A DNA stretch of 64,000 nucleotides from a virus. Both the position numbers and the translations under genes were made by a program. Of this stretch, positions 1 to 64,000 are shown piece after piece. Below the pieces are notes generated by a model. That model saw nothing but the letters and a program-made list of their open reading frames with translations, was not told where the DNA came from and did no database searches. The DNA is taken from IMG/VR virus record IMGVR_UViG_3300036795_000115, positions 4,739 through 68,738 of that record. The stretch is one strand, 5' to 3'. Positions within the stretch are counted from its first letter, which is position 1, and every line of letters starts with the position of its first letter.

Positions 1-49
1 AGTGCACCCCCCGCGAGGACGTCCTCGCCCTGTTCGAGGAGGACCCGAC

Positions 50-205
50 GTGAAAGCTGATGAGTGCCCACGCTGCGGCAAACGCCTGCAGATCGTGCTC
101 GAGGCGCACCTCTGCGTAGATCGAATTCACTGCCAGTTCAGCGACCTCGACCACCGGCACCTGAACATCCTCCGCGACGCATTCGAACTTGTGGAGGCCG
201 CGTGA
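50..205 (+). CDS. small Cys/His-rich hypothetical protein
   Basis: GTG at 50 after GAGGAGG; CPRC motif; stop overlaps the next start. Confidence 0.55.
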   Translation: MKADECPRCGKRLQIVLEAHLCVDRIHCQFSDLDHRHLNILRDAFELVEAA

Positions 206-411
206 ACAACACCGACCCCACCATCAGCCAACGCCACGTCCAAATCCTCGCCCTCGTCGCCGAAGGCATGACCAACGCCCAAATCGGCGCCGAACTACAC
301 CTATCGCGGCACACCGTCAACACGCACCTCAAAGACTTCTACCGCCGCTTCGGGGCCAACGACCGAGCCCACGCCGTGCTACTGGCCATGCGGGCGGGGG
401 TGCTGCGGTGA
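202..411 (+). CDS. LuxR/GerE-family HTH transcription regulator
   Basis: ISQRHVQILALVAEGMTNAQIGAELHLSRHTVNTHLKDFYRRFGANDRAHAV is a canonical LuxR C-terminal HTH; GTG at 202 with GGAGG. Confidence 0.9.
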   Translation: MNNTDPTISQRHVQILALVAEGMTNAQIGAELHLSRHTVNTHLKDFYRRFGANDRAHAVLLAMRAGVLR

Positions 412-605
412 AGTGCGACGAATGCGGCGGAGCGCTCACCGACCGCAGCGAACTCGTGTACCTGCCCGACCTCGGCTACTTCCACCCGGACTGTCTGCAG
501 CGGTGCCCGTGCGGCATCGACTGGCCCGCATCAGCCCTGAAACACGCATTCGGCGACGTCCTACTGCTGTGCGCCGGCTGCGCCGAAGCCGCAGGTGCCG
601 CATGA
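408..605 (+). CDS. small zinc-finger-like protein
   Basis: CDECG...HPDC...CPC...CAGC; GTGA/ATGA coupled to its neighbours. Confidence 0.6.
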   Translation: MKCDECGGALTDRSELVYLPDLGYFHPDCLQRCPCGIDWPASALKHAFGDVLLLCAGCAEAAGAA

Positions 606-862
606 ACCTCACCTGGCAAAACCCGCCCGTGACCCAAGCCTCGCAAGCCGTCGTCTACCTCGACGAATCCCTCGCATTGAAAACGCAACCCGCCCGGTGG
701 GCGCTCCTGGTCTCGAAGAAAACACCACGCGCGGCCTGGTCAACCGCCTACGCCATCAACGTCGGCCAGCTCAAAGCGTTCCAACCCGCCGGGCACTTTC
801 AGGCCGCAGCCCGAGGCAAAGACGTGTACGCCCGCTACCTCGGCGAAGGGCAACTCCCATGA
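602..862 (+). CDS. hypothetical protein
   Basis: ATGA overlaps at both ends; ends ...KDVYARYLGE, a style common in actinophage small proteins. Confidence 0.7.
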   Translation: MNLTWQNPPVTQASQAVVYLDESLALKTQPARWALLVSKKTPRAAWSTAYAINVGQLKAFQPAGHFQAAARGKDVYARYLGEGQLP

Positions 863-1893
863 CCACCACCGACGCCTTCGACACCCCCATCCCACGCGAC
901 CGGTGGGGGAGACCCCTGGTCACACCCCCCAACGGCGGGAAACCTGTCGCCTACACCCGGTGCACCACCTTCGTCGGCTGCCTCGAAGACACCTACAACC
1001 TGTCGCTGTGGCAGCAACGCATGGTCGCATTAGGTCTCGCCGACCGCCCCGACCTCATGCTGTCCGTCGCCGCGCACCGCGACGACAAAAAGAAACTCAA
1101 CGAGCTCGTCGACCAAGCCCGCGAAGCAGCCGCCGCCACAGCAGCAGCAACCACCGGGACCGCGCTGCACACCCTCACCGAACGAGTCGACCGAAACGAA
1201 ACCCTGGGTGTCATCCCCGTCGCCTACCAAGCCGACCTCGACGCCTACCGCGACGCCACTTCACCGTTCACCGTTGAAACCATCGAACAATTCCGGGTCC
1301 AAGACGACCTGAAAATCGGTGGCACCACCGACCGCATCTTCGAATACCTCGGCACCCGCTACATCGGCGACGTCAAAACCGGGTCCATCGAATGGGGCAT
1401 CGGGAAAATCGCCATGCAGCTCGCCACCTACGCCAACTCCGTCCCCTACGACTGGGGCACCCGCCAACGCACCCCCGACCCCTGGCCCATCGACCTCGAC
1501 CGGGCCATCATCGTCCACCTCCCCGCCGGTCAAGGTGTGTGCAACCTTGTTTGGGTTGACATCAAAGCCGGGTGGGAAGCCGTCACCACCCTCGCCCAAC
1601 CAGTCAGAGCGTGGCGGTCACGGAAAAACCTGTCCGAACCATTCATACCCACCCCCCGGGCGGCGTTGACGGTCGTGCCGGAACCAGCCGCGCACAAAGC
1701 CAGCCCGAAACTCGTGGTCGTCGGGGCACCCCCGAAAACCGAGGATTTCCTGGTCGCCGTGGACAACTCAACCAGCCTCGACGACCTCACCGACATTTGG
1801 CGTCGCGCAACAGCGGCCAACGAGTGGACTGACGAACTCCTCCAAGCCTGCACCATGCGCAAAGCCAAAATTTTGATGGGCCCACTGCTGTGA
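859..1893 (+). CDS. PD-(D/E)XK (Cas4/RecB-like) exonuclease
   Basis: RDRWGRP N-terminus; GTALH, IGGTTDR, IGDVKTG and MQLATYA motifs. Confidence 0.85.
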   Translation: MTTTDAFDTPIPRDRWGRPLVTPPNGGKPVAYTRCTTFVGCLEDTYNLSLWQQRMVALGLADRPDLMLSVAAHRDDKKKLNELVDQAREAAAATAAATTGTALHTLTERVDRNETLGVIPVAYQADLDAYRDATSPFTVETIEQFRVQDDLKIGGTTDRIFEYLGTRYIGDVKTGSIEWGIGKIAMQLATYANSVPYDWGTRQRTPDPWPIDLDRAIIVHLPAGQGVCNLVWVDIKAGWEAVTTLAQPVRAWRSRKNLSEPFIPTPRAALTVVPEPAAHKASPKLVVVGAPPKTEDFLVAVDNSTSLDDLTDIWRRATAANEWTDELLQACTMRKAKILMGPLL

Positions 1894-2177
1894 TCGAACA
1901 ATCCACAGCAGCCAAGGCCGACACCTGCCCCCACTGCGGAACCCCGACCATCAAGTTCCGCATCAAAGTCGGATTCATCGTCCACCTCGAAGACCACGAC
2001 ATCCCCATCAACGTGGACCTCAACCACCCGAACGTACGGCACCGGGTGTGGAACTACCTAGGACCCCGGTTGGGCTGGGCACCCCAGTACTCGCCGGTCA
2101 GATCGTGGCAACCCTTGCGCCTCCAACACGAATGCGCAAGCCACGGGGAGCACCCACAAGAAGGAGTACAAGCATGA
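1890..2177 (+). CDS. hypothetical protein with CxxC and HxC motifs
   Basis: Coupled ORF; CPHCG...HEC. Confidence 0.65.
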   Translation: MIEQSTAAKADTCPHCGTPTIKFRIKVGFIVHLEDHDIPINVDLNHPNVRHRVWNYLGPRLGWAPQYSPVRSWQPLRLQHECASHGEHPQEGVQA

Positions 2178-2560
2178 GCACCGACATGTTCGACGGCCCA
2201 TCCAGCGCCACCGGGGTTGTCTGGGCAGACCTCAAAGACCGGCTGCTACTCATCAAGCCGTCCGAGGTCGCCAAGGAAATCCAAACCACCTTCGGGCCCA
2301 CCGACGCCATCCGGGCAGACGTCATCATCCTCGACGGCCCCGGCGCACCCGAAGTACACGCCGACACCCTCATCTTCCCCAGGGTCCTGCAATCCCAGGT
2401 CCGCTCCAACGTGGGCACCGGGCGCATGAACCTGGGCAGGTTGGGTCAAGGCAACAAGAAGCCTGGGCAGTCGGCGCCGTGGATGTTGGGTGACCCCACC
2501 GACGCCGACAAGGCAATCGCCAGGGCCTACATCAACGGGAACGCCCAGCCGCCGTTCTAA
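2174..2560 (+). CDS. putative ssDNA-binding / recombination accessory protein
   Basis: AAGGAG RBS; LGRLGQG-KPGQSAPW motif; C-terminal PPF like an SSB tail; follows the exonuclease. Confidence 0.6.
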   Translation: MSTDMFDGPSSATGVVWADLKDRLLLIKPSEVAKEIQTTFGPTDAIRADVIILDGPGAPEVHADTLIFPRVLQSQVRSNVGTGRMNLGRLGQGNKKPGQSAPWMLGDPTDADKAIARAYINGNAQPPF

Positions 2561-2576
2561 ACGGCAACCTCGGTCA

Positions 2577-2613
2577 CCGCCGGCCGTCCTTACCTATAGG
2601 ACGGCCGGCGGGT
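2577..2613 (+). terminator. stem-loop, probable terminator or RNA-stabilising hairpin
   Basis: CCGCCGGCCGTCCT-tacctat-AGGACGGCCGGCGG perfect inverted repeat. Confidence 0.6.
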
Positions 2614-2656
2614 GACCCCGCCAACCTTCACAGCTCCCCGCTACCGGAGGCCCGTC

Positions 2657-3436
2657 ATGCACAACTACTCAACCTGCGCCACATGCGGTGAGCTGATGGA
2701 AGTCACCGAATACGACCAGCGCGCACACCCCATGTGCGAGTACACCCCCGACGTGCTCACCGCACTCATCGCAGACTTCGTGGCGGCGGCAACCACAGGC
2801 AACGACGACCTCGCCGACCAACTCGAACACGCCATCCACCTGTACGAAACCGCCCCACCACAGTTCGGTGCAGCAGCACTCGCCTACGCCGCATGGGGAT
2901 GGCCCGTGTTCCCACTCCGGGCAAAAGGGAAAATCCCGCTCGGCAAATGCGGCGACTGCCGAACCACCAAATGCGACGGCCCCACCACATGCGGGCACCA
3001 ACTATGCCACGGGTTCAAAGACGCCACCACCAACCCCAACCGCATCCGCGAATGGTGGACCGAACACCCCCAAGCCAACATTGGGCTCGCCACCGGGCAC
3101 ACCTTCGACGTCGTCGACGTAGACCTCCACGACCCCGAACGCCCCAACAAGCCCAACGGGATCTGGGCGTGGTTCGACCTCGAAAACGACCCCGCACACC
3201 CACCCGTCCACGGTGTCGTCACCACCCCCTCAGGACGACACCTGTACGTCACCCCCACCGGCGGTGGGAATCTCGCCGGCGTGTTCCCCGGCATCGACTA
3301 CCGAGGTGTCGGCGGATACGTCGTCGCACCACCCTCCGTCAGGGAGAACGGCGTCCGCTACCAGTGGTCCATGCGGCCATCACCCCAAATCACCGATGCC
3401 ACCAAAAGCGCCGGTGAGAGGCTGAAAGCCGCCTAA
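2657..3436 (+). CDS. bifunctional DNA primase/polymerase (Prim-Pol) domain protein
   Basis: YAAWGWPVFPL, HGFKDATT, ANIGLATG, VVDVD, TPSGRHLY, IDYRGVGGYVVAPPS. Confidence 0.92.
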   Translation: MHNYSTCATCGELMEVTEYDQRAHPMCEYTPDVLTALIADFVAAATTGNDDLADQLEHAIHLYETAPPQFGAAALAYAAWGWPVFPLRAKGKIPLGKCGDCRTTKCDGPTTCGHQLCHGFKDATTNPNRIREWWTEHPQANIGLATGHTFDVVDVDLHDPERPNKPNGIWAWFDLENDPAHPPVHGVVTTPSGRHLYVTPTGGGNLAGVFPGIDYRGVGGYVVAPPSVRENGVRYQWSMRPSPQITDATKSAGERLKAA

Positions 3437-3439
3437 CCC

Positions 3440-4915
3440 ATGGCCAACGAGGACCACCCCTACGCGGCTGCGTTCGCCCACCGCAACCCCAAACCGACAC
3501 CACCCACCAACGGTGTCGTCACCCCCATCCTCTCCGCCGTACCCGCCGGCGACCCCGGGGCCGCCCGCTACGCCCAAGCCGCCCTCGCCAAAGAATGCGA
3601 CACCCTCGCCATCACCGGCGAAGGACAACGCAACCACGCCCTGAACAAAGCCGGATTCAACATTGCGCAGCTGGTAGCCTCCGGACACCTGAACGCGGTG
3701 GAAGCGGAAGAGGAACTCACCCAAGCAGCACTGTCCTGCGGGCTCGGGCTCACAGAAATCCGCACCACCCTCGGCAGTGCGTTCGAAGCCGGCGCCAAAC
3801 ACCCCCGCGCAGTCCCCGAACGCGAGCAGCCCACCAACGGCACCGACTTCGGCCCCGGGGTCCGTGTGGTCAGCGAAAACGACCTGCAACTCGAAGGTGA
3901 AGGCGACCCGTTCCGCCACGGTGTCGACGGGGCCACATTCGTCTTCCAGGTCGCAAGCCACGAAAAAGCGTTGTGGGGATCCAAAGATCAGGTCATCTGG
4001 TCCCCCGGGGAAGCCCTCATCATCACCGGAGCCCCCGGAGTGGGGAAAACAACCACCGTGCAGCAGCTGATCTTGGCCCGGGTCGGGTTGGCCGACCAAT
4101 TCCTCGGGTTCGACGTCGAACACACCAACAGCAAAGTGTTGTACCTGGCCATGGACCGACCCCGCCAGATCGCCCGATCCATGCGCCGCATGGTCGATGA
4201 AGGAGACCGGCAACTCCTAGAAGAACGACTGACGGTGTGGAAGGGGCCGCTCCCATATGACGTCGCCGACCGGTCCGATGTGTTACTTCGGATGGCCGAG
4301 CACTACGGGGCCGACACCATCATTGTGGACTCCGTCAAAGACGCCGCCCTGGGCCTATCGGACTCCGAGCGGGCCGGGAAGTACAACCGTGCCCGGCAGC
4401 GCGCGTTGGCCGGTGGCATCGAGATCGTGGAGATCGCCCACCAGGTCAAAAAAGGCACTGCCGGGGCCGCCCCGAAGACCCTCGCCGACGTCCACGGTGG
4501 CATGGAGCTCACCGCCGGCGCCGGGTCCGTGGTGCTCATTTGGGGGGAGGCAGGTGACCCCATTGTGGAGTTCCTTCACCTGAAGCAACCGGCCGAAGTG
4601 GTGGGGCCGTTGACGTTGGTTCACAACCATGAGGCGGGGCGGACGACGCTCGAAAATCGGGCCGATGAGGCTGACGTTTTGCGGGGGGAGCACTGGAAGT
4701 TGTGGACCATCTCCGATGTTGCGGTGGCGCTGTCCGATTCGGACAGGAAGCCGTCTAAGTCGGTGGTTGAGCGGACCCGGCGGAAGCTCGAGAAGCTCGT
4801 CGAAAACCACCTTGCGGTGAAGGTTCGCGGGGACCTTAACGCTCGTGGTGGTTCCCCTGAGTGGCGTTACCGGTGGGCGGAGTCGCCGCCGGAGACGTCC
4901 TGGGGCCCGGAATGA
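3440..4915 (+). CDS. RecA-like/SF4 replicative helicase (AAA_25-like)
   Basis: Walker A GAPGVGKTT; VLYLAMD; Walker B IIVDS; AHQVK; follows Prim-Pol. Confidence 0.85.
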   Translation: MANEDHPYAAAFAHRNPKPTPPTNGVVTPILSAVPAGDPGAARYAQAALAKECDTLAITGEGQRNHALNKAGFNIAQLVASGHLNAVEAEEELTQAALSCGLGLTEIRTTLGSAFEAGAKHPRAVPEREQPTNGTDFGPGVRVVSENDLQLEGEGDPFRHGVDGATFVFQVASHEKALWGSKDQVIWSPGEALIITGAPGVGKTTTVQQLILARVGLADQFLGFDVEHTNSKVLYLAMDRPRQIARSMRRMVDEGDRQLLEERLTVWKGPLPYDVADRSDVLLRMAEHYGADTIIVDSVKDAALGLSDSERAGKYNRARQRALAGGIEIVEIAHQVKKGTAGAAPKTLADVHGGMELTAGAGSVVLIWGEAGDPIVEFLHLKQPAEVVGPLTLVHNHEAGRTTLENRADEADVLRGEHWKLWTISDVAVALSDSDRKPSKSVVERTRRKLEKLVENHLAVKVRGDLNARGGSPEWRYRWAESPPETSWGPE

Positions 4916-4926
4916 GCCCTGATTAC

Positions 4927-5078
4927 CAGTCACGCGCCCAGTCACGCCAGTCACGGTCCAGTCACGCGTCAAGTCACGCCAGTCACGAAAAAACTATAAC
5001 CGCAGGTCAGCCAGTCACGCGCCCAGTCACGGTTCGCCACCAGCAGTCACGCCCGCACCCCCCTCTAGAGGGGGTGCG
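4927..5078. repeat. iteron-like CAGTCACG repeats plus hairpin; candidate replication origin
   Basis: About 9 copies of (C/A)AGTCACG around an A-tract (GAAAAAACTATAA), followed by GCACCCCCTCTAGAGGGGGTGC-like dyad. Confidence 0.7.
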
Positions 5079-5132
5079 GCGCGCGTGGCCGCACGCGAAT
5101 AGCACAGCTTCACCGCCAAGGGAAGAGGCAAA

Positions 5133-5519
5133 ATGACATCCGCCAACAAACGCAAAGGTGATCAGGCTGAGCGGGCCGTCCAAGCCGCCCTGCACAAGCT
5201 CGGTTTCCCGTGGTGTGAGAAAACCCGCGCCGGCTACGCCCGTGATGCGGGAGACCTGCATTTGGTGCCCGGCCCAGCGGCCATCGCTCAGGTGAAGAAC
5301 GTCCGCACCCCCCGCTGGGCCGAGTGGCTCGAAGGACTCGACGCCCAGATTGATGAGGCGAAAGCCGACGTCGGGTTTCTGGTGTGGAAACGGGTCGGCA
5401 TCGGTGACACCCGGGCGAACGAGTGGCTCGCGGTGATGACCTTGGAGCAGATGGCGATGTTGCTGCGCCGCGCCGGCTACGGGCACCCCGTGGACGAGGA
5501 CGAGGATGAGGTGGCCTGA
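5133..5519 (+). CDS. Holliday junction resolvase (Hjc-like PD-(D/E)XK)
   Basis: NKRKGDQAER, DAGDL, AQVKN, LVWKR motifs. Confidence 0.8.
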   Translation: MTSANKRKGDQAERAVQAALHKLGFPWCEKTRAGYARDAGDLHLVPGPAAIAQVKNVRTPRWAEWLEGLDAQIDEAKADVGFLVWKRVGIGDTRANEWLAVMTLEQMAMLLRRAGYGHPVDEDEDEVA

Positions 5520-5918
5520 ATGACCGTCGACCCGTTCAACGCCGGCGCCGGCTACACCCTGGACTCGGTCGCGGAGCCGGACCGTCAACGCCGCGCCGCC
5601 CTCGCCGTGATGCACAAGTTCCGGGGCACCGAGGACATGTGGCCGGTGCTGTCCGTGCTGGGCTTGACCGACACGGCCGAGGAGATGCTCACCAGACGCG
5701 CCCTGAGGCTCACGCACACCGATCCCCTACCCGCGACACCTCCGGCGCCTGAAAGTCCCGTAGCGGACGAACCAGGGCCTTGCAGCCGGGTGATTTGGTG
5801 CGGGTCCGGCGACCACCTGCTCCCCGGGGGCCGGGGTGAGTGCCAGCCGTGCCGCAAACGACGGCGACTTGCCCGGCGGGCCGCCCGGAAGTCTGTGGGC
5901 CTGGAGGCGGCGCAGTGA
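5520..5918 (+). CDS. hypothetical protein
   Basis: Coupled ORF with C-terminal C..GH..C..C motif. Confidence 0.65.
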   Translation: MTVDPFNAGAGYTLDSVAEPDRQRRAALAVMHKFRGTEDMWPVLSVLGLTDTAEEMLTRRALRLTHTDPLPATPPAPESPVADEPGPCSRVIWCGSGDHLLPGGRGECQPCRKRRRLARRAARKSVGLEAAQ

Positions 5919-6283
5919 GTGAACAGCCGCAGCGCGAATGCACTTGCACCCAGGGGCCCGACTACGAGGGTCCGTGTTCGTGGTGCGACGTTCATGGTCA
6001 GCCGTCGGTGGCGCACAGGCAGGGCGTCGATGCCGGCTATCAGGAGGCCAAGTTCGGCTACGAGTTGGATGCGGCGGCGAGCGCGCGGGGGATTCAGGAG
6101 GCGCGCGCCGAGCGGGACGCGCTCAAGGCCCGGGTGGAGCAGCTAACCGCCGCGCTGTTCGAACTCACCGCTATCGCTGACCGCGTAATCCACCGCGAAG
6201 GCAACCATGGGGTGACCTGGATGGGGCTGCTGACTAACAAGGTCGCCGAGTCTCGTGCGGTGCTGGCAAAGGTGGCGAAGTGA
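5915..6283 (+). CDS. hypothetical coiled-coil protein
   Basis: GTGA overlap; CTC...CDVHG then heptads. Confidence 0.65.
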   Translation: MSEQPQRECTCTQGPDYEGPCSWCDVHGQPSVAHRQGVDAGYQEAKFGYELDAAASARGIQEARAERDALKARVEQLTAALFELTAIADRVIHREGNHGVTWMGLLTNKVAESRAVLAKVAK

Positions 6284-6433
6284 CCGCGCCGACGCTCGAC
6301 GAGGTCGACCTCACCCGTGACCCCGGGCATCGCCCGTTCTGCTGGTGCCACAACCACGCCGACGCGGACGGCGTATTCCACTGGAGCGGCGAGCTGCCCG
6401 CGCTGCGGTTCCCACTCGAGGGGGAGGACGCCC

Positions 6434-6703
6434 GTGACTGAGCCGACGATGCTTGTTCCCGTCAGGAAGTACGCGTGCGGCAACCTGGCGTGTGGATTTT
6501 TCGGGTTGCTGAAGGACCCGGACATTTGGCCAGCCACATGCGGCGACGGCTGCGGCGGATTCATCTGGCCGAACATCCCGTGCTCCGGGTGCGGCCAGAA
6601 CTTTGAGACGGCCGCGGAACGGTTCGAGGAAGTTCTGTACGGCTGGACGCCGGGTATCGCGCAGTTCGGTGCCGGCCCGCTGTCTTCTCCTGGCACTACG
6701 TGA
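6434..6703 (+). CDS. Cys-rich hypothetical protein
   Basis: GGAGG RBS then GTG. Confidence 0.55.
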   Translation: MTEPTMLVPVRKYACGNLACGFFGLLKDPDIWPATCGDGCGGFIWPNIPCSGCGQNFETAAERFEEVLYGWTPGIAQFGAGPLSSPGTT

Positions 6704-6719
6704 ACAGGGGGACCGGATC

Positions 6720-7091
6720 ATGAACGAATCGAGTGAGGCGTTCGCGCAGGCGATCGAGTCCCTCTGCGAGAAGGGGGAATTCGATTCCGTTGCCTATGAA
6801 CTGGACCGGATATCCAGCGCACTCACCGTGTGTGCGGATAAGTTGCGGGCACGGAAGACGCTGGTACCCCCTCCGGCGCTGACGCGGATGCCCGTCTCGA
6901 AGATGATCTTTCATCTGACGCGCCCCGGGGAGAGGGTGACCGCCAAGGAATTGGCTTTTAGGGCCGTTGAGGTTGGCGCTTACGCGACCCCATCGGCGAT
7001 CACCATGGCCCTGATCAGGGCCGAGAGGGCCGGGAAGGTAGTTCGAGTCTCCACGGGCTGCTACCGGCTGGTCGCCGAGGACACCCCGTGA
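6720..7091 (+). CDS. putative winged-helix DNA-binding protein
   Basis: C-terminal AITMALIRAERAGKVVRVSTGCYRL wHTH-like wing. Confidence 0.55.
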   Translation: MNESSEAFAQAIESLCEKGEFDSVAYELDRISSALTVCADKLRARKTLVPPPALTRMPVSKMIFHLTRPGERVTAKELAFRAVEVGAYATPSAITMALIRAERAGKVVRVSTGCYRLVAEDTP

Positions 7092-7248
7092 CCGCGCACC
7101 GCATCCGCATCCGTGGCCTGCGCATCCACCACGGCTGGTACTGGCAAGCCTCGTGCGCGGTGTGTGGCCCGCACCAGGCCGGCGCCCGGGTGTGGGCGGA
7201 TCTTGTGGAGTGGGCTGTGGCGCACTACGCGAACAGGAGGACGGGACC

Positions 7249-7437
7249 ATGAGGCGCTTTCGACGGCAGCGACAAATGCTCTGCGCCAAGGGCGGCAAGT
7301 TCACCTACCGCGACCGGCTCGCGGCGGTCATGGCCCTGGCGGAGGTAGCCAGCAAGGGCCGGGACGAGAGCCAGGTTTACCGGTGCCCGGGTACCAGCCA
7401 TTGGCATCTGACCAGCCAGGAACGGCACACCCAGTGA
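7249..7437 (+). CDS. small actinophage protein (YRCP..WHLTS)
   Basis: GGAGG RBS; recognisable C-terminal motif. Confidence 0.7.
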   Translation: MRRFRRQRQMLCAKGGKFTYRDRLAAVMALAEVASKGRDESQVYRCPGTSHWHLTSQERHTQ

Positions 7438-7712
7438 CCCCCCTGAAGCTCCTCGCCATCGCCGTCGCCACCCTCCCCATCACCCTGCCCCTCGCCGGCT
7501 GGCTCATCACCCGCCACGACCCGCCCCCGCACAGCAGCGAACGCACCGTCGCGATGGGCCGCCACCCGTCCGCCCGGGTGCGGGGGAGGGCGATGTTCAA
7601 GGCCCCGTGCTGCGGGTCGGTCCTGATCGGGGCGGACCCGATTGATCTGGTGGCGGTGACGTTGCACCACGAATCGACTTGTTTGCGGAATGAAACGGAG
7701 AACGCGGCGTGA
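7434..7712 (+). CDS. membrane protein
   Basis: N-terminal hydrophobic helix; coupled ORF. Confidence 0.55.
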   Translation: MTPLKLLAIAVATLPITLPLAGWLITRHDPPPHSSERTVAMGRHPSARVRGRAMFKAPCCGSVLIGADPIDLVAVTLHHESTCLRNETENAA

Positions 7713-8041
7713 GCATCTGGCATCTAGTCGACGACACGGTTGTGCGACTCGGACTGCTGCTAACCGTTCTCTGGATCGGTCGGCTGTCAACTCGCATCAA
7801 AGCGCTCGAACTGCGGGAGGACGCGCAGAACAAGGTGCTCCGCATTTTCGATGTGAGAACTCGTGCACAATCCCGCTACCTGCGGATCTCCGTCAAGGAT
7901 CGCATCATCTGGTCAGACGACCACCACCGGCGAATCAAGGCGCTCGAGCGCGTTGGGCACAGCCACGCGGAGATGAACCTCGAGAAGCCGACGTACCACG
8001 TGTACATCGACGCGAAGGACATTCCGCCGAAGCCGGAGTAG
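7709..8041 (+). CDS. membrane-anchored hypothetical protein
   Basis: N-terminal TM segment; coupled ORF. Confidence 0.6.
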   Translation: MSIWHLVDDTVVRLGLLLTVLWIGRLSTRIKALELREDAQNKVLRIFDVRTRAQSRYLRISVKDRIIWSDDHHRRIKALERVGHSHAEMNLEKPTYHVYIDAKDIPPKPE

Positions 8042-8053
8042 CCCCCGTGGGTG

Positions 8054-8083
8054 GTCTCTCCGACCCGAGGAAGTCGGAGAGAT
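8054..8083 (+). terminator. stem-loop
   Basis: GTCTCTCCGAC-loop-GTCGGAGAGAT. Confidence 0.5.
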
Positions 8084-8130
8084 TCCAGCACCCGTACTAG
8101 TTCTGATGATCACCTGACTGTGTCGGGGAG

Positions 8131-8985
8131 ATGACCACCGCCGCGAAGTATGCCATCCGCGTCCCGGAGGTCGTGTTGAGCCCCATCTGCAGCTCCCCGC
8201 ACTGCGCATTCCCCCAGCACAACGGATACCTCTGCCGCAACTGCACCGACACTGTGCGCCGAGACCTCGCGGCGATCCCGTGGCTCCTCGAAGACCTCGA
8301 AGTCACCATCACCCGCCAAGACCGACTCTCCGACCCCACCGGCCGATCCGGCGACGAACGCCCACTCCCGATCCGCATCAACGCCATGGAAGCCCGCCGC
8401 GACTTGGGCGCCACCCTCGCGGCGTGGGCCATGCACATCGCCGGCCGCCTCGACGGGCTGGACCGGGACACGATCTGGACCGAACTCCGCCTGGCGAACT
8501 ACCTGCTCGACCATGTGGGCACCATCCTCACCGACCCGGCCGCCGGGCAGATCGCGGACGAGATCGGGAACGCGAGGGGGTTGGCGCAACGGACGATCGA
8601 CCACCCGGTGCAGCGCGTGTTCGCCGGGCCGTGCGAGGACTGCGACAAAGACCTCTACGCCCACCCTCGGGCCGCTGAGGTGGCGTGTAAGACCCCGGAC
8701 TGCGGGGCCATCTACCCGATTGAGGCTCGGCGGCGGTGGCTGCTGGGAAAAGCTGAGGACCAGCTGCTCACCGCCGTGGAACTATCACGGGCGCTACCTG
8801 GTCTGCTGCGTCGACCGCTCACCGCCGCGATGATCCGGGGGTATGCGTTCCGGGGGAGACTGACCCAGCACCCGCCGCTGAAGCTCAAGGGGCCGCCGTT
8901 GTACAAATGCGGGGATGTTCTCTCACTTTTGAACGAGATCGCCGAGGACGAAGCGCGCGGCCGACCGAAGGATCTTGCGTCATGA
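8131..8985 (+). CDS. Zn-ribbon/HTH protein, putative late-gene regulator (real start may be 8173 or 8176)
   Basis: CxxC pairs, LC..C, GPC.DC...LYA, C-terminal MerR-like HTH (LYKCGDVL); lies at the end of the early region. Confidence 0.65.
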   Translation: MTTAAKYAIRVPEVVLSPICSSPHCAFPQHNGYLCRNCTDTVRRDLAAIPWLLEDLEVTITRQDRLSDPTGRSGDERPLPIRINAMEARRDLGATLAAWAMHIAGRLDGLDRDTIWTELRLANYLLDHVGTILTDPAAGQIADEIGNARGLAQRTIDHPVQRVFAGPCEDCDKDLYAHPRAAEVACKTPDCGAIYPIEARRRWLLGKAEDQLLTAVELSRALPGLLRRPLTAAMIRGYAFRGRLTQHPPLKLKGPPLYKCGDVLSLLNEIAEDEARGRPKDLAS

Positions 8986-9060
8986 CCGATGGACAGCCGT
9001 TCAGTCGCATGAGCCACCTCGATCATTCCTAATGAGTTGCGTCCACTCTTCGGAGGAGTC

Positions 9061-9540
9061 ATGACCGACGAACATGTGCCGCCGAACTTCCTGCAGCCGG
9101 AGGCGATCGTTGAGTTTCTGGCAACGAACGCGCGGGTACTAGCGGAGCGTTCAAGGCAACCTGTCACCGACGAGAAGCTGCCGGACTTCGAAGCGGAGAT
9201 GCGCAAAGAAGGCGAGGCGCGCGGGTACCCGATCAGCGCCGAGCGTGTCGGCGACGTCCTGCGCAGGTGTGGACGCGGGGAAGAACTAGACCGGCACATC
9301 GCTGAACGCGAGGCGCGAGACGCCGCCTACCTACTGATCGCGCTGAATGTGGTCAACGAGCACAACGCACTGGTCATCCAGGCGACGGGCCTACGCCGGC
9401 GCATCCTCGAGCTGCACGGACCTGACGTGGCCTTCGGCGAGGCGTGGTGTCGAGGGTGCGACAGCGGCGAGGACGACTACAACTCGCCCCACTTCCCCTG
9501 TACCACCTACACCCTTGCGCGAGACTGGATGGACTCATGA
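9061..9540 (+). CDS. hypothetical protein (DUF6221-like C-terminus)
   Basis: RRRILELH...CRGC...PCTTYTLA. Confidence 0.6.
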   Translation: MTDEHVPPNFLQPEAIVEFLATNARVLAERSRQPVTDEKLPDFEAEMRKEGEARGYPISAERVGDVLRRCGRGEELDRHIAEREARDAAYLLIALNVVNEHNALVIQATGLRRRILELHGPDVAFGEAWCRGCDSGEDDYNSPHFPCTTYTLARDWMDS

Positions 9541-9881
9541 CCGAGTCGTACACACCCGAGGAGCTCGCTACTTCACTGCTGCTGTCGGCGTCGTACCGTA
9601 GAGAAGACGGTCTTACTCCCAGGCAGCGGGGAATCCTCGCCGACCAACGCCGCATGCGGGACGAGTACGCAGTGTGGCGAGAGCAAGCGATCGCGGAGCA
9701 CCAGCGACTGATGGAAACCGCCACTGGGCACCGACGTGAAATCCTCGACATGCACGGCCCCGTGCTGGGCTACGACAAGCTGATCTGTACCGCGTGCGGT
9801 AACGACTGCTGTGGTGGGGTGTGCGACTCAACTCGGCACCCGTGCTCGACCTACACCCTTGCGCTCAGCTGGGAAGAGTGA
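9537..9881 (+). CDS. paralog of the preceding gene
   Basis: RREILDMHGP...CTAC...PCSTYTLA. Confidence 0.6.
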   Translation: MTESYTPEELATSLLLSASYRREDGLTPRQRGILADQRRMRDEYAVWREQAIAEHQRLMETATGHRREILDMHGPVLGYDKLICTACGNDCCGGVCDSTRHPCSTYTLALSWEE

Positions 9882-9884
9882 TAT

Positions 9885-9913
9885 TTGCCAACGACCAGCG
9901 CGAACGCTAATCT
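9885..9913 (+). promoter_or_regulatory. SigA-type promoter
   Basis: TTGCCA-17 bp-TAATCT in an intergenic region. Confidence 0.6.
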
Positions 9914-9958
9914 CTGCTTAGATCGTCAGTCGTAGCTGAGACATCGCTCCTGGCGACA

Positions 9959-9991
9959 GCCCCACCGGTCACGGATCGGTGGGGCTTTTTC
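9959..9991 (+). terminator. intrinsic terminator
   Basis: GCCCCACCGGTC-acg-GATCGGTGGGGC followed by TTTTT. Confidence 0.85.
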
Positions 9992-10014
9992 TTGCCCAAC
10001 CCCGGGGGCATCCC

Positions 10015-10680
10015 ATGAGGAAGACTCTGATCGTCTGTGCTGCGACTGTTGCTCTTGCTCTTGGGTTTACGCCTACTGCGCTGGCGTCGCCGTTCGGTCA
10101 CCACCATGGCCACTCACACCACCAGCACGACAGCTGGTCCAGCGACGACGGCGACGACTCGGGTGATGACAGCCCCGACACAGGACAGCCAGACACCGTA
10201 ACCCCAAGCGCCGACACATCTTCGAGCCAAGCGGCCGCAGCCGGGGGAACGGTTCGTTCTGGTGCAGCACAAACGATAAACGCGCAGGTCACCGGGTTCT
10301 CTTGGCAAGACAACTCGCCGCCCGGATCGTCCACCGTGTGCTGCGGCGTACTACATAAACAGGCCGGCGGCACGGGCACCTACGCCGACCCCATCACCAC
10401 GGCAGTACCGGGCTCCGGCGGCCAGGGCATGGAGACCCCGGCTGGTACGCGCATCTACGTGGCTCGACTCAAACGGTATTTCGTGGTTGAGGATTCGGGC
10501 GCCACCAAGATGGGTTCGAAGCACTTCGATTTGTGGGTCGGAGGGGAGGGCTTCCCGAAGTCCGCGTCCGATGCGTGCATGAACTCCTACACCGGCAGCA
10601 CGCCGGTCATCATCAACCCGCCGGCCGGTGAGCCGGTCACGGTGGGTCCACTCACGGGGAGCAACGGATGCAAGGTATGA
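10015..10680 (+). CDS. secreted protein with a 3D/double-psi-barrel-like C-terminal domain
   Basis: Signal peptide ending ALA; His/Asp-rich linker; GTYADPIT, GTRIYV..LKRYFVVED, HFDLW motifs. Confidence 0.65.
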   Translation: MRKTLIVCAATVALALGFTPTALASPFGHHHGHSHHQHDSWSSDDGDDSGDDSPDTGQPDTVTPSADTSSSQAAAAGGTVRSGAAQTINAQVTGFSWQDNSPPGSSTVCCGVLHKQAGGTGTYADPITTAVPGSGGQGMETPAGTRIYVARLKRYFVVEDSGATKMGSKHFDLWVGGEGFPKSASDACMNSYTGSTPVIINPPAGEPVTVGPLTGSNGCKV

Positions 10681-10925
10681 GCCCGGAGTTCGAGGCCGCC
10701 GTGACAGCACCGGTCGACAACGCGGAGCACTACGCGCAGGCCCTCGAGCGACTCGCCCGCGACGTGCGCCGACACGGCCTCGTTAATGGCGAACTCGGTA
10801 CCACCACCGAGCAGGAAGAGCTCGACCCCATCGAGTTCGACGGCGTGAAGTACCGGAACTGCCGTCCGACTGGTCGCTACACGTACGTGATGAACCTCGT
10901 CATCGACCGCAACCAGGTTCGTTGA
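10677..10925 (+). CDS. hypothetical protein
   Basis: ATGA overlap. Confidence 0.55.
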   Translation: MSPEFEAAVTAPVDNAEHYAQALERLARDVRRHGLVNGELGTTTEQEELDPIEFDGVKYRNCRPTGRYTYVMNLVIDRNQVR

Positions 10926-10972
10926 GTCCGACCGCTCTACGCATGTTCGCTGCTCGACGGCAGGAGGCGACC

Positions 10973-11221
10973 ATGAGCCGACTGACAACCCCACCGGAAG
11001 GCGTCGGCGCCGATTACGTCCTCGGCTGCCAGGGCGCCCAATACCTGGTTCCGACGATCGAGCACGTTGACCGGCATGTGCTGGTGCTCACCGCCCGGTT
11101 GCGTAAGTGGGTCGGTGGGGACAAGTTCCCGGACCTGGTCGAGACGCTGACCGTGGACCGGGATCGGTTGCTCGAGCGGCGCTGGTACTTGATGCAGATG
11201 GCGGTTACTTCAGCGCGTTGA
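10973..11221 (+). CDS. hypothetical protein
   Basis: AGGAGG RBS then ATG. Confidence 0.6.
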   Translation: MSRLTTPPEGVGADYVLGCQGAQYLVPTIEHVDRHVLVLTARLRKWVGGDKFPDLVETLTVDRDRLLERRWYLMQMAVTSAR

Positions 11222-11483
11222 TCTGATTGAGCCGCTGCCGTGACAGTCCCATGCTCGCGGCCACTTCGTTGACCTGCGCCGGCCGGTCGTTCGGGTCGGT
11301 GGCGTAGAAGTCCTTGATCAGCTGCTTTCGGACGGCGACCGCGTGTAGGTAGTCGCGCTCCACCTGGGCACAGTGCTCAAGAAACGCGGCACGTTCCGAA
11401 TCGACCGCTTCCTTGAGCTGCTCCTGAACTATCTTGAGCCGCGCACGCTGCTGCTGCGCTCGTGACACCCTCGCCGCTGACAT
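11205..11483 (-). CDS. small coiled-coil/HTH protein
   Basis: C-terminal EVAASMGLSRQRLNQI HTH; leaderless promoter upstream. Confidence 0.7.
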   Translation of the reverse strand: MSAARVSRAQQQRARLKIVQEQLKEAVDSERAAFLEHCAQVERDYLHAVAVRKQLIKDFYATDPNDRPAQVNEVAASMGLSRQRLNQINALK

Positions 11484-11519
11484 GTCGACAAGGATAGACA
11501 GCAGCGGCTTCTGCGGCAA
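11484..11519 (-). promoter_or_regulatory. leaderless SigA-type promoter
   Basis: Minus strand TTGCCG-17-TATCCT-tgtcgac-ATG. Confidence 0.6.
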
Positions 11520-11543
11520 CGGTAGTGACCCGCGTGTCATGCC

Positions 11544-12329
11544 CTACACCGCCGTCTGAGCGGCCGGACGGGGCAACCGGTCGAGCAGGCTCACCACGTT
11601 CGACTCCACGGCCTGAACCGGCACCCGACGTGACGCAATCAGATCCGACAGCGCCGCCTCACGCCGGTCCACGTGCGAGTTGATATCAAACTTCGTGGTC
11701 ATGGCATCCACCAGCTGTAATGCCATCGTGGTCTCTTCGGCGGTCACGGTCACGGCCGGTGCGTCGGGTTCCTGGAACACGGGCTCGCGGATCTCATCGG
11801 CCCACAGGATGATCCGTAGCACCATCACATCTTCGTGCACGGTGATGGCGACGAGGGACTCACGGGACCGCATCACCATCCGCCCGATCGCCGCCTTGCC
11901 TGAGGTCAGCAGCGATTCGGAGAACAGGGCGTAGGGCTTGTTCGCCCTCGGTGCGTCGCCACGCTTCTTAATCAGGAAATCGGGGCGCACGTAGTAGGTC
12001 TTGCCCAGGTGCAGCGGGTCGATCTGATGCGGCTCGCAGAAGCTGTCCAGGGTGATCGCGTGGTCTTTCGCGTCGGTCAGGCTGTCGAGCTCGTCCTTGG
12101 TGAACACGATGGAATGTCCGTCCGCGTCCAGGTGGGTGCGGCCGATGTCGCTGTAGGCGAGCTCTTCGCCGCAGTCTTTGCAGAACCGCTTGTACCCGAC
12201 CCGGCCGCCGTCGGCGGGGTGCGCTTCGTGCATTTCGATGCCGTGGTCTTCGCCTGCGCCGTAGAGCTTGACGGGGACGCTGACGAGGCCGAATGAGATG
12301 GTGCCGGTCCAGGTGGCTTTCGAGAACAT
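11544..12329 (-). CDS. ku: Ku DNA end-binding protein
   Basis: ATWTGTISFGLVSVPVKLY, RVGYKRFC, KPYALF, MVMRSRE and LWADEIR are canonical prokaryotic Ku motifs. Confidence 0.95.
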   Translation of the reverse strand: MFSKATWTGTISFGLVSVPVKLYGAGEDHGIEMHEAHPADGGRVGYKRFCKDCGEELAYSDIGRTHLDADGHSIVFTKDELDSLTDAKDHAITLDSFCEPHQIDPLHLGKTYYVRPDFLIKKRGDAPRANKPYALFSESLLTSGKAAIGRMVMRSRESLVAITVHEDVMVLRIILWADEIREPVFQEPDAPAVTVTAEETTMALQLVDAMTTKFDINSHVDRREAALSDLIASRRVPVQAVESNVVSLLDRLPRPAAQTAV

Positions 12330-12330
12330 G

Positions 12331-12732
12331 TCAGATCTCCTGAGTCGGGTCGTAGATGTTGGCGAAGGCGCGCAGTTCGGTCACGGCGAGCTCGAGCGCG
12401 TCCAGTCGCACTTCGCTCGCCTCGATCACGTCGGCAATCGCACGCACCCGAGCGGCGTGCTCGGCGCGGTGAGAACTGGTCGGGGCGAAGTTGTCGATCG
12501 ACCACTGAGCCTGAGAGGCGCCGGCGGACCGCCCGTTCATCAGGTCGCGGGTCAGATTGAGGCTCGCGCTGTAGATGTTCCCCGGGGACAACGGCCCGAC
12601 TACCTGTGTCAACGCCACGGAGATGACGGCCGATGCTGCGCCAGCGTCATCGCGGCCTGCGGCGTACTTGGACGCGTGTGCGGCGATCTCGGTGATGCTG
12701 CGGCCGGTGCTCGTTGCGTAGTTCGTTGTCAT
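12331..12732 (-). CDS. hypothetical protein
   Basis: ORF directly under a leaderless promoter. Confidence 0.7.
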   Translation of the reverse strand: MTTNYATSTGRSITEIAAHASKYAAGRDDAGAASAVISVALTQVVGPLSPGNIYSASLNLTRDLMNGRSAGASQAQWSIDNFAPTSSHRAEHAARVRAIADVIEASEVRLDALELAVTELRAFANIYDPTQEI

Positions 12733-12778
12733 GTCCATAACTCTAGACGACACCACCAGGGCAAGTCAACACTTATGG
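12733..12778 (-). promoter_or_regulatory. leaderless SigA-type promoter
   Basis: CCATAAGTG-TTGACT-18-TAGAGT-tatggac-ATG. Confidence 0.75.
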
Positions 12779-12845
12779 CCAACAGATTGAGGCGTTGCCC
12801 ACCCCGCACCTGCCCAGGCTGCGACCTACGCCGAGAGGCACTCGG

Positions 12846-13223
12846 ATGGCGCTCAAACCGTGCCTCGCCTGCGGTGAACCCACCCGTGGCTCACGCTGCG
12901 GCGGTCGATGCGGCACCGCCAGCTACCGGGCCAGCGCCACGTCCAAGGGGCTCGGGCGGCAACACCAACGCATCGCACACCAGCTGATATCAGACTGGGT
13001 GAGCCGCTACGGGTGGGTGTGTCCCGGCTGGAACGATCGGCCGGCGCACCCGGTCACACCCTTCGCCACCGGTGCGGACCAGCTGACCGCCGATCACATC
13101 ATTCCTCGGTCGGTGCGACCGGATCTGATGCATGAGCCGTCAAATCTTGCCGTGCTTTGTAGGGGCTGCAATAGCAACAAGGGCGCGAAGGTAGCTCCCG
13201 CGCCAGGATTCGAACCTGGGTGA
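12846..13223 (+). CDS. HNH endonuclease
   Basis: LTADHIIP...NLAVLCRGCNSNKG; N-terminal PCLACG. Confidence 0.9.
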   Translation: MALKPCLACGEPTRGSRCGGRCGTASYRASATSKGLGRQHQRIAHQLISDWVSRYGWVCPGWNDRPAHPVTPFATGADQLTADHIIPRSVRPDLMHEPSNLAVLCRGCNSNKGAKVAPAPGFEPG

Positions 13224-13265
13224 GTTGGATCAAAGCCAACCATGCTGCCGTTGCATCACGCGGGA
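13195..13265 (-). tRNA. tRNA-Gln(UUG)
   Basis: Minus strand TCCCGCG...GTTGG-CT-TTG-AT-CCAAC...CCAGG-TTCGAAT-CCTGG-CGCGGGA-G; no encoded CCA. Confidence 0.85.
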
Positions 13266-13270
13266 TTGAG

Positions 13271-13342
13271 CTGCCCTGCCTGGACTCGAACCAGGAACCC
13301 CAGCATCAGAGGCTGGTCGGTTGCCAATTACCTCACAGGGCA
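13271..13342 (-). tRNA. tRNA-Gln(CUG)
   Basis: Minus strand TGCCCTG...CCAGC-CT-CTG-AT-GCTGG...CCTGG-TTCGAGT-CCAGG-CAGGGCA-G. Confidence 0.9.
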
Positions 13343-13388
13343 TCGCGGCGACACCTCGCTGTGCCGCTCACATCCTAGCCATCACCCC

Positions 13389-14618
13389 TCACATCTCCAT
13401 GTCCTCCGCATTCGGTGCCGTCACCGGTGCCTCGAGCCCGACCGCCTCGAACCCCCAATTCGTCGCCACCCGCCCCTGTCCGGTGCGGATGATGTACTTC
13501 GCCCGGATCAGATACGACTCGATGGACTCCAACGTCCGGCTGTCGGTGTCCGCGCCGGTGGCCAGGTTGGTCAACCCCACCGGCCCACCCTTGTGGACTT
13601 TGCACAGATCCCAGAGCACGGCCCGATCAGACTTGGTCAGCCCGTTGTGGTCGATGTCCTCCATCTCGAGGGCCCGGTTGACGTCCACCACGGTGACCGG
13701 CACATCAGTCGAGTCCGCCGAGGCCACCGCGTACTCATGCGACATCGCAAGCAGGTTGAGAGCGATCCTGGGCGTCCGCCGGCTACGGTGCGCCAGTTCG
13801 GTCGCCGCCTCCACCTCGATCTTGATAGCGTCCCGCTCAGCGGCCTGCGAGATGATCTCGGTGAGCTCCTCGACGTCGTAGTAGTCCAGGGTGCCGCGCA
13901 GCGCGAACCGGTCCAGAAGAGGCTGCGGCAACCGACCCGGCTCGGTGGTCGCACCCACCAGGATGAAGTTGTGCAACATCTTCGACTCGACCACGGACTT
14001 CGACCCGGTACCGACCGCGACATCCACCCGCCCGTCCTCCATCGCGGTCAACAGGGTGCGCTTCGGCCGCTCGGGTAGGCCGTGGATCTCCTCCACGAAA
14101 TACACGTCCCCGTCTTGCAGCTCTCCGAGCTCGTTGATGAGCGTCTCGGGTGTCTTCAGTGCGTCACCGGAGGCGATGACGAGCTCCCCGCCGGCCAGGT
14201 CCGCAACCAGCATGGCGATGCTGGTCTTGCCCAACCCGGGCGGACCTTGCAGCAGGATGTGACCGACCGGCTTGTTCAGGCGCTTCGAGGCGTTCACGTG
14301 CACGGTCAACCGCAGTCGTAGTTTGTCCTGGCCGATCATTGTGGCGATGTCGGTCGGGCGCACCGCTTTCGACCGGGCAGCTGGCGACGCCGCCTCCCGC
14401 ACCACCACAGGCTTGGGTGGTTTGACCTTGACGCCCATGCGGGCGGCGAACTCGCTGAAGTCGGTCACGCTGGATCGTCCTTTCGAGCCGTGCAGTGGTT
14501 TGAACGTGTGGGCGTTGTCGATGCAGTACGCACCGGTGGCGGGGATGGTGACGACGGTTTGGCCGATGAGGAGATGGACTTCCTCACCGGCCAGGCCATC
14601 GGTCACGTAGACGGTCAT
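13389..14618 (-). CDS. ruvB: RuvB-like Holliday junction branch-migration AAA+ ATPase with an N-terminal extension
   Basis: VRP...IGQ, HILLQGPPGLGKT, FVEEIH, AMED, LVGATT, PLLDRF, RRTPRIA, IRTGQGRVAT. Confidence 0.9.
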   Translation of the reverse strand: MTVYVTDGLAGEEVHLLIGQTVVTIPATGAYCIDNAHTFKPLHGSKGRSSVTDFSEFAARMGVKVKPPKPVVVREAASPAARSKAVRPTDIATMIGQDKLRLRLTVHVNASKRLNKPVGHILLQGPPGLGKTSIAMLVADLAGGELVIASGDALKTPETLINELGELQDGDVYFVEEIHGLPERPKRTLLTAMEDGRVDVAVGTGSKSVVESKMLHNFILVGATTEPGRLPQPLLDRFALRGTLDYYDVEELTEIISQAAERDAIKIEVEAATELAHRSRRTPRIALNLLAMSHEYAVASADSTDVPVTVVDVNRALEMEDIDHNGLTKSDRAVLWDLCKVHKGGPVGLTNLATGADTDSRTLESIESYLIRAKYIIRTGQGRVATNWGFEAVGLEAPVTAPNAEDMEM

Positions 14619-14848
14619 CAGTCGAGCTGCGTCGACGTGTCGAGCAGCAGGTCCAACGCCCAGCTGATCTGACGAGCTCGCTCGAGCGTCCAAGCTGTCT
14701 GGTTGCCGGCGAGCTCAACCTGTCGACCTCCATCGCAGGTGTAGGCGATCGGCTCGTCCGGGTGCGCCGAGTCGAGGTCGAAGCACTCGAAGTCCTGGGA
14801 GCCGCCCACGCCGCGCTCGTCGCGCCACTCACGCTTGACAACCTTCAT
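14618..14848 (-). CDS. hypothetical protein
   Basis: Coupled to ruvB (TGATG). Confidence 0.6.
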   Translation of the reverse strand: MKVVKREWRDERGVGGSQDFECFDLDSAHPDEPIAYTCDGGRQVELAGNQTAWTLERARQISWALDLLLDTSTQLD

Positions 14849-15084
14849 CGCTGCTCTCCATTCGGGAAGTACTTCGCTTCACAGCCACCACACAGCAGCC
14901 GGGTCGCACCGTTCGCGTCGCTGACCTCGCGCACCGCCGGCTGGTGGCAGTACCGGGTACCGATGCGGATGTCGCACAGGTCGCCATCCACCAGCGGGCC
15001 CAGGAGGGGCTGCACGGCGTAGAGGCTGCGCGGCGCCCGGTCTTCCTTGGCCCAGTCAGCGTGCGGGTTGTATGCGGCGGTCAT
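14845..15084 (-). CDS. hypothetical Cys-containing protein
   Basis: AAGGAG RBS; coupled ORF. Confidence 0.6.
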   Translation of the reverse strand: MTAAYNPHADWAKEDRAPRSLYAVQPLLGPLVDGDLCDIRIGTRYCHQPAVREVSDANGATRLLCGGCEAKYFPNGEQR

Positions 15085-15150
15085 GTCGAGCTCCTTAGAT
15101 GGTCTGGCGACCAACACCGGCCCTGTGGCAGTCAGGGCCCATGCAGGCGG

Positions 15151-15375
15151 TCAGACCAGGCGTGCGGCGAGCTTCCGACGCAGGTAGGTCAGGTGCAGGG
15201 TGTAGGCCTTCTGGTCCTCCTTGCTGGTGTGTACGGACCGGCTGCGGGCGAACAGGATGTCGATCTGGGCGCCGATGGCCGCGTTCGACTTGGTGTCGAC
15301 GTCGGCGATGAACTGGCGGGCGCGGTCACGCGCGGCGTCGGAGGCGGTCGGGGCGGGGGTGATGGTCTGCATCAT
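15151..15375 (-). CDS. hypothetical protein
   Basis: Under a leaderless promoter. Confidence 0.7.
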   Translation of the reverse strand: MMQTITPAPTASDAARDRARQFIADVDTKSNAAIGAQIDILFARSRSVHTSKEDQKAYTLHLTYLRRKLAARLV

Positions 15376-15420
15376 GTGCATAACACTAGACTCGTCACGG
15401 CATGACGTCAATACTTATGG
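15376..15420 (-). promoter_or_regulatory. leaderless SigA-type promoter
   Basis: CCATAAGTA-TTGACG-17-TAGTGT-tatgcac-ATG. Confidence 0.75.
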
Positions 15421-15479
15421 GCACAGAGAATCGCCCGCCCAACCAACGGCTGAACGGGCGACCCGGGGAGCTCTAGCTA

Positions 15480-15902
15480 CTACTTGCTGACCGTGGTGCT
15501 GGTCGACGTGGTGGTCACACCCTTGGCGCTGCGGCTCACCCGTGTGGTGGTGGACCCGGCCGGCGTCTTCTGTGTGACCGTGGTGCTGGTTGCACCGGTG
15601 CTGCTGTGCGTGGTGCGCACGGTCCTCGAGATCTTGCCCTTGGGCTTTGCGTGTGCTGCTGCCATCCGGTCCACGTCGCTACAGTCGAGGTTCACCCCGC
15701 AGACCAGGGGGATGATCGGGTCGCTGCCGCCCAGTGAGGGGGCTGGTGCCTCCACTGCTGGTGCTACCTCCACTGGTGCTGCCACCACATGCACTACCTC
15801 AGCACCGTGCATGTGCACATCACCATGCATGACGTTGTTGATGATGACACCTGCCACCACACTGGTGATGATGAGTGCTGCTGCTGTGTGCATGATGCGC
15901 AT
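15480..15902 (-). CDS. membrane/secreted protein with a Thr-rich basic tail
   Basis: N-terminal hydrophobic helix; under a leaderless promoter. Confidence 0.65.
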   Translation of the reverse strand: MRIMHTAAALIITSVVAGVIINNVMHGDVHMHGAEVVHVVAAPVEVAPAVEAPAPSLGGSDPIIPLVCGVNLDCSDVDRMAAAHAKPKGKISRTVRTTHSSTGATSTTVTQKTPAGSTTTRVSRSAKGVTTTSTSTTVSK

Positions 15903-15938
15903 GTCCACAACACTAGCCATCGCATGTGTGTAGGTCAA
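15903..15938 (-). promoter_or_regulatory. leaderless SigA-type promoter
   Basis: TTGACC-17-TAGTGT-tgtggac-ATG. Confidence 0.75.
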
Positions 15939-15988
15939 GCGTTGTGCACCATCCATCCATCCCTATGCAACAACACACATGCATGCAC

Positions 15989-16083
15989 ATGACCGGTCAC
16001 TGATGACCGGTCACTGATCACTGATCTCATGGTCTCTTAAGACCGGTCACTGATGACCGGTCACTGATCTCTTAAGACCGGTC
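15989..16083. repeat. tandem palindromic GACCGGTC(ACTGAT) repeats; candidate packaging or genome-end region
   Basis: GACCGGTC at 15991, 16005, 16041, 16055 and 16076; non-coding, upstream of TerS. Confidence 0.7.
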
Positions 16084-16346
16084 GCTCAGTGGCACCATCC
16101 CTGCCCATCCATCCTTTGCGCCGGCGCACCTCGAGCTCGACGCCGGCGGACCGGGCAGAGCTCTGACCTGCGTCCTTACACGCGACGAAGATCCAAAAGG
16201 TCAAACGATCAAGCCCCAGGCCCTTCCTCCCGGTTTCTAGCGGTCTGTACGCGATACCCACTAAAACGATCACAGTGCGTGATGGTTTCGGCTCCCCGGA
16301 GACGATCAAGCTCGTTTCCGCTGGTCAGAGGCCTGGTCGGCGCATC

Positions 16347-16520
16347 CTAGAGACGATCAAGCAGCTCATCAACGAGCCGCTGCGTCAAGATCGGGTGCTC
16401 GTTCGGGTACTCGGCGCAGTGTGCGGCCATGACGCCGGCGCGGTGACGCAGGAACGCGGCGAAGGGGCGCAGGCCGGTGTCGAGGTAGATGTCCCTTTCG
16501 CACTCCGGGCACTGGATCAC
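16347..16520 (-). CDS. small CxxC protein
   Basis: GTG start with a possible -10 (GACAAT) 6 nt upstream; IQCPEC...HC. Confidence 0.45.
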   Translation of the reverse strand: MIQCPECERDIYLDTGLRPFAAFLRHRAGVMAAHCAEYPNEHPILTQRLVDELLDRL

Positions 16521-16559
16521 GCACGCATTGTCCCAGATCAACCAACCAGGAGGTGACCG

Positions 16560-17006
16560 ATGAGCGGTAGTCGAGGCCCGTTGTCCAATCCGAGTGCACG
16601 CCGTCGGAACCTTCCGTCCGGCTCGAAGATCCAGCTCCCGATGGAGGGCTGGCAGGGCCCGATCCCGGACTGGCCCCTGGTCGAGGCCACGTCGATCGAG
16701 CTGGATCGCTGGGAGCGCATGTGGCGCACCCCGATGGCCGCGCAGTGGGTGCGGATGCACATCGACACCGTGATCGCCCGGTATGTGCGGGTGGCGTTGC
16801 TCGCCGAGTCGTTTGATCACGAGACGTCGGTGGCGATGGCGAACATCAAGGGCGAGGCCCGCCAGCTCGAGTCGCTGTTGGGGTTGAACCCTTCGGCGTT
16901 GAAGCGTCTGGAGTGGGAGATCGTGGTCGATGAGGTTGAGGAGCAGCGTGAGGTGGCTCCGGCGCGGCGTCGGTTGAAGGCTGTGGACCCGGATGTGCCG
17001 GCATGA
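16560..17006 (+). CDS. terminase small subunit
   Basis: RGP..NPSARRRN, WERMWRTPMAAQW, ARQLESLLGLNPSALKRLEW; AGGAGG RBS. Confidence 0.85.
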   Translation: MSGSRGPLSNPSARRRNLPSGSKIQLPMEGWQGPIPDWPLVEATSIELDRWERMWRTPMAAQWVRMHIDTVIARYVRVALLAESFDHETSVAMANIKGEARQLESLLGLNPSALKRLEWEIVVDEVEEQREVAPARRRLKAVDPDVPA

Positions 17007-17281
17007 ACGATCTTAAGTACCAGACGTTCAAGATCTGGAACGACACCGGGAAAGGCCGTGACACGCACATCGAGCTCGATGGTGAGGACGTCAGTGCCGC
17101 GTTCAACGACGTGACCGTCCGTGCCGGTGTCAGAGGCCGCGTCGAAGTCATACTGTCCACCGTCGCGGCCGAGATCCCGAAGCAGCCATTCGAGGCAGAG
17201 CCAGCGCGCCTTTTCCTTGCTCCGGTCACTCGGGAGCTGCTCATCAAGCATGGCTGGACGCCGCCCGCCGGGACCGCCTGA
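17003..17281 (+). CDS. hypothetical protein
   Basis: Coupled ORF. Confidence 0.65.
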   Translation: MNDLKYQTFKIWNDTGKGRDTHIELDGEDVSAAFNDVTVRAGVRGRVEVILSTVAAEIPKQPFEAEPARLFLAPVTRELLIKHGWTPPAGTA

Positions 17282-17547
17282 TGGCCCCGCCGTACAACGT
17301 CCGCGACTGGTTCCGTGAGGACGTCCAGCACGACAGCCCCGACCACGTCGTGCTGTGGCAGGACTGGTTCACCTTGCACGGCATCGACCCGTCCGAGGTG
17401 CTGCTGACGCACTGGATTGAGCGTCGCGCCCACGGCACCCAGAACCAGATCGTGTGGCTCGAGGACGATGTGCGCGACGGGGAGCCGATCACCGTTGAAC
17501 GCGTGCGTGAACTTGTTGATCCGCCCGCCCCGTTTCCCGTCCCGTAG
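17281..17547 (+). CDS. hypothetical protein
   Basis: Coupled ORF. Confidence 0.65.
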   Translation: MAPPYNVRDWFREDVQHDSPDHVVLWQDWFTLHGIDPSEVLLTHWIERRAHGTQNQIVWLEDDVRDGEPITVERVRELVDPPAPFPVP

Positions 17548-17556
17548 GAGCTTCTG

Positions 17557-17844
17557 ATGACGTACGTGCCTACCGTCAACCTGTCGCCGCTGTACGCGTT
17601 CACCCAGTTCTCCGGCACAGTCTCGGCGTTTCAGACCGCGCTGAACACGGCGTTTGCCGCAACGGCCGGGAACATCCAGTGCTTCGCTGACACCACATCC
17701 GGTCAGACCGCCTGGGCTGTCGTGGTCGTGGGTGACCAGCAGGTGTTGAGTGTGCCGCCGAACAACTACATCGGCTTCAACCAGGGGCAGTGGTCGCAGT
17801 ACACGCCCACGAAGCTGGGGCAGCTCTACACGGTTTACCCGTAA
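17557..17844 (+). CDS. hypothetical (possibly virion) protein
   Basis: AGGAG RBS; Thr/Gln/Asn-rich. Confidence 0.7.
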   Translation: MTYVPTVNLSPLYAFTQFSGTVSAFQTALNTAFAATAGNIQCFADTTSGQTAWAVVVVGDQQVLSVPPNNYIGFNQGQWSQYTPTKLGQLYTVYP

Positions 17845-17847
17845 GCG

Positions 17848-19440
17848 ATGCCCTGGCACGGGGGAGACGGTGATCCGGGCGCCTTCCCGACGTTGGGCTT
17901 CGCGGTCATTGACTGGATCGAAGCAAACCTCATCGTCCCGGATGGCGCTCGTCGCGGTGAACCGTTCCTGCTGACGCCCGAGCAGCAGTGGCACATCATG
18001 AAGTCGTACCAGCTCAAGCCACACGCTCGGGCCGATATGGGCTCGCAAGCGTTCACGTACTACGGCTCGCTGTTGGTGCGCCCGCAGAAATCCGGCAAGG
18101 ACCCCCTCGCCGCAGCGCAGGCGTGTGCTCAAGCGCTCGGCCCGGTTCGGTTCGCCGGCTGGGACGCAAGCGGGGAGCCGGTGGGCTCTCCTATGCCGAC
18201 GCCCTGGATCCAGTGCGCAGCCAACTCGGAAGATCAGGTTGGCAACACCTTCAGTCCGATCTTCACGATGCTCTCGGAAGGCCCGGCGGCGAACACTCCG
18301 GGCCTGGATGTGGGCCTGACCAGGGTGAATTTACCGGACGGTGGCCGTATTGAGCCGGTCACGGCGGCGGCGAAGAGCCGTCTGGGTGCCCGGATCACCT
18401 TCGCCACCTTCACCGAGTCGGGCCTGTACACCGAGTCATCCGGTGGCGTGACCTTGGCGCGCACCATGAAGCGCGGTTTGGCCGGCATGGACGGCCGCTG
18501 GATGGAGCTCACCAACGCCTACGACCCGTCGGAGCGTTCGGTAGCCCAGCGAACGTGGGAAGCCAAGGCTCCGGGCGTCTTTCTGGACTATCGGCAGCCC
18601 CGGGTGCGCGTCGATCTGGACGACGATCAGGCACTTCGAGCCGAATTGGTCTACGTCTACGGGGATTCGGCCATCGAGAACGGCGGCTGGGTCCGCATTG
18701 AGCGGATCATGGACGAAATCCGAGATCCGAGCACTGGTGAGGGTGAGTCTCGCCGGTTCTATCTCAACGAGGTCACGGTCGGGTCGCGCGACGCCGTCGA
18801 CATGATCAAGTGGACGGCTCAGCGGGACTCCAGCGAGCCGCTCCAGAAGCGCCAGCAGGTCGCGTTGGGCTTCCATGGCTCCCAGAACCGCGACGCGACC
18901 TCGTTGTGCGCCTCACGGCTGTCTGACGGTCGCATTTACCATCTCAGGACGTGGGAACGGGCCCCCGGAGAGTCGGAATGGACCGTTCCGCGCGAGGAAG
19001 TCCACCAGGCCGTCCGGGATGCGTTCAAGGCCTTCCAGGTCGAGGCCATGTTCTGCACACCCACGGGTTGGCAGACCGAAGTGAACGTGTGGGACGGGCA
19101 GTACCCGAAGAAGGTCTACGAACTGTGGACCAACTCCGAGTTGCGCATGGATCAGCTGGTGGAACGGTTCCAAACGGCCCATCGGGGCGACGAATTGACC
19201 CATGACGGCACCGAAATCCTCACTATGCACGCCGCTGGGGCTGCTTTGGCCAACGGAAAGCGGCGTTCCACGGCCGAGGAGCGGGTGCCGGGGCAGCCTG
19301 AGCACTACCAGCGGATCGTGAAGAAGTCGCACGCACAGTCAATTTCCGCCTTCATGGCGGCGCTTTTGGCCTACGAAGCCCGTGGTTGGGCCATCGAACA
19401 CGGGTCGTTGGCGAAGCGGAAAGTACCCAACTTGTGGTGA
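17848..19440 (+). CDS. terL: terminase large subunit; nuclease domain apparently inactivated
   Basis: Walker A RPQKSGKDP; ELTNAYDP; directly upstream of the portal; nuclease motifs read GFHGS, FCTP, SISA. Confidence 0.9.
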   Translation: MPWHGGDGDPGAFPTLGFAVIDWIEANLIVPDGARRGEPFLLTPEQQWHIMKSYQLKPHARADMGSQAFTYYGSLLVRPQKSGKDPLAAAQACAQALGPVRFAGWDASGEPVGSPMPTPWIQCAANSEDQVGNTFSPIFTMLSEGPAANTPGLDVGLTRVNLPDGGRIEPVTAAAKSRLGARITFATFTESGLYTESSGGVTLARTMKRGLAGMDGRWMELTNAYDPSERSVAQRTWEAKAPGVFLDYRQPRVRVDLDDDQALRAELVYVYGDSAIENGGWVRIERIMDEIRDPSTGEGESRRFYLNEVTVGSRDAVDMIKWTAQRDSSEPLQKRQQVALGFHGSQNRDATSLCASRLSDGRIYHLRTWERAPGESEWTVPREEVHQAVRDAFKAFQVEAMFCTPTGWQTEVNVWDGQYPKKVYELWTNSELRMDQLVERFQTAHRGDELTHDGTEILTMHAAGAALANGKRRSTAEERVPGQPEHYQRIVKKSHAQSISAFMAALLAYEARGWAIEHGSLAKRKVPNLW

Positions 19441-19454
19441 AAGGGGCCTCGAGC

Positions 19455-19628
19455 ATGCCGCAGTGGCTCCTTTTGACCCTCGAAATCGTCGGATGTGCCC
19501 TGTTCGTGGCCGGAGTGTGGCTGTTTTGGCACCCAGGGGCGTTCCTGGTCGCCGGAACGGCCATTGTGGTGGCCTGTGAGCGTTGGTCGATCGCGGAGAC
19601 GGCTCGCAGGCAGGGACAACGCCGGTGA
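19455..19628 (+). CDS. small 2-TM protein
   Basis: Two hydrophobic helices; typical between TerL and portal in HK97-like actinophages. Confidence 0.7.
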   Translation: MPQWLLLTLEIVGCALFVAGVWLFWHPGAFLVAGTAIVVACERWSIAETARRQGQRR

Positions 19629-20875
19629 GCCTGTTCCGGATCAAGGAACGTCGAACGAACATCGAAAATCCGGCCGTCCCCCTGAATTCCCTGTCCCTGC
19701 TGGGCCTGTTCGGCGGTCAGCCCACCGATTCGGGTGTGCCGGTCACCGAGTACACGGCGATGAACATGTCGGCCGTCTACCGGGCCGTCAGCCTCATCTC
19801 CGGGCTCGCTGGTTCACTGCCGTTGCAGGCGGTGGACACCGCCACGAAGAAGCCGGTCGAGGGAACCATCCTCGAAGACCCGCATCCGGAGATGACGGCG
19901 CTCGAGTTGTGGCGTCTCGCGGCGGTGCATCGCTGCCTGTGGGGTAACAGCTACCTGCAGAAGGTCTACAAGCGCGGCGGCAAGATCGCCTACCTGAACC
20001 CGATCTCCCCGGACAGGGTGACGGTGCTGCTAGCTGACCCGATCACCGCGAACCCGTCGGGAAAGGTCTTCAAGGTCGCGCAACTCGACGGCAAGATCGT
20101 GCCGATGACCCCGAACGAGATCATGCACATCCCAGGCATCGGCTACGACGGCAGATGTGGGATCTCCCCGGTGCGGGCGGCAGCCCAGGCAATCGGAATG
20201 GCCCAAGCGGCGGAAGCTACCGCCGCTCGACTGTTCAAGTCCGGCAACATGCTGTCCGGCCTGCTCTCCACTGAGGCCGAGCTGGACCAGTCTCAGGCCG
20301 AGACGTTGCAGGCGCGCTGGGCGGAGAAGTTCTCCGGCATCGACGGTGCCCACCGGGTCGCCGTGCTGGACTCCGGGGCGAAGTTTCAGAGCCTCGTCAT
20401 GCCGAACGACGACGCGCAGCTGCTCGAGTCCCGCGACTTCCAGGTCACGGAGGCGGCCAGGGTATTCGGCATCCCGCCGTACCTGATGTATCAGACGGAC
20501 AAGACCACGTCGTGGGGCTCCGGGCTGGAACAGCAGGCGCGTGGTTTCAACCAGTTCGACCTACACCCGAACTGGTTGGCCCCGGCCGAGCAGCGGATCA
20601 CGAAAGAGCTGCTGCCGGCGGGTCAGAAGGCCCGCTACGACATCGACAGCCTGTTGCGCGGCGACTCGATCGCCCGCGCCGAGTACTACCGGGTGATGCG
20701 GGAGATGGGCGCTTACAACGTCGATGAGATCCGCGACCTGGAGGATCTGCCGCCGCTGCCCAACGGTGCCGGCCAGGTGTATCTGCAGCCGATCAACCCG
20801 AACGCGGTCAATGCCCCGATGGGCTCGGACAAGGTTCTGGGTGGTTCGTCGCTAGGCCCGTCTGATGGCGGCTAA
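19625..20875 (+). CDS. HK97-family portal protein
   Basis: AVYRAVSLIS..AGSLPL, LWGNSY, IMHI..GISPV, DAQLLESR..ARVFGIPP, LLRGD. Confidence 0.95.
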   Translation: MSLFRIKERRTNIENPAVPLNSLSLLGLFGGQPTDSGVPVTEYTAMNMSAVYRAVSLISGLAGSLPLQAVDTATKKPVEGTILEDPHPEMTALELWRLAAVHRCLWGNSYLQKVYKRGGKIAYLNPISPDRVTVLLADPITANPSGKVFKVAQLDGKIVPMTPNEIMHIPGIGYDGRCGISPVRAAAQAIGMAQAAEATAARLFKSGNMLSGLLSTEAELDQSQAETLQARWAEKFSGIDGAHRVAVLDSGAKFQSLVMPNDDAQLLESRDFQVTEAARVFGIPPYLMYQTDKTTSWGSGLEQQARGFNQFDLHPNWLAPAEQRITKELLPAGQKARYDIDSLLRGDSIARAEYYRVMREMGAYNVDEIRDLEDLPPLPNGAGQVYLQPINPNAVNAPMGSDKVLGGSSLGPSDGG

Positions 20876-20892
20876 CCAGTGAGGATTTTCGA

Positions 20893-21168
20893 ATGACGTT
20901 CTCCGTGGTAGTGCCCGCTGGCACCGGCGGCGTGCAGGCCGTGACCGGCGATTGCGAGCTCGTGGGGTTCTCCGTCCGCGAGACAGCGGCAGCTGTGGCC
21001 ACTGTCGTGTTCCGTGACGGAACCTCGTCGGCTGGGGCGTCCAGGACGTTCGTCAACTTGGCCGCGAGCGGCACCGACAGCAAGATCTTGCCCGCCGTGG
21101 AGTTCAAGACCGGGATTTTCGTCGACCGGACGGCGGGCTCGACCGAGCTCGTGCTGTACCTCGACTAG
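20893..21168 (+). CDS. hypothetical (possible capsid decoration) protein
   Basis: GAGG RBS; beta-rich small protein in the head operon. Confidence 0.65.
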   Translation: MTFSVVVPAGTGGVQAVTGDCELVGFSVRETAAAVATVVFRDGTSSAGASRTFVNLAASGTDSKILPAVEFKTGIFVDRTAGSTELVLYLD

Positions 21169-21182
21169 TGAAGGGATCGGCG

Positions 21183-22478
21183 ATGCTTCGTAGCCTGCCG
21201 ACTGGTGAAGAGCGTCGTGATCTGTCCCTGCTCGACGCGGGCGTTTCTCTGCAAGTCGAACCTTCCACCGAGACTCGAAGGTTCGTGGGCCACGCGGCGG
21301 TGTTCAACAGTCGAACCGCGATCGGCAACCCCCGCACGTTCGGGTTCTACGAGCGCATTTCCCCCGGTGCGTTCACCAAGACCCTTCAGGAGTCCGACGC
21401 CCGGTTCTTGATTGACCACTCCTCGTACCACGTGGTCTCAAGGGCATCGGCCGGCACGCTCCTGCTGAGTCAGAACACACGCGGTCTCGCGGTCGACTCC
21501 GCGCTCGACACACGCTTGTCCTACGTCAACGACCTGATCGCCAACTTGGACAACGGCAATATCCGGGGCATGTCCTTCGGGTTTCAGGTGGTCAAGGACG
21601 AGTGGAGCGAGCTTTCGGAGCGTGACGCCAACGGCGAGCCGTTCACGGTCGAGGACCGTGACATCAAGGAAATCAAGCTGATCGAAACCAGCTCGGTGAC
21701 CTTCCCCGCCTACGAGGAAACCGACGCGGGACTGCGCCACAGCCTCGTCCCCGCGTTGCGTCACCGGGGCGACCTGGACGCCATCGCCCGCGCGGTGTCG
21801 TTTCGCCCCGAGCTGGCGCACCTACTGGGGTACGACCCGGAACTCGCGCCCACGCACATTCTCTTGGACAGCCGAGCTATGGCCAAGAAGCCCGCCCCCG
21901 CTGACGATGAGTCAAAGGAGCCGGCGTCAGCCGACAAGGCGGGCACAGTCATCCCGTATCAGCACACCGCGACCAGCGACAAGGCGTGGGATGCGGCGTC
22001 GAACGTCAAAAACCTGGGCGACACCCCGTCGGCGGACTCGCTGCGAGCGTGTTTCGGGTGGATGCACGACGACCACGACAACGACGCAGATGACGACCCG
22101 ACGAACAAGAGCAACTACAAGTTTCCCCACCACTTCGTCTCTTCTGACGGGTCGGTGGGTGCGGCGTCCACGGTGGCTTGCTCCGCCGGGATCGCCGCGT
22201 TGAACGGCGGCCGTAGCGGCGCGAATATCGCCGACTCGGCCCGCTCCGGGGTGTATGAGCACCTCGCGCACCACCTTCGGGACGCTGGCGCTGAACCGCC
22301 AGAGTTGAAGTCGCACAGTGAGCCGGCTGAGACCACTCATAACGCCGACCCGGAAGTAGAACCAGCTGAGATCCCGGAAACCGAGCCGGCCGCGTCCACT
22401 CGGGACTTCGAATCTGAGCAGTACACGGCCCTGGCGAAGGCCCGCGCACTCGCGGTCCGCCTGAGCTTGGCCGCCTAA
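21183..22478 (+). CDS. HK97-type prohead protease with an extra C-terminal domain
   Basis: FVGHAAVFN, FLIDH, GMSFGF, ETSSVTFPAY. Confidence 0.92.
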   Translation: MLRSLPTGEERRDLSLLDAGVSLQVEPSTETRRFVGHAAVFNSRTAIGNPRTFGFYERISPGAFTKTLQESDARFLIDHSSYHVVSRASAGTLLLSQNTRGLAVDSALDTRLSYVNDLIANLDNGNIRGMSFGFQVVKDEWSELSERDANGEPFTVEDRDIKEIKLIETSSVTFPAYEETDAGLRHSLVPALRHRGDLDAIARAVSFRPELAHLLGYDPELAPTHILLDSRAMAKKPAPADDESKEPASADKAGTVIPYQHTATSDKAWDAASNVKNLGDTPSADSLRACFGWMHDDHDNDADDDPTNKSNYKFPHHFVSSDGSVGAASTVACSAGIAALNGGRSGANIADSARSGVYEHLAHHLRDAGAEPPELKSHSEPAETTHNADPEVEPAEIPETEPAASTRDFESEQYTALAKARALAVRLSLAA

Positions 22479-22555
22479 CCACTCCTAGCTCCCCCTTCAC
22501 TCCCTGCGCATGCGTACGGGGGCTGTTGGCGTGCCTGAAAGGACGCGAACCAACG

Positions 22556-23848
22556 ATGAGCAACGAACTGAACAAGCGGTACCGCGAGGAGCTCATGGGG
22601 CTCTCGCACCGCATGAACGAGATCCTCGGCGAGACCGAGAAGGCTGGCGAGTGGACCGCTGAGCAGCGGACCAACTTCGACACCGCCAGCGCCCGCGCCG
22701 ACGAGCTCGAGGCGAAGGTCACCGAGCTGGAGGCCGACGCCAAGCGCGCCGACCGTGCGCACGGTCTTGACGCCGTGGATTACTCCTCGGTCGTGCAGAC
22801 CCGCGCGGGTGCCCCGGTGCAGACGCCGGAGCAGTCGGTGGAGGAGCGCGACGCCGCTCACGACGCCGAGTACCTGCGGGCCTTCGAGTCCTACGCCCGC
22901 AACGGCCTGGAAGACCTGCGTCCCGAGCAGCGGCAGATCCTCGCCGCGAACTACGTGCGTGGCGGTCAGGAAGCTCGCGCCGGCGCGGTCACCTCCCCGA
23001 GCTCTTCCGGTGGTTACCTGATCCCGCCGGGCTACCGGCAGATCATCATCGAGCGGATGAAGGCGTTCGGTGGCCTGCTGCAGTACGCCACGGTCATCAA
23101 CACCTCGACCGGTAACCCGTTGCAGTGGCCGACCAACGATGACACCGCCAACCAGGGTGCCCTCAACGCGGAGACCCATGACCTGGCGACCGGTTTCACC
23201 GAGTTCACGTTCGGGACCGCGACCCTGGGTGCGTGGCTGTACGCCTCTGGTGTCGCCCTGGTGTCGGTGCAGCTGCTACAGGACAGCGTGTTCGACCTGA
23301 ACACCTGGCTGCCGGATCACATCGGCACCCGTATCGGCCGCAAGGTCGCCTCGGTGCTGGTCACCGGCGCCGGCACCACCGAGCCCCTGGGTGTGGCCAC
23401 CAACGCCACCGTGTCCGTGACCGGTGCTGACACCACGTCGATCACCTACGACAACCTGATCGACCTGGAGCACTCGCTCGACCCGGCGTACCGCAACAAC
23501 TGCCGGTTCATGATGAACGACGCCACCCTCGCGGTCATCCGGAAGATCAAGGACTCGCAGGGCCACCCGCTGTGGGTCCCCGTGCCGGTCCCCGGCATGG
23601 CGCCGAGCATCAATGGTCAGCCCTATTTCGTGGATCAGGGAATGGCTGTTCCGGGTGCGTCGAACAAGTCGATCCTGTTCGGTGACTTCCAGCGCGCGTA
23701 CGTGGTCCGCCAGGTCTTGGACATGAATATGGTGCGATTCAGTGAGCGCTTCATGTCGGCACTCCAAGTAGGCTTCCTCGGCTTTACTCGACTGGACGCC
23801 ACGGTGCAGGACTCGAACGCTTACGCGGCATTCCAGCACCACGCCTGA
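22556..23848 (+). CDS. HK97-fold major capsid protein
   Basis: N-terminal coiled-coil delta domain, GGYLIP, SVQLLQDS, KIKDSQGHPLW, FGDF. Confidence 0.95.
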   Translation: MSNELNKRYREELMGLSHRMNEILGETEKAGEWTAEQRTNFDTASARADELEAKVTELEADAKRADRAHGLDAVDYSSVVQTRAGAPVQTPEQSVEERDAAHDAEYLRAFESYARNGLEDLRPEQRQILAANYVRGGQEARAGAVTSPSSSGGYLIPPGYRQIIIERMKAFGGLLQYATVINTSTGNPLQWPTNDDTANQGALNAETHDLATGFTEFTFGTATLGAWLYASGVALVSVQLLQDSVFDLNTWLPDHIGTRIGRKVASVLVTGAGTTEPLGVATNATVSVTGADTTSITYDNLIDLEHSLDPAYRNNCRFMMNDATLAVIRKIKDSQGHPLWVPVPVPGMAPSINGQPYFVDQGMAVPGASNKSILFGDFQRAYVVRQVLDMNMVRFSERFMSALQVGFLGFTRLDATVQDSNAYAAFQHHA

Positions 23849-23865
23849 TCTGTTCTCCGCTTAAC

Positions 23866-23906
23866 CCGCGAATGCCCCCGTTGCTCCCCGACGGGGGCAT
23901 TCGCGG
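23866..23906 (+). terminator. stem-loop after the capsid gene
   Basis: CCGCGAATGCCCCCGT...ACGGGGGCATTCGCGG. Confidence 0.75.
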
Positions 23907-23930
23907 TCTCCACCCGAATAAGGAGTTGTC

Positions 23931-24176
23931 ATGGCTGTCCGGAAAGCAGCGGCCAAGGCTGAAGCCGCGCCCGAGAAGTCCGAGATCGACGAGGACAGCG
24001 GGGTACGCGTCAACATCGTGAGCCGCGACCGCGACGGCAACTCCCTGGAGGCGCCCGGTTTCCGGCTGCTAGTCCAGGAAGGCGCGTCGGACGCCAACAA
24101 GGCGGCGGCGTGGAACCTCGGCGGGGAGATGCCGTCTGAGGATTTGATCGTCTACATCGCTAAGCCGCAGGTCTGA
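23931..24176 (+). CDS. hypothetical virion-region protein
   Basis: AAGGAG RBS. Confidence 0.7.
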   Translation: MAVRKAAAKAEAAPEKSEIDEDSGVRVNIVSRDRDGNSLEAPGFRLLVQEGASDANKAAAWNLGGEMPSEDLIVYIAKPQV

Positions 24177-24177
24177 G

Positions 24178-24369
24178 ATGCCTCGCGTCCGGATGCTGAC
24201 GGCGATCTCCAACCGCAATTTCATGCTGCCGGACGGCGCTGAGGCGGACGTGCCGGCCGAGCTGGCGCAGATGTGGGTGGCCGCTGAGGTCGCCGAGTAC
24301 GTCAGGTCGGAATCCGTTTTGACCCCCGAGCGCCGGCGTCCCGGCCGTCCCCGCAAGAACCCCGTTTAG
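24178..24369 (+). CDS. small protein with an AT-hook-like RRPGRPRK tail
   Basis: Typical post-capsid small ORF. Confidence 0.7.
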   Translation: MPRVRMLTAISNRNFMLPDGAEADVPAELAQMWVAAEVAEYVRSESVLTPERRRPGRPRKNPV

Positions 24370-24377
24370 GAGCTCTC

Positions 24378-24740
24378 ATGTCTTACCAGCGTGCGGACGG
24401 CCGGTTCGTCTACACCGAGCAGTTCAAGATCCCCGGCACTGTCGTCACCGCCAGTGGAAACAGCCCCTCAGTTGATGTCGGGGGAGCCTCGGGCCTGCGC
24501 AGCATCTCCGTGGTCACGGCCGCCGTGGGCGGCACCACCCCGTCGCTGGTTATTCAGCCGCAGACCAGTCCGGACAACAGCACCTGGGTGAGCGTCGGGG
24601 GGCAGTACACCGCGATCACGGCGAACGGCACCGCAGCCAAGCCCACCCTGGGCCCGCTGGACCGGTACTTCCGGCTGAACTACACGGTCACCGGCACCAC
24701 CCCGACCTTTACCCTCACCGTCACCGGGGACCTGGTCTAG
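24378..24740 (+). CDS. putative decoration protein
   Basis: Similar to the C-terminal domain of the major tail protein (GTTPSL..Q.SPD..TW..R.N.T..GT.P.F). Confidence 0.65.
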   Translation: MSYQRADGRFVYTEQFKIPGTVVTASGNSPSVDVGGASGLRSISVVTAAVGGTTPSLVIQPQTSPDNSTWVSVGGQYTAITANGTAAKPTLGPLDRYFRLNYTVTGTTPTFTLTVTGDLV

Positions 24741-24743
24741 GCC

Positions 24744-25472
24744 ATGACAGCTCCGGTCACGGACTACATCACCGTCGACCAGCTGAAAACGGCGCTGCAG
24801 ATCAAGAACGACGCGAACGACGATCTGCTGCAGGTCGCCATCACCGCTGCGTCGCGGCGGATCGACGAACACTGCCGTGACCAGTTCTGGTCAGCGGACA
24901 CCCCCAGCGCCCGCGTGTTGGCCCCGGATTATCCCGGTGACATCTGGACCGGGGCGTACGCCTCCACGGTCGGAATGACCGTCGAAACTGACGATGACAA
25001 CGATGGGGTGTTCGAAACCCTGTGGGGCGCCCTTGACTGGCAGGCGGAGCCGCTGGTTCCGCAGTCGGGGGCACCATTCAACCGGGTTGTCGCGGTGGGG
25101 GCCAAGTTCTTCCCAGGTGCGCGCAAGCAGCCGTACCTGAGCTATCCGTACAACGGCTATGGCTATGGGTACGGCGGATTCATGTACTCGGGCATTGGCT
25201 CCGGCCAGACCGCGTACGGCCAGTCGTACCGGGCCCGGGTGCGGATCACGGCCACGTGGGGTTGGCCGGCGGTACCGCCCCAGGTCAAGCAAGCCTGCCA
25301 GATCCTGGCCACCGACTACTACAAGTCGAAGGACTTCACCAATGGATCGGCCGGCACCACCGGGCTGTCCACCGGCGTGTTCGGTGGACAGAAGGGCATT
25401 CAGCTGCACTCCGGGATCAACCCCCTGGCATGCAGCCTGTTGCGGGGCTTGCGTGACGTGGTCGTCGCATGA
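24744..25472 (+). CDS. head-to-tail adaptor
   Basis: YITVDQLK, AITAASRRIDEHC, VRITATWGWPAVP. Confidence 0.85.
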   Translation: MTAPVTDYITVDQLKTALQIKNDANDDLLQVAITAASRRIDEHCRDQFWSADTPSARVLAPDYPGDIWTGAYASTVGMTVETDDDNDGVFETLWGALDWQAEPLVPQSGAPFNRVVAVGAKFFPGARKQPYLSYPYNGYGYGYGGFMYSGIGSGQTAYGQSYRARVRITATWGWPAVPPQVKQACQILATDYYKSKDFTNGSAGTTGLSTGVFGGQKGIQLHSGINPLACSLLRGLRDVVVA

Positions 25473-25885
25473 ACCGGCTCTCCGCGCTACGTGAAGCCAT
25501 CGTGGAGCGCCTGGGAAACATCGACGACTTCACCATCTACCCGCGCATCACGGACAGCGCGAATGTGCCGTGCGCGTGGGTGGTACCGGATAAGCCACTG
25601 GTCGATTACCAGCAGGTGTTTCGGGGTGCGATCGGTCAGTGGAATTTCCTGATCGAGATCATCACCAACCGAATCGACATCGAGTCGGCGCAAGACTTCC
25701 TGGACGAGTACATCGACCCGGACGGCCCGTTCGTGACTCGCCTGCAGGACGACACCGTCCAGGACGCCCTGACTGAGCTCACGAGCAACTCCGTTCAAGT
25801 CCTCGCCGCTTCCCGGTACGGGTCTTACAGGGTCGGTGGCACCACCTATTTAGGCATCCAACTGTCTTTGCAGTTGTGGGCTTAG
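25469..25885 (+). CDS. tail terminator / head-tail protein
   Basis: Position and size; LREAI...AQDFLDEY. Confidence 0.6.
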   Translation: MNRLSALREAIVERLGNIDDFTIYPRITDSANVPCAWVVPDKPLVDYQQVFRGAIGQWNFLIEIITNRIDIESAQDFLDEYIDPDGPFVTRLQDDTVQDALTELTSNSVQVLAASRYGSYRVGGTTYLGIQLSLQLWA

Positions 25886-25894
25886 GAGAAACCA

Positions 25895-26095
25895 ATGGCT
25901 AGCAAGCCTGCTGGCGTGAGCTATGTCGTGGATCGGCCATTTGACCGGGTCGATGCCGGGAAGAACAAGTGTTACAAGGTCGGCGACCCGTATTCGGGTG
26001 ACGACATTGAGTTGTACCTGGAAATCGGTCTAATCGTCCCGGCGTCTGCCGGGTCTAACCAACCTGGTAACGATGATGGGAGTGCGGCTAAATGA
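25895..26095 (+). CDS. hypothetical protein
   Basis: AGGAG RBS; coupled to the tail tube gene. Confidence 0.65.
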   Translation: MASKPAGVSYVVDRPFDRVDAGKNKCYKVGDPYSGDDIELYLEIGLIVPASAGSNQPGNDDGSAAK

Positions 26096-26850
26096 CCGCT
26101 CAGGTGTATGTCGGCCGGAATGTTGCGGTCGCGTTTGACCAGTACGACATGTCCGGTAACGGTAACGAGTTGAAGGCGAAGCGGGACGCCGCGACGATCG
26201 ACGCGACGGTGTTCGGCGACAGGTTCTCGTATGATTTGGCCGGTATCCAGAAGGCGTCGATCGAGCTGAAGGGTTTCTACACCCCCGGCTACAACAACAT
26301 CGACGGGATCGTGAACCAAAGGTTCGGTCAGGACTCCGATGTGCTCGCCGCGTACGGCGCCCTCGGCTGGCCCCTGGGTGGCCCGATGGTCATGCAGCCG
26401 TCGGTGATCACCAAGTACGACATCGACGCGAAGCTGAAGGGTGCGGTCACGATCGACTGCACCATGATGGCCCGTGGTTACGTCGATGACGGCTACATCC
26501 TGCTGTCCCCGAACGCGTTCACCACCACCACCGGCATGTCCACCGCGTTGGACAACACCGCGAACGGTGGGGCGACCGTCGCGGGTGGCAACGCGCAGCT
26601 GCACGTGTTCTCCGCGACCGGCACCACCCCGTCGTTGACGATGAAGCTGCAGGGTTCCCCGGACGGCACCACCTGGACCGACATCCCCGGGATGGCGTTC
26701 GCCGCCGCGACCACGGCGTCGGCGCAGCGGATCGTGCTGCCCAAGCAGCAGGTCATCCCGGCGCAGGTGCGGGCCAACTGGACGATCTCGGGTACCAACC
26801 CGTCGTTCCTGGCCCTGTTCGGTTTCGCGCGTGGCGTCGTCTACAGCTAA
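26092..26850 (+). CDS. major tail (tube) protein with a C-terminal accessory domain
   Basis: IDATVFGD...LAGIQKASIELKGFY. Confidence 0.75.
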   Translation: MTAQVYVGRNVAVAFDQYDMSGNGNELKAKRDAATIDATVFGDRFSYDLAGIQKASIELKGFYTPGYNNIDGIVNQRFGQDSDVLAAYGALGWPLGGPMVMQPSVITKYDIDAKLKGAVTIDCTMMARGYVDDGYILLSPNAFTTTTGMSTALDNTANGGATVAGGNAQLHVFSATGTTPSLTMKLQGSPDGTTWTDIPGMAFAAATTASAQRIVLPKQQVIPAQVRANWTISGTNPSFLALFGFARGVVYS

Positions 26851-27284
26851 TGGCGGAAATCCGCATTGAGGCGGACTGGGAGGGGCTCGACGACGTACGG
26901 GACATGCTGAAGCGTGTCGAGTACGTCCTCGAGCCCCCGGGCCTCACCGAAGTGCTTTCTCCGGGTGCGGATGTTTTCGTGGACACCGCCGCCGAGACCG
27001 CCCCGAAGCGGTCCGGTGATCTGGCCCGGTCCATGCACAAGGACAACGACGGTGACGGCTGGTTGATCGCACCGAACACGGTGTACGCGAACATCCAGAA
27101 CCAGGGCGGCGATAACTACGCCGTCAACGGTGCCCCGATGGTCTTCCAGATCGACGGGAAGACCATTTTCACCGAGCACGTGCATGTGCCTGGTTCGCAT
27201 TACATGCAAGAGGCGTTCGAGTTGGGCCGTGGGCCGGCAGCTGAAGCTGTTGAGCAGGCCGTGGACGCCGCAATCGAAAGCTGA
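26850..27284 (+). CDS. HK97 gp10-like tail completion protein
   Basis: APKRSGDLARS, NTVYA, YMQEAF. Confidence 0.75.
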   Translation: MAEIRIEADWEGLDDVRDMLKRVEYVLEPPGLTEVLSPGADVFVDTAAETAPKRSGDLARSMHKDNDGDGWLIAPNTVYANIQNQGGDNYAVNGAPMVFQIDGKTIFTEHVHVPGSHYMQEAFELGRGPAAEAVEQAVDAAIES

Positions 27285-27325
27285 CCCCCACCTTGGGGGT
27301 TGTTCGTGCACACCAAACAGGAGAC

Positions 27326-27796
27326 ATGAGAATGAGCGAGTTCAACGACGACTTCGAGTTCCCCGAGCTGGTCGACTCCGGCGGTATCCAGTGGACGGCG
27401 GCCCGGGAGCGCATCGACGTTCCGGAGTGGAAGTGCTCGGTGTGGGTACAGGAGCTGACCGCCGCCGAGATGGATGAGTACCGGGCGCCGATGTTCGAGA
27501 TCGACGGCTCCGACTACGAGCTGAACATGTCGAACAACACCACCCGGCTGGTGGTGATGGCGGCCCGGCAGAAGACCGGTGCCCGCATTTGGCCGGACAC
27601 CGCCCGGGGTATCGCGGTGGTGAACTCGTTGGGTTCCGCCGGCTGTGAACGCATCGCCGAGGTGGCCCGTCGGTTGTCGCACATGACGAAGGAGTCGAAG
27701 AAGGCGCTTGAGGGAAAATCCGGAGCCGCCCGGAACTCCTCCGCCAACTCGACCTCGCGGCCCATCTCAAGTTCGCCAGCCGACGCGCTTTCCTAA
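27326..27796 (+). CDS. tail assembly chaperone (G-like, short form)
   Basis: VPEWKCSVWVQELTAAEMDEY; lies upstream of the tape measure gene. Confidence 0.85.
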   Translation: MRMSEFNDDFEFPELVDSGGIQWTAARERIDVPEWKCSVWVQELTAAEMDEYRAPMFEIDGSDYELNMSNNTTRLVVMAARQKTGARIWPDTARGIAVVNSLGSAGCERIAEVARRLSHMTKESKKALEGKSGAARNSSANSTSRPISSSPADALS

Positions 27797-28017
27797 ACGC
27801 GTGTGGCACCGCCACGGATTTGGCGGAGTGGGACGCGTGGATAGCGATCCGGGGCCCGTTCGGTCAAGAGCGTGACGACGCCCGCCAGGCCTTGGCGAGT
27901 TTGCGGGGCGCCCAGTTCGCCCAGGGCGCTGAGGACCCGGAAGACCTTGAGTGGGACCAGTTCCAACTGAAGTACGGACAACCGGATAGGGAGCGTGGTC
28001 TCGATGGCAGATTCTGA
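27712..28017 (+). CDS. -1 frameshift extension of the tail assembly chaperone (GT-like)
   Basis: Slippery G GGA AAA at 27712-27718; the -1 frame is open (GKIRSRPELLRQLDLA...AEWDAW) to 28017. Confidence 0.85.
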   Translation, partial: GKIRSRPELLRQLDLAAHLKFASRRAFLNACGTATDLAEWDAWIAIRGPFGQERDDARQALASLRGAQFAQGAEDPEDLEWDQFQLKYGQPDRERGLDGRF

Positions 28018-31000
28018 GCTCACTATCCGGTTCAACGCCGAAGCCGCTGAGGCGAAGGCGGAGGTGGAGGAGTTCAAGGCGCTCCTGGAGTCGCTGAAGG
28101 ACACGAAGCTCACCATCGACGTCGATTTCTCCAAGGTCACCGAGGCGATCGCTGAGGTGGAGGCGTTGAAGGCGGCGCTGACCGGCGCCGGCGAGACCAT
28201 CAAGATCGACGTGGACACCTCGGGGGTAGCCGAGGCTGAGGCCGAGTTGGCGACGCTGAAGGCGGCCGAGGAGCTGGTGAAGGAGCCGGTCAAGCTCGAC
28301 ATCGACACCAGCCAGGTCAAGGAAGCCGAGCAGGCTTTCGACGGGTTCGTGCATGCCATCACGGACGCCGACGGGATGGTCAAGTCCTTCGCCACCGACG
28401 CCGACGGGATCACCACGGTATTAAGCACTGTCGCCGGCGGCATGACCACTGTCGAGCAGGGCATGACGGCCCTGGAGTCGGGTCTGACCACGGCCGAGCA
28501 GAGTGTCACGGCCTTGGAGGGTGGGGCGCAAGCACTGACCGGTGAACTGACCGCGATCGAGGGTGCCGCGCAGACCGCCGAGGGCGGTATCACCGCGCTT
28601 GAGGGTGGCATGACCGCCCTCGAGTCCGGTGTTACCGCCGCCGGGACGGGGTTCACCGTCCTGGAGACCGCACTGAACGACGTCACTGGCGCGTTCGAGG
28701 TCGTCGAAGGCGGCCTTGTCGACGTAGAGACGGGCGTCCAGGCGGCCGAAGGTGGTCTCGTCGACCTAGAGCAGATACTCGGCACCGTCACCGGGTCCAT
28801 GCAGGGCCTGGCGACGGGCGCCGCCGCCGGGTTCGCCGCCGCCATGGAAACCCTCGCGGGGGTGATCCCGATGGCGGCCATGGCCATGGGCGTGTTTGCC
28901 GCCGCCGCCGCTATTGCCGCTGTGGCCGCCGCCGCCCTGGTCGCGGCCGTGGCCGCGCTCGCGGTGGTGGCCGTGGCCGCGTTCGCCGGGTTCGGGGTGG
29001 CGATGCTGGCCGCCGGCGCGGCGATCACCGGGCTGGTGATCGCGGCCGAGTCGGGCAACAAGGAAGTGAAGAAGCAGTTCAAGGACTTGGCGACGGAGGT
29101 GAAGAAGGACTTCGCCGACATCACGAAGCCGTTCGGCCAGGTTTTGCAGCAGATGATCCAGGCGGTGCGCCAAGCGTTGCCGCAGATCGCGGACCCGCTG
29201 AAGAAGGCGTTCCAGACGATCGCCTCGGTCGCTCAGGCGGCGATCCCGAAGGTTGTGGCGTCGCTGAAGGAGCTGGCGAACGGGTTCAACGTGATCACCC
29301 AGACGTTGGCGCCGCAGTTCCGCCAATTCTTCAACGCGCTGCCGGGGTTGATGCAGGCCGGCATCACCGCCGTGGAGCACATGGCGACCGCGTTCCACCA
29401 GGCGAGCGGTGCGTGGGATGCGGCGGTGCCGGCGGCGGAGAAGCTGATCGGGAAGCTGGGCGACCTGGGCGCCACGATGATCACGATCGGGTCGAAGGAG
29501 ATCACCCCGCTGATCAACGACGTGGGTCGGCTCAGCGACTCGTTCCGGTCCATGGCGGAGAAGGTCCAGCCGGCGATGAAGCCCGCCATGGACGCCTTCA
29601 CCGACCTGGGTGTCGCGGTGATGAAGGCGATCGGGGACAGCACCGGGCAGTTGAACAAGTTCTCCGGGGCGGTCTCGGGTGCCTCGTCGCAGATCGGCAA
29701 GGAAATCCAGGACATCATCACGATCGTCACGGACCTGGGCACCGACTTCATGAACGCGATCAAGCAGTGCGAGCCGGCGTTCAGCGAGCTGAAGGACTCC
29801 GTTTCCCAGAACGGCCCGCAGATCACTTCGATGATCAAGGGTGTTATTGACATCGTCCTCGGGCTGGGTACCGCGATCTCCGACCTGATCGGCCTTGGCG
29901 CGAAGGTTGTCGACTTCTTCGACAAGTGCAAGCTCGCCATCGCGCACATGGACGAAGCCCTGGGCACGACGACCCAGTCGGAGCGGGACCTGATCGCGGC
30001 CTCCAACGCCGCCGCGCCCCCGGTGCAGAACCAGGGTGTGGTGATGGCTGACACCGGGGACAAGGCCAAGGGGCTCGCGGACGCCAACAAGAGCGCGGTG
30101 GCACCCACCAACGATTTGGGTGACGCGGCGAAGGACACCGGCGCCAAGATCGGCGACGCGAAGAAGCCGGTCGACGACCTCGGCTCCTCAGTCAAGGACA
30201 TCAAACCGCCCCTGGACGACGCGAAAACCTCCGTGCAGGGGTTGTCAGATCCGACGAAGCAGGTCGGTACCGATGTGCAGTCCCTGGCGAAGCAGGCGGC
30301 GGACGCGAAGCAGCCGCTGACGGACCTGAACACGGCCGCGTCCAACCTGGGGCCGGCGTTCAAGGCTGTGCAGGCCGGGATGGACCCGGTGGTGTCGGAC
30401 ATGCAGAAGTTGGGTCCGGCGGTCAAGGAGGTGTCGGCCCCGTTCGCGGCTTTCACCAAGGATGTGACGACGTTCGGGGCGCAGCTGAAGTCGGCTGGTC
30501 CGACGTTCTCGACGTTCGTGAAGGACTTCACCTCCTTCGCCGCGCAGCTCAAGGCCGCCACCGCGCCGTGGGCGACGTTTGTGAAGGACTTGACGACGTT
30601 CGCGGCGCAGATCAAGTCGGCGGGTCCGACGTGGTCGACGTTCGTGAAGGACATGACGACGTTCGATGCGCAGATCAAGGCGGCGAGCACGATCTGGGCG
30701 ACGTTCGTGAAGAACTTCACCGCCTTCGACGCGCAGCTGAAGGCTGTGGGTCCTTTGTGGACGGCGTTCGTGAAGTCGTTTACCGCGTTCACCGCGCAGG
30801 TGAAGGCCGCGAACACCACCTGGACCGCGTTCGTGAAGTCGTTCACCACGTTCGATGCTCAGCTCAAGGCGGTGTCTCGGTTGTGGACAGCGTTCGTGAA
30901 GAGCTTTGTGCAGTTCACCGCGCAACTGCAGCAGGCCGTGACCCGGTTCGGGCAGCTGGTCAAGTCGATGCAGCAGTTCGTGCAGGCCGTCACGCAGGGC

Positions 31001-32128
31001 TTGGCGGCGTTAAAGCAGTTCGAGCAGGAACTGACCAAGACCGTCCAGGTGTTTCAGCAGTTCACCCAGGCGATCCAGCAGGCCGACGACATCACCAACC
31101 AGTGGGAAACCGACCTCGGTACCACGGTGGAGCAGCTGTACCAGTTGCAGCAGCAGATCGTCTACGTGGACCAGTCGGTGCTCGACCTGGAGCAGGACGT
31201 CGCGTCGCTCATTCAAGACTTCGACCAGCTCACCCAGATCGCCCCGGAAGCCGGCCAGGCCATGGAGAAGGCGTTCGAGGACGGCGACAAGGGCGCGAAG
31301 AAGCTCGACGAGACGGTGAAGAAGCTCATCGAGGATCTGCAGAAGCTGATCGACTTGATGAAGCAAGCCGGCATCTCCGGTGGCGGCGGTGGAGGGGGTG
31401 GCGCTGGTTCCGCCGGTGCGGCGGTGGGCAGCTCCGCCGTTGCCGGGCTGACCGGGTCGTCGGGTATCGCCTCCGCGTCGCCGTCGCTGAAGACCGCGCA
31501 GGCCGGCAAGGACTTCGTCGCCGGGTTCGTGAACTCGATCAACGACGGTAGTGGGGAAGCCGCGACGGCGGCGACCGGGATGGCGCAGGGATCGGTGGAC
31601 GCCGTGAACACCACCCTCGATACCGCGTCCCCGTCACGGATCCTGCGGGAGATCGGCCGGTTCTTCGGCATGGGCTTCTGGTGGGGCATTAGGGACGAGG
31701 AGCGGCACTGTCGCCAGGCCGCCCAGGACTGCGGAGTCACTGTCATCGAGGTGCTCCGTGCGACCGCGACGGTGGACGCGCAGAACGTCGGCGAACTGTT
31801 CGGGATCAACCTGGCGAAGGGCATCACCCAGTCTTTGGGGTCGGTGAAGGCCGCCGCCCTCGGGTTGGCCACGGCTGCGACCGCTGAGGCGACCGCTGTG
31901 CTCGGGCGGATGGATCTGCTGGGCATCGCCGGTTCGGGTGCGTCGATGCAGCCGCAGTCCGCGCCGATCTCCCTGTCGTCGCAACAGGCGCAGCAGGGCG
32001 GCGGTAGCCACTGCGTGCACGAGCACCACCTGTTCTTCGACGGCAAGGAGTTCCGGCTCCTCGCCGACAAGCAGATCGAGAAGTTCATCGACAAGCACAC
32101 CGCCATGTCACAGGGCCAGAAGCGATGA
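28004..32128 (+). CDS. tape measure protein
   Basis: About 1370 aa, helical, TM stretch, heptad and 21-aa Phe/Trp repeats, SPSR motif. Confidence 0.95.
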   Translation: MADSELTIRFNAEAAEAKAEVEEFKALLESLKDTKLTIDVDFSKVTEAIAEVEALKAALTGAGETIKIDVDTSGVAEAEAELATLKAAEELVKEPVKLDIDTSQVKEAEQAFDGFVHAITDADGMVKSFATDADGITTVLSTVAGGMTTVEQGMTALESGLTTAEQSVTALEGGAQALTGELTAIEGAAQTAEGGITALEGGMTALESGVTAAGTGFTVLETALNDVTGAFEVVEGGLVDVETGVQAAEGGLVDLEQILGTVTGSMQGLATGAAAGFAAAMETLAGVIPMAAMAMGVFAAAAAIAAVAAAALVAAVAALAVVAVAAFAGFGVAMLAAGAAITGLVIAAESGNKEVKKQFKDLATEVKKDFADITKPFGQVLQQMIQAVRQALPQIADPLKKAFQTIASVAQAAIPKVVASLKELANGFNVITQTLAPQFRQFFNALPGLMQAGITAVEHMATAFHQASGAWDAAVPAAEKLIGKLGDLGATMITIGSKEITPLINDVGRLSDSFRSMAEKVQPAMKPAMDAFTDLGVAVMKAIGDSTGQLNKFSGAVSGASSQIGKEIQDIITIVTDLGTDFMNAIKQCEPAFSELKDSVSQNGPQITSMIKGVIDIVLGLGTAISDLIGLGAKVVDFFDKCKLAIAHMDEALGTTTQSERDLIAASNAAAPPVQNQGVVMADTGDKAKGLADANKSAVAPTNDLGDAAKDTGAKIGDAKKPVDDLGSSVKDIKPPLDDAKTSVQGLSDPTKQVGTDVQSLAKQAADAKQPLTDLNTAASNLGPAFKAVQAGMDPVVSDMQKLGPAVKEVSAPFAAFTKDVTTFGAQLKSAGPTFSTFVKDFTSFAAQLKAATAPWATFVKDLTTFAAQIKSAGPTWSTFVKDMTTFDAQIKAASTIWATFVKNFTAFDAQLKAVGPLWTAFVKSFTAFTAQVKAANTTWTAFVKSFTTFDAQLKAVSRLWTAFVKSFVQFTAQLQQAVTRFGQLVKSMQQFVQAVTQGLAALKQFEQELTKTVQVFQQFTQAIQQADDITNQWETDLGTTVEQLYQLQQQIVYVDQSVLDLEQDVASLIQDFDQLTQIAPEAGQAMEKAFEDGDKGAKKLDETVKKLIEDLQKLIDLMKQAGISGGGGGGGGAGSAGAAVGSSAVAGLTGSSGIASASPSLKTAQAGKDFVAGFVNSINDGSGEAATAATGMAQGSVDAVNTTLDTASPSRILREIGRFFGMGFWWGIRDEERHCRQAAQDCGVTVIEVLRATATVDAQNVGELFGINLAKGITQSLGSVKAAALGLATAATAEATAVLGRMDLLGIAGSGASMQPQSAPISLSSQQAQQGGGSHCVHEHHLFFDGKEFRLLADKQIEKFIDKHTAMSQGQKR

Positions 32129-33723
32129 GCGCCACCACCACGGTCCGCCCCAACGCCACCGTCCAGCTCGGCTCCTGGTCGGTGGTCGGTGCGGCGAACG
32201 CGCACACCGCCCTGTCCGACAACACCGACACCACCTATGTGCAGCTGACGCCGCGTTGCCGCCTGGACACCCAGCGGCTACGCCTCGGATTGCCGACGAT
32301 CACCATTCCTACAGGGGCGCAGATCTCCTCGGTGGGGGTGCGGATCCGCATCCAGACCGTGGTGTGGCCGGCCCCGCAGCCGATCTGTTTGGGCTGGTTC
32401 CGTTGCCACCGCCCGCCGAACATCATCACCGTCATCATCGACTTCATCCTGTTGTTGCTGTTCGGGTGGCGATGCCCCCGCCAGCCCACGACGGTGTGGG
32501 TTGAGCAGCAGTTGGAGAACTTGACGTCGGACCCGGACGGCAACCCGTGGACCCTCGCCAGCTTCAACCAGTTCGAGGTGCACCTCGGGCGCGATGACGT
32601 CTCGGGGAACCCGTTGCGGATCTCTGAGGTGTACGTCGATATCACCTACACCCAACAGTCCGTGGTCACCGTCACGGCCCCCACCGGGACCATCACGACC
32701 ACGTGCCGGCCCACGGTCACCTGGACCTACACCTCCCCGGACTCGAACCCGCAGGCCGCGTATCAGGTGGCCATCTACACCGCCGCGCAGGTCGCGGCGG
32801 GCGGCTTCGTCCCGTTCGTCACCCCACCGATTCAGGGCTCCGGGTTGGTGTTCGGGGAAGACCTGCAGTGGACGCTGAACACCGACATCGTCAACGGTGG
32901 TTACTCCGCGTATGTGCAGGTCAACCAGGTGTGGCCGGGGTCGAACGACTTCCCCTCCGGGATTGCGTCGATCACCTGGACGCAGTCCATCGCCGGCTCC
33001 CCGAACGCGGTCATCTCCAACTCCCTGTTCGACACCGTCTACAACCGGGTCCGCCTCGACATCACCACCGGCGGCCCCACCCCCGCCACGGCCGCGTTCG
33101 CGGTGCAGGCGTCGCGGGACGGCGGGGTCACCTACGGGCCGGTGCGCAACGCTTTGTTACTGACCAACACCGGCGGGACGATGACCGTCTACGACTACGA
33201 AGCCCCGCTCAACGCGCCGTCGAAGTACCGAGTGCTGGCATACGGGCAAACCGGCAGCCTGCTGTTCGCCGCCGCCGACTATTCGAACGTTGTCACCGTC
33301 ACCCCGCAGGTCGACGTCCCGTGGCTGAAGGACCCCCTTGATCCGACGGTGAACACCCCGTTCCCGATCGCGTATCAAGGCGACGCACGCACGGTGCGCC
33401 GGGTGCAGGGCACGTTCGAGGTCATCTCCGGTGGCCTGACCGCCGACAAGATCGTTGTCAATGGTCCGCAGTACGGCCCCGAAGGCACGTACACGCTGAA
33501 CTTCTACAAAGACCAGCCGGCGGACTACTGGTCGGCGTTCAAACAACTCGACCAGTCCGGGCACATCCTGCTGGTCCAGTACACCAACGGCGAACAGCTC
33601 TACGTGCTGTTCGGACCGGGGGCGGCGGGCTCCGACATGACCTATGAGTGGGAGGTTGTGCCCAACTACCACAAGGTTTCGGTCGGGTACACCAGCGTCG
33701 CCGCTCCGCCCATTACGTCCTGA
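32125..33723 (+). CDS. minor tail protein (Dit-like C-terminus)
   Basis: Follows the TMP; DYEAP..YR, WLKDPLDP. Confidence 0.8.
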   Translation: MSATTTVRPNATVQLGSWSVVGAANAHTALSDNTDTTYVQLTPRCRLDTQRLRLGLPTITIPTGAQISSVGVRIRIQTVVWPAPQPICLGWFRCHRPPNIITVIIDFILLLLFGWRCPRQPTTVWVEQQLENLTSDPDGNPWTLASFNQFEVHLGRDDVSGNPLRISEVYVDITYTQQSVVTVTAPTGTITTTCRPTVTWTYTSPDSNPQAAYQVAIYTAAQVAAGGFVPFVTPPIQGSGLVFGEDLQWTLNTDIVNGGYSAYVQVNQVWPGSNDFPSGIASITWTQSIAGSPNAVISNSLFDTVYNRVRLDITTGGPTPATAAFAVQASRDGGVTYGPVRNALLLTNTGGTMTVYDYEAPLNAPSKYRVLAYGQTGSLLFAAADYSNVVTVTPQVDVPWLKDPLDPTVNTPFPIAYQGDARTVRRVQGTFEVISGGLTADKIVVNGPQYGPEGTYTLNFYKDQPADYWSAFKQLDQSGHILLVQYTNGEQLYVLFGPGAAGSDMTYEWEVVPNYHKVSVGYTSVAAPPITS

Positions 33724-33735
33724 AAGGCGGCCATT

Positions 33736-34116
33736 GTGCAACCCACCTCATCCGCCTTCCAGGCCGCAATCCAAGCGTCCCATCAGGCGGTGTCCCGGTG
33801 CGACATCATCCAAAACGGATCCGTCGTCATGCAGCTGCCCATCGTGGACGGCAGCGTGACGGCGGACCGCACATCGGCGCAGATGCGGCAATTCGACGCC
33901 ACCCTCGCCGACCCGGACGGATCGCTGACGCCGGCTGATATGTCGGCGGTGTTGGCGCCGTTCGGTACCCGGGCGCAGATCTGGCGGGGTGTGCTGATCA
34001 CCGAGGTTGACGCGGTGCAGGACATCGACAACAGCGCGGCCACATTCAACCAGGGAACAAACAACGGCACGATCGGCGACCCCGTCACGGGAGCCCTCAT
34101 TCTCGGCTGGACATAA
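33736..34116 (+). CDS. N-terminal part of a DUF5047-like tail hub protein
   Basis: SAF..AI..SH, DGSVTADRT, LAPFGT...RGV. Confidence 0.7.
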   Translation: MQPTSSAFQAAIQASHQAVSRCDIIQNGSVVMQLPIVDGSVTADRTSAQMRQFDATLADPDGSLTPADMSAVLAPFGTRAQIWRGVLITEVDAVQDIDNSAATFNQGTNNGTIGDPVTGALILGWT

Positions 34117-34130
34117 GGCGGGGGATCCAA

Positions 34131-34586
34131 ATTTCAAACTTCATCTTTACCATTGCTAAGGGTCGCTTCGTTCAGCAAGCCTCCTTGGCGACCGGGTCGG
34201 ACGCCGTCCTGGTGTTGCTGCTCAAGTCCTCAGGACTACAGGCCGACACCACGCTGCAGGACTACACCACCCTGTCCACGCTGCTCGCCTCCAACACCGA
34301 GGCCACGTTCACCAACTACGGGCGCAAGGTGCTGACCAGCGGATTCACCATCACCCAGAACTTCACCACCAACATCCAGTCGATCGCGGTCGGCAACCAA
34401 ACCTGGTTCGCCGCCGGCGGTGCATCGAACGATGTGCTGGGGAAGCTGGTCACCGCGTACCGGCCGACGTCGGGCTCGGCCGATTCGGCGTGCGTACCGA
34501 TGACGGCGTATGACTTTACCGCCACCACCACCGGCAGTGACCTGATCGCTCAGTTCGCGTCGGGCGTATACGCGACGGCGTCCTGA
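34131..34586 (+). CDS. small tail/fibre-associated protein; probable ATT start
   Basis: Frame open from ATT-TCA-AAC-TTC (M/I-SNFIFTIAKGR); EATFTNYGRK motif. Confidence 0.7.
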   Translation: MSNFIFTIAKGRFVQQASLATGSDAVLVLLLKSSGLQADTTLQDYTTLSTLLASNTEATFTNYGRKVLTSGFTITQNFTTNIQSIAVGNQTWFAAGGASNDVLGKLVTAYRPTSGSADSACVPMTAYDFTATTTGSDLIAQFASGVYATAS

Positions 34587-34589
34587 TCC

Positions 34590-36605
34590 ATGCCGTACCT
34601 GGTTGAGCTTCTAGACGCTGAAGCCGATATAACGACTTCCACTGGTACCACTTTCCCTTTGACGGTAGGCACGTCCTATCAAGCGGGCGACATGCGCATC
34701 ATCATGGTGTGGATTACCCCCTCGACGGTTAGCGCGACTTCGTTTCCAGGCTTCACTAAGGTGATTGACACCACGGTTGCCAGTTCGGCGCGGTACATGG
34801 TGTTCAAGCAGGTTTTCACTGCCGCCACCGTATCGGATAGTGTATGTACGATCAGTGGTTCGGGGGCAACCTTTGTAACCTACGCGGCATTCACCGCCAG
34901 AAATCCCAACCTGAGCGCAACGCTTTCGTCCACACTGTCTGTCTCGGGGACGTCTCTTGCTGGGTCTTCAATCGTGGACACGAGCACCACCGTCGCCGCC
35001 AACAGTGTTCTCATAGGATTCAATTTCTGCACCGCCATGACCAGCACGTTGGTTACCTCAGTGACACCCCCCGCTGGCTGGACAGCTATAGCGTTCACTC
35101 AGCAAAGTGGACCCAATTCCAACAACTATACTTTACAATTAATCGCGTCCAATTACACTACAGCCGGTTCGTCGGGAACCATCACTTCGGCCGTACTTCC
35201 GACGGGAAGTGTGTGGTCATACTCCACCGCCCCACTGTTGCTGATCCAAAACCCCGACGTCACCGTGTCGATGACGACGTCCCCGAACGAGACCGATGCC
35301 GGCGTAGTCACCACCTCGAGCATCCCGAACACGCAAACCCATTTCACGATGGGCGTGCCCAACGAGACCGATGCCGCGCCGCAGGTGTTCAGCCAGCTCA
35401 CCGGGTTCCGCATCAGCCCCCCGTTGGCCATTCCGCAGTCCCCGATCACCAGCAGCGTCATCCACTGGGATCAGGCAACACCGGCGGTGGGGTCGACGGT
35501 CACGGTGGAGACCAGTGTCGATGGTGGTGCGTCGTGGCAGGCGGCGGTGCAGGACGGTCCGATCGCCCGGTTGCTGCCGGGAACGAGTGTGTGGCAGACG
35601 GTGCAGACCCGGGTCACGTTGAACCGGTTGCACGTCACCGACCCGAGCCCGAGCGTGTCGAACGTTGAGGTGCGGGTCGCCACCAACGCCTCCAACGCCG
35701 AGCTCGTGAGCCTCGGCTTGTTCTCCATCAATAACACGAACATCACCATCACCGGCGGCACCACCGGCGGATCATCCGGTTCCGGTGGTGGCGGGAACGG
35801 GGTCACCGGCTCCGGTGGTGGCTCCACCGGTGGTGGGTTGTCCATCGAGATCTCCGGGGTGGACCTGTCGCGGTCGGTGTCGCGGAACAGCTGGGAGGAC
35901 GTGTATTTCGTCGACGCCGGCACCAACTACGCCGACGCGATCCACGACATCATCGAAGACCGCCTCCCCGGCACGAGCTACAACTTCGCCTCGACCACTC
36001 ACGTCACCCCGAAGCTGATTTTCGGGATGTCGATGGACTCCGACCCGTGGCAGGACGCCCAAGACCTGGCCACGGCGATCGGCATGGAGCTGTTCTTCGA
36101 CGCCCTGGGTGTGTGCACGCTGCGCGACGTCCCAGACCCGGGGACCGGGCAGTCGGTGTGGACGTTCTCGGATTCGGCGAACCCCACCATCGCCTCCGCG
36201 ACCCGGTCGCTGACCGATCAGACGGTGTTCAACTACATCGTCGCCTACGGCGAGTCGGTCGACAACGCCGTCCCCGTGTCGGCCGTGGCGTTCGACGACA
36301 ACCCCAACAGCCCCACGTACTACCTGGGCGCGTACGGGAAGGTCCCCACCAGCTTCACCTCGCCCGAGATCACCACCGTGGAACAGGCCCAAGCAGCGGC
36401 GGACGCGCTGCTGAACCTGTCCATCGGGAACGCGGAGAACGTCGAGATCTCCGTGGTGCCCAACCCGGCGCTCGAACCCGGGGACGTGATCACGGTGACC
36501 ATCGGGGAGTTGAAGCTGACCGGCACGTTCATGGTCAACGACATGAACACCCCGCTGTCCGCCGCCGAGGCGCAAACCCTGACCGTGTACCGCCAAACTT
36601 CCTAG
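34590..36605 (+). CDS. minor tail protein: variable N-terminal domain plus DUF5047-like C-terminal hub
   Basis: ELVSLGLF, DPW..AQDLA.AIG.ELFFD, SPTYYLGAYGKVP, VPNPALEPGDVI. Confidence 0.8.
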   Translation: MPYLVELLDAEADITTSTGTTFPLTVGTSYQAGDMRIIMVWITPSTVSATSFPGFTKVIDTTVASSARYMVFKQVFTAATVSDSVCTISGSGATFVTYAAFTARNPNLSATLSSTLSVSGTSLAGSSIVDTSTTVAANSVLIGFNFCTAMTSTLVTSVTPPAGWTAIAFTQQSGPNSNNYTLQLIASNYTTAGSSGTITSAVLPTGSVWSYSTAPLLLIQNPDVTVSMTTSPNETDAGVVTTSSIPNTQTHFTMGVPNETDAAPQVFSQLTGFRISPPLAIPQSPITSSVIHWDQATPAVGSTVTVETSVDGGASWQAAVQDGPIARLLPGTSVWQTVQTRVTLNRLHVTDPSPSVSNVEVRVATNASNAELVSLGLFSINNTNITITGGTTGGSSGSGGGGNGVTGSGGGSTGGGLSIEISGVDLSRSVSRNSWEDVYFVDAGTNYADAIHDIIEDRLPGTSYNFASTTHVTPKLIFGMSMDSDPWQDAQDLATAIGMELFFDALGVCTLRDVPDPGTGQSVWTFSDSANPTIASATRSLTDQTVFNYIVAYGESVDNAVPVSAVAFDDNPNSPTYYLGAYGKVPTSFTSPEITTVEQAQAAADALLNLSIGNAENVEISVVPNPALEPGDVITVTIGELKLTGTFMVNDMNTPLSAAEAQTLTVYRQTS

Positions 36606-36614
36606 GAGGGCGCT

Positions 36615-36890
36615 GTGTCCATCTACGGGGCGATCAACCGGTCCGCACGGGCACTAGCCCGCAAAAACCGGGCCCAGGTCCGGGTACCCACCGACGCAAT
36701 GAAACTGTCCGGCCGCCAAGCGGTGGTGCAGTCGGTGCAGGTCAGCGGGCACACCTGCAGTGTGCTGCTGGCCAACTCCTCCACTCCGTTCACCGCCGCC
36801 TGGTCGGATCACTACCAGCCGGCGAACGGGCACACGGTCTGGGTGATGTTCTTCGGCCGGTCCCCGATGGTCGTGTTCAGGTGCCAGTGA
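36615..36890 (+). CDS. putative tail tip/spike small protein
   Basis: GGAGG RBS; YQPANGHTVWV. Confidence 0.6.
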   Translation: MSIYGAINRSARALARKNRAQVRVPTDAMKLSGRQAVVQSVQVSGHTCSVLLANSSTPFTAAWSDHYQPANGHTVWVMFFGRSPMVVFRCQ

Positions 36891-37159
36891 CCTATCTCGC
36901 CGAAGGCACCGACTTCTCCTCCGTCCTACTGCAGTACGGGCCCGGTGGGGCACTCGGCGCGATCGCGCTGTGGTGGGCGTGGGTGATGTACAAGAACGAA
37001 CGGGAGAACTCGAAGCGGGAACGGGAACGCAACGACCTGCTTGAGGCGGAGATCCGCAAGCTCAACGAGTCGATCCACTCCCAGTACATCCCCGTCCTCA
37101 CCCGGGTCACCGACGCCCTGGCGAACTTCCTGCGGGCCACCCGCCGGGACGACCCGTGA
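36887..37159 (+). CDS. membrane protein (lysis accessory)
   Basis: LLQYGPGG TM followed by a coiled coil. Confidence 0.7.
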   Translation: MTYLAEGTDFSSVLLQYGPGGALGAIALWWAWVMYKNERENSKRERERNDLLEAEIRKLNESIHSQYIPVLTRVTDALANFLRATRRDDP

Positions 37160-37326
37160 GCCCATGGCGGTGGCCACAAGCGAACGTGGACCGCCTGCTC
37201 ACCGAGTCGAAGAAGCACCGCCGGGAACTGCTGGACACCGTGGCCCGCCTGGACGAGTTCGTTGAGGCGCTCAACGCGCAAACCCAGCGGCTCGAGAAGA
37301 AACATGATGAGGGGGATGACGCGTGA
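37156..37326 (+). CDS. small coiled-coil protein (below the ORF-track cutoff)
   Basis: GTGA overlaps at both ends; VSPWRWPQANVDRLL... Confidence 0.6.
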   Translation: MSPWRWPQANVDRLLTESKKHRRELLDTVARLDEFVEALNAQTQRLEKKHDEGDDA

Positions 37327-37739
37327 CCGACGACGGCAGCCGTGAACTTCTAACACTCGCGGCCTCGCTCACCGCCGCCGTGGACGGTCTACGCGAATCC
37401 ATCGAGTCTCTGCTGAAGCGCACCCGCCGTTCGGAGAAGGTCATTGCGTCGATCGTGGTGACGATCATCATGGATCTGATCTTCACCGGCGGGTTCATCT
37501 TCCTGTTCTACAACCAGAACCAAACAGCGGACGCGCTGGACGACACCCGCAACCAGGTGCTGTGCCCTCTGTTCGCATCGTGGCTGGGGACGTACAACCC
37601 GAACAGTCGCTCCCCGGGGCCGGACCGCGACACCTACATCGACGTGTTCTCCCAGATGCGCGTGCAGTACCAGCATTTGAACTGCACCACCCCGTTGGTG
37701 CCGAAGCCAACACCCACCACAGCGCCCGCTCCGAAGTAA
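37323..37739 (+). CDS. membrane protein
   Basis: One TM; LCPLF...C. Confidence 0.7.
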   Translation: MTDDGSRELLTLAASLTAAVDGLRESIESLLKRTRRSEKVIASIVVTIIMDLIFTGGFIFLFYNQNQTADALDDTRNQVLCPLFASWLGTYNPNSRSPGPDRDTYIDVFSQMRVQYQHLNCTTPLVPKPTPTTAPAPK

Positions 37740-38344
37740 TGGCGTCGCACCGGCCGGCACGCCGCTCCAGGTTCGAAATCTTCCTGGTGCTCAGCGTGGT
37801 AGCGATCGGTTCGGCGACGTGGATCGGGATCTCCGTCTCCCATCACCAGGACGATGAGAAGCGGACCGCGATGGCGCAACGCCAGGTCGCGCAACAACAG
37901 GCCAACACCCTGTCTGACCCGATCCTGAAACTGTGCGCCCAAGGCGGCGACGTAGGCGCCCGGCTGTCGGCCGCCGGGTTGTGCTCGGCGGCGGAGAAGG
38001 TGAAAACCGAACCCGACCCGGCCCCGTCCGGGCTGACCACCGCACAAGTCCAAGCCCTGATCAACACCGCGCTGGCCAGGCAGCAACCCGCCGGCCCCAC
38101 CTCCACCCAGCTGACGGGGGCGGTGCAGGCGTTCATCACCGCGAACCCCACCCTGTTCAAGGCGCCAGCGCCGACCGCCGAGCAGATCCAGTCGGCGGTG
38201 AACACCTACCTACGCGCGCACCCGGTGCAGGTGCCGCAGCCAGCGCCGGTGTATCAGATGCCGGGCCTGGGTGGCTTCACCAGCGCCCCGCAACAGTCCT
38301 GGCCGCAGCGGTGGCCTGGCGGTCGGTCGTTCCCTCAGCGCTGA
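37739..38344 (+). CDS. membrane-anchored protein
   Basis: N-terminal TM; repeated PT.AQ..AV..Y/F helices. Confidence 0.7.
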   Translation: MASHRPARRSRFEIFLVLSVVAIGSATWIGISVSHHQDDEKRTAMAQRQVAQQQANTLSDPILKLCAQGGDVGARLSAAGLCSAAEKVKTEPDPAPSGLTTAQVQALINTALARQQPAGPTSTQLTGAVQAFITANPTLFKAPAPTAEQIQSAVNTYLRAHPVQVPQPAPVYQMPGLGGFTSAPQQSWPQRWPGGRSFPQR

Positions 38345-38455
38345 CACAGCGCTCGCTGTGCGCCACGCACGGCCCCGCAAACTCCCGCCCCCTCACTGGG
38401 GGAGGGCCTCGGACGCCCTGCTCTTGGGGTGTTCGCACACAGGAGGTAAAAGATC

Positions 38456-39403
38456 ATGCGTCGACTGCTAGTCGCCGGCATTGCCGCCCTGGCGGTAGTG
38501 CTAGGTCTCGTTGTATCTACGGGTAGCGCATTCGCTGCCGATCCTGCACCGTGCAACGGTCCCGGGGGACTCGTCACGGGCTGCACCCCCGGTGCTGGCG
38601 CGCTCAAGCTCCACCCGAGTGGCGGTGCGTATGCGGGCGTACCTGGCGCAGGTCTCCTACCGCCGTGCACCGTCAACCTCCTCAGCAACTGCCGGCCCGG
38701 CGGCGATCACCACCAGGGTGGCAACTTCCCCCACAACGGCAACAACGGCCACTGGTTCCCCGGCGGCAACCTGCCCTGGGGCGGCCCGACCCTGTACGGC
38801 CACCAGCTGTGGCTCAACGCCCAGCTCGGCCTCGACATCTGCGGCTACGGCAACTCCTACGACACGTTCCTGAACCGGAACCTGTCGCACCGCTCCGACA
38901 TCGACCGCTACCTCGGCCGCAACCGCTGGCAGTCGCTCTACACCAGCGACTGCAACTCCAGCCTCGCCGTGCTCCCGGGCGGACTGAGCCTGGTCAACGG
39001 GAACCTGCTGAACCTGGACCTGCTCGGGCTGCAGGGCGCCGGCACCGTGAACGTCTGCGATTACCCGAACTGGACCACGTTCGACAGCCGCCTCGGTGGC
39101 CGTTGGGGTGGCCGCTGGGGCAGCGTCCGCAACCACTTCGGCGGCAACGCGTTCAACGAGTTCCGCCAGCTGCGCGTCAACGCGCGCTGCACCACGATCG
39201 TGATGCCGAGCTCGACTGTGGTGCTGCCGCAGGCGACGACCACCGCGACCGCGTCAGCTCCGGACCCCAGCGACAACGACGCAGCTTCGGCGACGCCGGC
39301 TCCGCTGGCTTCCGGACCGCTCCCGGCCATCGCCCCGACCAAGCCGCCGAACGAGGGCGGCTTCGACCTCGCGTACGTGCTGGCTCACGCGCGGGTTGCC
39401 TAG
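38456..39403 (+). CDS. secreted protein, candidate sortase F substrate
   Basis: Sec signal ending AFA; two repeated Cys-bounded domains; C-terminal APTKPPNEGG. Confidence 0.75.
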   Translation: MRRLLVAGIAALAVVLGLVVSTGSAFAADPAPCNGPGGLVTGCTPGAGALKLHPSGGAYAGVPGAGLLPPCTVNLLSNCRPGGDHHQGGNFPHNGNNGHWFPGGNLPWGGPTLYGHQLWLNAQLGLDICGYGNSYDTFLNRNLSHRSDIDRYLGRNRWQSLYTSDCNSSLAVLPGGLSLVNGNLLNLDLLGLQGAGTVNVCDYPNWTTFDSRLGGRWGGRWGSVRNHFGGNAFNEFRQLRVNARCTTIVMPSSTVVLPQATTTATASAPDPSDNDAASATPAPLASGPLPAIAPTKPPNEGGFDLAYVLAHARVA

Positions 39404-39406
39404 GCA

Positions 39407-40177
39407 ATGACCGATGCCGACCAGCGACGGCGGCAACAGTTCGGTAGCTGTCGGGCGAACGGATGGAGCAGTGCTGCTCTCCATGCGCGCGCCCGGCAGT
39501 CCGGACGGCCTTTGTCTCACGTTGTGTCCGGAGGCCGTCCAAGAACTCATCGCCGCCCTCGTGAAAGCGCGACGAGAAGCATTCGGCTCGTGCTGGTCGT
39601 CCTCGGACTGACCCTCGCCGGGTGTTCGCACCCATCAGCCCAGTTGTCCCCGCCGCGCCTGACCTCACCGCCGAGCTCGACGCCAGCACAGAGTGCGCCG
39701 GGGGTGTACCCGGCGGCGATCCGCATCTCCTCGATCAAGCTGAACAGCAACGAGTTCATGCAGGTCGGACTCAACGCGGACGGCACGATGGAAGAGCCAC
39801 CGCTCACCCACCCCAAATTAGTTGCATGGTACAAGAAAAGCGTTGTGCCTGGTCAGACGGGGCCTAGCATCATCGTTTCGCATGTGAACGGCGACGGCAT
39901 GGCCGGCGGGTTCGCCAAGCTCGACAACGTGAAGGTCGGCGACACGGTCGAGGTTGACCGCACCGACAGCCAGACCGCCGTGTTCAAGGTCGTCGACACG
40001 AAGCTCTACGCCAAGGCTAGCTACCCGAGCTGGGCAGCCAAGGTCTTCGGCGACACCGACCATCCCACGTTGCGGCTGATCACTTGCTCGGGCGACCTGG
40101 GCCCGGGGCCGATCTTCTACAAGTCGAACCGGGTCGTCTCCGCTGACCTGGTGCGCCTGCAGCCCAAGAGCCCGTAG
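39407..40177 (+). CDS. srtF: class F sortase, lipoprotein; true start uncertain (possibly 39581)
   Basis: LAGC lipobox; GL..DGTMEEP, VAWY, PGQTGP, SHVN (His), LRLITCSG (Cys), YKSNRVV (Asn). Confidence 0.9.
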   Translation: MTDADQRRRQQFGSCRANGWSSAALHARARQSGRPLSHVVSGGRPRTHRRPRESATRSIRLVLVVLGLTLAGCSHPSAQLSPPRLTSPPSSTPAQSAPGVYPAAIRISSIKLNSNEFMQVGLNADGTMEEPPLTHPKLVAWYKKSVVPGQTGPSIIVSHVNGDGMAGGFAKLDNVKVGDTVEVDRTDSQTAVFKVVDTKLYAKASYPSWAAKVFGDTDHPTLRLITCSGDLGPGPIFYKSNRVVSADLVRLQPKSP

Positions 40178-40400
40178 TGATCTCGCCGGGGGAGCGGGCC
40201 GCCAGTGCTGTGTTGGCTTTCCTGGCGAGAGACCTCGGTAGGGCCATCTACCTCCAGCAGAAACACCTCAAAGCCGAGGACGGCTCCTGCCTGGGCTGCC
40301 TGACTCAGCTGGCCCCACGGTGTGGCCCTGCATCATCCTGCGCCTCGCAGACGAATGCCTCGCCCGTCAGATACCGCTCCAGAGGAAGCCGTCCCCATGA
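40177..40400 (+). pseudogene. small H..CxxC..WPC protein interrupted by a frameshift
   Basis: ...HLKAEDGSCLGCLTQLAP continues as TVWPCIILRLA...SP* in another frame near 40312-40318. Confidence 0.5.
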
Positions 40401-40543
40401 GCGACTGCCGGTGCGCTCAGCGCCTCGAAGAACTCGAACGCCGGTTGGCGCGGCTCGAGAACACCACCGCCGACATCGACCGCCATGTCTTGGCCGTCGA
40501 GGAGATCGTCACCCAGCTCGGGTCGGCGCCGACTAAGAGCTGA
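40397..40543 (+). CDS. small coiled-coil protein
   Basis: GAGG RBS; ATGA overlap. Confidence 0.6.
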   Translation: MSDCRCAQRLEELERRLARLENTTADIDRHVLAVEEIVTQLGSAPTKS

Positions 40544-40560
40544 TCCACCCCCTTTAACCC

Positions 40561-40616
40561 CAGCCCTAGCCCCGGGCGCCGTTCGTCTCCTGTCGGTTTG
40601 CCCGGGGCTGGGGCTG
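40561..40616 (+). terminator. stem-loop
   Basis: CAGCCCTAGCCCCGGGC...GCCCGGGGCTGGGGCTG. Confidence 0.55.
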
Positions 40617-40638
40617 GCCCACGTTTACAGGAGCCCAC

Positions 40639-41778
40639 ATGAAGTTCGGTAAGACGCGCACCCCCGAGCTGGCCACTAGCTACACCCGCAAGCCCCGCGC
40701 GGGCGGTGTCGCGTACAACCCCCGCCAGGTCGCCGCCGCCTACAACTGCCCCATCACCCAGTTCGACGGCACCGGCGTCACCGTCGGCATCGTCGAGCTC
40801 GGCGGCGGGTACAACCCGGCCGACCTGGTGGCGATGGGGCTCAAGGCGAACGTCACGGTCGTTGGTGTCGATGGGGCCAGTTCCAAGTCCGACGGCCCGG
40901 ACGGCGCCGACGGTGAGGTGATGCTCGACGTCGAGGTGGTCGCGGCGGTCGCCCCCGGCGCCAAGCAGCGCGTCTACTTCGCCCCGAACACCGATCAGGG
41001 GTTCCTGGACGCCATCGTGCAGGCCGCTAACGAGTGCGACTACGTGTCGATCTCCTGGGGTGGGCCGGAGACCTCGTGGAGTAAGAAGACCGTCGCGGCC
41101 TACGCCGCCGCGTTCGCCGCCGCCCGAGCCAAGGGTGTGACCGTGTTCGCCGCCTCGGGCGACTCCGGCAGCACCGACGGCACCCGCGCCAACACCACCG
41201 ACTACCCAGCCTCCGACCCGTCCGTCGTCGGCTGCGGCGGCACGAAGCTGCTGCTCAACGCCGATGGCTCCCGCGCCTCTGAGGTCACCTGGGACGACTC
41301 GGACACCCAGTCCGCCACCGGCGGCGGCGTGTCCCGCCTGTTCCCCGGCCGCCAGGTCCCGGACGTCGCCGGCAACGCCAGCCCGAACACCGGCTACCTG
41401 GTCAGTGTCGACGGGCAGTCCTTCCCGATCGGTGGCACGTCCGCTGTGGCTCCGTTGTACGCGGGCATGTCGGCGGTACTGCGCCAGGCGTACGGCAAGT
41501 CCTGGGACTTCCTCAACACGGTTGTCAGCAATCCGACGATCTGCTTCGACGTCACGATCGGCGACAACGGCGGCTACAAGGCCGGCCCCGGCCGCGACCA
41601 GGTCACCGGGTTCGGCGTGGTCGACATGGGCAAGCTGCTCGCGGTACTGCAGGGCGGTGGACCCGTGGTCACCCCACCGCCGGTGGTTACCCCGCCGTCG
41701 ACTGATGCGACCGCACTGCTGGTCAGCATCGAGACGCAGATCGCGGCGTTCCTCGCCGCACAGACGCACGGTCACTAA
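40639..41778 (+). CDS. S53 (sedolisin/kumamolisin-like) peptidase
   Basis: IVELGGG, EVMLDVE (Glu/Asp), ASGDSG, PDVAGNASP, GGTSAVAP (Ser). Confidence 0.92.
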   Translation: MKFGKTRTPELATSYTRKPRAGGVAYNPRQVAAAYNCPITQFDGTGVTVGIVELGGGYNPADLVAMGLKANVTVVGVDGASSKSDGPDGADGEVMLDVEVVAAVAPGAKQRVYFAPNTDQGFLDAIVQAANECDYVSISWGGPETSWSKKTVAAYAAAFAAARAKGVTVFAASGDSGSTDGTRANTTDYPASDPSVVGCGGTKLLLNADGSRASEVTWDDSDTQSATGGGVSRLFPGRQVPDVAGNASPNTGYLVSVDGQSFPIGGTSAVAPLYAGMSAVLRQAYGKSWDFLNTVVSNPTICFDVTIGDNGGYKAGPGRDQVTGFGVVDMGKLLAVLQGGGPVVTPPPVVTPPSTDATALLVSIETQIAAFLAAQTHGH

Positions 41779-41780
41779 TC

Positions 41781-42890
41781 ATGGCCTGGCGGTACTCCGA
41801 GGAGCTCAAGGCGCGGACCGGGAACGGGTGGTCTGACGAACCGGAGCCGGAGACATCACGGTTGGCGATCCCGGAGAAGACGTCTCCGAACTCGTCACCG
41901 CGCGGCGCAGCTCCGGTTCGGCTCGTCATCTTGCACACCGCCGAGGGTGCTCGGACGGTGGCGGAGTTGGGTAACTACTTCGCCGCCGCCGCTGTGCAGG
42001 TCAGCTCCCACGTCGGCATCGACGATGACGGCATCGAGCAGTACGTGGACTACGCCCGGGAGGCGTGGACCACCCGCTCGGCGAACCCGATCAGTGACAA
42101 CGCCGAGCTGTGCGGGTTCGCGGCGTGGACCCGGGAGCAGTGGATCAACGACCACATGCCGATGCTGCGCAACGCCGCCTCGTGGGTCGCCGCTCGGTGC
42201 ACCGCCCGGAACATCCCCGTCGTGAAGCTGACCCCGGCGCAGGTCGCCGCCGGCCAGCCGGGGGTGTGCGGGCACGTCGACTGGACGGTCGGCATGAAGG
42301 ACGGGACGCACACCGACCCCGGTCCGGGGTTCCCGTGGGACGTCGTCATTTCGCTCGCTCGAGGTGGAGGAGTTCCCGTGGCCCAGGATGTGACCGCCCA
42401 GCAGGTCGACGAAATCCACCAGCAGCTTCTCGGCGTGTTGAAGGCGTGGCCCGGTGGCATCACCGATGACAAGGGCACGCCCTACAACATGCTTCAGCAT
42501 CTACTTCGTGTCTCCGTGAGCACGAACCAGGCGACGCTGATGTTGGCGCAGCTGCTCAAGCGGGCGCAGGCGAAACCGGCGGGGATGTTGCGCTCGGACG
42601 TGAACGAGATCGCCGCCACGGTGGCGCAGCACCCGGCGATCGCGGCGCTGGCCGCTCCGGACATCGCCACCGTGTCGTTCTGGAAGGACGCGGCTGAGCG
42701 CGCGGTCAAGGCCTTCGCCGGCTCGGCCCTGACCTTGTTCGGCGCGGGGCCTCTGGATGTGTTGCACATCGACTGGGAGTCGACGTTGAGCCTGTCCGCC
42801 GGTGCGGCCGTCGTAAGCCTGCTGATGTCGTTGGCGTCGTCGCAGATCGGGGCGCCGGGCTCTCCGTCTCTCGTGAAGGGAAAGTCATGA
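41781..42890 (+). CDS. endolysin (Amidase_2) fused to an r1t-type holin domain
   Basis: VILHTAEG, SSH, ELCG, GH, HTDPG; C-terminal FWKDAAERAVKAFA...DW...LLMSLAS. Confidence 0.88.
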   Translation: MAWRYSEELKARTGNGWSDEPEPETSRLAIPEKTSPNSSPRGAAPVRLVILHTAEGARTVAELGNYFAAAAVQVSSHVGIDDDGIEQYVDYAREAWTTRSANPISDNAELCGFAAWTREQWINDHMPMLRNAASWVAARCTARNIPVVKLTPAQVAAGQPGVCGHVDWTVGMKDGTHTDPGPGFPWDVVISLARGGGVPVAQDVTAQQVDEIHQQLLGVLKAWPGGITDDKGTPYNMLQHLLRVSVSTNQATLMLAQLLKRAQAKPAGMLRSDVNEIAATVAQHPAIAALAAPDIATVSFWKDAAERAVKAFAGSALTLFGAGPLDVLHIDWESTLSLSAGAAVVSLLMSLASSQIGAPGSPSLVKGKS

Positions 42891-43015
42891 GCATTTCACT
42901 GCCGCTCGCCGTGATCGCCCTGCTGCTGGCCGTGTTCAGCTTTGTGCCGGTGGCGCACAACTACCCGCTCCTCGCTGTCTCGGTGATTCTGCTGGCGATC
43001 GCTGTGATCGTGTAA
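42887..43015 (+). CDS. 42-aa 2-TM membrane protein
   Basis: MSISLPLAVIALLLAVFSFVPVAHNYPLLAVSVILLAIAVIV; coupled at both ends. Confidence 0.65.
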   Translation: MSISLPLAVIALLLAVFSFVPVAHNYPLLAVSVILLAIAVIV

Positions 43016-43386
43016 TGGCGGCGGTCAAAGTCGATCTGACCATCGAGCAAGGGTCGGACTGGCCGGGGTTGGCGTTCCCCATCTTCGACTCCGAAGGCGC
43101 CCCGTACGACCTGACCGGGTGCACCGCCCGGGGTCAGATCCGGCGGGTTCAGAATTCGGACCCGGCGCTGTTCACCTGGTCTACCTCTCCGGCCACCGGC
43201 GAAGGTTTGATCACCCTCGCCGGGAACACCCTCACTATTCGCGTGTTGGGTTCCGAGTCCACGTCGTGGGACTGGAACACCGGGCGCTACGACATTTACC
43301 TGACCAACCCAGCGGCACCCGTGGGACAGCGTGTATTCCGCATCGCTGATGGTGCCGTGTACCTCGACCTGGAAGTGACGAGATGA
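43015..43386 (+). CDS. putative fibre adaptor (BppU-like)
   Basis: DLTIEQGS, YDLTGCTARGQIR, RYDIYL...G. Confidence 0.65.
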   Translation: MAAVKVDLTIEQGSDWPGLAFPIFDSEGAPYDLTGCTARGQIRRVQNSDPALFTWSTSPATGEGLITLAGNTLTIRVLGSESTSWDWNTGRYDIYLTNPAAPVGQRVFRIADGAVYLDLEVTR

Positions 43387-43592
43387 GCAACCCTGTTCGC
43401 CCTTGTTTGGGCTGTGGTCAGAGCGATGATCACCCGCGACACGTCATTGACCTTGACGGTCAGAACGTCGCAAATTGGCATCACGACTGCCACTCGGTGA
43501 TCACCAACTGTGAACTTTGCGCTCCCATTGTCAAGGGCGCAAAAGGCAAGACCGGGGACGACCTCCGGAACTACATCATCGAGAAGGGCTGA
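43383..43592 (+). CDS. small Cys/His protein
   Basis: C.GCGQ.DDHPRH...HHDC...C..C. Confidence 0.65.
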   Translation: MSNPVRPCLGCGQSDDHPRHVIDLDGQNVANWHHDCHSVITNCELCAPIVKGAKGKTGDDLRNYIIEKG

Positions 43593-43594
43593 CC

Positions 43595-44002
43595 ATGACC
43601 AGCGGAGTCGTTCAGGTCGAGGCAAACGCACTGCTTACTTCCAGCGTGACGGGAGCGTCGTACACCGCAGCCACGGGCGCGATCAACCTTGCACTCATCG
43701 TTACTGGTACGGCGTCGAGCGCAACCGTGGCGGGCACCGAGGCCACCAACGCTGGCGGGTCTACCTACGCCCGTGCGGCCACTACCGGTAAGTGGGCTAC
43801 CGCTGGTAGCGGCGCGATCGCCACCAACGCTGTCATCAGTTTCACGAACATGCCGGCCATCACGGTGACCGGTATCGAGTTGTGGGACAGCGCGGGCACC
43901 CCGATTCGTCGGTGGTGGGGCACGCTGGGCACCAGCAAGGTACTGGGACTAGGAGACACACTTTCGTTCGCATCAGGTGCGATCTCGATCTCGATGGTCT
44001 GA
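43595..44002 (+). CDS. small phage tail-fibre-family protein
   Basis: LAL..GTE..YAR..N..ISF..MPA.TVT.IELWD..SK....GDTL.F. Confidence 0.75.
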   Translation: MTSGVVQVEANALLTSSVTGASYTAATGAINLALIVTGTASSATVAGTEATNAGGSTYARAATTGKWATAGSGAIATNAVISFTNMPAITVTGIELWDSAGTPIRRWWGTLGTSKVLGLGDTLSFASGAISISMV

Positions 44003-44090
44003 TTGTCAAGGTGTCTCCCACGCCAAAGGCGTAGGAGCCCGCACGTATGCCCCGGTCACTGTTGGTTGATGTGGAAGGTGGCCGGGGCTG

Positions 44091-46490
44091 ATGGCAGTCG
44101 CATTCGACGCTGTAGGGCCGTCCTCGGCGGGCAACACCGGTACCAGCTCGGTCACGTCGGCGTCGTGGTCGCACACCTGCTCCGGCGCAAACCGGGTAGT
44201 GGTCGTCGGCGCGGCGATCGACAACGGGTCCTCTGGTAGCACCACGTGCACCGCCACTTACGGTGGCACCGCCATGACGCCCCTCGGGAAGGTCGCCTCA
44301 AACAACGCCACCGGCGGGTTCGTGCAGATGTTCGGGCTCGTTAGCCCGCCGGCCGGGGCGTCCACCGTCGCGTTGACGGTGTCCACAGCGTCGATCGTGT
44401 GCGCCGGGTCGGTGTCATTCACTGGCGCGGGTGGGTTCGGCACAGCGGTCACCGCTTTCGGCAGTAGCGCGACACCATCAGTCGCTGTCACCGGCACCAC
44501 TTCTGGGAACCTGATCGTCGATGCGGTGTGCAACGGGTCGGCGATCACCAGTAGTCATCAAACCGACCGGTGGCTGAAGAACACCTCGCTGGGTTTTGCT
44601 GCTGCCAACGCGTCGTCGTCCACGGCAGCCGCTGGCGGTTCGGTCACCATGAGCTATGCGGTGACGTCGGATTTCTGGGGCATTGTCGCGGTCGAGGTGC
44701 TGGCCGCGTCGACAAGCGCCGCCGGTACCGCATCTTTGGCCGCCGCGACGACGGTCACGGCCGCCGCGTTCACCTCCACGACCGGTGCTGCCGCCTTGAG
44801 CGCTGCCGCCACGGTCATCGCCGCTGGGCTGGGCACCTACTTCCAGGTGGCCGCCCTTGCCGCGACCACGTCGGTCGCGGCCACCGGTGTGCGGGCAGCC
44901 CCGGCGGCCGTGACGCTCGGTGCGGCCACGTCGGTGACCGTGGCGGCGACGGGGGGCTACTTCCTGGCGGCCCCTCTGGCGGCGACCACGTCAGTGACGG
45001 CCGCCGCGACGCGGGCGCTCGCCGCCTCCGCGTCATTGGCTGCGTCGAGCTCCGTCACCGCGACTGGCACTGGCGCCTACTTCCAGGTGGCTGCTCTTGG
45101 GGCTGTCACCTCGGTTGCCGCCGCCGGGGTTGCGACCGCCGCCGGCACGGCCGCCCTCACTGCCGTTACGTCGGTCGGGGCGACCGGAGTGCGGGTCGCG
45201 CCGGGTGCCTCGGCTCTCGTCGCCGCGTCTTCGGTGTCCGCGACCGCGTTCGTCTCCACGACCAGTTCGGCGTCTCTCGCCGCGAGCACCGCTGTGTCCG
45301 CGACCGGTGTGCAGATCGCCCCGGGCGCCGCCGCGATCACAGCAGCCACCACGGTCACGGCAGATGCGGTTCGGGCGCAGCCGGGCACGGCCGCACTGGC
45401 GGCTGCTACCAGTGTCGCGGCCACCGGCTTTGCCACCACGACCGGCACCGCCGCCCTCGCGGCCTCGACCACGGTCGGCGCCGCCGGTGTGCAGATCGCA
45501 CCAGCCACCGCCGCCCTCGCTGCGACGACGGTGGTGGCCGCGACCGGTGTGCGGGGGCAGTCGGCGACCGCCGCCCCTGCCGCACTCACATCCGTGTCGG
45601 CCACCAGTTTTGCGACCACGGCCGGCTCGGCGTCTCTGACCGCTGTCACCTCGGTGACCGCCGATACCGCCGGGTCCACCAGTGCAACGGCGTCCCTCGC
45701 GGCTAGTACCGCCGTGACCGCGTCCGATGTGGTCACGATGCCCGCGACGACCTCGCTCACCAGCACAACCTCGGTGTCTGCCGCCGCCCTAGCCGCGCTG
45801 GGTGCTGCCGCCGCGCTCAGCGCAGCCACTACGGTCACCGCCGCAGCGGTCCGTGTTCAACCCGGTGTTGCTGCCCTGTCGGCCGGCACAGCTGTGTCCG
45901 CGACCGGGACCGCCTCGACCACCGCCTCAGCGGCCCTCAGCGCCGCCACCTCGGTCACCGCCGACACCGCCGGCGGCAGCTCCGGTATCGCAACCCTGTC
46001 CGCGACCACGACGGTGGCCGCGTCCGGTGTCGTCACCACCACGGCGACAGTGTCCCTTGGCGCGACCACGACGGTCGGCGCCGCCCCAGCAGGTGCAACA
46101 GCGGGTGCGGCCACGCTGTCCGCCACCACAACGGTGTCGGCGGTCGGAACCCTGCTGGTCGCGGCTGCCGCGTCGTTGTCGGCGGCCACCGCGCTCACCG
46201 CGAACGCGGCCAACGTCGGCGGCGCCACCCTGGCTGCATCCACCACCGTGGCTGCCCAGGCGTTCGCCGATTTGGCGGCTACCGCCACGTTGGGCGCGGT
46301 CACCACGGTTGCCGGTGGCGCCCAGTGGTCCACCCAGGGCGCGGCGATGCTGCGGGCGGTCACCATCGTGACCGTGTTGGTGCGCACCAACTGGGTGCCG
46401 AAACCCGCTGCGCCCACCGCTGTGCTCACCGTGCACGCCGGGCAACCGACGGTGCTGGTCAGCCCGTTCGCCGTGTCCGTGGGGGTGTAG
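44091..46490 (+). CDS. Ala/Thr-rich beta-repeat fibre protein 1
   Basis: N-terminal globular domain then many roughly 20-aa L.A.T(S/T)V.A repeats. Confidence 0.75.
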   Translation: MAVAFDAVGPSSAGNTGTSSVTSASWSHTCSGANRVVVVGAAIDNGSSGSTTCTATYGGTAMTPLGKVASNNATGGFVQMFGLVSPPAGASTVALTVSTASIVCAGSVSFTGAGGFGTAVTAFGSSATPSVAVTGTTSGNLIVDAVCNGSAITSSHQTDRWLKNTSLGFAAANASSSTAAAGGSVTMSYAVTSDFWGIVAVEVLAASTSAAGTASLAAATTVTAAAFTSTTGAAALSAAATVIAAGLGTYFQVAALAATTSVAATGVRAAPAAVTLGAATSVTVAATGGYFLAAPLAATTSVTAAATRALAASASLAASSSVTATGTGAYFQVAALGAVTSVAAAGVATAAGTAALTAVTSVGATGVRVAPGASALVAASSVSATAFVSTTSSASLAASTAVSATGVQIAPGAAAITAATTVTADAVRAQPGTAALAAATSVAATGFATTTGTAALAASTTVGAAGVQIAPATAALAATTVVAATGVRGQSATAAPAALTSVSATSFATTAGSASLTAVTSVTADTAGSTSATASLAASTAVTASDVVTMPATTSLTSTTSVSAAALAALGAAAALSAATTVTAAAVRVQPGVAALSAGTAVSATGTASTTASAALSAATSVTADTAGGSSGIATLSATTTVAASGVVTTTATVSLGATTTVGAAPAGATAGAATLSATTTVSAVGTLLVAAAASLSAATALTANAANVGGATLAASTTVAAQAFADLAATATLGAVTTVAGGAQWSTQGAAMLRAVTIVTVLVRTNWVPKPAAPTAVLTVHAGQPTVLVSPFAVSVGV

Positions 46491-46492
46491 TC

Positions 46493-49400
46493 GTGGTTGC
46501 CACGATCAACGCCATCACCACGTCCACTGCCAACACCGAGGCGTTCTCCACCAACAACACCGCGTTCTCGCTGACCACCACCGCCAACGGTGCGTGCGTG
46601 GTCGCGGTCTGTATCACGCGCAGCACCACGGTCAGTATCGCGTCCCTGTCCGGCGGTGGCGTAACTGAGTGGGACCAGGTCGGCGTTTACTCGTTTGCCG
46701 TGAACGGCTCCTTGCCGGCGCAGATCTTCTCGGTGTTCGTCGGGCGGGTGACCAGCTTCGGCTCGAGCCAGACCGTGACCGCGACCGGCTCAGCGTCGCT
46801 GTCCAGCGTCAGCGGCTCGTTTGACTGGCAGATTCTGTCGACGTCCGGCATGGCCGCTGGCACGTCGTGGGTTGTGGAGTCCTCAGGCAAATCCCTCAAC
46901 ACGACCAGCTCCACGAACATCACGATGCCCACATTGGCGCCGGCCGCCGCCGGGCGTGCCTACATCGGCTACGGCGACCCGCTCAACTCGGCGACCAACA
47001 CCGGGATCACCTCCGGCTACACCGGGACCATCGAGGCGAGCACCGGAAATCAGTGGATCAGCAACCTGTCCGTCTCCACGTCGCAGTCTCCGATCGGCAA
47101 GCAAGGCTCCGCCGGGGTGTCCGATGCCATCGGCCTCCTGCTCTACGCCACGAACCCAGACACGTCTGTCGCCACTCTCCTGAACATCGGCAGTGCGTCG
47201 GGTAAGAACCACTTCGAGTTGCAGACCGCGCTCAGTGGGTACGGCGACATCACCACCGCCTCCCAGGCGGACATCGCCGCCGGCTGGAACACCGACCCGC
47301 AGTTCGTGTCTGTCACCGCCGATGGTGCGGTGCAGTTCTCGGTGCGGATGGACGCACCGACCACGGACGGTACGGCGTTCCCCCGGTCTGAGCTGCGGGA
47401 GATGGCCACCGACGGGGTCACCAACTACGCGTTCAACGCCAGCTCGGGGGTGCACTACATCCGGGGGCGGTCGCGGATTACCGCGATCACCCCGACCCGC
47501 AAGCGGGTGGTCACCGCGCAGATCCACGACGGGTCAACCGGCGACATTCTGAAGTTCTACACCCAGGAGAACAGCACCACCGGGGTCTGCGAACTACGCA
47601 CCGCCGTGGGCGGTACGGGTACCGGTCAGCCGCACCTGGACAACAACTATGTCCTGGGTACCTGGTTCGACTGGATGATCTACATCAATGCTGGTACGTG
47701 GCAGCTGTACTACAACGACTTCGCCACCCCCGTGTGGGACTCTGTCGCCTATGCCGCCGCCGGTGGCACGTTCGTGTTCAGCGGGGCGACCGAGTACTAC
47801 GCCAAGGCCGGTTGCTACCCGAACAGCAACGAAACGTTCGACACCGCGACCCTGTACAGCACGGTTGAGCTGACGAACTTCCAGCACTGGCACACCGGCT
47901 GGCCGACACCGACCGCGATCGTCAACACCGCAACCGCCGCCCTGGCTGCCAGCACGTCGGTTACGGCCGCCGGGGCGATCGCGCAGGCAGGTACGGCGAC
48001 GCTTGGTGCGACCACGTCGGTCAGTGCGACTGGTGTGCGGGAGCAGCCCAGCACGGCGACGTTGGTCGCTACGACTTCGGTCGCCGCGACCGGTACATAC
48101 GGTGCGGTCTCGAGCGCGGCCCTGTCTGCGTCGAGCTCGGTCGCCGCCGGCGCGGTCCGCGTTCAGCCCGCCACCGCGACCTTGTCGGCGGCCACATCGG
48201 TCGCGGCTGCCGGTGTCGCCACCACAGCCGGCGCGGCGGCCCTGGCCGCTACGACTTCGGTCACCGCCGCAGCCGTTGCGACCACCACGGGTACCGCGTC
48301 TCTGTCGGCTACGACTTCGGTTGCGGCCTCGGCCATCGACATCGCCCCCGGTGCCTCGACGCTGGTTGCCACGACCTCCGTTGCGGCCACGGCCTTCGCC
48401 ACCACGACCGGCACGGCCAACCTCGCGGCCTCGACCACGGTCGGCGCTTCGGCCGTGGACCTGGTGGCCGGGTCGGCCGCGTTGTCGGCCGCGACCTCGG
48501 TCACGGCCGCCGGTTTCGTTTCGACGGCCGGTTCGGCCGCGTTGGCCGCGTCGACGGCCGTCACCGCCACCGGGGTTGGGCAAACGTCGGGCTCTGCGTC
48601 GCTTACAGCGGCCACCACAGTCACTGCTGCGGGTGTTCGGGTTCAGCCGGCTACCGCGACCCTGACCAGCGCAACAACGGTCACAGCGGCGGCCACAGCG
48701 GCCACGACCGGTACCGCCGCACTGTCCGCTGCCACGTCGATGGGCGCTGGCGCGGTTGACATCGCACCCGGTGCGGCGACCATCGCGGCTGCCACGTCGG
48801 TCACGGCCACTGGCCGGCAGACGTTTTTCGCTACCGCCGCCCTGAGCTCGACCACAGCGGTTACGGCGTCGGGTGTGCGGACGCAGCCGGCCACCGCAAC
48901 GTTGGCCTCGAGTACCTCGGCCACGGCCGCCGCGTTCGCCACCACCACCGCAACCGCAACCCTGACGGCTGCCACCACGGTCACGGCCGACACCTCCGGC
49001 GGATCCTCCGGTACAGCGGCGTTGACCGCGATCACCTCCGTCAGTGCGACGGGTGTGCAGATCGCGTCCGCCGCCGCTGCGCTGGCAGCGACCACCACGG
49101 TCACCGCTGCCGCGAACTCGACGTTGGGTGCGACGGCCGCGCTCGCCGCCTCAGGCACCGTGGTGGCCGCCGGAGTGCGGGAGCAGCCCAGCGCGGCGGC
49201 CCTGAGCTCGGCCACGTCGGTCACCGCGACCGGAACGGCCACCCTCGGCGCAACAGCCGCGCTCACGGCCAACACCACGGTCGCGGCCTCGGGAGCTGTC
49301 ACCGCTGTGGCGACCGCCGCCCTGGCGGCCTCGACCACGGTCACGGCCGGAGCGGTACGCGAACAACCGGCGACGGCCGGTCTAACCGCCGCCACGACGG

Positions 49401-50050
49401 TCAGCGCGACCGGGGTACGGGAACAGCCGGCCACCGCCGCGCTCAGCGCGGTCACCTCGGTCAACGCGGTCACCGCCAGTTCCACCGACGGGGCCGCGAC
49501 CCTGGCCGCCAGTACGTCGGTTACGGCTGCCGCGCAGGTGGTCGCCGTCGCGTCCGCGTCCCTCGGCGCCACGACCTCGGTCACCGGCACCGGCACGGTC
49601 AATCAGCCGGCGACCGCAACCCTGTCCGCGAGCACGGCCGTCAACTCCACCGCGACACCCGGCACCCCCGGTGGTGCGTCGCTGCAAGCGGTCACCGTGC
49701 TCACCGCCCAAGCCGTACTGGGTGTGCAGGCCACGGCGTTGCTGTTCGCCGGCACCTCCGTGGTCGCGGTCGTGCACTTGTCCGCGTTCACCACCGCAGC
49801 GCTGTCCGCGGCCACATCAGTGACGGCGCTGGCACACCACCCCAGCTGGGAGCCCGACGTCGGGGACCCGGCGCTGCTCAACGCGGTGCACGCGTTGCCG
49901 CCGGTCACCGTGGCGTCGGTGGCCGCTACGGTGCGGCCGATGATCAGCATCCACGCCGGAATAGCCGCCGATGTGGTCGGCGTGTCAGCCGGTAGCCCCC
50001 GGACCCTGGGCCCGTTCGTGCAGGCCGGTGCACCGCAGGCCTTGGACTAG
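46493..50050 (+). CDS. Ala/Thr-rich fibre protein 2 with a polysaccharide lyase family 7 domain
   Basis: PRSELREM, AQIHD and YYAKAGCYPNS around 47200-47900; 20-aa repeats afterwards. Confidence 0.8.
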   Translation: MVATINAITTSTANTEAFSTNNTAFSLTTTANGACVVAVCITRSTTVSIASLSGGGVTEWDQVGVYSFAVNGSLPAQIFSVFVGRVTSFGSSQTVTATGSASLSSVSGSFDWQILSTSGMAAGTSWVVESSGKSLNTTSSTNITMPTLAPAAAGRAYIGYGDPLNSATNTGITSGYTGTIEASTGNQWISNLSVSTSQSPIGKQGSAGVSDAIGLLLYATNPDTSVATLLNIGSASGKNHFELQTALSGYGDITTASQADIAAGWNTDPQFVSVTADGAVQFSVRMDAPTTDGTAFPRSELREMATDGVTNYAFNASSGVHYIRGRSRITAITPTRKRVVTAQIHDGSTGDILKFYTQENSTTGVCELRTAVGGTGTGQPHLDNNYVLGTWFDWMIYINAGTWQLYYNDFATPVWDSVAYAAAGGTFVFSGATEYYAKAGCYPNSNETFDTATLYSTVELTNFQHWHTGWPTPTAIVNTATAALAASTSVTAAGAIAQAGTATLGATTSVSATGVREQPSTATLVATTSVAATGTYGAVSSAALSASSSVAAGAVRVQPATATLSAATSVAAAGVATTAGAAALAATTSVTAAAVATTTGTASLSATTSVAASAIDIAPGASTLVATTSVAATAFATTTGTANLAASTTVGASAVDLVAGSAALSAATSVTAAGFVSTAGSAALAASTAVTATGVGQTSGSASLTAATTVTAAGVRVQPATATLTSATTVTAAATAATTGTAALSAATSMGAGAVDIAPGAATIAAATSVTATGRQTFFATAALSSTTAVTASGVRTQPATATLASSTSATAAAFATTTATATLTAATTVTADTSGGSSGTAALTAITSVSATGVQIASAAAALAATTTVTAAANSTLGATAALAASGTVVAAGVREQPSAAALSSATSVTATGTATLGATAALTANTTVAASGAVTAVATAALAASTTVTAGAVREQPATAGLTAATTVSATGVREQPATAALSAVTSVNAVTASSTDGAATLAASTSVTAAAQVVAVASASLGATTSVTGTGTVNQPATATLSASTAVNSTATPGTPGGASLQAVTVLTAQAVLGVQATALLFAGTSVVAVVHLSAFTTAALSAATSVTALAHHPSWEPDVGDPALLNAVHALPPVTVASVAATVRPMISIHAGIAADVVGVSAGSPRTLGPFVQAGAPQALD

Positions 50051-50057
50051 GAGACTC

Positions 50058-50231
50058 ATGACGAGTGGCAATGACCCGCTGGCAACGTCGAGCTACCTCA
50101 TCTGCAAATACATGCGGTTCGGGTGCACGTGGGTGGCCCGCTGGCTACCCGGCGGCGAGATGCGCGCCCGCACCCAACGGATAGAGCACGAGAAGACCTG
50201 CCGGTTCCAGTACCAGCAGACCCGCCCCTAG
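50058..50231 (+). CDS. small hypothetical protein
   Basis: AGGAG RBS; C...GC.W...HE..C. Confidence 0.55.
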   Translation: MTSGNDPLATSSYLICKYMRFGCTWVARWLPGGEMRARTQRIEHEKTCRFQYQQTRP

Positions 50232-50370
50232 ACCGTTCGGCCGCCCTCGACCGGCTCGTCACCGGGGCGGTCGGACGTGCAAAAGCCCGCTCGATCAGCG
50301 TTGTAGGCAATCCCCGTGCCTCCGCTGGTCGAGCGGGCTCATTCGTGTGTCCGGGGTAAACTGCCCGGCG

Positions 50371-50451
50371 CAGGGTGTAGCTCAACGGTTCAGAGCGTCA
50401 GGCGGCCTAGGTAACGACCTGGATACCCCGGTAAAAGTCCGGGCGCCCTGC
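50371..50451 (+). ncRNA. tRNA-like element with an aberrant anticodon arm
   Basis: CAGGGTG/CGCCCTG acceptor, TAGCTCAACGGTTCAGAGC D-arm, CCCGG-TAAAAGT-CCGGG T-arm. Confidence 0.6.
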
Positions 50452-50454
50452 GCT

Positions 50455-50658
50455 TCAGGGGCGCTTCCGCATACACGCGGTGAACCCCGGCCAAGGCTGC
50501 GGACCCGCCTGGGTTACGGTGCGGTACCACGACCGGCTCCCCGGTCCGCGTGTCCAACCCGGCGGCATGTCCTCCGGCACGTCGTCGCCGTCGAGGATCA
50601 CCTCGTCGCCAACGGCCGGTTGATCGGGTGGGTCAACCCAAAGCCAGACGTCGCCCAT
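50455..50658 (-). CDS. hypothetical protein
   Basis: Coupled ORF. Confidence 0.5.
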   Translation of the reverse strand: MGDVWLWVDPPDQPAVGDEVILDGDDVPEDMPPGWTRGPGSRSWYRTVTQAGPQPWPGFTACMRKRP

Positions 50659-50843
50659 CAGGCCGCCGCCCCGCACTTCGCGCACACCGTGCTGGTCACA
50701 CCGCTGCGGTTGGTCGTCGTCACCCACATGTGCGGGTTGTCCGCCGAACCACACGACCCGGTGCCCATCAACCGGCGGATCCACGCACGGAGCTCGTCGA
50801 GCCGCTCAAGGTGCTCGGTGCGCCGGTAGAGATCGGGGTCCAC
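50658..50843 (-). CDS. small Cys-containing protein
   Basis: Coupled ORF. Confidence 0.5.
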   Translation of the reverse strand: MDPDLYRRTEHLERLDELRAWIRRLMGTGSCGSADNPHMWVTTTNRSGVTSTVCAKCGAAA

Positions 50844-50854
50844 GGCCCGGGAGC

Positions 50855-51298
50855 CTACCTCCGGTCAGACACAGCGGCCTGATTCGGGGGCTGCTTCTTC
50901 GCCCGGATCCGCCACGGGGTACGACACTTGCGGCAGCGTTCCCACTGCCCGGACTTACGGGCCCGGGCCACCGCCTCACCGCACGGCGGGCACGCTTTGA
51001 CCTTCGCCTCACGGTCTTCGACCGTGTTGTTCACAGTGTCCGGGTGCCGGTACGCCTTGAGGAACACGTACCCGACGAGTCCGACCACGGCGGCGAGCAG
51101 CCACGGCCAGGTCGTTGCCCAGTTGGCGACCACGGCGGCTAGGAGCAAACAGAACAGGGCGAACAGCACCACATAGCCCAGGGCGGCGTTGCCCTCCGTG
51201 CTGCTCGCCGTAGACCGGTACCTGCGCCGGCGGCCGCCGAACGACGTGCCCACCCGCAGCGGGGTGAACGGGATACGCGCGGACACCCACAACCTCAT
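50855..51298 (-). CDS. 2-TM membrane protein with a C-terminal Zn ribbon
   Basis: GAGGAG RBS; TM helices; CPPC...CRKC. Confidence 0.7.
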   Translation of the reverse strand: MRLWVSARIPFTPLRVGTSFGGRRRRYRSTASSTEGNAALGYVVLFALFCLLLAAVVANWATTWPWLLAAVVGLVGYVFLKAYRHPDTVNNTVEDREAKVKACPPCGEAVARARKSGQWERCRKCRTPWRIRAKKQPPNQAAVSDRR

Positions 51299-51364
51299 CG
51301 GGGTTCTCCTCGTTCCGGTGGTAGGTCATCGTCGCAGGTGAGCGGGGTGCTTATGTAGAGCCGG

Positions 51365-51580
51365 TCAGGTAATGGGCGGCTTGAACGAGTAGCCCCACAA
51401 CGACGACGTCAGTCGAACTCCGTTGGCGAACACCAACACGGACAGGAAGTCGGGCTCGTCCTTGTCGAACACCTTCTCGACGAGGGGGCTGGTGAACTCG
51501 CCGCCGGCGCAACAGTCCTCCCATGACACGTCGTAGACGATGCCCACGGTGAGATCGTCAGCGGCCACGGCGTCGGTCAC
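51365..51580 (-). CDS. hypothetical protein
   Basis: GGAGACACC-GTG start cassette. Confidence 0.6.
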   Translation of the reverse strand: MTDAVAADDLTVGIVYDVSWEDCCAGGEFTSPLVEKVFDKDEPDFLSVLVFANGVRLTSSLWGYSFKPPIT

Positions 51581-51864
51581 GGTGTCTCCCCGGTCGCATC
51601 GGTTCGCTTCAACACCGCACGGGCCTGATCGAGCGCCCCAACCAGGTCAGCGTCTTCGTCGTTCCATGCGTCCAACACCAGGGTCAGCGCGGTGGCCAGT
51701 TGTTCGTTCGCCGCATACAACGTTGCCCCCGGGTAGCAGTCCGGGCACACCACGTCGCCGCACGTTTGGCAGAACGCGTTCTTGCGTGGGGGCGGTGTCA
51801 GCGACGCGGACGGTGGTTCGTATCCGTCGGGTAAGCCCGGCGTCTTGATCGGCCAATCTCTCAC
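51577..51864 (-). CDS. hypothetical protein
   Basis: GGAGACACC-GTG start; CxxC pairs. Confidence 0.6.
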   Translation of the reverse strand: MRDWPIKTPGLPDGYEPPSASLTPPPRKNAFCQTCGDVVCPDCYPGATLYAANEQLATALTLVLDAWNDEDADLVGALDQARAVLKRTDATGETP

Positions 51865-52271
51865 GGTGTCTCCATCCGTACCGCAGCCTTCAGGTTCTCC
51901 TCTAGTCGGTCACGGATGTCGATCCACGCTCTCCGCCCGGCCTTGGGCAGGTCGTGGGCGAACCCTTCCCGGGCCAGGTGTTCGACCAGTGCGGTGGCGG
52001 CCTCCACGATTGGCGCCTGAGCGGCCACCTGGGCTCGGAGCTTTACCAACTCGTCCTGCGTGCTCCGGGAGACCGCGAACACGCGTAGCTTCTCGGCGGA
52101 CCTGATGATCGGCACCTCGTCATGCCTCGACTCCAGCAACTCGTCGGGCGTGTTGTCCGAGTAGATGGTGCAGCTGCACGACTTCGGGAACCGGCAGCAG
52201 CTGGGGTCGTATTCACCTTCGGAGCAGTAAGGCCACTGCTCGATGCACGACAGCAGACGTCGCTCGCTCAC
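51861..52271 (-). CDS. hypothetical protein
   Basis: YDPSCCRFPKSCSC motif; coupled ORF. Confidence 0.65.
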   Translation of the reverse strand: MSERRLLSCIEQWPYCSEGEYDPSCCRFPKSCSCTIYSDNTPDELLESRHDEVPIIRSAEKLRVFAVSRSTQDELVKLRAQVAAQAPIVEAATALVEHLAREGFAHDLPKAGRRAWIDIRDRLEENLKAAVRMETP

Positions 52272-52531
52272 GACTTGCCTCCGTTCAGGGCGTCGGTCAG
52301 GGCGGTCAGCAGCTCGGCGGTTTTCGCGCCGGGGCCAGGGCCAACTCCGACGCCCGCTCGGCAGTGTTCGACCAGTGCGGTGGCGGCCCGCTCCACCAGG
52401 CCACGCCGGTCAAACTCGGCCATGACGATCGGCAACGACGCGTCGACGGCGGGCACCTCGCCGTCCCGGATCGCAGTTCGGACGTTGTCCAGAGCATCGG
52501 CCAGTTCGTCGGGGGAGGGCTGCTCGCTCAC
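52268..52531 (-). CDS. hypothetical protein
   Basis: MSEQPSPDELA module. Confidence 0.6.
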   Translation of the reverse strand: MSEQPSPDELADALDNVRTAIRDGEVPAVDASLPIVMAEFDRRGLVERAATALVEHCRAGVGVGPGPGAKTAELLTALTDALNGGKS

Positions 52532-52962
52532 CGGCGCACCTCCCTGATCAGCGCCGCCAGCAAGTCGCCGTCCACCTCGTCAACCGAGTGCGGGTCGTAG
52601 CTCTCAGCCAGCCTGAACGCCGCCTGAACGATCGCCTCGCGCTCATTCAGCTCCGCATCGCGCACGGTCAGCAGCTCACCCCGCCGGTCGTACTCGGCCA
52701 GTAGGTACTGCAAGTCGCGGTTACCGGACCCGAGGTATACCTCCGCAGCTCGAAGGCGTGCACGCTGCACCAGGTCGGCCAGGCAGTCCGGGCCGTGCTC
52801 AATGCTGCCGTCGTCGCGCTCGCCCATCACCGTCTCCTCCCAACCAAACCCACCAACGCTGCTTGCCGTGTCCCGGCGTAGCGGGTTTGGCCCGTCGGTT
52901 GCCTCGTACAGGCCCAGCTCCTCGGCCTGCCGCACAAGACCCGACAGTGGGTCGTCGGTCAC
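52528..52962 (-). CDS. hypothetical mosaic protein
   Basis: Coupled ORF with an internal repeat cassette. Confidence 0.55.
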   Translation of the reverse strand: MTDDPLSGLVRQAEELGLYEATDGPNPLRRDTASSVGGFGWEETVMGERDDGSIEHGPDCLADLVQRARLRAAEVYLGSGNRDLQYLLAEYDRRGELLTVRDAELNEREAIVQAAFRLAESYDPHSVDEVDGDLLAALIREVRR

Positions 52963-53138
52963 GGTGACTCCTCGTCCGCGTTTGACCAGTGGTCATCTGC
53001 TCCACGTACGAGCTTGCAGGGGCCGACCCACACGGTCTCTCCCTTGACAATGGCGTCGACCGGGACGTTGTCGCGCCACTTGTCACCGTAGGCGTTAAAC
53101 AGGATCACGTAGCGGGCCGCACGTTCCTCGTTGGTCAC
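52959..53138 (-). CDS. hypothetical protein
   Basis: GGAGACACGG-GTG start. Confidence 0.55.
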   Translation of the reverse strand: MTNEERAARYVILFNAYGDKWRDNVPVDAIVKGETVWVGPCKLVRGADDHWSNADEESP

Positions 53139-53265
53139 GGTGTCTCCTCGGCTGATATCGTTGAGGGCATAGCCAGCCCACTGCGGTGAGACTGGAAGTG
53201 AGACCCAGGAGTTCCCGTCGGATGACGGGGCCTGGGGCTCGCGCCTTTCTCGGCTTTTGGCTTGC

Positions 53266-53643
53266 TCACTTCGTCTCCCCGTGTACCGCAGCAGCCAAAG
53301 CGTCCAGCGCTTTTTGGCTACACACGTTGGGTTCGTAGCCTGACCACGTCTTACCCCAGAACGGGTCGCCGGGTCCCGGACGTGCGGACTCGACCAGTGC
53401 GGTGGCGGCCTCCACAATGTCCCGCTGCCGGCCGATCGTCGCGCCGATCATGACGAAGTCCGCCGCGTACTTGACGTTGTCCGCCTTCAGTCGCACGATC
53501 TCCGCACCCCGCCGGTCGAACTCCGTCAGCAGCAGTCGTGCCGACAGGGCCGGGTCGTGCAGCTGTTCACCTTGGGCGAGCCGGCGCATGTTGCGCACGA
53601 ACATCGGCTCAGCCAGTTCGTCGGGGGAGGGCAGCTCGCTCAT
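53266..53643 (-). CDS. hypothetical protein
   Basis: MSELPSPDELA module; VEAATALVE. Confidence 0.6.
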   Translation of the reverse strand: MSELPSPDELAEPMFVRNMRRLAQGEQLHDPALSARLLLTEFDRRGAEIVRLKADNVKYAADFVMIGATIGRQRDIVEAATALVESARPGPGDPFWGKTWSGYEPNVCSQKALDALAAAVHGETK

Positions 53644-53753
53644 GGAGGCGGCGGCGCTGTGCGCACACCCCGGATGCTGACAGACGCCAGTACGGAGGTC
53701 CTGGCGGTGAATCGAATGCCGAGCCGTGATCCGCTCGTCGGCCAGTTCGTCGC

Positions 53754-54041
53754 TCACGGCTGACACTTCCCTTCGTGGCCTGCGTAGTCCCCGCACTGCT
53801 CCGGAGGCTGCAATCCGCTGTACAAGTGACCGAGACAGCGCACACGGCGAATCCGGTCCAACTCTTCCAAGGCTTCGCGGCGCTCCCTGATCAGCTTGCG
53901 TAGACGGGCGACGATGAGAAAGTCCAGCGGTTCGGCTTCGTCCAGTTCGTCGGAAGAGGGCTGCCGACCATGATCGTGTTGGCACTCCGGGCCGTCGTAG
54001 AAGTCGACCTCCCGGTGCATCGACTCGGGGGAGTCCATCAC
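53754..54041 (-). CDS. hypothetical protein
   Basis: GGAGG within a repeated leader; C...GH.G.C tail. Confidence 0.55.
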   Translation of the reverse strand: MMDSPESMHREVDFYDGPECQHDHGRQPSSDELDEAEPLDFLIVARLRKLIRERREALEELDRIRRVRCLGHLYSGLQPPEQCGDYAGHEGKCQP

Positions 54042-54373
54042 CGTCGCCTCCCAACCAAACCCACCAACACGGCCGCGCACAGCATTAGCCCCATGCATCC
54101 GGCGGCCTGCGCTGGGCCCGCCGTCCGCTCGTCATGCACCCGGGCGGTCAACTTCCGGCCCTGCCGTCTGGCCGCTTCCCCTCTGTGCTTTCCGTTCCAG
54201 CCCTCCAGGGAGCCGTCGGCTCGGCGGACGATGAAGGGGTCTCCATCTGTGGACCGCTTGTTGGGGTTCCGTTCGTAGGCGGACACGGCGCGTTCGTTGA
54301 GCTTGTGTCCGGCCCAGCGGACCTTGTTTGGGTCCACCTGCTGCCGGCGAGCCCGGTCATAACTACTCATCAC
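54038..54373 (-). CDS. ParB/Srx-like small protein with a C-terminal TM
   Basis: PFIVR...WNGKHR.EAARR.G resembles the ParB xGxHR motif. Confidence 0.5.
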   Translation of the reverse strand: MMSSYDRARRQQVDPNKVRWAGHKLNERAVSAYERNPNKRSTDGDPFIVRRADGSLEGWNGKHRGEAARRQGRKLTARVHDERTAGPAQAAGCMGLMLCAAVLVGLVGRRR

Positions 54374-55158
54374 GCCTCACTCTCGGTCTCCGGCTGGTAG
54401 CCCTCGCACAGGCAGTCGTGATCACAGTCGTGTGCGGCATGGCACCGCGCGTTCGGTGGCGGCGGAATGGCCCCTCCGTCGCCGTGCTTATGGGGCGAGT
54501 GACCGCAGGTGCAGCGAATCCATGGGACGTCCACCCCGCTCTCGGTGGGGGTGGCAGACAGCACCGCACGGGCTCGATGCGCCACAACTTGCCCGCCGAT
54601 GTCGATCTGCGCCAAGCTCTCTAGCTTCTCAACCGTCTCGGTCAGTGCGGTGGTCAGCAGGTCGACACGGGCCTTGAGCGCCTGCGCCTCCTCGAACCGA
54701 ACAGCGCACCGGCGAGCCAGTGAGTCACGTTCCCGCACGGCTTTGTCCAGCGCCTCGGTCGGCTGTTCGGCGGCTAGTACCTCGGCTACCGCATCCACTG
54801 CTCGGGCCCAGGAGTTGTGCGCCATCTTGGTGCCGTCGTAGAACGCCTCTCGGGCAGCTTCGGCGGCGCGGTCCCGAACATCCGGATCAAGGTCAGGCAT
54901 CACGCGCCTCCCTTCAAGTAGCTGGTGTGCACGGTTGTATTCCCGCTCCGTGCGCGCCTCGCCGTGGATCACGCCGCACAACCACGCCGCATCGGCCTTG
55001 GACAGCACGATCACGTCCCCGCCGAGCAACACGGCCGCCACGGCGTCGACCATCGCCAGGTACTGGTCGTCCTCGTGCCGATAACTTGCGTCCCAGAAAA
55101 TGGACTTGATCCGTTGGGCGGCGCGGTCCCGGACATCCGGCGGCAGGTCAGCGGACAT
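54370..55158 (-). CDS. hypothetical mosaic protein
   Basis: Duplicated PDVRDRAA...VDAVA module. Confidence 0.6.
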   Translation of the reverse strand: MSADLPPDVRDRAAQRIKSIFWDASYRHEDDQYLAMVDAVAAVLLGGDVIVLSKADAAWLCGVIHGEARTEREYNRAHQLLEGRRVMPDLDPDVRDRAAEAAREAFYDGTKMAHNSWARAVDAVAEVLAAEQPTEALDKAVRERDSLARRCAVRFEEAQALKARVDLLTTALTETVEKLESLAQIDIGGQVVAHRARAVLSATPTESGVDVPWIRCTCGHSPHKHGDGGAIPPPPNARCHAAHDCDHDCLCEGYQPETESEA

Positions 55159-55463
55159 CGGACACCTCGGCCTCGAACGGGATTTCGACCGCGTCGATCA
55201 CAGCCCCGATCAGCGGGTTGGCCGTGGACGGGTAGTCGCACTCCTCGCAGTGATCGTCCCCCGGGGCCTCAAGCGGGTTGCCGCAGGCGCAGGTGGGCTC
55301 GTCCTTGTCGTCTTCGTCCTCAGCCCAGTACTCGGGCGGCAACATCGCGTCGTAGTGGGCTTGCGCGCGGTCGAATCCGCTCACCGCTTCACCGTCATAA
55401 CGATGAGCAGCAGGGTGATCACGGACAGCTGGAACTGGATCAAGGCGATCTGGGTGGACGTCT

Positions 55464-55649
55464 TCATGGCGAGTCCTTGTGTAGGTCGGAACGGAAACCC
55501 TGACCCTTGAGCTCGATCGCCTGAACCTCTTCACGGCTGTACCCGCGTTTCTCCGGGATGCCGTGCCGGCGCATGACGACCCGAACGTAGTCGGGCTGAA
55601 TGCCCAGGAACTTGGCGACTTCATCGCGTGTCATCAAGGGTTCTTCCAC
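55464..55649 (-). CDS. excisionase/MerR-like HTH protein
   Basis: LMTRDEVAKFLGIQPDYVR...GQGFRSDL; leaderless promoter TTGCTC-17-CATAGT-6-GTG. Confidence 0.75.
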   Translation of the reverse strand: MEEPLMTRDEVAKFLGIQPDYVRVVMRRHGIPEKRGYSREEVQAIELKGQGFRSDLHKDSP

Positions 55650-55693
55650 GCTCTAACTATGACACAGTGCGAGTGAAAGAGCAAGTCAGACGG

Positions 55694-57196
55694 CTAGCCA
55701 GCCCTCTTGAGCTCGCCGTGGAAATACTCTTTCCCCAGCGCCACAGCGTCGATCTGATCATCATGAAGCGTCTTCGGATACGCCTTCATCTGCGCCTCAA
55801 GACCCGAGATCGGCCGAGCATGCACCACCATCGGCGGTCGGCGCAGGTAGCAGTCGTGCAGGTCCGTGATCCGGTCAATCTTCGAACGACGCAAGTTCAC
55901 CGCGAAGATCTTCACCCCCGGAGGCAGCGGCGACAGCGTGTTCTCGACGTGATCGCCACCGTTGGTCACATCCACCACGATGAGCCGGATCCCGTTCTTA
56001 CGGACGATCGAGTGCACCAGCTCCCGCAACTTGTCCGGCTTCAACCGCACACCCATCACCCGCTCCACCACCACGCGGCGCACATTGGCGGCGTAGGACA
56101 GCATGGCGATACCGGTCTCGTCGTTCGACTTCTTCGACTTCGACGCCGGGTCCACGATCAGGATCCGCTCCGTCACATGCGCCAACAGCTTGTCGTCGTA
56201 AGTGATGTCGTCGTCATCCCAGAACGTGCCGTTCTCATCCACCGGGGCGTTGTCGAAGTTCTTCGCGTACCCGCGCGGGTTTCGCAGCCGTTCGGCCCGC
56301 TGCCACTCCAGCGCCCACTTCGGCTCCCACAGCGACCGCTCTTCGCCGGTGTCCGGGTCTTCGACGATGCCCTTGAAGTGGTGCACCTCGATGTTCTCCT
56401 CGGCAACCCACGCCTCGCCCTCGACGAGATCATGAATGATGGAGCCCGCCATCACCGTTGTGCCCGCTACCTGGACCACGGCGCTGAAGTTGCAGGGCAA
56501 GATGACGTCGATCAGATCCTCGAGCCGCTTGCGCTTCATCTCGACGCTGTAACGGCCCTTCTTCGGCTCGATTTCGTCGAAGAGCAGAGCGTCGGGGCGC
56601 AGGTTGTCCCACTTCACGCCCAGGGTCGCTGAGTTCATCCCCTTCACCATGATGATCGAACCGTTCGCGGCCAGGTACGTCGTGTCGTTGTCCTTCAACG
56701 CCCGGCCGCCGGTCTTCATCGGTGTACAGAGCTCGGGAAAATCGCGCATGAGGCGCTCGTTCTGGGAGAATTGCAGCTTGAGCGTGGCCAGGTGCAGCTT
56801 CGCCTGATCCTCCGTGTCCGAGTACACGACGATGAACTTGCGATGCCCAAACGCCATCGCCCACAGCGGAAGGATCAAGAACAGCCAGGTGGTTTTGGCC
56901 CCCTCGCGCGGAGCTACCCAGGCGTCGCGGATCTCCTTCGGGCCGATGTCGGTGCGCATCCACCGCTTCGCCGACATCGCCAGGGCCACGTGCAGGTCAC
57001 TCAGCGCGTGCAGCAGCCCGGGCAGGGTTACGTGCGGGGCCAGGTAGTAGAGCGCGAACAGGATCGGCGAGGTGCGGCACCAGTCCCGGCGCTTGTTGAT
57101 GCATTCCTGGGTGTGCACTCGGAACGCGGAGTGTTTCAGCTTCGCGGTGTAGAGCTCGGGGGTGAACCCGGGCGGGCCTTCGAGGCGGCGTTTCAT
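55694..57196 (-). CDS. second terminase large subunit (Terminase_6-like), not linked to a portal
   Basis: APREGAKTT, RPDALLFDEIE, VAGT, IVDPA, DETG, HDDQIDA. Confidence 0.85.
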   Translation of the reverse strand: MKRRLEGPPGFTPELYTAKLKHSAFRVHTQECINKRRDWCRTSPILFALYYLAPHVTLPGLLHALSDLHVALAMSAKRWMRTDIGPKEIRDAWVAPREGAKTTWLFLILPLWAMAFGHRKFIVVYSDTEDQAKLHLATLKLQFSQNERLMRDFPELCTPMKTGGRALKDNDTTYLAANGSIIMVKGMNSATLGVKWDNLRPDALLFDEIEPKKGRYSVEMKRKRLEDLIDVILPCNFSAVVQVAGTTVMAGSIIHDLVEGEAWVAEENIEVHHFKGIVEDPDTGEERSLWEPKWALEWQRAERLRNPRGYAKNFDNAPVDENGTFWDDDDITYDDKLLAHVTERILIVDPASKSKKSNDETGIAMLSYAANVRRVVVERVMGVRLKPDKLRELVHSIVRKNGIRLIVVDVTNGGDHVENTLSPLPPGVKIFAVNLRRSKIDRITDLHDCYLRRPPMVVHARPISGLEAQMKAYPKTLHDDQIDAVALGKEYFHGELKRAG

Positions 57197-57630
57197 GCTG
57201 ATTCGTCGGCTTCCCAGTCGTCCCAGTCCTCGCCCGATTCATTATCGGAATCGACGGGCGGGGCGTCGTCGTACAGTTTCAGGCGGGCCGCGTTCTGCTG
57301 ACGGACCTCGCCGGCGAGGCGGGCGAAGTCGGCGTTGGAGCAGTCTTCGCCGAGCCGTTCGAACGTCATGCGGGTGAGTTGATCAAGCTCGTCATGGGCT
57401 ATGACCTGCATCAACGTCCGAGAGGGACGGTCATGTCTCAACATCAACATTTCGATACGGCGGTAGAACGTCGCCCTCGAGATGCACAAATCCTTCGCAA
57501 TATCGTTCGGCGACTCACGCCGCAGTAACCGTGCGTAGGCCAGCGCTGCCTCAGTGTCGATGACCTCAGGAGGCTTATTCGGATCCGCGCTCTCGTAGCG
57601 GCCGGAATGATCCGTCGCCGGCCGGTCCAT
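57193..57630 (-). CDS. HTH protein, putative small subunit for the second terminase
   Basis: DIAKDLCISRATFYRRI; coupled to the second TerL. Confidence 0.65.
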   Translation of the reverse strand: MDRPATDHSGRYESADPNKPPEVIDTEAALAYARLLRRESPNDIAKDLCISRATFYRRIEMLMLRHDRPSRTLMQVIAHDELDQLTRMTFERLGEDCSNADFARLAGEVRQQNAARLKLYDDAPPVDSDNESGEDWDDWEADESA

Positions 57631-57638
57631 CGTCCTAC

Positions 57639-57872
57639 CTATTCCCAGTCAGAGGAATCGGACGCCGCCGGGATCTTGGGCAACCGGTCGTCCATGTGGA
57701 TGTCATGACACAGATGCGCGGACACGATCGCGGTCGCACCGATGATTCCGGTGGACACCAAGCTCATGATGTCCCCGTGGTGTGAGACCTGAATCGACAA
57801 CGTCACCCCAGAGCCCCAGAAGATGGCGAAGGAGACCCACATCAAGATCTCCTTGAGCCGGGTACGGTTCAC
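57639..57872 (-). CDS. 2-TM membrane protein
   Basis: Two hydrophobic helices. Confidence 0.6.
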   Translation of the reverse strand: MNRTRLKEILMWVSFAIFWGSGVTLSIQVSHHGDIMSLVSTGIIGATAIVSAHLCHDIHMDDRLPKIPAASDSSDWE

Positions 57873-57951
57873 CGCCGGCAGCCCTTGCCGTCACACAACG
57901 GGCAGACTGTCCACTCGCCGTCGCCGCCCCGGTACAGCCCGCCGTCGCACA

Positions 57952-58098
57952 TCACGGGTTTCTCTTCTGCTTACCGCCGGTCAGCTTCGACCCGGTGACG
58001 AGCTTGCCCTTGCCGCCGAAGCTGCCCATCGACTTCGGCTGTTGGGCCTTGACTTTGCGGGTTGTGGTGGTGCGCACGGTCTTCGTGAAGAACCCCAT
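57952..58098 (-). CDS. small basic protein (below the ORF-track cutoff)
   Basis: MGFFTKTVRTTTTRKVKAQ...; tightly packed with neighbours. Confidence 0.5.
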   Translation of the reverse strand: MGFFTKTVRTTTTRKVKAQQPKSMGSFGGKGKLVTGSKLTGGKQKRNP

Positions 58099-58099
58099 G

Positions 58100-58237
58100 T
58101 CAGCAGTTCCCCCGGTTCCGGTAGTTGTCCCGGCCGCGCTTCATATCGGCCTCGCTCCGGGTCGGGTTGGCCTTCACCGCCCGGTCCTGGATGGACTTCC
58201 AGTCCTTGTCCGAGATCGTGTTCGCGCGGCGGCCCAT
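58100..58237 (-). CDS. small basic protein (below the ORF-track cutoff)
   Basis: MGRRANTISDKDWKSIQDRAVKANP...; TGATG coupling. Confidence 0.55.
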   Translation of the reverse strand: MGRRANTISDKDWKSIQDRAVKANPTRSEADMKRGRDNYRNRGNC

Positions 58238-58509
58238 CAGGACTCGTCCTCGATCCCGTGGAACGCCTCGAGCTCGCGCAGGAACAGCTCGAGGAGCCAG
58301 GCCCGGTTCGCCAGTACCCGTTTGTTGGTACCGCTCGTCGCGTCCCGCTGCTCCTGCAACGCCTCCAGGGCGATACGCAGCTCGGTGGCCAGGACGGGGC
58401 CGTGGATGTCGTGCTCGTGCAGGCGCGGGCGGACCCGGCGCGCGGGTGGCTCGTTGTGGCCGTTCATGGTTGAAGTAGCGCCCGCGTCGGGGTCGCTGTA
58501 AGAATCCAT
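58237..58509 (-). CDS. hypothetical protein
   Basis: GAGG RBS; first gene of the leftward operon. Confidence 0.55.
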   Translation of the reverse strand: MDSYSDPDAGATSTMNGHNEPPARRVRPRLHEHDIHGPVLATELRIALEALQEQRDATSGTNKRVLANRAWLLELFLRELEAFHGIEDES

Positions 58510-58593
58510 GTGCCTCTGCTCCAGGTAGCTCTGGTGCGGGTGGAAGTCCTGGCTAGCAGTTCGAGCTGCTGGTCAGGGCGTTGGGAGTCTCAA

Positions 58594-58638
58594 CCGTACA
58601 TAAGAGGATTGGTCAGGACGAACCCGTACTATACACGG
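58594..58638. other. candidate attP
   Basis: Imperfect dyad CCGTACATAAGAGGATTGGTC-AG-GACGAACCCGTACTATACACGG just upstream of the integrase. Confidence 0.45.
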
Positions 58639-60105
58639 GTGCCGTCCAGTCAGGGAACCTCTCACGCACCGTTACGGGTGGGACTTTACTGCCGCGTCAG
58701 CCACGATCCCACTGGTCGGGGAACTTCCGTAGCTGACCAGGAGAAAGAAGGGCGCGCTTGGTGCGCCGCGAACGGGCACCTGGTGGCCTGGCTGATTGTC
58801 GACAACGACATCAGTGCGAGCCGGTACAGCAAGAAGGAACGCCCCGGGTTCACCGAAGTGCAGCGACGGTTGGCCGGCGCCGACCCGGTGGAGATCCTGT
58901 GGGCGTGGGAGTCGTCGCGGTTCACCCGCGACCTGAAGGTGTACGCGCAAGTCCGGGCGCTGTGCGAGCGCTACGAGGTGCTGTGGTCCTATCACGGCAA
59001 GACCTACGACATGTCCCGGGCGGACGACCGGTTCGCCACCGCGCTGGACGTGATCCTGGGCGAGCGGGCGTCGGACGACACGAGTGACCGAGTACAGAGA
59101 GCGGTGGATGCCCGGGTGGAAGCCGGTACAGCGCACGGACGAGTCCCGTACGGCTACCGGGCTGTCTACCACCCGCACACCGGGGCTCCGATCGGCCGGG
59201 AACCGGACCCGGGCACCGCGCCGGTAGTGAAGGAGATCGTGCGCCGGGTACTCGGCGAAGAGCCCAGCTACCAGATCGCCAAGGATCTCAATCAGCGCGG
59301 CGTGATCTCCCCGCACGGGTTCCGACTGCAGCGCACCGGTCAGCCGGTGGACGACGCTCGACCGTGGACGATCAGCCTGGTCCGGCAGCTCGCGGTGAAC
59401 CCCACCTACGCCGGACTGCGGACATACGACGGCAAGGTGAAGGGCGATGCCACCTGGGAGGCGCTGATCTCCGGCGCGGAGCATCGGCGCGTGGTGGCCC
59501 GCTTTTCCGACCCGGCACGGAAGGGAACTCGGGACCGCGAGGTGAAGCACCTGCTGGCTGGGATCGTGCTGTGCGGGGTGTGCGGCGACCCGTGCCGGCG
59601 GGTGGTGAACCACGGCAGCCCCAGCTACTCGTGCCGCACCAACCACTGCGTGTCCCGGGTGCAGTCGGCGGTGGACGCCCTGGTGACCGAGACGCTGCTG
59701 CTGTGGTTGGAGCGCCCCAACGCGGCGGAAGTATTCACCGACCGCGATGACAGCGCCGAGGTCGACGCGGCCGTTGCGGAGCTCGCGGAGCTGCGGGCGC
59801 GCCTCGCCGAGTTCGAGCGGTCCGCTGATCAGCCGGGCGGGATCTCCGCCGCGTCACTGGCCCGTCGGGAGGCGCATTACCTGCCACTGATCGAGGACGC
59901 CCGTCGGCGCACCATCCCGACGCACGTACCGGAGGTCATCCGGGATCTCGTGGAGGCCGAGGACGTGCGGGAACGGTGGGCGGATCTGGCCCCTTTGGTG
60001 CGACGGTCCGTGGTGCGGCACCTGATGACGGTGCGGATCATGCGGACGTCGAGTCGCGGGTCGCACGGGTTCGATCCGTCGTGCGTCGACATTGCGTGGC
60101 GGTGA
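58639..60105 (+). CDS. int: large serine recombinase (integrase)
   Basis: LYCRVS catalytic Ser, DNDISAS, RPGF, SSRFTR, PYGY, NPTYAG, LLAGIVLCGVCG Zn ribbon. Confidence 0.95.
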   Translation: MPSSQGTSHAPLRVGLYCRVSHDPTGRGTSVADQEKEGRAWCAANGHLVAWLIVDNDISASRYSKKERPGFTEVQRRLAGADPVEILWAWESSRFTRDLKVYAQVRALCERYEVLWSYHGKTYDMSRADDRFATALDVILGERASDDTSDRVQRAVDARVEAGTAHGRVPYGYRAVYHPHTGAPIGREPDPGTAPVVKEIVRRVLGEEPSYQIAKDLNQRGVISPHGFRLQRTGQPVDDARPWTISLVRQLAVNPTYAGLRTYDGKVKGDATWEALISGAEHRRVVARFSDPARKGTRDREVKHLLAGIVLCGVCGDPCRRVVNHGSPSYSCRTNHCVSRVQSAVDALVTETLLLWLERPNAAEVFTDRDDSAEVDAAVAELAELRARLAEFERSADQPGGISAASLARREAHYLPLIEDARRRTIPTHVPEVIRDLVEAEDVRERWADLAPLVRRSVVRHLMTVRIMRTSSRGSHGFDPSCVDIAWR

Positions 60106-60143
60106 CCGGCGGGGGCTGGGCCGGAGCCGCTGGGGAGGAGGCT

Positions 60144-60452
60144 TTAGTTCGGGTTGGTGAGGTCGAACTCATCGGGTAACCACTGCTCCGCGATCGTGAA
60201 CATGGGGGCAGCTGCCTCGCCGTGTTCGATGTACATGACCGCGTCACTGATCATTCTGCGGAAGGTGATGAACGGTAGTCCTGGTTGGATCCAGATGACT
60301 CGTTCTTGTCGACTGGCCGCAACAGGTTGCGACCCCAGGCTGTCCTCAATTAGTATCCTGATCCCGTAAACGAGTCGGACGACGTTCCGCAGCCACCGAG
60401 CCGGTGTACTGGCGTAGAACGGGTCCTCGAGCTGTGGCGTTGCCTGCGTCAT
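60144..60452 (-). CDS. degenerate ImmA/IrrE-like protein
   Basis: VIWIQPGL...RRMISDAVMYIEHG in place of IWL...RCTLAHELxHxERG; between repressor and integrase. Confidence 0.5.
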   Translation of the reverse strand: MTQATPQLEDPFYASTPARWLRNVVRLVYGIRILIEDSLGSQPVAASRQERVIWIQPGLPFITFRRMISDAVMYIEHGEAAAPMFTIAEQWLPDEFDLTNPN

Positions 60453-60602
60453 TAACGCTCCCGTGGGAGGGCTTCCAGTAGGTTGAAACCCCCTGTGAAA
60501 TACCTGTGAACAGTTGAGGATTCACTGAGGGCGCTGAGGAAACTACAGCCGGCACACGGAAGTGGGTACGGTTCAGCGCCGAACGGTTGCGTCGGGTAAC
60601 AG

Positions 60603-61067
60603 TTAAGGACGTGCTTGCGTCCTCCCGGGCCCAGCGTCTTGGTCCGTTTGGTCTAACGTGCCGTTATAAAATGCAACGTCCGCTACCTCATTCGGACGCA
60701 GTGGCGGCTGTGGGTTACGGCCAGGTGGCTGAGGGTCTAGTTCGTCCAGGTGATCAGTGACGCGCGCCTTGATCTCCTCGAGCAATTGCAGGGTACTGAG
60801 TTCGGCGGCGTCGACGGGGGGCGCCGGCGGCTGACCCGCTTCCTCAGAAGTGATGTAGCCGGCCGCGACGAGCGCGGTGAGAATGGGGATGCCCAGCGCG
60901 TCCGCGAGTTTGCGGATGTTGGCTAGCGACGGTTCCTGGTGGGGACGGTTCACCCACTGACTGATCGCACTGGGCGGCAGCCCTGATTCGGTGGCGGCGC
61001 GAGCGTAGTTCCAGCCTCGTTGGTCGAGTTGCTGTTTGACCCACTCGCCCCAGGTCTGTGCTGTCAC
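60603..61067 (-). CDS. XRE-family immunity repressor
   Basis: AATESGLPPSAISQW...PSLANIRKLADALG...ALVAAGYIT; leaderless TATAGT-7-GTG. Confidence 0.9.
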   Translation of the reverse strand: MTAQTWGEWVKQQLDQRGWNYARAATESGLPPSAISQWVNRPHQEPSLANIRKLADALGIPILTALVAAGYITSEEAGQPPAPPVDAAELSTLQLLEEIKARVTDHLDELDPQPPGRNPQPPLRPNEVADVAFYNGTLDQTDQDAGPGRTQARP

Positions 61068-61218
61068 GGCACGCACTATACGTGCGCGCACGCTACACGC
61101 ATACGCGATCGGTGTCCCCCTTTAGGCAGGTATCTCAGCTACCTACGGGGGAGGACGTGCGTGCCCGCTACAGATCAACGGGGATGTGCGCGTGGAACAA
61201 GTCATGCATGCGCGCCTG

Positions 61219-61247
61219 TTGCGTCAGCGCATGCCCGGTGCTAGCGT
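61219..61247 (+). promoter_or_regulatory. early lytic promoter
   Basis: TTGCGT-17-TAGCGT, divergent from the repressor; surrounded by GCGCACG/CGTGCG-type repeats. Confidence 0.55.
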
Positions 61248-61296
61248 CATCAACACGTTCACCAGAAAGTCATGCGTGACCCGAAGGAGACAGTAC

Positions 61297-61560
61297 GTGG
61301 ACCCCACCGTGAAGCTCAGAGCGGGGCAGCTCCGTAAATATCGGGCGATGGCGAACCTGATGAGAGACACGGACCTCGCTGACCGGATGGGCGTACACCG
61401 CTCGACGGTAATCCGAACCATCTCCGGCGACGCGGTCCTGTCCGGTCGGTTCATCGCGGCCCTAATTACGATCTTCCACCCGCTCACGTTCGACGACCTG
61501 TTCGAAATCTGCCCCCCGCTCACCAGCGAGCAGGAACACGAACACGCCGGCGCGGCCTGA
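61297..61560 (+). CDS. Cro-like HTH protein
   Basis: DLADRMGVHRSTVIR...FIAAL...FDDLFE; AAGGAG RBS. Confidence 0.85.
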   Translation: MDPTVKLRAGQLRKYRAMANLMRDTDLADRMGVHRSTVIRTISGDAVLSGRFIAALITIFHPLTFDDLFEICPPLTSEQEHEHAGAA

Positions 61561-61724
61561 TGGACGAGCACCTGACCGGGCTCAGCCCGGAACTCATCGC
61601 ACTCATCCGCAAGGCCGCAGCGGCGCACGTTGTCGCGGCGCCGGCACCGACCGCTGATCAGATCAAGGTGCTGGCGGCGATCTTCCGGGTGCGGGACACC
61701 ACCGTCAGCCGAGGAGCTGCGTGA
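61560..61724 (+). CDS. small protein (APAPT.DQ..LAAIF)
   Basis: TGATG coupling at both ends; below the ORF-track cutoff. Confidence 0.6.
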   Translation: MDEHLTGLSPELIALIRKAAAAHVVAAPAPTADQIKVLAAIFRVRDTTVSRGAA

Positions 61725-62134
61725 TGGAAATCCCCGAAGAGCCAGCCAAGTACGGCACATTCGAACGCGCCTTCGAGCGAGGCATCGAGGCGGCCCTCGA
61801 GATGCACGCCGCCCCTCCGCACTTCTGCGACCTACCCCTCACGGCGTGCCGGCGGCCGCGAACCAGGCCGCCCGGCGTGAGTAAGCCTCTCCCCTGGCAG
61901 TGCGACGTCTGCGGAAACGTGTGGAAGTGGCACACCCGGCACGTCGGCAAGCACGTCATTACCGGCTGGGACCTCCGCTGGGAGGGCTTCGTCGACTGGC
62001 ACACCAGGAAGCTGCTGAACATGGCCGACGTCGCCGCGATGGAAGCCCGCAACGCCGAGATCCGCCGCGAGCACGACGAGATCCGCCGAGTGGTCCAGGA
62101 ACGCGAAGCGGAACTCAAGGAGCAGCAGCTCTAA
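61724..62134 (+). CDS. hypothetical Zn-ribbon protein
   Basis: HFC...WQCDVCG..W. Confidence 0.65.
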   Translation: MEIPEEPAKYGTFERAFERGIEAALEMHAAPPHFCDLPLTACRRPRTRPPGVSKPLPWQCDVCGNVWKWHTRHVGKHVITGWDLRWEGFVDWHTRKLLNMADVAAMEARNAEIRREHDEIRRVVQEREAELKEQQL

Positions 62135-62150
62135 CCCCTCAGATTTCCAA

Positions 62151-62210
62151 GGTCAGGCCTGGTCAGGTCTGGTACGGCAAGGCGTAGCGGGGCAAGGCAC
62201 GGCAAGGGCA
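62151..62210 (+). repeat. GGY-NN pentamer array 1 (12 units)
   Basis: GGTCA GGCCT GGTCA GGTCT GGTAC GGCAA GGCGT AGCGG GGCAA GGCAC GGCAA GGGCA. Confidence 0.9.
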
Positions 62211-62230
62211 CTACCAACAACAGGAGAGAC

Positions 62231-62815
62231 ATGAAGGTTCGGATCACGATGACGGGAACGTCGCCGCTTCTACTGCACAACGTGCGACTGGCTTCCCCGC
62301 TCGACCCGTACTCAAAGCGGCTGAAGGCGCTGAACTCGAAGCGCAACAAGACCGAGGACGACCGCCTGGCCGTGGCTCGCCTGGAGTGGGAGGCCGGTTG
62401 GTACTGGGATGACGAGCTCGGCCCCATTCTCCCCACAGCGTCGATCCGTAAGTGCCTGATCGAGGGAGCTCGACTCACGAAGGCCGGTAAGAAGATCGAG
62501 CGCGGTGTTACGCCCCTCGATTTCCAGGTGCCGCTCGTTTACAACGGCCCCCGCGACCTGGTCGGGCTGTGGGGTGACGGTATCGGGACTGAGTTCGTCG
62601 ACCTGCGCTCCGCTGTCGTACAGCGCAACAAGGTCGACCGTTGCCGTCCGAAGATCCGCAACTGGTCAGTCAGTTCCGACTGGCTTATCGACCCGTCCGT
62701 AATTGAGCTGGACGAGTTCGCCGGAGTGACCGAAACCGCCGGCGCAGTTCAGGGCGTCGGAGATGCACGGTCACTGATGCACGGCCGTTTCGACGCAAAG
62801 GTCGAAACCATCTGA
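62231..62815 (+). CDS. RAMP/Cas7-like RNA-binding protein
   Basis: N-terminal RITMTGTSPLLLHN strand, ILPTASIRKCL, RCRPKIRNW, C-terminal Gly-rich loop AGAVQGVGDAR..HGRF; CAGGAG RBS. Confidence 0.7.
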   Translation: MKVRITMTGTSPLLLHNVRLASPLDPYSKRLKALNSKRNKTEDDRLAVARLEWEAGWYWDDELGPILPTASIRKCLIEGARLTKAGKKIERGVTPLDFQVPLVYNGPRDLVGLWGDGIGTEFVDLRSAVVQRNKVDRCRPKIRNWSVSSDWLIDPSVIELDEFAGVTETAGAVQGVGDARSLMHGRFDAKVETI

Positions 62816-62819
62816 TTTT

Positions 62820-62909
62820 GGCTAGGCACGTCAGGGTCCGGTCCGGTGCGGCGTGGTTGGTTCGGGTTCCGCTGGTCTTGGTTCGGCTAGGCCCGGCTAG
62901 GCAGGGGAG
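62820..62909 (+). repeat. GGY-NN pentamer array 2 (18 units)
   Basis: GGCTA GGCAC GTCAG GGTCC GGTCC GGTGC GGCGT GGTTG GTTCG GGTTC CGCTG GTCTT GGTTC GGCTA GGCCC GGCTA GGCAG GGGAG. Confidence 0.9.
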
Positions 62910-62915
62910 AAGAAA

Positions 62916-62961
62916 TGAGCGAGCAGCACACACCAAGGTGCGAGTCCTTGGCGCTCACGCA
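62916..62961 (+). ncRNA. tRNA-like separator A
   Basis: TGAGCG-11nt-CCAAGG-TGCGAGT-CCTTGG-CGCTCA-CGCA. Confidence 0.75.
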
Positions 62962-62968
62962 AGTTGAT

Positions 62969-63043
62969 GGCACGGCATGGCATGGCGGTGTTCCGTTGGG
63001 CTTGGCGTGGCCCGGTGCGGTCCGGCATGGCTTGGCAAGGAAT
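62969..63043 (+). repeat. GGY-NN pentamer array 3 (15 units)
   Basis: GGCAC GGCAT GGCAT GGCGG TGTTC CGTTG GGCTT GGCGT GGCCC GGTGC GGTCC GGCAT GGCTT GGCAA GGAAT. Confidence 0.9.
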
Positions 63044-63088
63044 GGGCGAACGGCATACCTCGGAGTTCGAGTCTCCGGCGCCCACGCA
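63043..63088 (+). ncRNA. tRNA-like separator B
   Basis: TGGGCG-11nt-TCGGAG-TTCGAGT-CTCCGG-CGCCCA-CGCA. Confidence 0.75.
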
Positions 63089-63089
63089 C

Positions 63090-63149
63090 GACGTGGCGGG
63101 GTACGGCGACGCAAGGCACGGCCTGGCCTGGCGTGGTTCGGCAGGGGTT
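63090..63149 (+). repeat. GGY-NN pentamer array 4 (12 units)
   Basis: GACGT GGCGG GGTAC GGCGA CGCAA GGCAC GGCCT GGCCT GGCGT GGTTC GGCAG GGGTT. Confidence 0.9.
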
Positions 63150-63168
63150 TCACAACACGGAGGTTGCA

Positions 63169-63705
63169 GTGTTTGAAGTGAAGAACGAAGTTCCGCAGTG
63201 GCAACGGGTCTACGACCTGATCGTCGCAGCGGAGATTGATCAGGTCATCAGCTACGACGAGTTCGACGCAGCTCTCGGTCTCAACTTCCGCGCGTACTCG
63301 CGCCCCGGCCTGGACAAGGCCACGAAGGCGCTCGAGCACAACAACCGCCGCACCGTTGAGGTAGTCCGCAACAAGGGCTACCGAGTGGTACGAGCTGAGG
63401 AACACGAACGGCTCGCCCGAAAGCACCAGCTCAAGGGACTGCGCCAGACAAAGCGGTCCATGCGCAAGGTTCGCTCGGCGGACCGCTCGCAGCTGTCCTC
63501 TACGGACGGTCAGCGCCTGGACGCCATGGAGGTCCACTACGGGCAGCTTGCCGCCGCTCAGCGCCGTAACGCCACTCGCATCGAAGAGGTGGACAGCGCC
63601 CGCAAGGCGGACAAGCGCGACACCAGTGAAGAGCTGGCGATGCTGGCTAGCCAGCTGGAGCGTCTGCAGGCCCGGATCGAGAAGCGGGACCGGAGCGCGA
63701 CCTAG
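63169..63705 (+). CDS. wHTH/coiled-coil protein downstream of the repeat locus
   Basis: GGAGG RBS then GTG; VISYDEF..ALG...VRNKGYRVV wing. Confidence 0.7.
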   Translation: MFEVKNEVPQWQRVYDLIVAAEIDQVISYDEFDAALGLNFRAYSRPGLDKATKALEHNNRRTVEVVRNKGYRVVRAEEHERLARKHQLKGLRQTKRSMRKVRSADRSQLSSTDGQRLDAMEVHYGQLAAAQRRNATRIEEVDSARKADKRDTSEELAMLASQLERLQARIEKRDRSAT

Positions 63706-63721
63706 ATCAAAGAAACGAAGA

Positions 63722-63754
63722 GGCGCCCCTCTGCCGGCAAGCGTTCGGGGCGCC
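63722..63754 (+). terminator. stem-loop
   Basis: GGCGCCCC...GGGGCGCC. Confidence 0.5.
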
Positions 63755-63802
63755 CCATTCCTCGGTAACGAATCAGAACCAGGAAAGGGTACGGACTCGC
63801 TA

Positions 63803-63991
63803 ATGGCTACCCTAACGGCCCAGTCACCGAAAGTTCTACGGTTGGTGACGCGAATCGCCCAGATGGTGTCGCACGGTCACCACCGGTCAACCCACAGCCG
63901 TCACGGTGGCTCCGTGGGCACAGGCCACACCATTCTCATCGCCCGTTCAGCCCAGCGGCACGGCGGCAAGCACCGGGCGGTGCAGGCATGA
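63803..63991 (+). CDS. small His-rich protein
   Basis: ATG start; ends GKHRAVQA with an ATGA overlap. Confidence 0.45.
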   Translation: MATLTAQSPKVLRLVTRIAQMVSHGHHRSTHSRHGGSVGTGHTILIARSAQRHGGKHRAVQA

Positions 63992-64000
63992 CCCGACCCC

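Follow-up and report, generated by a model that had tools for sequence, protein, structure and literature searches.

The large terminases of textbook cos and pac phages combine motor and cutter in one protein. To our knowledge, the only well-known packaging motor without a working nuclease is that of phi29, which acts on ready-made genome units; phi29 relies on a pRNA, lacks a small terminase (TerS), and fills its heads with unit-length DNA that is protein-capped. A nuclease-dead C-terminal RNase H-like domain is kept in the motor protein of that phage, gp16, according to three reports (PMC9410871, PMC10359639, PMC7672431). In HK97, the packaging proteins are gp2 (the large terminase; structure 6z6d), gp1 (TerS), and gp74 (an HNH protein). 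Two of these reports place the catalytic centre of gp2 at D302, D388, and D471 (PMC9410871) and describe nuclease domains that are directed toward the portal and touch DNA during translocation (PMC10359639). Terminases of the T7-like type are found in PhiV-1 (8dgc), Streptomyces phage Yara, and the satellites MiniFlayer and MulchRoom, the last two of which have genomes with direct terminal repeats (PMC10690885). In a literature search conducted largely at the abstract level, no description was found of natural loss of the catalytic Asp residues from a cos/HNH-type terminase or of two terminases in one phage analysed as a system.

The window, the whole stretch of 64,000 nucleotides that was analysed, comes from a 68.7-kb, circle-assembling genome of a temperate actinophage from soil. 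The public runs listed were 24 in number, all of them soil metagenomes as assembled contigs, and the contig from the source run had 0 differences from the window. Four of these runs were inspected for positions at which DNA molecules start or stop, and none was seen. The features relevant to DNA packaging were as follows.

12846..13223, + strand: HNH endonuclease, with a TADH...CRGCNSNKG motif identified by eye
15990..16088, + strand: five copies of TGACCGGTCACTGA, approximately 470 to 570 bp upstream of TerS1
16560..17006, + strand: TerS1, small terminase paired with TerL1, by similarity to Kromp
17003..17844, + strand: three small ORFs (92, 88, and 95 amino acids) in the TerS1-TerL1 gap, function unassigned
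17848..19440, + strand: TerL1, HK97-type large terminase (phrog_19179, 7.8e-67; phrog_9, 9.2e-41)
19583..20875, + strand: portal protein (phrog_12, 2.9e-100)
21168-22478, + strand: head maturation protease (phrog_80, 5.4e-39)
22526-23848, + strand: major head protein (phrog_10, 8.8e-72)
55694..57196, - strand: TerL2, complete second large terminase of the T7-like/Terminase_6 type (phrog_38, 3.1e-49)
57193..57630, - strand: TerS2 candidate, a 145-amino-acid helix-turn-helix (HTH) protein; its stop codon overlaps the start of TerL2
58510..60105, + strand: large serine integrase (phrog_95, 2.1e-78), divergent from the TerL2 operon

TerL1 was similar to HK97 gp2 in fold, in profile, and in its two-domain build. 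Its frame was open from ATG to TGA (530 amino acids), in agreement with the first-pass annotation, which had described a full-length gene without decay. The yardsticks for the HK97-type family were phrog_9 and the Pfam models TerL_ATPase (PF03354) and TerL_nuclease (PF20441), and profile similarity placed TerL1 in this family. Alignment of HK97 gp2 with the TerL1 family alignment (A2) by hhalign gave a probability of 97.1% and an E value of 1.4e-10, and a profile search of solved structures had 6z6d_A as its best match (E value, 3.7e-4); the solved-structure search with TerL1 as a single sequence had no terminase among its matches. Pfam models matched the TerL1 window protein with 0 families at E values of ≤1, and PF20441 was recorded only for some homologues with Asp at all three catalytic positions (DDD homologues), such as P0090 and P0096. 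The AlphaFold model of TerL1 (pLDDT, 90.1) consisted of an ATPase domain (approximately residues 1 to 325) followed by an RNase H-like domain (approximately residues 326 to 520) without catalytic Asp. HK97 TerL 6z6d was the top Foldseek match of this model (E value, 1.7e-21), which also matched full-length HK97, T4, Sf6, and D6E terminases and the G20c nuclease domain; the phi29-like motor 7jq6 ranked far below HK97.

The TerL1 gene lies between those for the small terminase and the portal, as expected of an HK97-type terminase, and the TerS-TerL-portal order is the same as in HK97. The small terminase annotated in Streptomyces phage Kromp matched TerS1 at 43% identity over 87 amino acids (E value, 1e-17), and TerS1 was the neighbour of TerL1 in each of the 6 related phage records and at 15 of 15 DDD loci. 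The motifs of the two TerL1 domains were as follows.

18079..18102, + strand: Walker A, RPQKSGKD, residues 78 to 85 (K84, D85), with K84 encoded by AAG at 18097
18412..18417, + strand: end of Walker B, T189-E190, the family variant "TE," aligned with HK97 "DE" by hhalign
18874..18876, + strand: H343 (CAT) in LGFHGS, replacing HK97 D302 by hhalign
19057..19059, + strand: T404 (ACA) in MFCTP, replacing HK97 D388 by hhalign
19345..19347, + strand: S500 (TCC) in SISAFMA, replacing HK97 D471 by hhalign

That the three nuclease Asp residues had been replaced by H, T, and S was first proposed from the sequence alone, and the hhalign alignment to HK97 gp2 confirmed it, with H343, T404, and S500 falling on the catalytic positions. 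The motifs given at that stage for related phages (LGFDGS, YCDP, and KIDAxxA) were roughly right; in DDD relatives they are LGFDGS, ADPY, and LIDAFVAA. In the model, H343 ends strand 337-343, T404 is located just past strand 397-403, and S500 opens helix 500-517.

The homologue alignment contained 121 rows, query included, from several sources. The match to the catalytic positions exceeds chance, as the triad columns were DDD in 46 of these 121 close homologues, in 73 of 79 loci of bacterial genomes, and in 102 of 116 representative clusters. All three Asp residues were absent in 75 of the 121 rows, every one of which had ≥61% identity to the query, whereas the DDD rows were all at most 59% identical, giving a clean split by identity; viral loci at ≥61% identity were Asp-less in 17 of 17 cases. 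The Asp-less rows formed one branch with a support of 100, corresponding to one change on a 116-row tree. Among 63 rows of this Asp-less clade, position 343 was H in 51, I in 3, Y, F, and T in 2 each, and other residues in the remainder, never D. Position 404 was S (37 rows), T (22), N (2), F (1), or A (1), and position 500 was S in 61 of the 63. The nuclease-like domain without the triad is under strong purifying selection: dN/dS values for the four closest pairs were 0.024, 0.018, 0.060, and 0.013, compared with 0.035 to 0.23 for the ATPase domain in the same pairs. Loss of the triad is a property of the whole clade, not decay. A clade-discriminating filter over the 530 columns passed only 343, 427, 428, and 500; column 404 was also without Asp throughout the clade, though outside these four. 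Residues next to the active site were relaxed (S345 was kept in 62%, K492, the equivalent of HK97 K463, in 41%, and I499 in 54%), and E411, H445, W427, and S498 were newly invariant in the clade.

The motifs of the ATPase domain were intact. Walker A was present, as the first-pass annotation had stated, and K84 was retained in every DDD row (45 of 45) and in 62 of the 63 Asp-less rows. Walker B reads FATFTE. The "FTE" in place of "xDE," remarked on in the first-pass annotation, is no defect; it is the subfamily norm and occurs in DDD members too. E190 was present in all 121 rows, and 113 of them, 37 of the 45 DDD rows included, had T189. T189 covaries with the Asp that follows the Walker A Lys; TerL1 has GKD and TE where HK97 has GKT and DE. 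Q46 of TerL1 pairs with the adenine-binding Q33 of HK97. Inteins in Asp-less homologues interrupted Walker A; others followed the Walker B Glu immediately or came after residue 130 or residue 220.

The HNH endonuclease and TerL2 had both been suggested as possible stand-in cutters, and both genes exist and are conserved across the clade. H84, the catalytic His of the HNH, and four Cys residues were conserved without exception across the 9 aligned homologues; the family HMM matched genomes G000-G003 and G030, and the gene was present in all 4 near-complete clade genomes. An HNH protein is part of both this system and that of HK97. HNH-TerS-TerL adjacency was seen in DDD relatives; at 9 of 15 DDD loci, an HNH homologue immediately preceded TerS. 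In contrast, the HNH of this clade is no longer directly beside the terminase in the manner of HK97 gp74; in the window it is displaced upstream from TerS1 by approximately 3.3 kb, and genes on the opposite strand separate the two. The presence of a second terminase is a further difference from HK97. In Kromp, the HNH gene is beside the terminase genes across the genome ends. A complex prediction for TerL1 with the HNH scored 0.01, a value with no weight for or against contact. The three small ORFs between TerS1 and TerL1 showed only partial conservation within the clade, and G002 lacked them.

TerL2 resembled the T7-like terminases by phrog_38 and by the PF17289 domain that its homologues carry, and its profile matched the PhiV-1 terminase 8dgc_E (E value, 5e-4); Pfam had no match to the TerL2 window protein at E values of ≤0.01. 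It was 33 to 37% identical to the terminases of Yara, MiniFlayer, and MulchRoom. In an alignment inspected by eye, the Walker A Lys, an acidic Walker B, and three acidic nuclease motifs were present in 7 of 7 phage genomes. The T7-like relatives are sole, portal-side terminases, whereas TerL2 is an extra one, about 36 kb from the portal in an operon that runs leftward and adjoins the integrase. It occupied the same relative place in the window and in G001, G002, G003, and G020. The 145-amino-acid HTH protein is a candidate small terminase for TerL2; its HTH_23 match was weak and below the cutoff (E value, 0.0028), and in 5 of 7 genomes the gene immediately preceding TerL2 encoded an HTH protein of 143 to 171 amino acids. 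TerL2 was found in 5 of 7 clade records, both misses being 55%-complete fragments, so that every assessable clade genome carries it. Asp loss and a second TerL, whose co-occurrence the first-pass annotation had proposed to check, go together across the clade, but the pairing is not exclusive: of 17 DDD viral records, 2 also carried TerL2, and both were among the 5 records with ≥90% completeness. TerL2 therefore has a role independent of TerL1 being dead, and because all of the Asp-less cases with TerL2 belong to one clade, the co-occurrence counts as one evolutionary event and not as replicated evidence.

These comparisons suggest that TerL1 is a motor only and that DNA is cut in trans by the HNH, TerL2, or both, a reading to which we assign a probability of about 0.6. 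A motor-only terminase was the first-pass proposal as well, and it is the best reading of the monophyly, the purifying selection, and the confinement of changes to residues in or next to the active site. TerL1 on the portal would serve as the ATP-driven packaging motor but would be unable to cut, because the three Asp residues of its two-metal, RNase H-type centre have become His, Ser/Thr, and Ser. Their loss makes two-metal catalysis very unlikely; it does not by itself disprove nuclease activity. By analogy with the HK97 motor structure, the dead nuclease fold may be retained because the motor still depends on it physically, to dock on the portal and to hold DNA. The phage probably replicates via a circular or concatemeric form, and for that reason its DNA would still have to be cut. 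The candidates for cutting in trans are the HNH, which usually accompanies terminases of this type, and TerL2 with its likely small subunit. TerL2 would have about two chances in five of being the cutter, the HNH alone slightly more than one in three, and both or something else about one in four. Since two other candidate cutters are kept, packing and cutting seem to be tasks of separate proteins.

Several other explanations must be weighed against a motor-only TerL1. TerL2 and its HTH partner might be the real terminase, which both cuts and translocates, leaving TerL1 as a non-motor accessory such as a portal adaptor or assembly factor. Such a role for TerL2 would agree with its complete set of ATPase and nuclease motifs, with the Yara relative that is the sole terminase beside a portal, with the presence of this TerL type in MiniFlayer and MulchRoom, and with a search of 22 other viral records with a TerL2-type terminase, none of which had a TerL1 (the positive control scored 4 of 4). 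It is nevertheless unlikely, given that TerL1 retains K84, E190, and Q46 in an ATPase domain under purifying selection, that inteins target its ATPase motifs, that the TerS-TerL-portal order around it is intact, that TerL2 is remote from the head genes, and that two relatives pair TerL2 with a fully DDD TerL1. It seems less probable still that TerL1 cuts via a remodelled site made up of D349, E411, H445, or H343. The clade has become invariant for E411 and H445, where DDD rows have Y and F/Y, D349 was kept in 53 of 63 clade rows (D or E in 60 of 63), and D435, H452, D453, and H461 were conserved in Asp-less and DDD groups alike. However, the first-strand residue, which is essential in RNase H-like terminase nucleases, varies in the clade among H, I, Y, F, T, L, R, and Q, and constraint is relaxed at the Lys that corresponds to HK97 K463 and at other neighbouring positions. 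Replacements in other lineages of the family differ widely (VDT, SNA, KDT, ANF, and HNN), a pattern that fits loss and does not fit redesign.

TerL1 shares with phi29 gp16 a C-terminal RNase H-like domain without catalytic residues, and gp16 is the known case of such an ATPase with an inactive nuclease-like domain (PMC9410871, PMC10359639). Packaging of preformed, unit-length genomes without any cutting, which the first-pass annotation had also entertained, is highly improbable for this phage. The features of the phi29 type (no TerS, inverted terminal repeats, and a capped linear genome) were not found: the contig ends overlap by 127 bp, exact and direct, so that the contig closes on itself, and the inverted terminal repeat at its ends had an exact length of 0. 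Unlike phi29, the phage has TerS1, the HNH, and a serine integrase, the last of which implies a circular form. Its replication genes encode a Prim-Pol, an AAA_25 helicase, and a RuvB-like protein, and neither a terminal protein nor a protein-primed polymerase was present among the 40 proteins scanned. A further difference from phi29 is that the loss in TerL1 is recent; sister proteins at 50 to 59% identity are DDD. The TGACCGGTCACTGA repeats upstream of TerS1 are a candidate recognition site for TerS or a repressor; TGACCGGTCACTGA had 6 matches in the window, 5 of them within 15990..16088, and 0 of 100 shuffles reached 6. Finally, there is next to no chance that TerL1 is a decaying remnant or that the substitutions are an assembly error. 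An unrelated Asp-poor homologue is truly broken by a stop codon, but TerL1 has a full-length frame, 75 of 121 rows from several sources share its state, dN/dS was 0.013 to 0.06, and the source-run contig was identical; decay of the Asp-less clade is ruled out by the shared state, the branch support of 100, and dN/dS.

These Asp residues were absent from at least five further lineages of the TerL1 family. Among 113 representative clusters, the triad changed at least six times, with 5 of the changes forced by well-supported branches; rows P0296, P0319, P0357, and P0370, which were truncated or misaligned, were left out of the tree. A second Asp-poor lineage (L302/L335) had a dN/dS of 0.053; the others comprised P0250/P0251/P0266, P0276/P0349/P0301/P0303, P0277, P0302, P0293, L340, and L363. 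L093 (K, D, S), from a Plantactinospora prophage, was considered as an independent loss and dropped because its TerL is interrupted by a stop codon, consistent with a decaying prophage. L093 lies in a complete bacterial genome in which no second terminase was seen. Searches for P0303 in viral contigs for a whole genome and for P0301 in genome contigs had no match, and those for P0250 and P0277 recovered Asp-poor members only on contigs of 7 to 15 kb. A tentative extension is that two terminases share the work, TerS2-TerL2 cutting and handing the end to a nuclease-dead TerS1-TerL1 on the portal, and that HNH-linked HK97-type terminases have dropped their nuclease at least six times; we consider this possible but doubtful. 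TerS2-TerL2 would in that case be transcribed with early or lysogeny-side genes.

Thus, a cos/HNH-type terminase of a temperate phage appears to lack its cutter even though the DNA must be cut, and the nuclease-less state is stable over a diverse soil clade, with similar losses recurring in the family. The annotation "terminase large subunit" may not imply a nuclease in every case. If TerL1 is a motor only, the clade would provide a natural system for study of the non-cutting role of the nuclease fold in the motor, would show how an HNH or a second terminase couples to a foreign motor, and would bear on the exchange of packaging specificity between phages and satellites. If two terminases do share the work, cutting and translocation would be separable modules in tailed-phage packaging.

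The open reading frame at 17848-19440 on the plus strand starts with ATG, ends with TGA, and specifies a 530-aa protein, TerL1, that PHROGs assigned to the large terminases (phrog_19179, E = 7.8e-67; phrog_9, E = 9.2e-41); a Pfam search returned no match at E ≤1. The top solved-structure match of an AlphaFold model built from 64 homologues (mean pLDDT, 90.1) was the HK97 large terminase (6z6d; E = 1.7e-21). In the model, H343 ends the strand 337-343, T404 lies just past the strand 397-403, and S500 starts the helix 500-517, the usual positions of acidic residues in an RNase H-like fold.

The three codons that the first-pass annotation had read as lost nuclease aspartates were verified: CAT at 18874 encodes H343 (LGFHGS), ACA at 19057 encodes T404 (MFCTP), and TCC at 19345 encodes S500 (SISAFMA). 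When the TerL1 family alignment was compared by hhalign with HK97 gp2 translated from NC_002167 (probability, 97.1%), all three occupied catalytic Asp positions of HK97. According to the available portion of the published account, the HK97 catalytic center consists of D302, D388, and D471, with K463 reaching in (PMC9410871).

Residues of TerL1 paired with HK97 gp2 by hhalign
H343 with D302
T404 with D388
S500 with D471
K492 with K463

The absence of Asp was evaluated in an alignment of TerL1 with its 120 best homologues (121 rows). All three Asp (DDD) were present in 46 rows, and 75, the query included, had no Asp at any of the three columns (Asp-less; 2 of these are fragmentary and gapped at the third column), most commonly HSS (33) or HTS (25) at columns 343, 404, and 500. 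Identity to the query separated the two groups, being 61% or more in all Asp-less rows and never above 59% in DDD rows. All 17 viral-contig loci with at least 61% identity were Asp-less, and 73 of 79 bacterial-genome loci were DDD, the six others being L070, L093, and the cut or partial copies L036, L066, L073, and L101. In a FastTree phylogeny of 116 rows (63 Asp-less, 45 DDD, and 8 outgroup; 13 fragments or intein-bearing rows excluded), a single branch with support of 100 separated the Asp-less rows from all others, and one change was enough. The Asp-less state is a property of a clade and not gene decay.

The dN/dS values of the Asp-less nuclease domain (query versus L001, 0.024; query versus L002, 0.018; query versus L003, 0.060; L001 versus L002, 0.013) indicate that it is under purifying selection. 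Conservation of the nuclease domain compared with that of the ATPase domain was similar in the two groups (0.648 versus 0.696 in the Asp-less group; 0.527 versus 0.584 in the DDD group). Only columns 343, 427, 428, and 500 passed a clade-discriminating filter; at column 404, too, no clade row has Asp (S, 37; T, 22). Neighbors of the active site are relaxed in clade rows, with S345 kept in 62%, K492 in 41%, and I499 in 54%. Mosaicism was apparent both within TerL1, where dN between the query and L003 or L007 was 0.25 to 0.31 in the ATPase domain and 0.03 to 0.08 in the nuclease-like domain, and between terminase genes, the window and the clade record G001 sharing 91% identity in the second large terminase (TerL2) and 74% in TerL1.

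The ATPase of TerL1 looks intact from its motifs. The Walker A Lys (K84 in RPQKSGKD) and E190 of the Walker B end (T189-E190) are kept in both the Asp-less and DDD groups, and Q46 aligned with the adenine-binding Q33 of HK97. The Walker B sequence FTE had been considered anomalous, but T189 was found in 113 of 121 rows, including 37 of 45 DDD rows. GKD and TE occurred together in 110 of 121 rows, and GKS or GKG with DE in more distant relatives. The position following the Walker A Lys (18094-18102) covaries with the Walker B Asp/Thr position (18412-18417): D was paired with T in 110/121, 33/98, and 5/117 rows of three TerL alignments, and most of the remaining rows paired S or G with D, as if the metal-binding roles of the Walker A-side and Walker B-side positions were swapped. 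Six Asp-less homologues (P0014, P0019, P0029, P0043, P0044, and P0048), as well as loci L004, L005, and L017, contain inteins, inserted inside Walker A (after residue 82), immediately after E190, or after residues 130 and 220; those in the homologues are 311 to 380 aa long and are annotated with LAGLIDADG or Hom_end domains.

Asp loss also recurs elsewhere in the family. Among 1.84 billion representatives searched, 1,700 matched at E ≤0.001, and 116 proteins of 470 to 660 aa from the best 150 of these were aligned. DDD was present in 102, ten lacked one to three Asp (VDT, SDT, SNA, RAD, HNN, IND, KDI, ANF, KDT, and VNQ), and four rows that appeared truncated or misaligned were dropped. On a 113-row tree from this set, 6 changes were required, 5 of them forced by well-supported branches. 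Among 125 aligned rows of a short-viral-contig set (122 of them loci; DDD in 115), additional Asp-poor copies were L289 (VDT), L302 and L335 (KDA; dN/dS between them, 0.053), L340 (GID), and L363 (ENS). Locus L093 (9935-11533 of a Plantactinospora solaniradicis contig; K, D, S) was rejected as an independent loss; it is a decaying TerL1-type gene with a stop after ∼85 codons, in a prophage with a G+C content of 0.57 versus 0.70 in the flank. As this case illustrates, the intactness of Asp-poor rows taken from bacterial genomes has to be verified.

The window comes from one contig of 68,738 bp (bases 4739-68738), and its genes include the following.

Features of the window
2612-3436, plus strand: Prim-Pol
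3440-4915, plus strand: AAA_25 helicase
11544-12329, minus strand: Ku (PF02735, 2.9e-36)
12846-13223, plus strand: HNH endonuclease
13389-14693, minus strand: RuvB-like ATPase (RuvB_N, 7.9e-40, plus RuvB_C)
16560-17006, plus strand: small terminase, TerS1 (43% over 87 aa to the Kromp small terminase, E = 1e-17)
17848-19440, plus strand: TerL1 (ORF reading; PHROGs large terminase)
19583-20875, plus strand: portal
21168-22478, plus strand: head protease
22526-23848, plus strand: major head protein
55694-57196, minus strand: second large terminase, TerL2
58510-60105, plus strand: large serine integrase

The phage is a temperate actinophage, predicted to have a circular or concatemeric stage, and its DNA would therefore need cutting. 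The suggestion that cutting is unnecessary, with unit-length genomes packaged as in phi29, is unlikely: the contig closes by an exact 127-bp overlap of its ends, no inverted terminal repeat was found at those ends, and an integrase is encoded. Five copies of TGACCGGTCACTGA, each containing the palindrome TGACCGGTCA, lie at 15990-16088 as two pairs plus one, 470 to 570 bp upstream of TerS1, with one additional near-match in the window at 44565; three copies of GAGACGATCAAGC follow the array at 16202-16362. These repeats could serve in recognition by a terminase or act as an array of operators.

One candidate for the cut is the HNH endonuclease, 3.3 kb from TerS1. In staphylococcal cos phages, both HNH and TerL nuclease activity are reportedly required. 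The DDD bacterial-genome loci have the gene order HNH, TerS, TerL, with TerS in 15/15 loci and a homologue of the window HNH immediately upstream of it in 9/15. The last gene of the isolated phage Kromp is HNH and the first is TerS, an arrangement shared by HK97, in which, as far as the available text describes it, cos cleavage is stimulated by the TerL-binding gp74, whose HNH His is essential (PMC13595911). HNH is kept in the four near-complete genomes of the Asp-less clade. The recurrence of Asp loss within an HNH-linked family points to HNH as the cutter. The Ku and RuvB-like genes flank the HNH gene; Ku is common to the window and G001 only (72%). In mycobacteriophages Corndog and Omega, Ku is said to join (very) short cohesive ends. 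In contigs of three other soil runs, 12748 is joined to 13389 with ∼33 other letters between, skipping the HNH ORF, and other soil-run contigs join 12749 to 15407; with matching sides of only 21 to 23 letters, the joins may stem from other phages or from chance.

The other candidate, TerL2, matched phrog_38 (3.1e-49) and, by profile, the T7-like PhiV-1 terminase. Its closest relatives in isolated phages (33 to 37% identity) are in Microbacterium and Streptomyces phages and the satellites MiniFlayer and MulchRoom, where this gene is the sole terminase, whereas the window has two. MiniFlayer and MulchRoom have direct terminal repeats, according to the accessible part of PMC10690885. In an alignment read by eye, TerL2 of 7/7 phage genomes kept the Lys of Walker A, an acidic residue in Walker B, and the three acidic motifs of the nuclease. 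An HTH protein of 143 to 171 aa, likely its small subunit, is encoded immediately upstream in 5/7. Directly downstream, a 61-aa ORF (55464-55649, minus strand; 45% identical to its G001 counterpart) resembles by eye an excisionase or MerR-type HTH protein. Upstream of the HTH protein, a 77-aa ORF (57639-57872, minus strand) contains hydrophobic stretches and is also present in G001 and G020; it had no family match in PHROGs or Pfam. The presence, without break, of a complete second terminase in the Asp-less clade points to TerL2 as the cutter.

Occurrence of TerL2 by TerL1 state
Window, G001, G002, G003, and G020, Asp-less: 5/5
G004 and G005 (55%-complete fragments), Asp-less: 0/2
Bacterial genomes with prophages, DDD: 0/14
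Viral records, DDD: 2/17 (G028 and G030), or 2/5 of those at least 90% complete

Wherever one record has both, TerL2 lies ∼35 to 38 kb downstream of the Asp-less TerL1 on the other strand. A TerL1-type gene was found in 0/22 long viral records with a TerL2-type terminase (positive control, 4/4); two-terminase genomes are therefore, together with the counts listed, uncommon. The proposed link between Asp loss and a second terminase held in part: TerL2 is in every assessable Asp-less genome, but it also stands beside a DDD TerL1 in G028 and G030. The presence of TerL2 beside an intact TerL1 shows that it has a role of its own, and redundancy first with loss later would fit as the order of events. 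The association of the Asp-less state with TerL2 is a single evolutionary event.

A search of the published literature, taken mainly at abstract level, did not turn up a cos/HNH-type terminase reported to have lost its catalytic Asp naturally, or a study that treated the two terminases of one phage as a system. In HK97, as described in the available part of PMC10359639, the packaging complex has its nuclease domains turned toward the portal and in contact with DNA. The most likely role of TerL1 is that of a motor that has lost its cutting ability. The initial proposal of a motor-only terminase with delegated cutting is supported by the Asp loss, the intact ATPase motifs, and the retention of HNH and TerL2 in the clade; its option of no cut is unlikely. 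The nuclease fold of TerL1 would be retained for its place in the motor, and the DNA cut would be supplied by HNH, TerL2, or both.

Follow-up and report, generated by a model that had tools for sequence, protein, structure and literature searches.

The TerS2/TerL2 locus beside the integrase

The window analysed here, i.e., the whole stretch of 64,000 nucleotides, is part of the record of a temperate actinophage from soil (IMGVR_UViG_3300036795_000115; circular assembly, about 68.6–68.7 kb), the ends of which overlap by 127 bp so that the genome closes on itself. The following features were identified around the integrase gene:

55464..55649, minus strand: excisionase-like HTH gene (61 aa), conserved, directly downstream of TerL2
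55694..57196, minus strand: TerL2, predicted second large terminase (500 aa, ATG start; phrog_38) with intact ATPase and nuclease motifs
57193..57630, minus strand: TerS2, predicted small-terminase homolog (145 aa, ATG start) with N-terminal HTH
57639..58509, minus strand: four short genes with translational coupling, encoding 90, 45, 48 and 77 aa (77-aa product hydrophobic)
58510..60105, plus strand: serine integrase with Resolvase and Recombinase domains (PF00239 and PF07508; phrog_95, E 2.1e-78)

Both terminase ORFs are exactly those of the initial annotation (55694–57196, 500 aa; 57193–57630, 145 aa; both minus strand), and all motifs claimed for TerL2 (APREGAKTT, LLFDEIE, AGT(T), VDPA, DETG and HDDQID) are present in its translation. 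The claimed coupling to an upstream HTH gene takes the form of a 4-nt overlap (ATGA, 57193–57196), and the pair does adjoin the integrase, which is divergent from the TerS2/TerL2 operon. Likewise as claimed, portal and capsid genes are absent from the vicinity, since no structural matches were obtained among the 16 neighbouring minus-strand ORFs scanned around TerL2; the portal gene is located at a distance of 35 kb, which places TerL2 outside the head module. The presence of a second TerS/TerL pair that is intact, of a different family, orphaned from the head genes and located beside the integrase is fully supported.

TerL2 is, by motifs and profile, a predicted large terminase of the phrog_38/Terminase_6-like type, a family distinct, as initially proposed, from that of the portal-linked TerL1 (phrog_19179/phrog_9). 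The phrog_38 profile (‘terminase large subunit’) matches residues 41–492 (E 3.1e-49), and the ATPase motifs (Walker A GAKTT, Walker B LLFDE, C-motif AGT) align with those of canonical relatives. The nuclease acids conserved in the TerL2 clade comprise the D of VDPA, D/E of NDETG, the D of VDVTNGG and DD..D of HDDQID, with every catalytic residue kept in 27 of the 28 clade members examined. The nuclease domain aligns as a profile to PDB entry 8dgc (‘Terminase, large subunit’; E 1.6e-4). Pfam yielded no match to TerL2 at E 0.01 (PF17289 was found in its relatives), and a phmmer search against PDB sequences returned nothing useful.

TerS2 combines an N-terminal HTH (weak HTH_23 match) with a pair of long helices and a tail that is acidic and disordered, according to the secondary structure of its AF2 model. 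By its HTH, helical core and position directly upstream of TerL2, it is a predicted small-terminase homolog. Alignment of the TerS2 family (profile A8) by hhalign to proteins encoded upstream of canonical TerLs (profile A7, including the annotated TerS of phage OscarSo) reached a probability of 98.0 % (E 2.9e-13, 146 columns), and a chain of BLASTP matches points the same way. Homology to annotated TerS is visible at the profile level only, as direct BLASTP of TerS2 against those of OscarSo and MiniFlayer gave no alignment. Foldseek of the TerS2 model (pLDDT 69) against the PDB produced no match at E 0.001, with the small terminases of G20c and Sf6 appearing at E of about 1–1.7 among TetR-type HTH proteins; the score of a predicted TerL2+TerS2 complex was not specific relative to the control.

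The four small genes run from the integrase side of the operon, which extends from 58509 to 50855, into TerS2 and have homologs in the same order in the related loci L083, L084 and L128. The 61-aa gene has homologs at the same position in these three loci; its HTH_17 match is weak (E 0.002, below cut-off) and its role as an excisionase putative. The true start of the integrase probably lies downstream of 58510, and its position is occupied by a tyrosine integrase in relatives G001 and L084. Promoter and terminator counts between 50000 and 61500 did not exceed shuffled expectation, and repeats near TerS2 amounted to just short matches in two or three copies. Megablast of 50000–62000 against phage records and a genome-contig search with profile A2 each gave no match. 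The 15 sequencing runs listed were all soil-metagenome contigs, none of them RNA, and contigs from four runs match parts of the window at 85–100 % likeness. A contig binned with a Nocardioides MAG provides the sole, weak indication of a host.

It is very improbable that the locus arose by chimeric assembly, from an integrated satellite or as the decaying remnant of a second phage. Such an origin would agree with the presence of satellite phages (MiniFlayer, Mulchroom; 34–37 % identity) among the closest named relatives, and with the 83 % nucleotide identity of the pair to its relatives next to flanks that are unalignable at the DNA level. Against it stands that the contig closes upon itself and that TerS2/TerL2 recurs at the same locus in assemblies made independently (G001/L083, L084, G012/L128 and G027), which removes the concern of a chimeric contig voiced beforehand; locus and small flanking genes are kept together in at least five independent assemblies. 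Moreover, a single integrase is present among the scanned ORFs of the window, the pair lacks portal and capsid genes, its GC3 (0.87) matches that of the remaining genome, and its ORFs are intact with dN/dS of about 0.1. Neither element boundaries nor a second integrase were found at TerS2/TerL2, and the flanking genes are syntenic with the phage backbones of relatives.

The portal-linked TerL1

The head module harbours the large terminase gene linked to the portal:

16560..17006, plus strand: TerS1-like gene heading the structural operon (phrog_226, E 2.4e-15)
17848..19440, plus strand: TerL1, portal-linked large terminase (phrog_19179 and phrog_9)
19583..20875, plus strand: portal, directly after TerL1 (PF04860, E 5.6e-80; phrog_12)

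The library label of phrog_226 is ‘minor tail protein’, which is also carried by the equivalently placed gene of phage KeAlii; the product of 16560..17006 contains the motif LLGLNPSA, which we take to be TerS-like. A 14-mer array is located upstream of this gene, at 15991–16068. TerL1 obtained no Pfam match at E 0.01 and nothing useful from phmmer against PDB sequences, and all of the 2041 named phage records matching it were below 60 % identity.

Alignments with four cultured-phage TerLs, and also with the HK97 TerL (6z6d), revealed all three nuclease carboxylates of TerL1 to be gone (D to H, D to T and D to S): GFDGS, D-P..W and K-I-D are replaced by GFHGS, CTPTGW and SISAF, respectively. 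The remark in the initial annotation that this TerL is nuclease-dead is thereby confirmed. Eighty loci were surveyed, one of which had been misread and was dropped. The carboxylates are lost in all 22 TerL1 relatives of at least 61 % identity and kept in all 57 remoter loci (24 of 45–51 % identity and 33 more distant ones), and the dead-TerL1 clade is monophyletic in the tree (support 100). Since TerL1 lacks the nuclease carboxylates and a further terminase-type nuclease was not detected, TerL2 is predicted to be the only terminase nuclease encoded among the window ORFs scanned.

The ATPase domain of TerL1 displays a Walker A/B swap (GKD/T-E), in which S/T of Walker A is changed to D and D of Walker B to T; the lost Walker B aspartate aligns with the D of LDET in the HK97 TerL. 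The D-to-T change might disable the ATPase. However, the Walker A lysine, the catalytic glutamate and the TNA C-motif are invariant, and locus L111 combines the same swap with kept nuclease aspartates, by which the TerL1 ATPase is probably alive.

Distribution, selection and exchange of the TerL2 clade

Phylogenies of both large terminases, as suggested by the initial annotation, placed TerL2 in a clade unlinked to the portal: a downstream ORF of portal size is missing from all 13 members of known context, 8 of which share their genome with another TerL. Full-text literature searches found no mention of this portal-unlinked clade. The likewise suggested survey of relatives detected a TerL2-clade gene in six of the seven dead-TerL1 genomes long enough to judge (G000, G001, G002, G003, G008 and G027, with G017 as the exception), as opposed to none among the intact-TerL1 sisters, which comprise nine records (four of them at least 90 % complete) and a Parafrankia soli genome. 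The resulting association (6/7 vs 0/10; Fisher p = 0.0006) is in effect based on one evolutionary event rather than on independent trials. Left out were G004 and G005 (dead TerL1, 55 % complete, no TerL2 seen), which end ~32 kb downstream of TerL1 with TerL2 expected at ~36 kb, as well as G012, G015 and G016 (44–53 % complete), which possess an orphan-clade TerL2 and no phrog_9 TerL.

Because TerL2-positive genomes occupy all three sub-branches of the dead-TerL1 clade, TerL2 looks ancestral to it, and TerL2 gain and TerL1 nuclease loss map to the same lineage. Neither profile detected TerL2 in the exceptional genome G017 (69,151 bp; CheckV 100 %; contig ends sharing an identical 148-bp stretch), not even profile A5 at E 1; on the corresponding side, this genome has an FtsK/SpoIIIE-like gene together with a tyrosine integrase. 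TerL2-positive relatives surround G017 in the tree, by which TerL2 seems to be dispensable in this genome at least. Furthermore, TerL2-clade genes are paired with an intact-looking P74-26-like TerL in G007 and with an intact-looking, intein-bearing TerL in G013, and the role of the clade therefore goes beyond substituting for a nuclease that was lost.

Several candidate observations were discarded. The ‘AE’ Walker B of the G007 TerL is no sign of a dead ATPase, as the same residues occur in the cultured Gordonia phage LittleFella, and gp5 of the latter (522 aa) has no similarity to TerL2 that would make it a hidden family member. Ku does not mark dead-TerL1 genomes, being present in the window, G001 and G017 and absent from G002, G003 and four sister records.

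Purifying selection acts on TerS2 (dN/dS 0.13), TerL2 (0.09–0.12) and TerL1 (0.14–0.25), and this, together with the conservation of TerL2, speaks against the second doubt raised at the outset. Relatives exchange the TerS2/TerL2 cassette in situ and as one block: TerL2 alleles sharing just 36 % identity are found between identical flanking genes. The allele type of TerL2 is uncoupled from that of TerL1. In G001 and G027, TerL1 is in both cases 74 % identical to that of the window, whereas TerL2 is 91 and 36 % identical, respectively, which argues against tight co-adaptation.

These data also bear on the possibility that TerS2/TerL2 constitutes the entire working terminase, with TerL1 persisting at the portal as an inert relic in a structural or assembly role. 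This would be consistent with the ATPase and nuclease motifs retained by TerL2, with the missing Walker B aspartate and nuclease acids of TerL1, and with the constraint under which TerL1 nevertheless evolves. It is clearly unlikely, as TerL1 is kept in G017 where TerL2 is absent, its core ATPase residues are invariant, the GKD/T-E pair coexists with an intact nuclease in L111, and the divergent TerL2 alleles interchange without a matching change in TerL1.

Candidate roles in DNA packaging

In the textbook terminase, DNA is cut and pumped by a single TerL. The two loci described above suggest a division of packaging between two enzymes, and the role that we favour, at a confidence just short of even, is that TerS2/TerL2 recognises and cuts DNA for a TerL1 motor unable to cut. 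TerS2 would recognise the packaging site, TerL2 would cut replicated phage DNA both at initiation and at termination, and the portal-docked TerL1 would supply translocation. A cutting partner for the dead TerL had been among the functions envisaged by the initial annotation and is the best supported of them in view of the clade-wide nuclease loss (22/22) and the distribution of TerL2; it fits less well with G017, which manages without TerL2, and with the intact TerLs accompanying TerL2-clade genes in G007 and G013. The complete ATPase of TerL2, which would be superfluous for a pure cutter, also counts against divided roles. Tentatively, a more far-reaching arrangement is conceivable: an obligate two-terminase machine with TerL1 as pure translocase and an exchangeable TerS2/TerL2 cassette for site recognition and cutting, the TerL2 clade representing portal-unlinked ‘accessory terminases’ of terminase-owning phages.

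Rather doubtful is the alternative that the cassette is an accessory module not involved in packaging of the own genome, the nuclease loss of TerL1 being compensated otherwise. Such a module could attack or exclude competing phages, could package other DNA (e.g., in situ from the integrase-proximal prophage end into host DNA, as in lateral transduction), or could be a selfish cassette spreading by cutting; transduction and sabotage of superinfecting phages had been envisaged by the initial annotation as well. The fact that three unrelated backbones, two of them with an intact main TerL, carry a member of the clade as their second terminase would agree with this, as would the dispensability of TerL2 in G017, the divergent alleles within identical flanks (typical of specificity or conflict genes) and the position between integrase and excisionase-like gene. 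Conversely, PADLOC assigned TerL2 and TerS2 to none of its defence families (two weak matches only, E 0.002 and 0.004, among eight neighbours), TerL2 gain and TerL1 nuclease loss fall on the same lineage, and the scanned window ORFs offer no other terminase-type nuclease.

Among known systems, the phrog_38-type TerLs of actinophages and of Streptomyces satellites (MiniFlayer, Mulchroom) share 33–37 % identity with TerL2 across 90 % or more of the length. These canonical TerS-TerL pairs have the same catalytic motifs and a homologous upstream small subunit, and the respective records are annotated with identical terminal repeats. In their genomes, no further terminase accompanies the TerL, and the portal comes next (TerS-TerL-portal-scaffold-capsid in MiniFlayer), whereas the TerS2/TerL2 clade, the present pair included, is detached from head genes, resides by the integrase and coexists with another TerL. 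A possible parallel is Pham3880 (‘Terminase-like protein’) in cluster C1 mycobacteriophages, a further terminase-like family of actinophages that is tabulated apart from TerL1 and TerL6 (PMC5050341); the passages on it mention no nuclease-dead partner.

TerL1 shares its pre-portal position, length and ATPase core with HK97/L5-type TerLs (phrog_9; PDB 6z6d) and differs from them in the replacement of all nuclease aspartates and the swapped Walker residues. A packaging ATPase without nuclease domain is present in phi29-type phages, which package unit-length protein-primed genomes. The predicted TerL1 would resemble it in driving packaging without cutting DNA; unlike the phi29-type enzyme, it retains the full nuclease-domain sequence minus the acids and is accompanied by a second terminase. 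PICI and cf-PICI satellites redirect packaging with terminase subunits of their own. Similar to these, TerS2/TerL2 is encoded close to an integrase and could redirect packaging specificity, but it is located inside a 68.6-kb phage genome with a full structural module.

A TerL that is under selection and devoid of nuclease residues across an entire clade, together with a second, intact terminase, would represent a natural uncoupling of cutting and translocation, and such a pair would permit a direct test of how the two activities are coordinated. The portal-unlinked terminase clade could equally mark a new module for packaging redirection or phage conflict. It is common practice to treat TerL as a marker present once per genome and to predict the packaging strategy from it; genomes like the present one violate both assumptions.

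Genomic setting of the second terminase pair

The 68,738-bp IMG/VR source record, of which the window covers bases 4739–68738, is a circularly closed assembly, since its first and last 127 bases proved identical upon end comparison; its completeness is 100 % (CheckV). The window has a GC content of about 65 % and a strong GC3 bias. Its terminase-related features are:

57193–57630, minus strand: TerS2, 145-aa protein
55694–57196, minus strand: TerL2, 500-aa protein (phrog_38 "terminase large subunit", E 3.1e-49)
58510–60105, plus strand: serine integrase, back-to-back with the start of the TerL2 operon
16560–17006, plus strand: TerS1-like gene in the ordinary head module
17848–19440, plus strand: TerL1 (phrog_19179 and phrog_9)
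In the head module with TerL1: portal (PF04860)

The pair was recovered as claimed in the initial annotation, i.e., as two minus-strand ORFs sharing an ATGA overlap, with every listed motif present in TerL2; moreover, the nuclease domain of PDB 8dgc ("Terminase, large subunit") aligns to the C-terminal domain of the TerL2 family profile. Its described isolation from head genes was likewise borne out: the tight, translationally coupled leftward operon otherwise encodes just small proteins of unknown function, and the head module, which also comprises an S78 protease and an HK97-fold capsid protein, lies 35 kb from TerL2. Direct BLASTP of TerS2 versus two annotated TerS proteins yielded no match. 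At the profile level, the TerS2 family (A8) aligned over 146 columns (hhalign probability 98.0 %, E 2.9e-13) with the products of genes that precede the canonical TerLs in TerL2's family (A7), among them the protein annotated as TerS in Microbacterium phage OscarSo. This homology, together with the ATGA overlap, marks the HTH gene upstream of TerL2 as a predicted small terminase; its AF2 model (pLDDT 69) displays an HTH, two long helices and an acidic disordered tail.

The 14-mer GACCGGTCACTGAT, whose core GACCGGTC is palindromic, occurs four times without mismatch at 15991–16068, in the 600-bp gap that precedes the TerS1/head operon; with only two 2-mismatch matches elsewhere in the window (6 in total vs 0.62 expected by chance), these copies form a candidate array for packaging recognition or for late promoters. 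Two tRNA-Gln genes, one with anticodon TTG and one with CTG, stand side by side (13194–13342) and adjoin a gene for a phage-encoded RuvB-like AAA+ protein (13389–14693, minus strand; PF05496, E 8e-40). A Ku-like DNA-end-binding protein (11544–12329, minus strand; phrog_4873, E 2e-53) was found in two of eight related records, G001 and G017; G002, G003 and four sister-group records lack it. The end of the tail region (39407–42890, plus strand) codes for two proteins with a sortase and a subtilase domain, respectively, and for an amidase that carries a fused holin domain of the r1t type. A 1241-aa ORF (46325–50050, plus strand) on the stretch from the lysis genes to the TerL2 operon encodes an alginate-lyase domain (PF08787, E 3e-20), and its GC at codon position 2 is unusually high (0.66). 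The 89-nt tRNA-Ala(GGC) called by ARAGORN at 62997–63085, within ORF 62977–63705, may be a false call.

Loss of nuclease residues in TerL1

TerL1 was aligned with the TerLs of the cultured actinophages Kromp, KeAlii, Kalimba and Floof.

Motifs of TerL1 and of the four cultured phages
Motif; cultured phages; TerL1
Nuclease motif 1; GFDGS; GFHGS
Nuclease motif 2; D-P/V..YW; CTPTGW
Nuclease motif 3; K-I/V-D-A; SISAF
Walker A; GK[S/G]; GKD
Walker B; D-E; T-E

The portal-linked TerL of this phage thus lacks the nuclease residues, in agreement with the earlier remark of a nuclease-dead TerL. Among 80 relatives surveyed from IMG/VR (one misread and left out), all three nuclease acids are missing in 22 of 22 at ≥61 % identity and kept in 24 of 24 at 45–51 % identity as well as in 33 of 33 more distant ones. 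The dead TerL1s form a monophyletic clade (support 100) with the intact group as sister. Their T-E, the T of which corresponds to the D of LDET in HK97 TerL (PDB 6z6d), looks, in combination with GKD, as though the two residues of the Mg-ligand pair had traded places. The swap is probably compatible with function, because fragment L111 (50 % identity to TerL1) combines GKD/T-E with intact nuclease aspartates and may represent an evolutionary intermediate. Intact ORFs and dN/dS values of 0.14–0.25 (six pairwise comparisons) rule against decay of TerL1; that it is an inert structural relic, with TerL2 as the whole terminase, is regarded as improbable.

The TerL2 clade and exchange of the cassette

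In two quick IQ-TREE trees (103 and 76 rows), one bipartition (SH-aLRT 99 in each) sets 28 and 32 rows, respectively, apart from all rows with a portal-sized ORF directly downstream. The smaller side holds all 13 members with readable DNA context (the window, L083, L084, L085, L086, L114, L115, L006, L128, L004, L160, L200 and L202), none of which has such an ORF directly downstream. Phylogeny and gene context hence place TerL2 in a clade apparently never linked to a portal, with all catalytic residues kept in 27 of 28 members. Wherever a record is long enough, a second TerL was found: of the dead phrog_9 type in the window's genome (G000), G001, G002, G003, G008 and G027, P74-26-like and adjoining the portal in G007, and an intein-bearing phrog_9 type in G013. 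The latter two look catalytically intact, the odd "AE" Walker B of G007 recurring in cultured Gordonia phage LittleFella. Inteins are known to insert at TerL P-loops. In the G013 provirus, which also carries the TerL2-clade gene, the TerL (L204) measures 855 aa and has its P-loop region interrupted by a large insert that we read, from its sequence shape and such precedents, as an intein.

Within a conserved locus, the TerS2/TerL2 cassette acts as a unit of exchange. G001 and L084 match the window at the DNA level solely over the pair (83 %), their small flanking genes being homologous and in the same order. G012 (L128) shares the flanks (serine integrase 50 %, small genes 85, 94 and 53 % identity) and has an allele just 36 % identical; this allele recurs in G027 next to a TerL1 resembling that of G001. 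Across the six dead-TerL1 genomes named above, identities to the window are 91, 35, 31, 38 and 36 % for TerL2 and 74, 69, 63, 64 and 74 % for TerL1. The window and G012 have a serine recombinase as the integrase at this locus; G001 (L083, 6919–8166) and L084 have a tyrosine integrase there, on the opposite strand, and the small genes to either side are conserved.

Concerns that the contig is chimeric or the gene not conserved did not hold, given an intact pair under selection (close-pair dN/dS 0.09–0.12 for TerL2 and 0.13 for TerS2) in a locus recurring in relatives. TerS2/TerL2 is a real, selected terminase; its identification as chimera, satellite or relic was ruled out.

Co-occurrence with dead TerL1 and possible roles

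Dead TerL1 and TerL2 travel together within one lineage. A TerL2-clade gene is present in 6 of 7 dead-TerL1 records long enough to judge, vs none of 10 intact ones, namely nine sister records (four at least 90 % complete) and one whole Parafrankia genome; the association (Fisher p 0.0006) counts as one event, not many trials, as the two traits fall on a single branch. Searchable full texts yielded no description of a portal-linked TerL that lacks a nuclease and is accompanied by a second terminase; the nearest item is the "terminase-like" Pham3880 of cluster C1 mycobacteriophages (PMC5050341).

The exception, G017 (69,151 bp; CheckV 100 %; identical 148-bp stretch at both ends), possesses a dead TerL1, and TerL2 was not found in it with either profile. 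The integrase side of its genome encodes a tyrosine integrase, an FtsK/SpoIIIE-like DNA translocase (L287, 5950–8082; 710 aa; phrog_12531, E 4e-26) and a hydrolase. As G017 is nested among TerL2-positive genomes in the TerL1 tree, loss of the cassette is most likely. G017, the intact-looking TerLs accompanying TerL2-clade genes in G007 and G013, and the allele swapping speak for the alternative that the cassette is an accessory one, serving conflict, transduction or its own selfish spread, a reading considered rather unlikely.

The same three genomes count against the initially proposed cutting partner of the nuclease-dead TerL, which nevertheless persists as the most likely, if tentative, reading in view of the co-occurrence. 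Tailed phages replicating through circles or concatemers need a terminase-type nuclease, and TerL2 is the only one found among the ORFs scanned in the genome; TerS2/TerL2 would accordingly be the pair that recognizes and cuts the DNA, while TerL1 would translocate it.

What the first reader, a model, noticed from the sequence alone, without database searches (positions are those of the whole stretch)
62151..63705. RAMP/Cas7-like gene with phased GGY-NN arrays: candidate phage RNA-guided system with a non-contiguous guide code
Seen: four non-coding arrays (62151-62210, 62820-62909, 62969-63043, 63090-63149) keep a strict 5-nt phase of near-constant GG(C/T) plus a variable dinucleotide. Each ends in GGCA(A/G)GG. 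One array lies upstream of a 194-aa gene and three lie downstream. The protein has RAMP-like hallmarks: an N-terminal strand RITMTGTSPLL, a central LP.ASIRK.L, and a C-terminal Gly-rich loop GVGDAR..HGRF. The NN strings differ between arrays: (1) CA CT CA CT AC AA GT GG AA AC AA; (2) TA AC AG CC CC GC GT TG CG TC TG TT TC TA CC TA AG; (3) AC AT AT GG TC TG TT GT CC GC CC AT TT AA; (4) GT GG AC GA AA AC CT CT GT TC AG. Established: Cas7/RAMP proteins polymerise along RNA with a fixed nucleotide step. Inference: each subunit grips one GGY and presents NN, so each array is a guide whose target is spelled by the dinucleotides. No nuclease, Cas1/2 or classical CRISPR array is present, so repression of a competing phage or host gene is more likely than cleavage. 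The locus is in the early lytic operon right after Cro. From memory it resembles a recently reported class of phage RAMP plus GGY/NN-repeat systems (called VIPR); I cannot verify that here.
Basis: partly seen in the sequence, partly recalled or inferred. Interest (0 to 1): 0.96.

Follow-up and report, generated by a model that had tools for sequence, protein, structure and literature searches.

The report
Phage VIPR system, tRNA-like guide separators
This temperate phage of high-GC bacteria carries a VIPR system, a CRISPR-related RNA-guided DNA silencer first described in 2026 preprints, so it is a new example of a known kind whose guide RNAs are separated by small tRNA look-alikes instead of ending in the published pseudoknot.

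Summary
Four phased GGY-NN arrays occur only here and only on the + strand of the 64-kb window. The 194-aa protein matches the solved SUSP1 Vipr protein (PDB 36pp_D, E 4.8e-25), and its confident model has a Csm3/Cas7 fold. The downstream 178-aa gene is a vap1-like winged-helix protein.

Two ~42-nt tRNA-like modules (acceptor stem plus T-arm) follow arrays 2 and 3. A covariance model finds 98 such modules in related loci, all on the vipr strand, with strong covariation. Term searches of three VIPR preprints gave no hit for 'tRNA'; supplements were closed. Arrays 1 and 4 lack the module and abut the ribosome-binding sites of vipr and vap, a layout conserved in relatives.

No target of any guide was found. 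Silencing of a rival element is therefore inferred from homology. This scan has noted the same system, including the tRNA-like tails, on other genomes.

The parts
62151..62210 (+). vrRNA array 1: 12 in-phase units (10 exact GGY). It ends GGCAA GGGCA and has no tRNA-like module. A CA-rich leader, the SD AGGAGA (62222-62227) and the vipr ATG (62231) follow directly.
   Evidence: An array directly upstream of vipr with no module is seen in 16 related loci.
62231..62815 (+). vipr: 194-aa RAMP/Cas7-like Vipr protein
   Evidence: PDB 36pp_D 'SUSP1 Vipr protein', E 4.8e-25 over residues 4-191; family profile E 7.6e-43. AF2 pLDDT 89. Foldseek top hits are Csm3/Cas7, E about 3e-6. phrog_4652, E 3.5e-42, function unknown. 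No Pfam family.
62820..62909 (+). vrRNA array 2: 18 in-phase units (13 exact GGY), ends GGCAG GGGAG
62916..62957 (+). tRNA-like module 1: 6-bp outer (acceptor-like) stem, 11-nt linker, 6-bp inner stem with 7-nt loop TGCGAGT, then ACGCA
   Evidence: Covariance model R1 hit at 62912-62963, 56.9 bits, E 7.6e-10. This fold is the MFE structure. Covariation.
62969..63038 (+). vrRNA array 3: 14 in-phase units plus a terminal GGAAT that runs into module 2
63043..63084 (+). tRNA-like module 2: same geometry, canonical T-loop TTCGAGT, then ACGCA
   Evidence: R1 hit at 63039-63090, 66.3 bits, E 5.8e-12. ARAGORN miscalls 62997-63085 as an 89-nt 'tRNA-Ala'. Rfam gave no tRNA match at E<=10.
63095..63149 (+). 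vrRNA array 4: 11 in-phase units (9 exact GGY). It ends GGCAG GGGTT and has no tRNA-like module. A leader, the SD GGAGG and the GTG start (63169) of the vap-like gene follow directly.
   Evidence: An array directly upstream of vap with no module is seen in 15 related loci.
63169..63705 (+). vap1-like accessory gene: 178 aa, N-terminal winged helix plus long coiled-coil helices
   Evidence: Syntenic homologue downstream of vipr in 34 of 104 held loci. hhalign of family profile A5 against wV8 gp94: probability 94.8%, E 4.8e-8. gp94 is the gene after a Vipr that differs from SUSP1 Vipr at 4 of 195 aligned residues. AF2 pLDDT 90.9. Only weak Foldseek hits, mostly winged-helix DNA-binding domains. 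phrog_5926, function unknown.

Best explanation
This is a VIPR (Viral Interference Programmable Repeat) locus in a complete 68.6-kb temperate phage genome. It comprises vipr, a vap1-like winged-helix gene and four vrRNA arrays, and lies downstream of a divergent cI-like/Cro-like pair. By homology to SUSP1 VIPR, Vipr protomers polymerise along each GGY-NN tract, one protomer per pentamer. They sequester GGY and present the NN dinucleotides, which read double-stranded DNA with one skipped base per unit (NNx). This silences transcription of a rival mobile element, and the Vap protein assists.

This actinobacterial clade has a specific layout. The arrays between vipr and vap form one tightly packed precursor, in which each array except the last is followed by a ~42-nt tRNA-like module (acceptor-like stem stacked on a canonical T-arm, with a linker that mimics the D-loop contact). 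I infer that host tRNA-processing enzymes cut the precursor at these modules: RNase Z or an equivalent on the 3' side, and probably RNase P on the 5' side.

Shown here: protein homology and fold, array statistics, synteny, and the covarying structure and strand bias of the module. Inferred: transcription, RNP assembly, DNA silencing, processing by RNase P/Z, and the target.
For: Protein. E 4.8e-25 to PDB 36pp_D SUSP1 Vipr, and E 7.6e-43 with the family profile. The alignment, read against the residues named in 10.64898/2026.04.26.720927 sections 5-6, conserves H17->H16, K33->K32, R138->R139, D177->D178 and R179->R180. All five are invariant in the 29-sequence alignment A1. The model has pLDDT 89. 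Its best solved-structure matches are Csm3/Cas7 subunits, with 82 hits at E<=0.001.

Arrays. 75 of 91 distinct homologous loci have a same-strand array within 1.5 kb, against 2 of 91 on the opposite strand.

Vap..

tRNA-like module. Model R1 found 98 matches at E<=0.01 in 449,614 bases searched on both strands. All 98 are on the vipr strand, and the window holds exactly two. 94.8% of cells pair, against 74.6% in shuffles (0/500 reach it) and 39-63% with slid partners. There are 211 double-change cells against 46.9 in shuffles. The G53-C61-like closing pair is invariant in 97/97 rows. All 7 modules with loop TGCGA have AG in the linker, while the other 91 have GG (89) or TG (2). This fits a D-loop/T-loop-like tertiary contact.

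Packing. The commonest distance is 5 nt from a module to the next array (32 of 98) and 3-4 nt from an array to its module (39 of 98). Any cut between consecutive guides must therefore fall at the module.

Other support for processing. In loci L043 and L044, ARAGORN-called tRNA genes follow arrays within about 4-40 nt. In L102 and L104 a module precedes an array with no array upstream of it. The order [array]-vipr-(array-module)n-array-vap recurs across the 27 loci that carry modules.
Against: No target was found for any of the four guides. On the phage's own genome the best NNx scores were 15/22, 21/34, 17/28 and 14/20, all within the range of shuffled-unit controls. The same held in 429,899 bases of held loci. 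Exact 10-unit NNx patterns for vr1, vr4, vr3 and vr2 gave 0 matches in the viral contig collection. vr3 with up to 3 mismatches gave 0 matches in 401 genomes of one actinobacterial order.

The aromatic residue that stacks on G2 in SUSP1 (W178; Y176 in P. fulva) is Ala179 here. Ala occurs at this position in 2 of the 29 sequences of A1.

Folding energies of the two modules are not better than shuffles (z +0.82 and -0.53), so the structure rests on covariation. The outermost acceptor pair holds in only 40% of rows, giving an 11-bp stack rather than the 12 bp of tRNA. Seed sequences for R1 were picked by a scan that required pairing, and alignment A3 is fitted to the model, so the percentage paired is inflated. 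The strand bias and the double changes are less affected.

In SUSP1 the 3' tail stays on the mature vrRNA, which argues against an RNase P cut at the 5' side of the module.
Confidence: 0.9

Rival explanations
1. The tRNA-like module is the 3' tail of the mature vrRNA. It would be a structural cap that nucleates 3'-to-5' Vipr assembly and protects the end, like the SUSP1 pseudoknot. Only its 3' side would be cut, and RNase P would not separate it from the repeats.
For: It sits where the published ~40-nt tail sits and has a similar length. In SUSP1 the pseudoknot stays on the vrRNA, and subunits near it are the best resolved. 84 of the 96 modules tallied directly follow an array. The terminal units GGCA(A/G)GG before the module are conserved.
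Against: Arrays 1 and 4 here, and the arrays before vipr (16 loci) and before vap (15 loci) in relatives, have no module. A module precedes arrays with nothing upstream in L102 and L104. ARAGORN-called tRNA genes take the same place in L043 and L044; released tRNAs would not remain attached as tails.
Confidence: 0.35
2. Arrays 1 and 4, which lack a module and abut ribosome-binding sites, are mainly cis-acting leaders. Vipr coating its own and vap's 5' UTR would feed back on translation. On this view they are not free guides.
For: The last repeat lies 11-12 nt from the SD of vipr and 9 nt from that of vap. The layout is conserved in 16 and 15 related loci. The leaders after the two arrays resemble each other.
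Against: Their NN tracts are as varied as those of arrays 2 and 3. In SUSP1 the vrRNA upstream of vipr is a genuine guide. Nothing tested here bears on translation.
Confidence: 0.25
3. The system works from the prophage to protect the lysogen against superinfecting phages, rather than as an early lytic weapon against resident elements.
For: The phage is temperate: it has a serine integrase at 58510-60105 and a cI-like repressor. The paper reports both uses and finds 56% of VIPRs in proviruses.
Against: The locus lies on the Cro-like side of the divergent switch with no promoter-like site found. That scan covers only sigma-70-type consensus, which is a poor model for actinobacteria.
Confidence: 0.3
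4. The pentamer tracts are inert tandem repeats, and the protein does something unrelated.
For: No transcription, binding or target was shown here.
Against: Strand-specific co-occurrence with the protein in 75 of 91 loci. Homology to a protein solved in complex with such RNA. Three constrained and two free positions per unit.
Confidence: 0.02

Closest known systems
Type II VIPR systems of Escherichia phage SUSP1 and the Pseudomonas fulva prophage (bioRxiv 10.64898/2026.04.26.720920; structures in 10.64898/2026.04.26.720927; PDB 36pp)
   Same: A homologous Vipr protein, about 35% identical to Felixounavirus Vipr genes by tblastn, with E 4.8e-25 to the SUSP1 chain. GGY/NN vrRNA arrays of about 11-18 units on the same strand, one upstream of vipr and three downstream. 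A vap1-like winged-helix accessory gene. No nuclease, cas gene or CRISPR array in the operon. Phage-borne.
   Different: The three downstream arrays lie between vipr and vap, not after both genes. The 3' extension is a tRNA-like acceptor/T-arm module. In wV8, whose Vipr differs from SUSP1's at 4 of 195 residues, the tail reads by eye as an H-type pseudoknot. Two of the four arrays have no tail and abut ribosome-binding sites. Ala replaces the aromatic residue that stacks on G2. The host lineage is actinobacterial. I could not see which of the seven published types holds this clade, because supplements were closed.
VIPR arrays interspersed with hammerhead ribozymes (types I and V; fig. S19 legend of 10.64898/2026.04.26.720920, seen as a passage)
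   Same: A structured RNA element between adjacent vrRNAs that would release individual guides from one precursor.
   Different: The separator here is a tRNA mimic that would borrow host RNase P/Z rather than cleave itself. No hammerhead or other Rfam family was found in 61900-63400 at E<=10.
Class 1 CRISPR backbone subunits Cas7/Csm3/Cmr4
   Same: RRM/RAMP fold with G-loop and thumb. The best solved-structure matches are Csm3 of type III-A and Cas7 of type VII complexes. The subunits polymerise along a guide RNA with a fixed step.
   Different: Sequence identity is only 10-14%. There are no cas partners and no CRISPR repeats. The step is 5 nt with three bases sequestered, against 6 nt with one flipped. 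The guide is non-contiguous.
tRNA-punctuated RNA processing: the mascRNA module at the 3' end of MALAT1, and engineered polycistronic tRNA-gRNA arrays (both recalled; no call or paper checked)
   Same: A tRNA-shaped element next to a functional RNA, where RNase P and RNase Z cleavage defines the neighbour's ends.
   Different: The module here has no D or anticodon arms: a ~11-nt linker replaces them. It is viral and bacterial. Cleavage is not shown.

Membership tests
VIPR system | Vipr protein homologous to the characterised Vipr proteins | tested here: met
   phmmer against PDB sequences: 36pp_D 'SUSP1 Vipr protein', E 4.8e-25, residues 4-191 of 194. Profile A1: E 7.6e-43.
VIPR system | Minimal RAMP fold: RRM core, glycine-rich loop, thumb | tested here: met
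   AF2 model with pLDDT 89 and pTM 0.83. Foldseek against PDB: Csm3/Cas7 chains top the list, E 3e-6 to 1e-4, TM about 0.45-0.55, 82 hits at E<=0.001. The G-loop GVGDAR...GRF aligns to SUSP1 GVGDWR..GRF. I did not inspect the thumb in 3D.
VIPR system | Residues that hold GGY and the target backbone (SUSP1 H17, R138, D177, W178, R179, K33) | tested here: met
   Five of six are conserved (H16, R139, D178, R180, K32). W178 is Ala179 (alignment read). The five are invariant in A1.
VIPR system | vrRNAs of tandem GGY/NN (YNNGG) repeats, 9-16 units in the studied clades, beside vipr on its strand | tested here: met
   Four arrays of 12, 18, 15 and 11 in-phase units, found on the + strand only. Array 2 is longer than the published range and has five degenerate units.
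VIPR system | Conserved structured 3' tail after the repeat tract | tested here: inconclusive
   Arrays 2 and 3 are followed by a conserved, covarying ~42-nt structure. It is tRNA-like rather than a pseudoknot, and arrays 1 and 4 have none.
VIPR system | vap accessory gene | tested here: met
   Family profile A5 against wV8 gp94: hhalign probability 94.8%, E 4.8e-8. gp94 is the gene after a Vipr that differs from SUSP1 Vipr at 4 of 195 residues. The pairwise BLASTP is weak, E 0.012. Winged-helix plus coiled-coil model.
VIPR system | vrRNAs are expressed and bound by Vipr | not testable with these tools
   No RNA run was listed for this stretch.
VIPR system | Natural DNA targets that match the NN code under the 1-nt skip rule (>=80% NN match), and no self-target | tested here: inconclusive
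   No self-target: best matches are 61-70%, as the paper reports for its own systems. No external target was found.
CRISPR-Cas class 1 (Cas7 family) | CRISPR repeat-spacer array and cas partner genes (Cas5, large subunit, Cas6 and so on) | tested here: not met
   No such genes among the five operon proteins scanned. Only 5-nt phased tracts are present. The rest of the 64-kb window was not scanned for cas genes.
tRNA genes | Cloverleaf with D arm, anticodon arm, T arm and acceptor stem | tested here: not met
   Only the acceptor-like stem and T arm are present, and an ~11-nt linker replaces the rest. Rfam gave no tRNA hit at E<=10. The ARAGORN 'tRNA-Ala' at 62997-63085 borrows array 3 for its missing arms.

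The most novel reading that the evidence does not exclude
An actinobacterial clade of VIPR systems has swapped the self-contained pseudoknot tail for a miniature tRNA. Host RNase P and RNase Z would then cut a polycistronic guide precursor into single vrRNAs, a natural counterpart of engineered tRNA-gRNA arrays. The module-less arrays fused to the 5' UTRs of vipr and vap would let Vipr titrate its own synthesis and that of its partner.
Probability: 0.4. Interest if true: 0.6.

Novelty: new member of a known kind. Interest (0 to 1): 0.4.

Why it matters
The locus adds an actinobacterial temperate phage to a family whose experiments so far, in the parts of the four papers I read, are in E. coli and Pseudomonas systems.

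The useful extra is the guide-maturation layout. A covarying tRNA-like module sits between guides, and module-less arrays are fused to the leaders of both protein genes. If host tRNA enzymes do the cutting, this is a third way of releasing VIPR guides, beside the ribozyme-interspersed and staggered arrays already in print. It would also give a compact natural design for multiplexed guide expression.

It has practical value for annotation too. ARAGORN miscalls these modules as long tRNAs. In Gordonia phage Trine, an annotated CDS (gp40) covers both the array/module stretch and the vap-like match.

Tried and rejected
Target search. I applied the published NNx rule in several ways, and nothing stood out.
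- Own genome, all four skip rules, with 100 shuffled-unit controls each: nothing above the controls. The 3-nt-skip perfect hits are the arrays themselves.
- 429,899 bases of held loci: nothing above the controls.
- Exact 10-unit patterns in viral contigs for vr1, vr4, vr3 (units 4-13) and vr2 (units 1-10): 0 matches each.
- vr3 full length with up to 3 mismatches in five records and in 401 genomes of the order of G001: 0 matches, and the reversed control also gave 0.
These searches need near-perfect matches and cover a small sample, so they say little.

Looking for this phage's relatives as likely targets. The cI-like protein found none in viral contigs. The integrase found two distant fragments at 24-26% identity. 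Megablast of window 20000-44000 against phage records found nothing.

Expression. No RNA holder was listed for 62100-63250.

Other checks that gave little.
- Rfam at E<=10 over 61900-63400 gave only two chance-level snoRNA matches inside vipr.
- Folding energies of the spacers and leaders were not distinctive.
- The sigma-70 promoter scan found nothing. A terminator-like hairpin at 62787-62808 lies inside the 3' end of vipr, and I did not pursue it.
- Foldseek on the Vap model gave no hit at E<=0.001. The profile of the Vap family against PDB sequences gave nothing below E 0.07.

Considered and rejected. The ARAGORN tRNA-Ala is not a real tRNA. ATG 62977 is not the vap start.

Limits of the literature check. 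I did not see supplementary tables or data of the VIPR papers, since supplements are closed. They may hold this clade's type and perhaps its tail structure. 'Not in print' for the tRNA-like module rests only on term searches of three preprints and one listing. In the fourth paper (10.64898/2026.10.21.760802) I searched only the VIPR passages.
Full report
**What is there**

The window is all but the first 4,738 bases of a 68,738-base virus record. The record's ends repeat exactly over 127 bases, so it is probably a complete, circularly permuted genome.

Gene order near the finding is as follows.
- 58510-60105: a serine-integrase-like ORF.
- 60603-61091 (-): a cI-like HTH repressor (Pfam HTH_3, E 6.9e-11; repressor PHROGs, E about 1e-15).
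- 61186-61560 (+): a Cro-like HTH gene, transcribed divergently (phrog_3642, E 2e-14).
- Two small ORFs of unknown function.
- The locus in question.

The locus reads: array 1 (62151-62210), a 194-aa gene (62231-62815), array 2 (62820-62909), a 42-nt structured module (62916-62957), array 3 (62969-63038), a second module (63043-63084), array 4 (63095-63149), and a 178-aa gene (63169-63705).

I counted GGY at ten successive 5-nt steps. The - strand never exceeds 6, and neither did any of 50 Markov simulations.

Of 56 in-phase units, 44 are exact GGY. Positions 1-3 are G 51/56, G 53/56 and C/T 52/56. Positions 4-5 are close to uniform, and all 16 dinucleotides appear. 'Strict' overstates it: the phase is kept through 12 degenerate units. 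The discovery paper also notes frequent internal degeneracy of vrRNAs.

**What it is**

It is in print. I read the following.
- 10.64898/2026.04.26.720920: the whole Results, Methods sections 18, 20, 25, 26 and 27, and term searches.
- 10.64898/2026.04.26.720927: abstract, sections 5 and 6, and a term search.
- 10.64898/2026.10.15.759431: abstract, outline and a term search.
- 10.64898/2026.10.21.760802: the passages that mention VIPR.

The 194-aa protein has no Pfam family and belongs to a PHROG of unknown function (phrog_4652). It matches one solved chain, 36pp_D 'SUSP1 Vipr protein', at E 4.8e-25 over residues 4-191. A profile of 29 relatives matches the same chain at E 7.6e-43.

I read that alignment against the residues named in the cryo-EM paper. 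The histidine and aspartate that bond G1 (H17, D177), the thumb arginine on G2 (R138), the arginine on Y3 (R179) and the lysine on the target backbone (K33) are all kept, as H16, D178, R139, R180 and K32. All five are invariant in the family. The aromatic residue that stacks on G2 (W178; Y176 in P. fulva) is Ala179 here. Only one other of the 29 relatives shares this.

A ColabFold model is confident (pLDDT 89, pTM 0.83). Its best structural matches are Csm3/Cas7 backbone subunits of type III-A and type VII complexes (E about 3e-6, TM about 0.5, 82 hits at E<=0.001). That Foldseek library stops at 8 April 2026, and no Vipr chain appeared among the listed hits.

tblastn against phage records found 130 records. 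Among them are Felixounavirus phages, three Mycobacterium phage records (two of LittleE, one of prophiBWHA-1), Gordonia phages (MakoManhole, Trine) and Pseudomonas phages. Every match I saw was annotated as hypothetical or left unannotated.

**Relatives carry the same arrays**

I fetched 98 loci that encode relatives from genome, viral and metagenome collections. After removing identical genes, 91 remain. Of these, 75 have a phased GGY array within 1.5 kb on the gene's strand and 2 have one on the other strand. Among the 38 loci at 45% identity or more, 37 have one. The 16 loci without an array are mostly distant (33-43% identity) or truncated contigs.

**The accessory gene**

The 178-aa gene starts at GTG 63169. 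The family's conserved N-terminus (MFE) fixes this start. A homologue lies downstream of vipr in 34 of the 104 loci held, and the 3 to 1,263 nt between the two genes is filled by arrays.

Its family profile aligns to gp94 of Escherichia phage wV8 at hhalign probability 94.8%, E 4.8e-8. The pairwise BLASTP is weak, E 0.012. gp94 is the gene after a Vipr that differs from SUSP1 Vipr at 4 of 195 residues. By position it is therefore the vap1 counterpart.

The model (pLDDT 90.9) shows an N-terminal winged helix, with the nearly invariant GYR wing, followed by two long helices. Foldseek gave no hit at E<=0.001, and the weak hits are mostly winged-helix DNA-binding domains. This agrees with the paper's description of DNA-binding, winged-helix-like Vap proteins in several types, including type II.

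**The tRNA-like modules**

Between arrays 2/3 and 3/4 lie two elements of identical geometry. Each has a 6-bp outer stem, an 11-nt linker, and a 6-bp inner stem closed by a 7-nt loop (TGCGAGT or TTCGAGT). The outer stem's 3' strand stacks directly on the inner stem, and ACGCA follows. ARAGORN calls 62997-63085 an 89-nt tRNA-Ala, using array 3 for the missing arms. Rfam finds no tRNA there.

A pattern scan for such minihelices in all held loci gave 81 on the vipr strand and 6 on the other. I built a covariance model from 19 of them and searched 97 sources (449,614 bases, both strands). It found 98 matches at E<=0.01, every one on the vipr strand. Exactly two are in the window, at 62912-62963 and 63039-63090.

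On the model-fitted alignment the results were as follows.
- 94.8% of cells pair, against 74.6% in shuffles (0 of 500 reach it) and 39-63% when partners are slid.
- 211 cells carry changes on both sides, against 46.9 in shuffles.
- 11 of 12 pairs covary.
- The five inner acceptor pairs hold in 99.6% of cells and the six T-stem pairs in 98.6%.
- The outermost pair holds in only 40%.
- The loop-closing G-C is invariant in 97/97 rows.

The loop reads TTCGA in 80 of 98 matches, which is the canonical T-loop (that label is my knowledge, not a call). All seven modules with TGCGA have AG instead of GG in the linker, and none of the other 91 does. The seven lie in four loci that also hold the common form. 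I read this as a D-loop/T-loop-like tertiary contact. That reading is an inference.

Two caveats apply. The seeds were chosen by a pairing filter, and the alignment is fitted to the model, so the percentage paired is inflated. The strand bias, the double changes and the linker-loop association are less affected. Folding energy alone is not distinctive.

**Layout of the clade**

In the 27 loci with modules the order is [array]-vipr-(array-module)n-array-vap. Of the 115 arrays tallied, 84 are followed by a module. The 16 that stand before vipr and the 15 before vap have none and run straight into the ribosome-binding site, as arrays 1 and 4 do here.

Packing is tight. The commonest gap from a module to the next array is 5 nt (32 of 98), and from an array to its module it is 3-4 nt (39 of 98).

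In two lower-GC loci (L043, L044), ARAGORN-called tRNA genes follow arrays within about 4-40 nt. In Gordonia phages MakoManhole and Trine, a module precedes an array with no array before it. In wV8, whose Vipr is near-identical to SUSP1's, the tail reads by eye as an H-type pseudoknot with no T-loop, as the paper describes.

**How it most likely works**

By homology (inferred, not shown here), Vipr coats each repeat tract with one protomer per pentamer. It hides GGY and presents NN, which pairs with double-stranded DNA while skipping every third base. Binding represses transcription, and Vap enhances the effect.

For maturation, the packing leaves no room for promoters or terminators between arrays 2, 3 and 4. 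They must therefore come from one precursor cut at the modules. A cut in the 5 nt after the module is needed under any reading, and that is where RNase Z cuts a tRNA (my knowledge).

Whether RNase P also cuts before the module is open.
- For a cut: the tRNA genes in the same position, modules with no array upstream, and arrays that function without a module.
- Against a cut: the SUSP1 tail stays attached and caps the filament.
I put processing at both sides at about 0.4-0.5 and a tail retained after a 3' cut at about 0.35.

Arrays 1 and 4 may be guides released in some other way, or leaders through which Vipr limits translation of vipr and vap. Nothing here decides between these.

**Targets**

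None was found. See Tried and rejected. The absence of self-targets matches the paper's controls. The biological role (rival phage, satellite or superinfection defence) is therefore inferred from the family.

**Novelty**

This is a new member of a known kind. The family, its code and its structures were published in 2026.

The tRNA-like separators and the leader-fused arrays do not appear in the text of the three VIPR papers that I term-searched: 'tRNA' has 0 occurrences in each, and 'RNase' or 'RNase P' also has 0. Their data set of 667 systems, drawn from a PSI-BLAST search of NCBI NR, probably includes this clade.

This scan has already reported the same system with tRNA-like tails on other genomes: 41 notes in at least 35 genomes. 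My tests agree with those notes.

Noticed in passing
window 63874-64000 and the first 127 bases of the record (outside the window): The 68,738-base record begins and ends with the same 127 bases, so it is probably a complete, circularly permuted phage genome of 68,611 bases. The VIPR operon is then followed by the genes at the record's start.
   Followed up: partly
window 62765-62770 (Vipr residue 179): The G-loop reads GDAR. SUSP1 has W, P. fulva has Y, and 27 of 29 relatives have Y/F at the position that stacks on G2. The window and its closest relative also carry one extra residue just after it (GDARSLMHGRF).
   Followed up: partly
window 62997-63085: ARAGORN calls an 89-nt 'tRNA-Ala (ggc)' that is really array 3 plus tRNA-like module 2. 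Similar long false tRNA calls occur in L003, L013 and L026.
   Followed up: yes
L043:4225-4475; L044:3440-4645: In two lower-GC relatives (Vipr 46% identical), ARAGORN-called tRNA genes (Leu, Leu, Ser and others) are interleaved with the GGY-NN arrays. They start about 4-40 nt after an array's end.
   Followed up: partly
L104:3080-3362 (Gordonia phage Trine, MH271318.1): The annotated CDS gp40 (locus 3091-3894) spans two to three tRNA-like modules, a GGY-NN array and the vap-like match at 3406-3783. Its 5' part is probably non-coding RNA.
   Followed up: no
L001 (Mycobacterium phage LittleE, NC_042322.1): The VIPR locus (gp34 Vipr, gp33 Vap-like, arrays and modules on both sides) sits inside the tail gene cluster, between the tape measure gene and the tail sheath and minor tail genes, on the opposite strand.
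   Followed up: no
window 61721-62134: A 137-aa ORF directly upstream of array 1 has no family match (Pfam none, PHROG E>0.06). It carries a CxxC...H motif (CDVCGNVWKWH) and a charged C-terminal helix. I did not check whether it belongs to the system.
   Followed up: no
window 62787-62808: A terminator-like hairpin followed by a short T-run lies at the very 3' end of vipr, just before array 2. It could attenuate read-through into the arrays.
   Followed up: no
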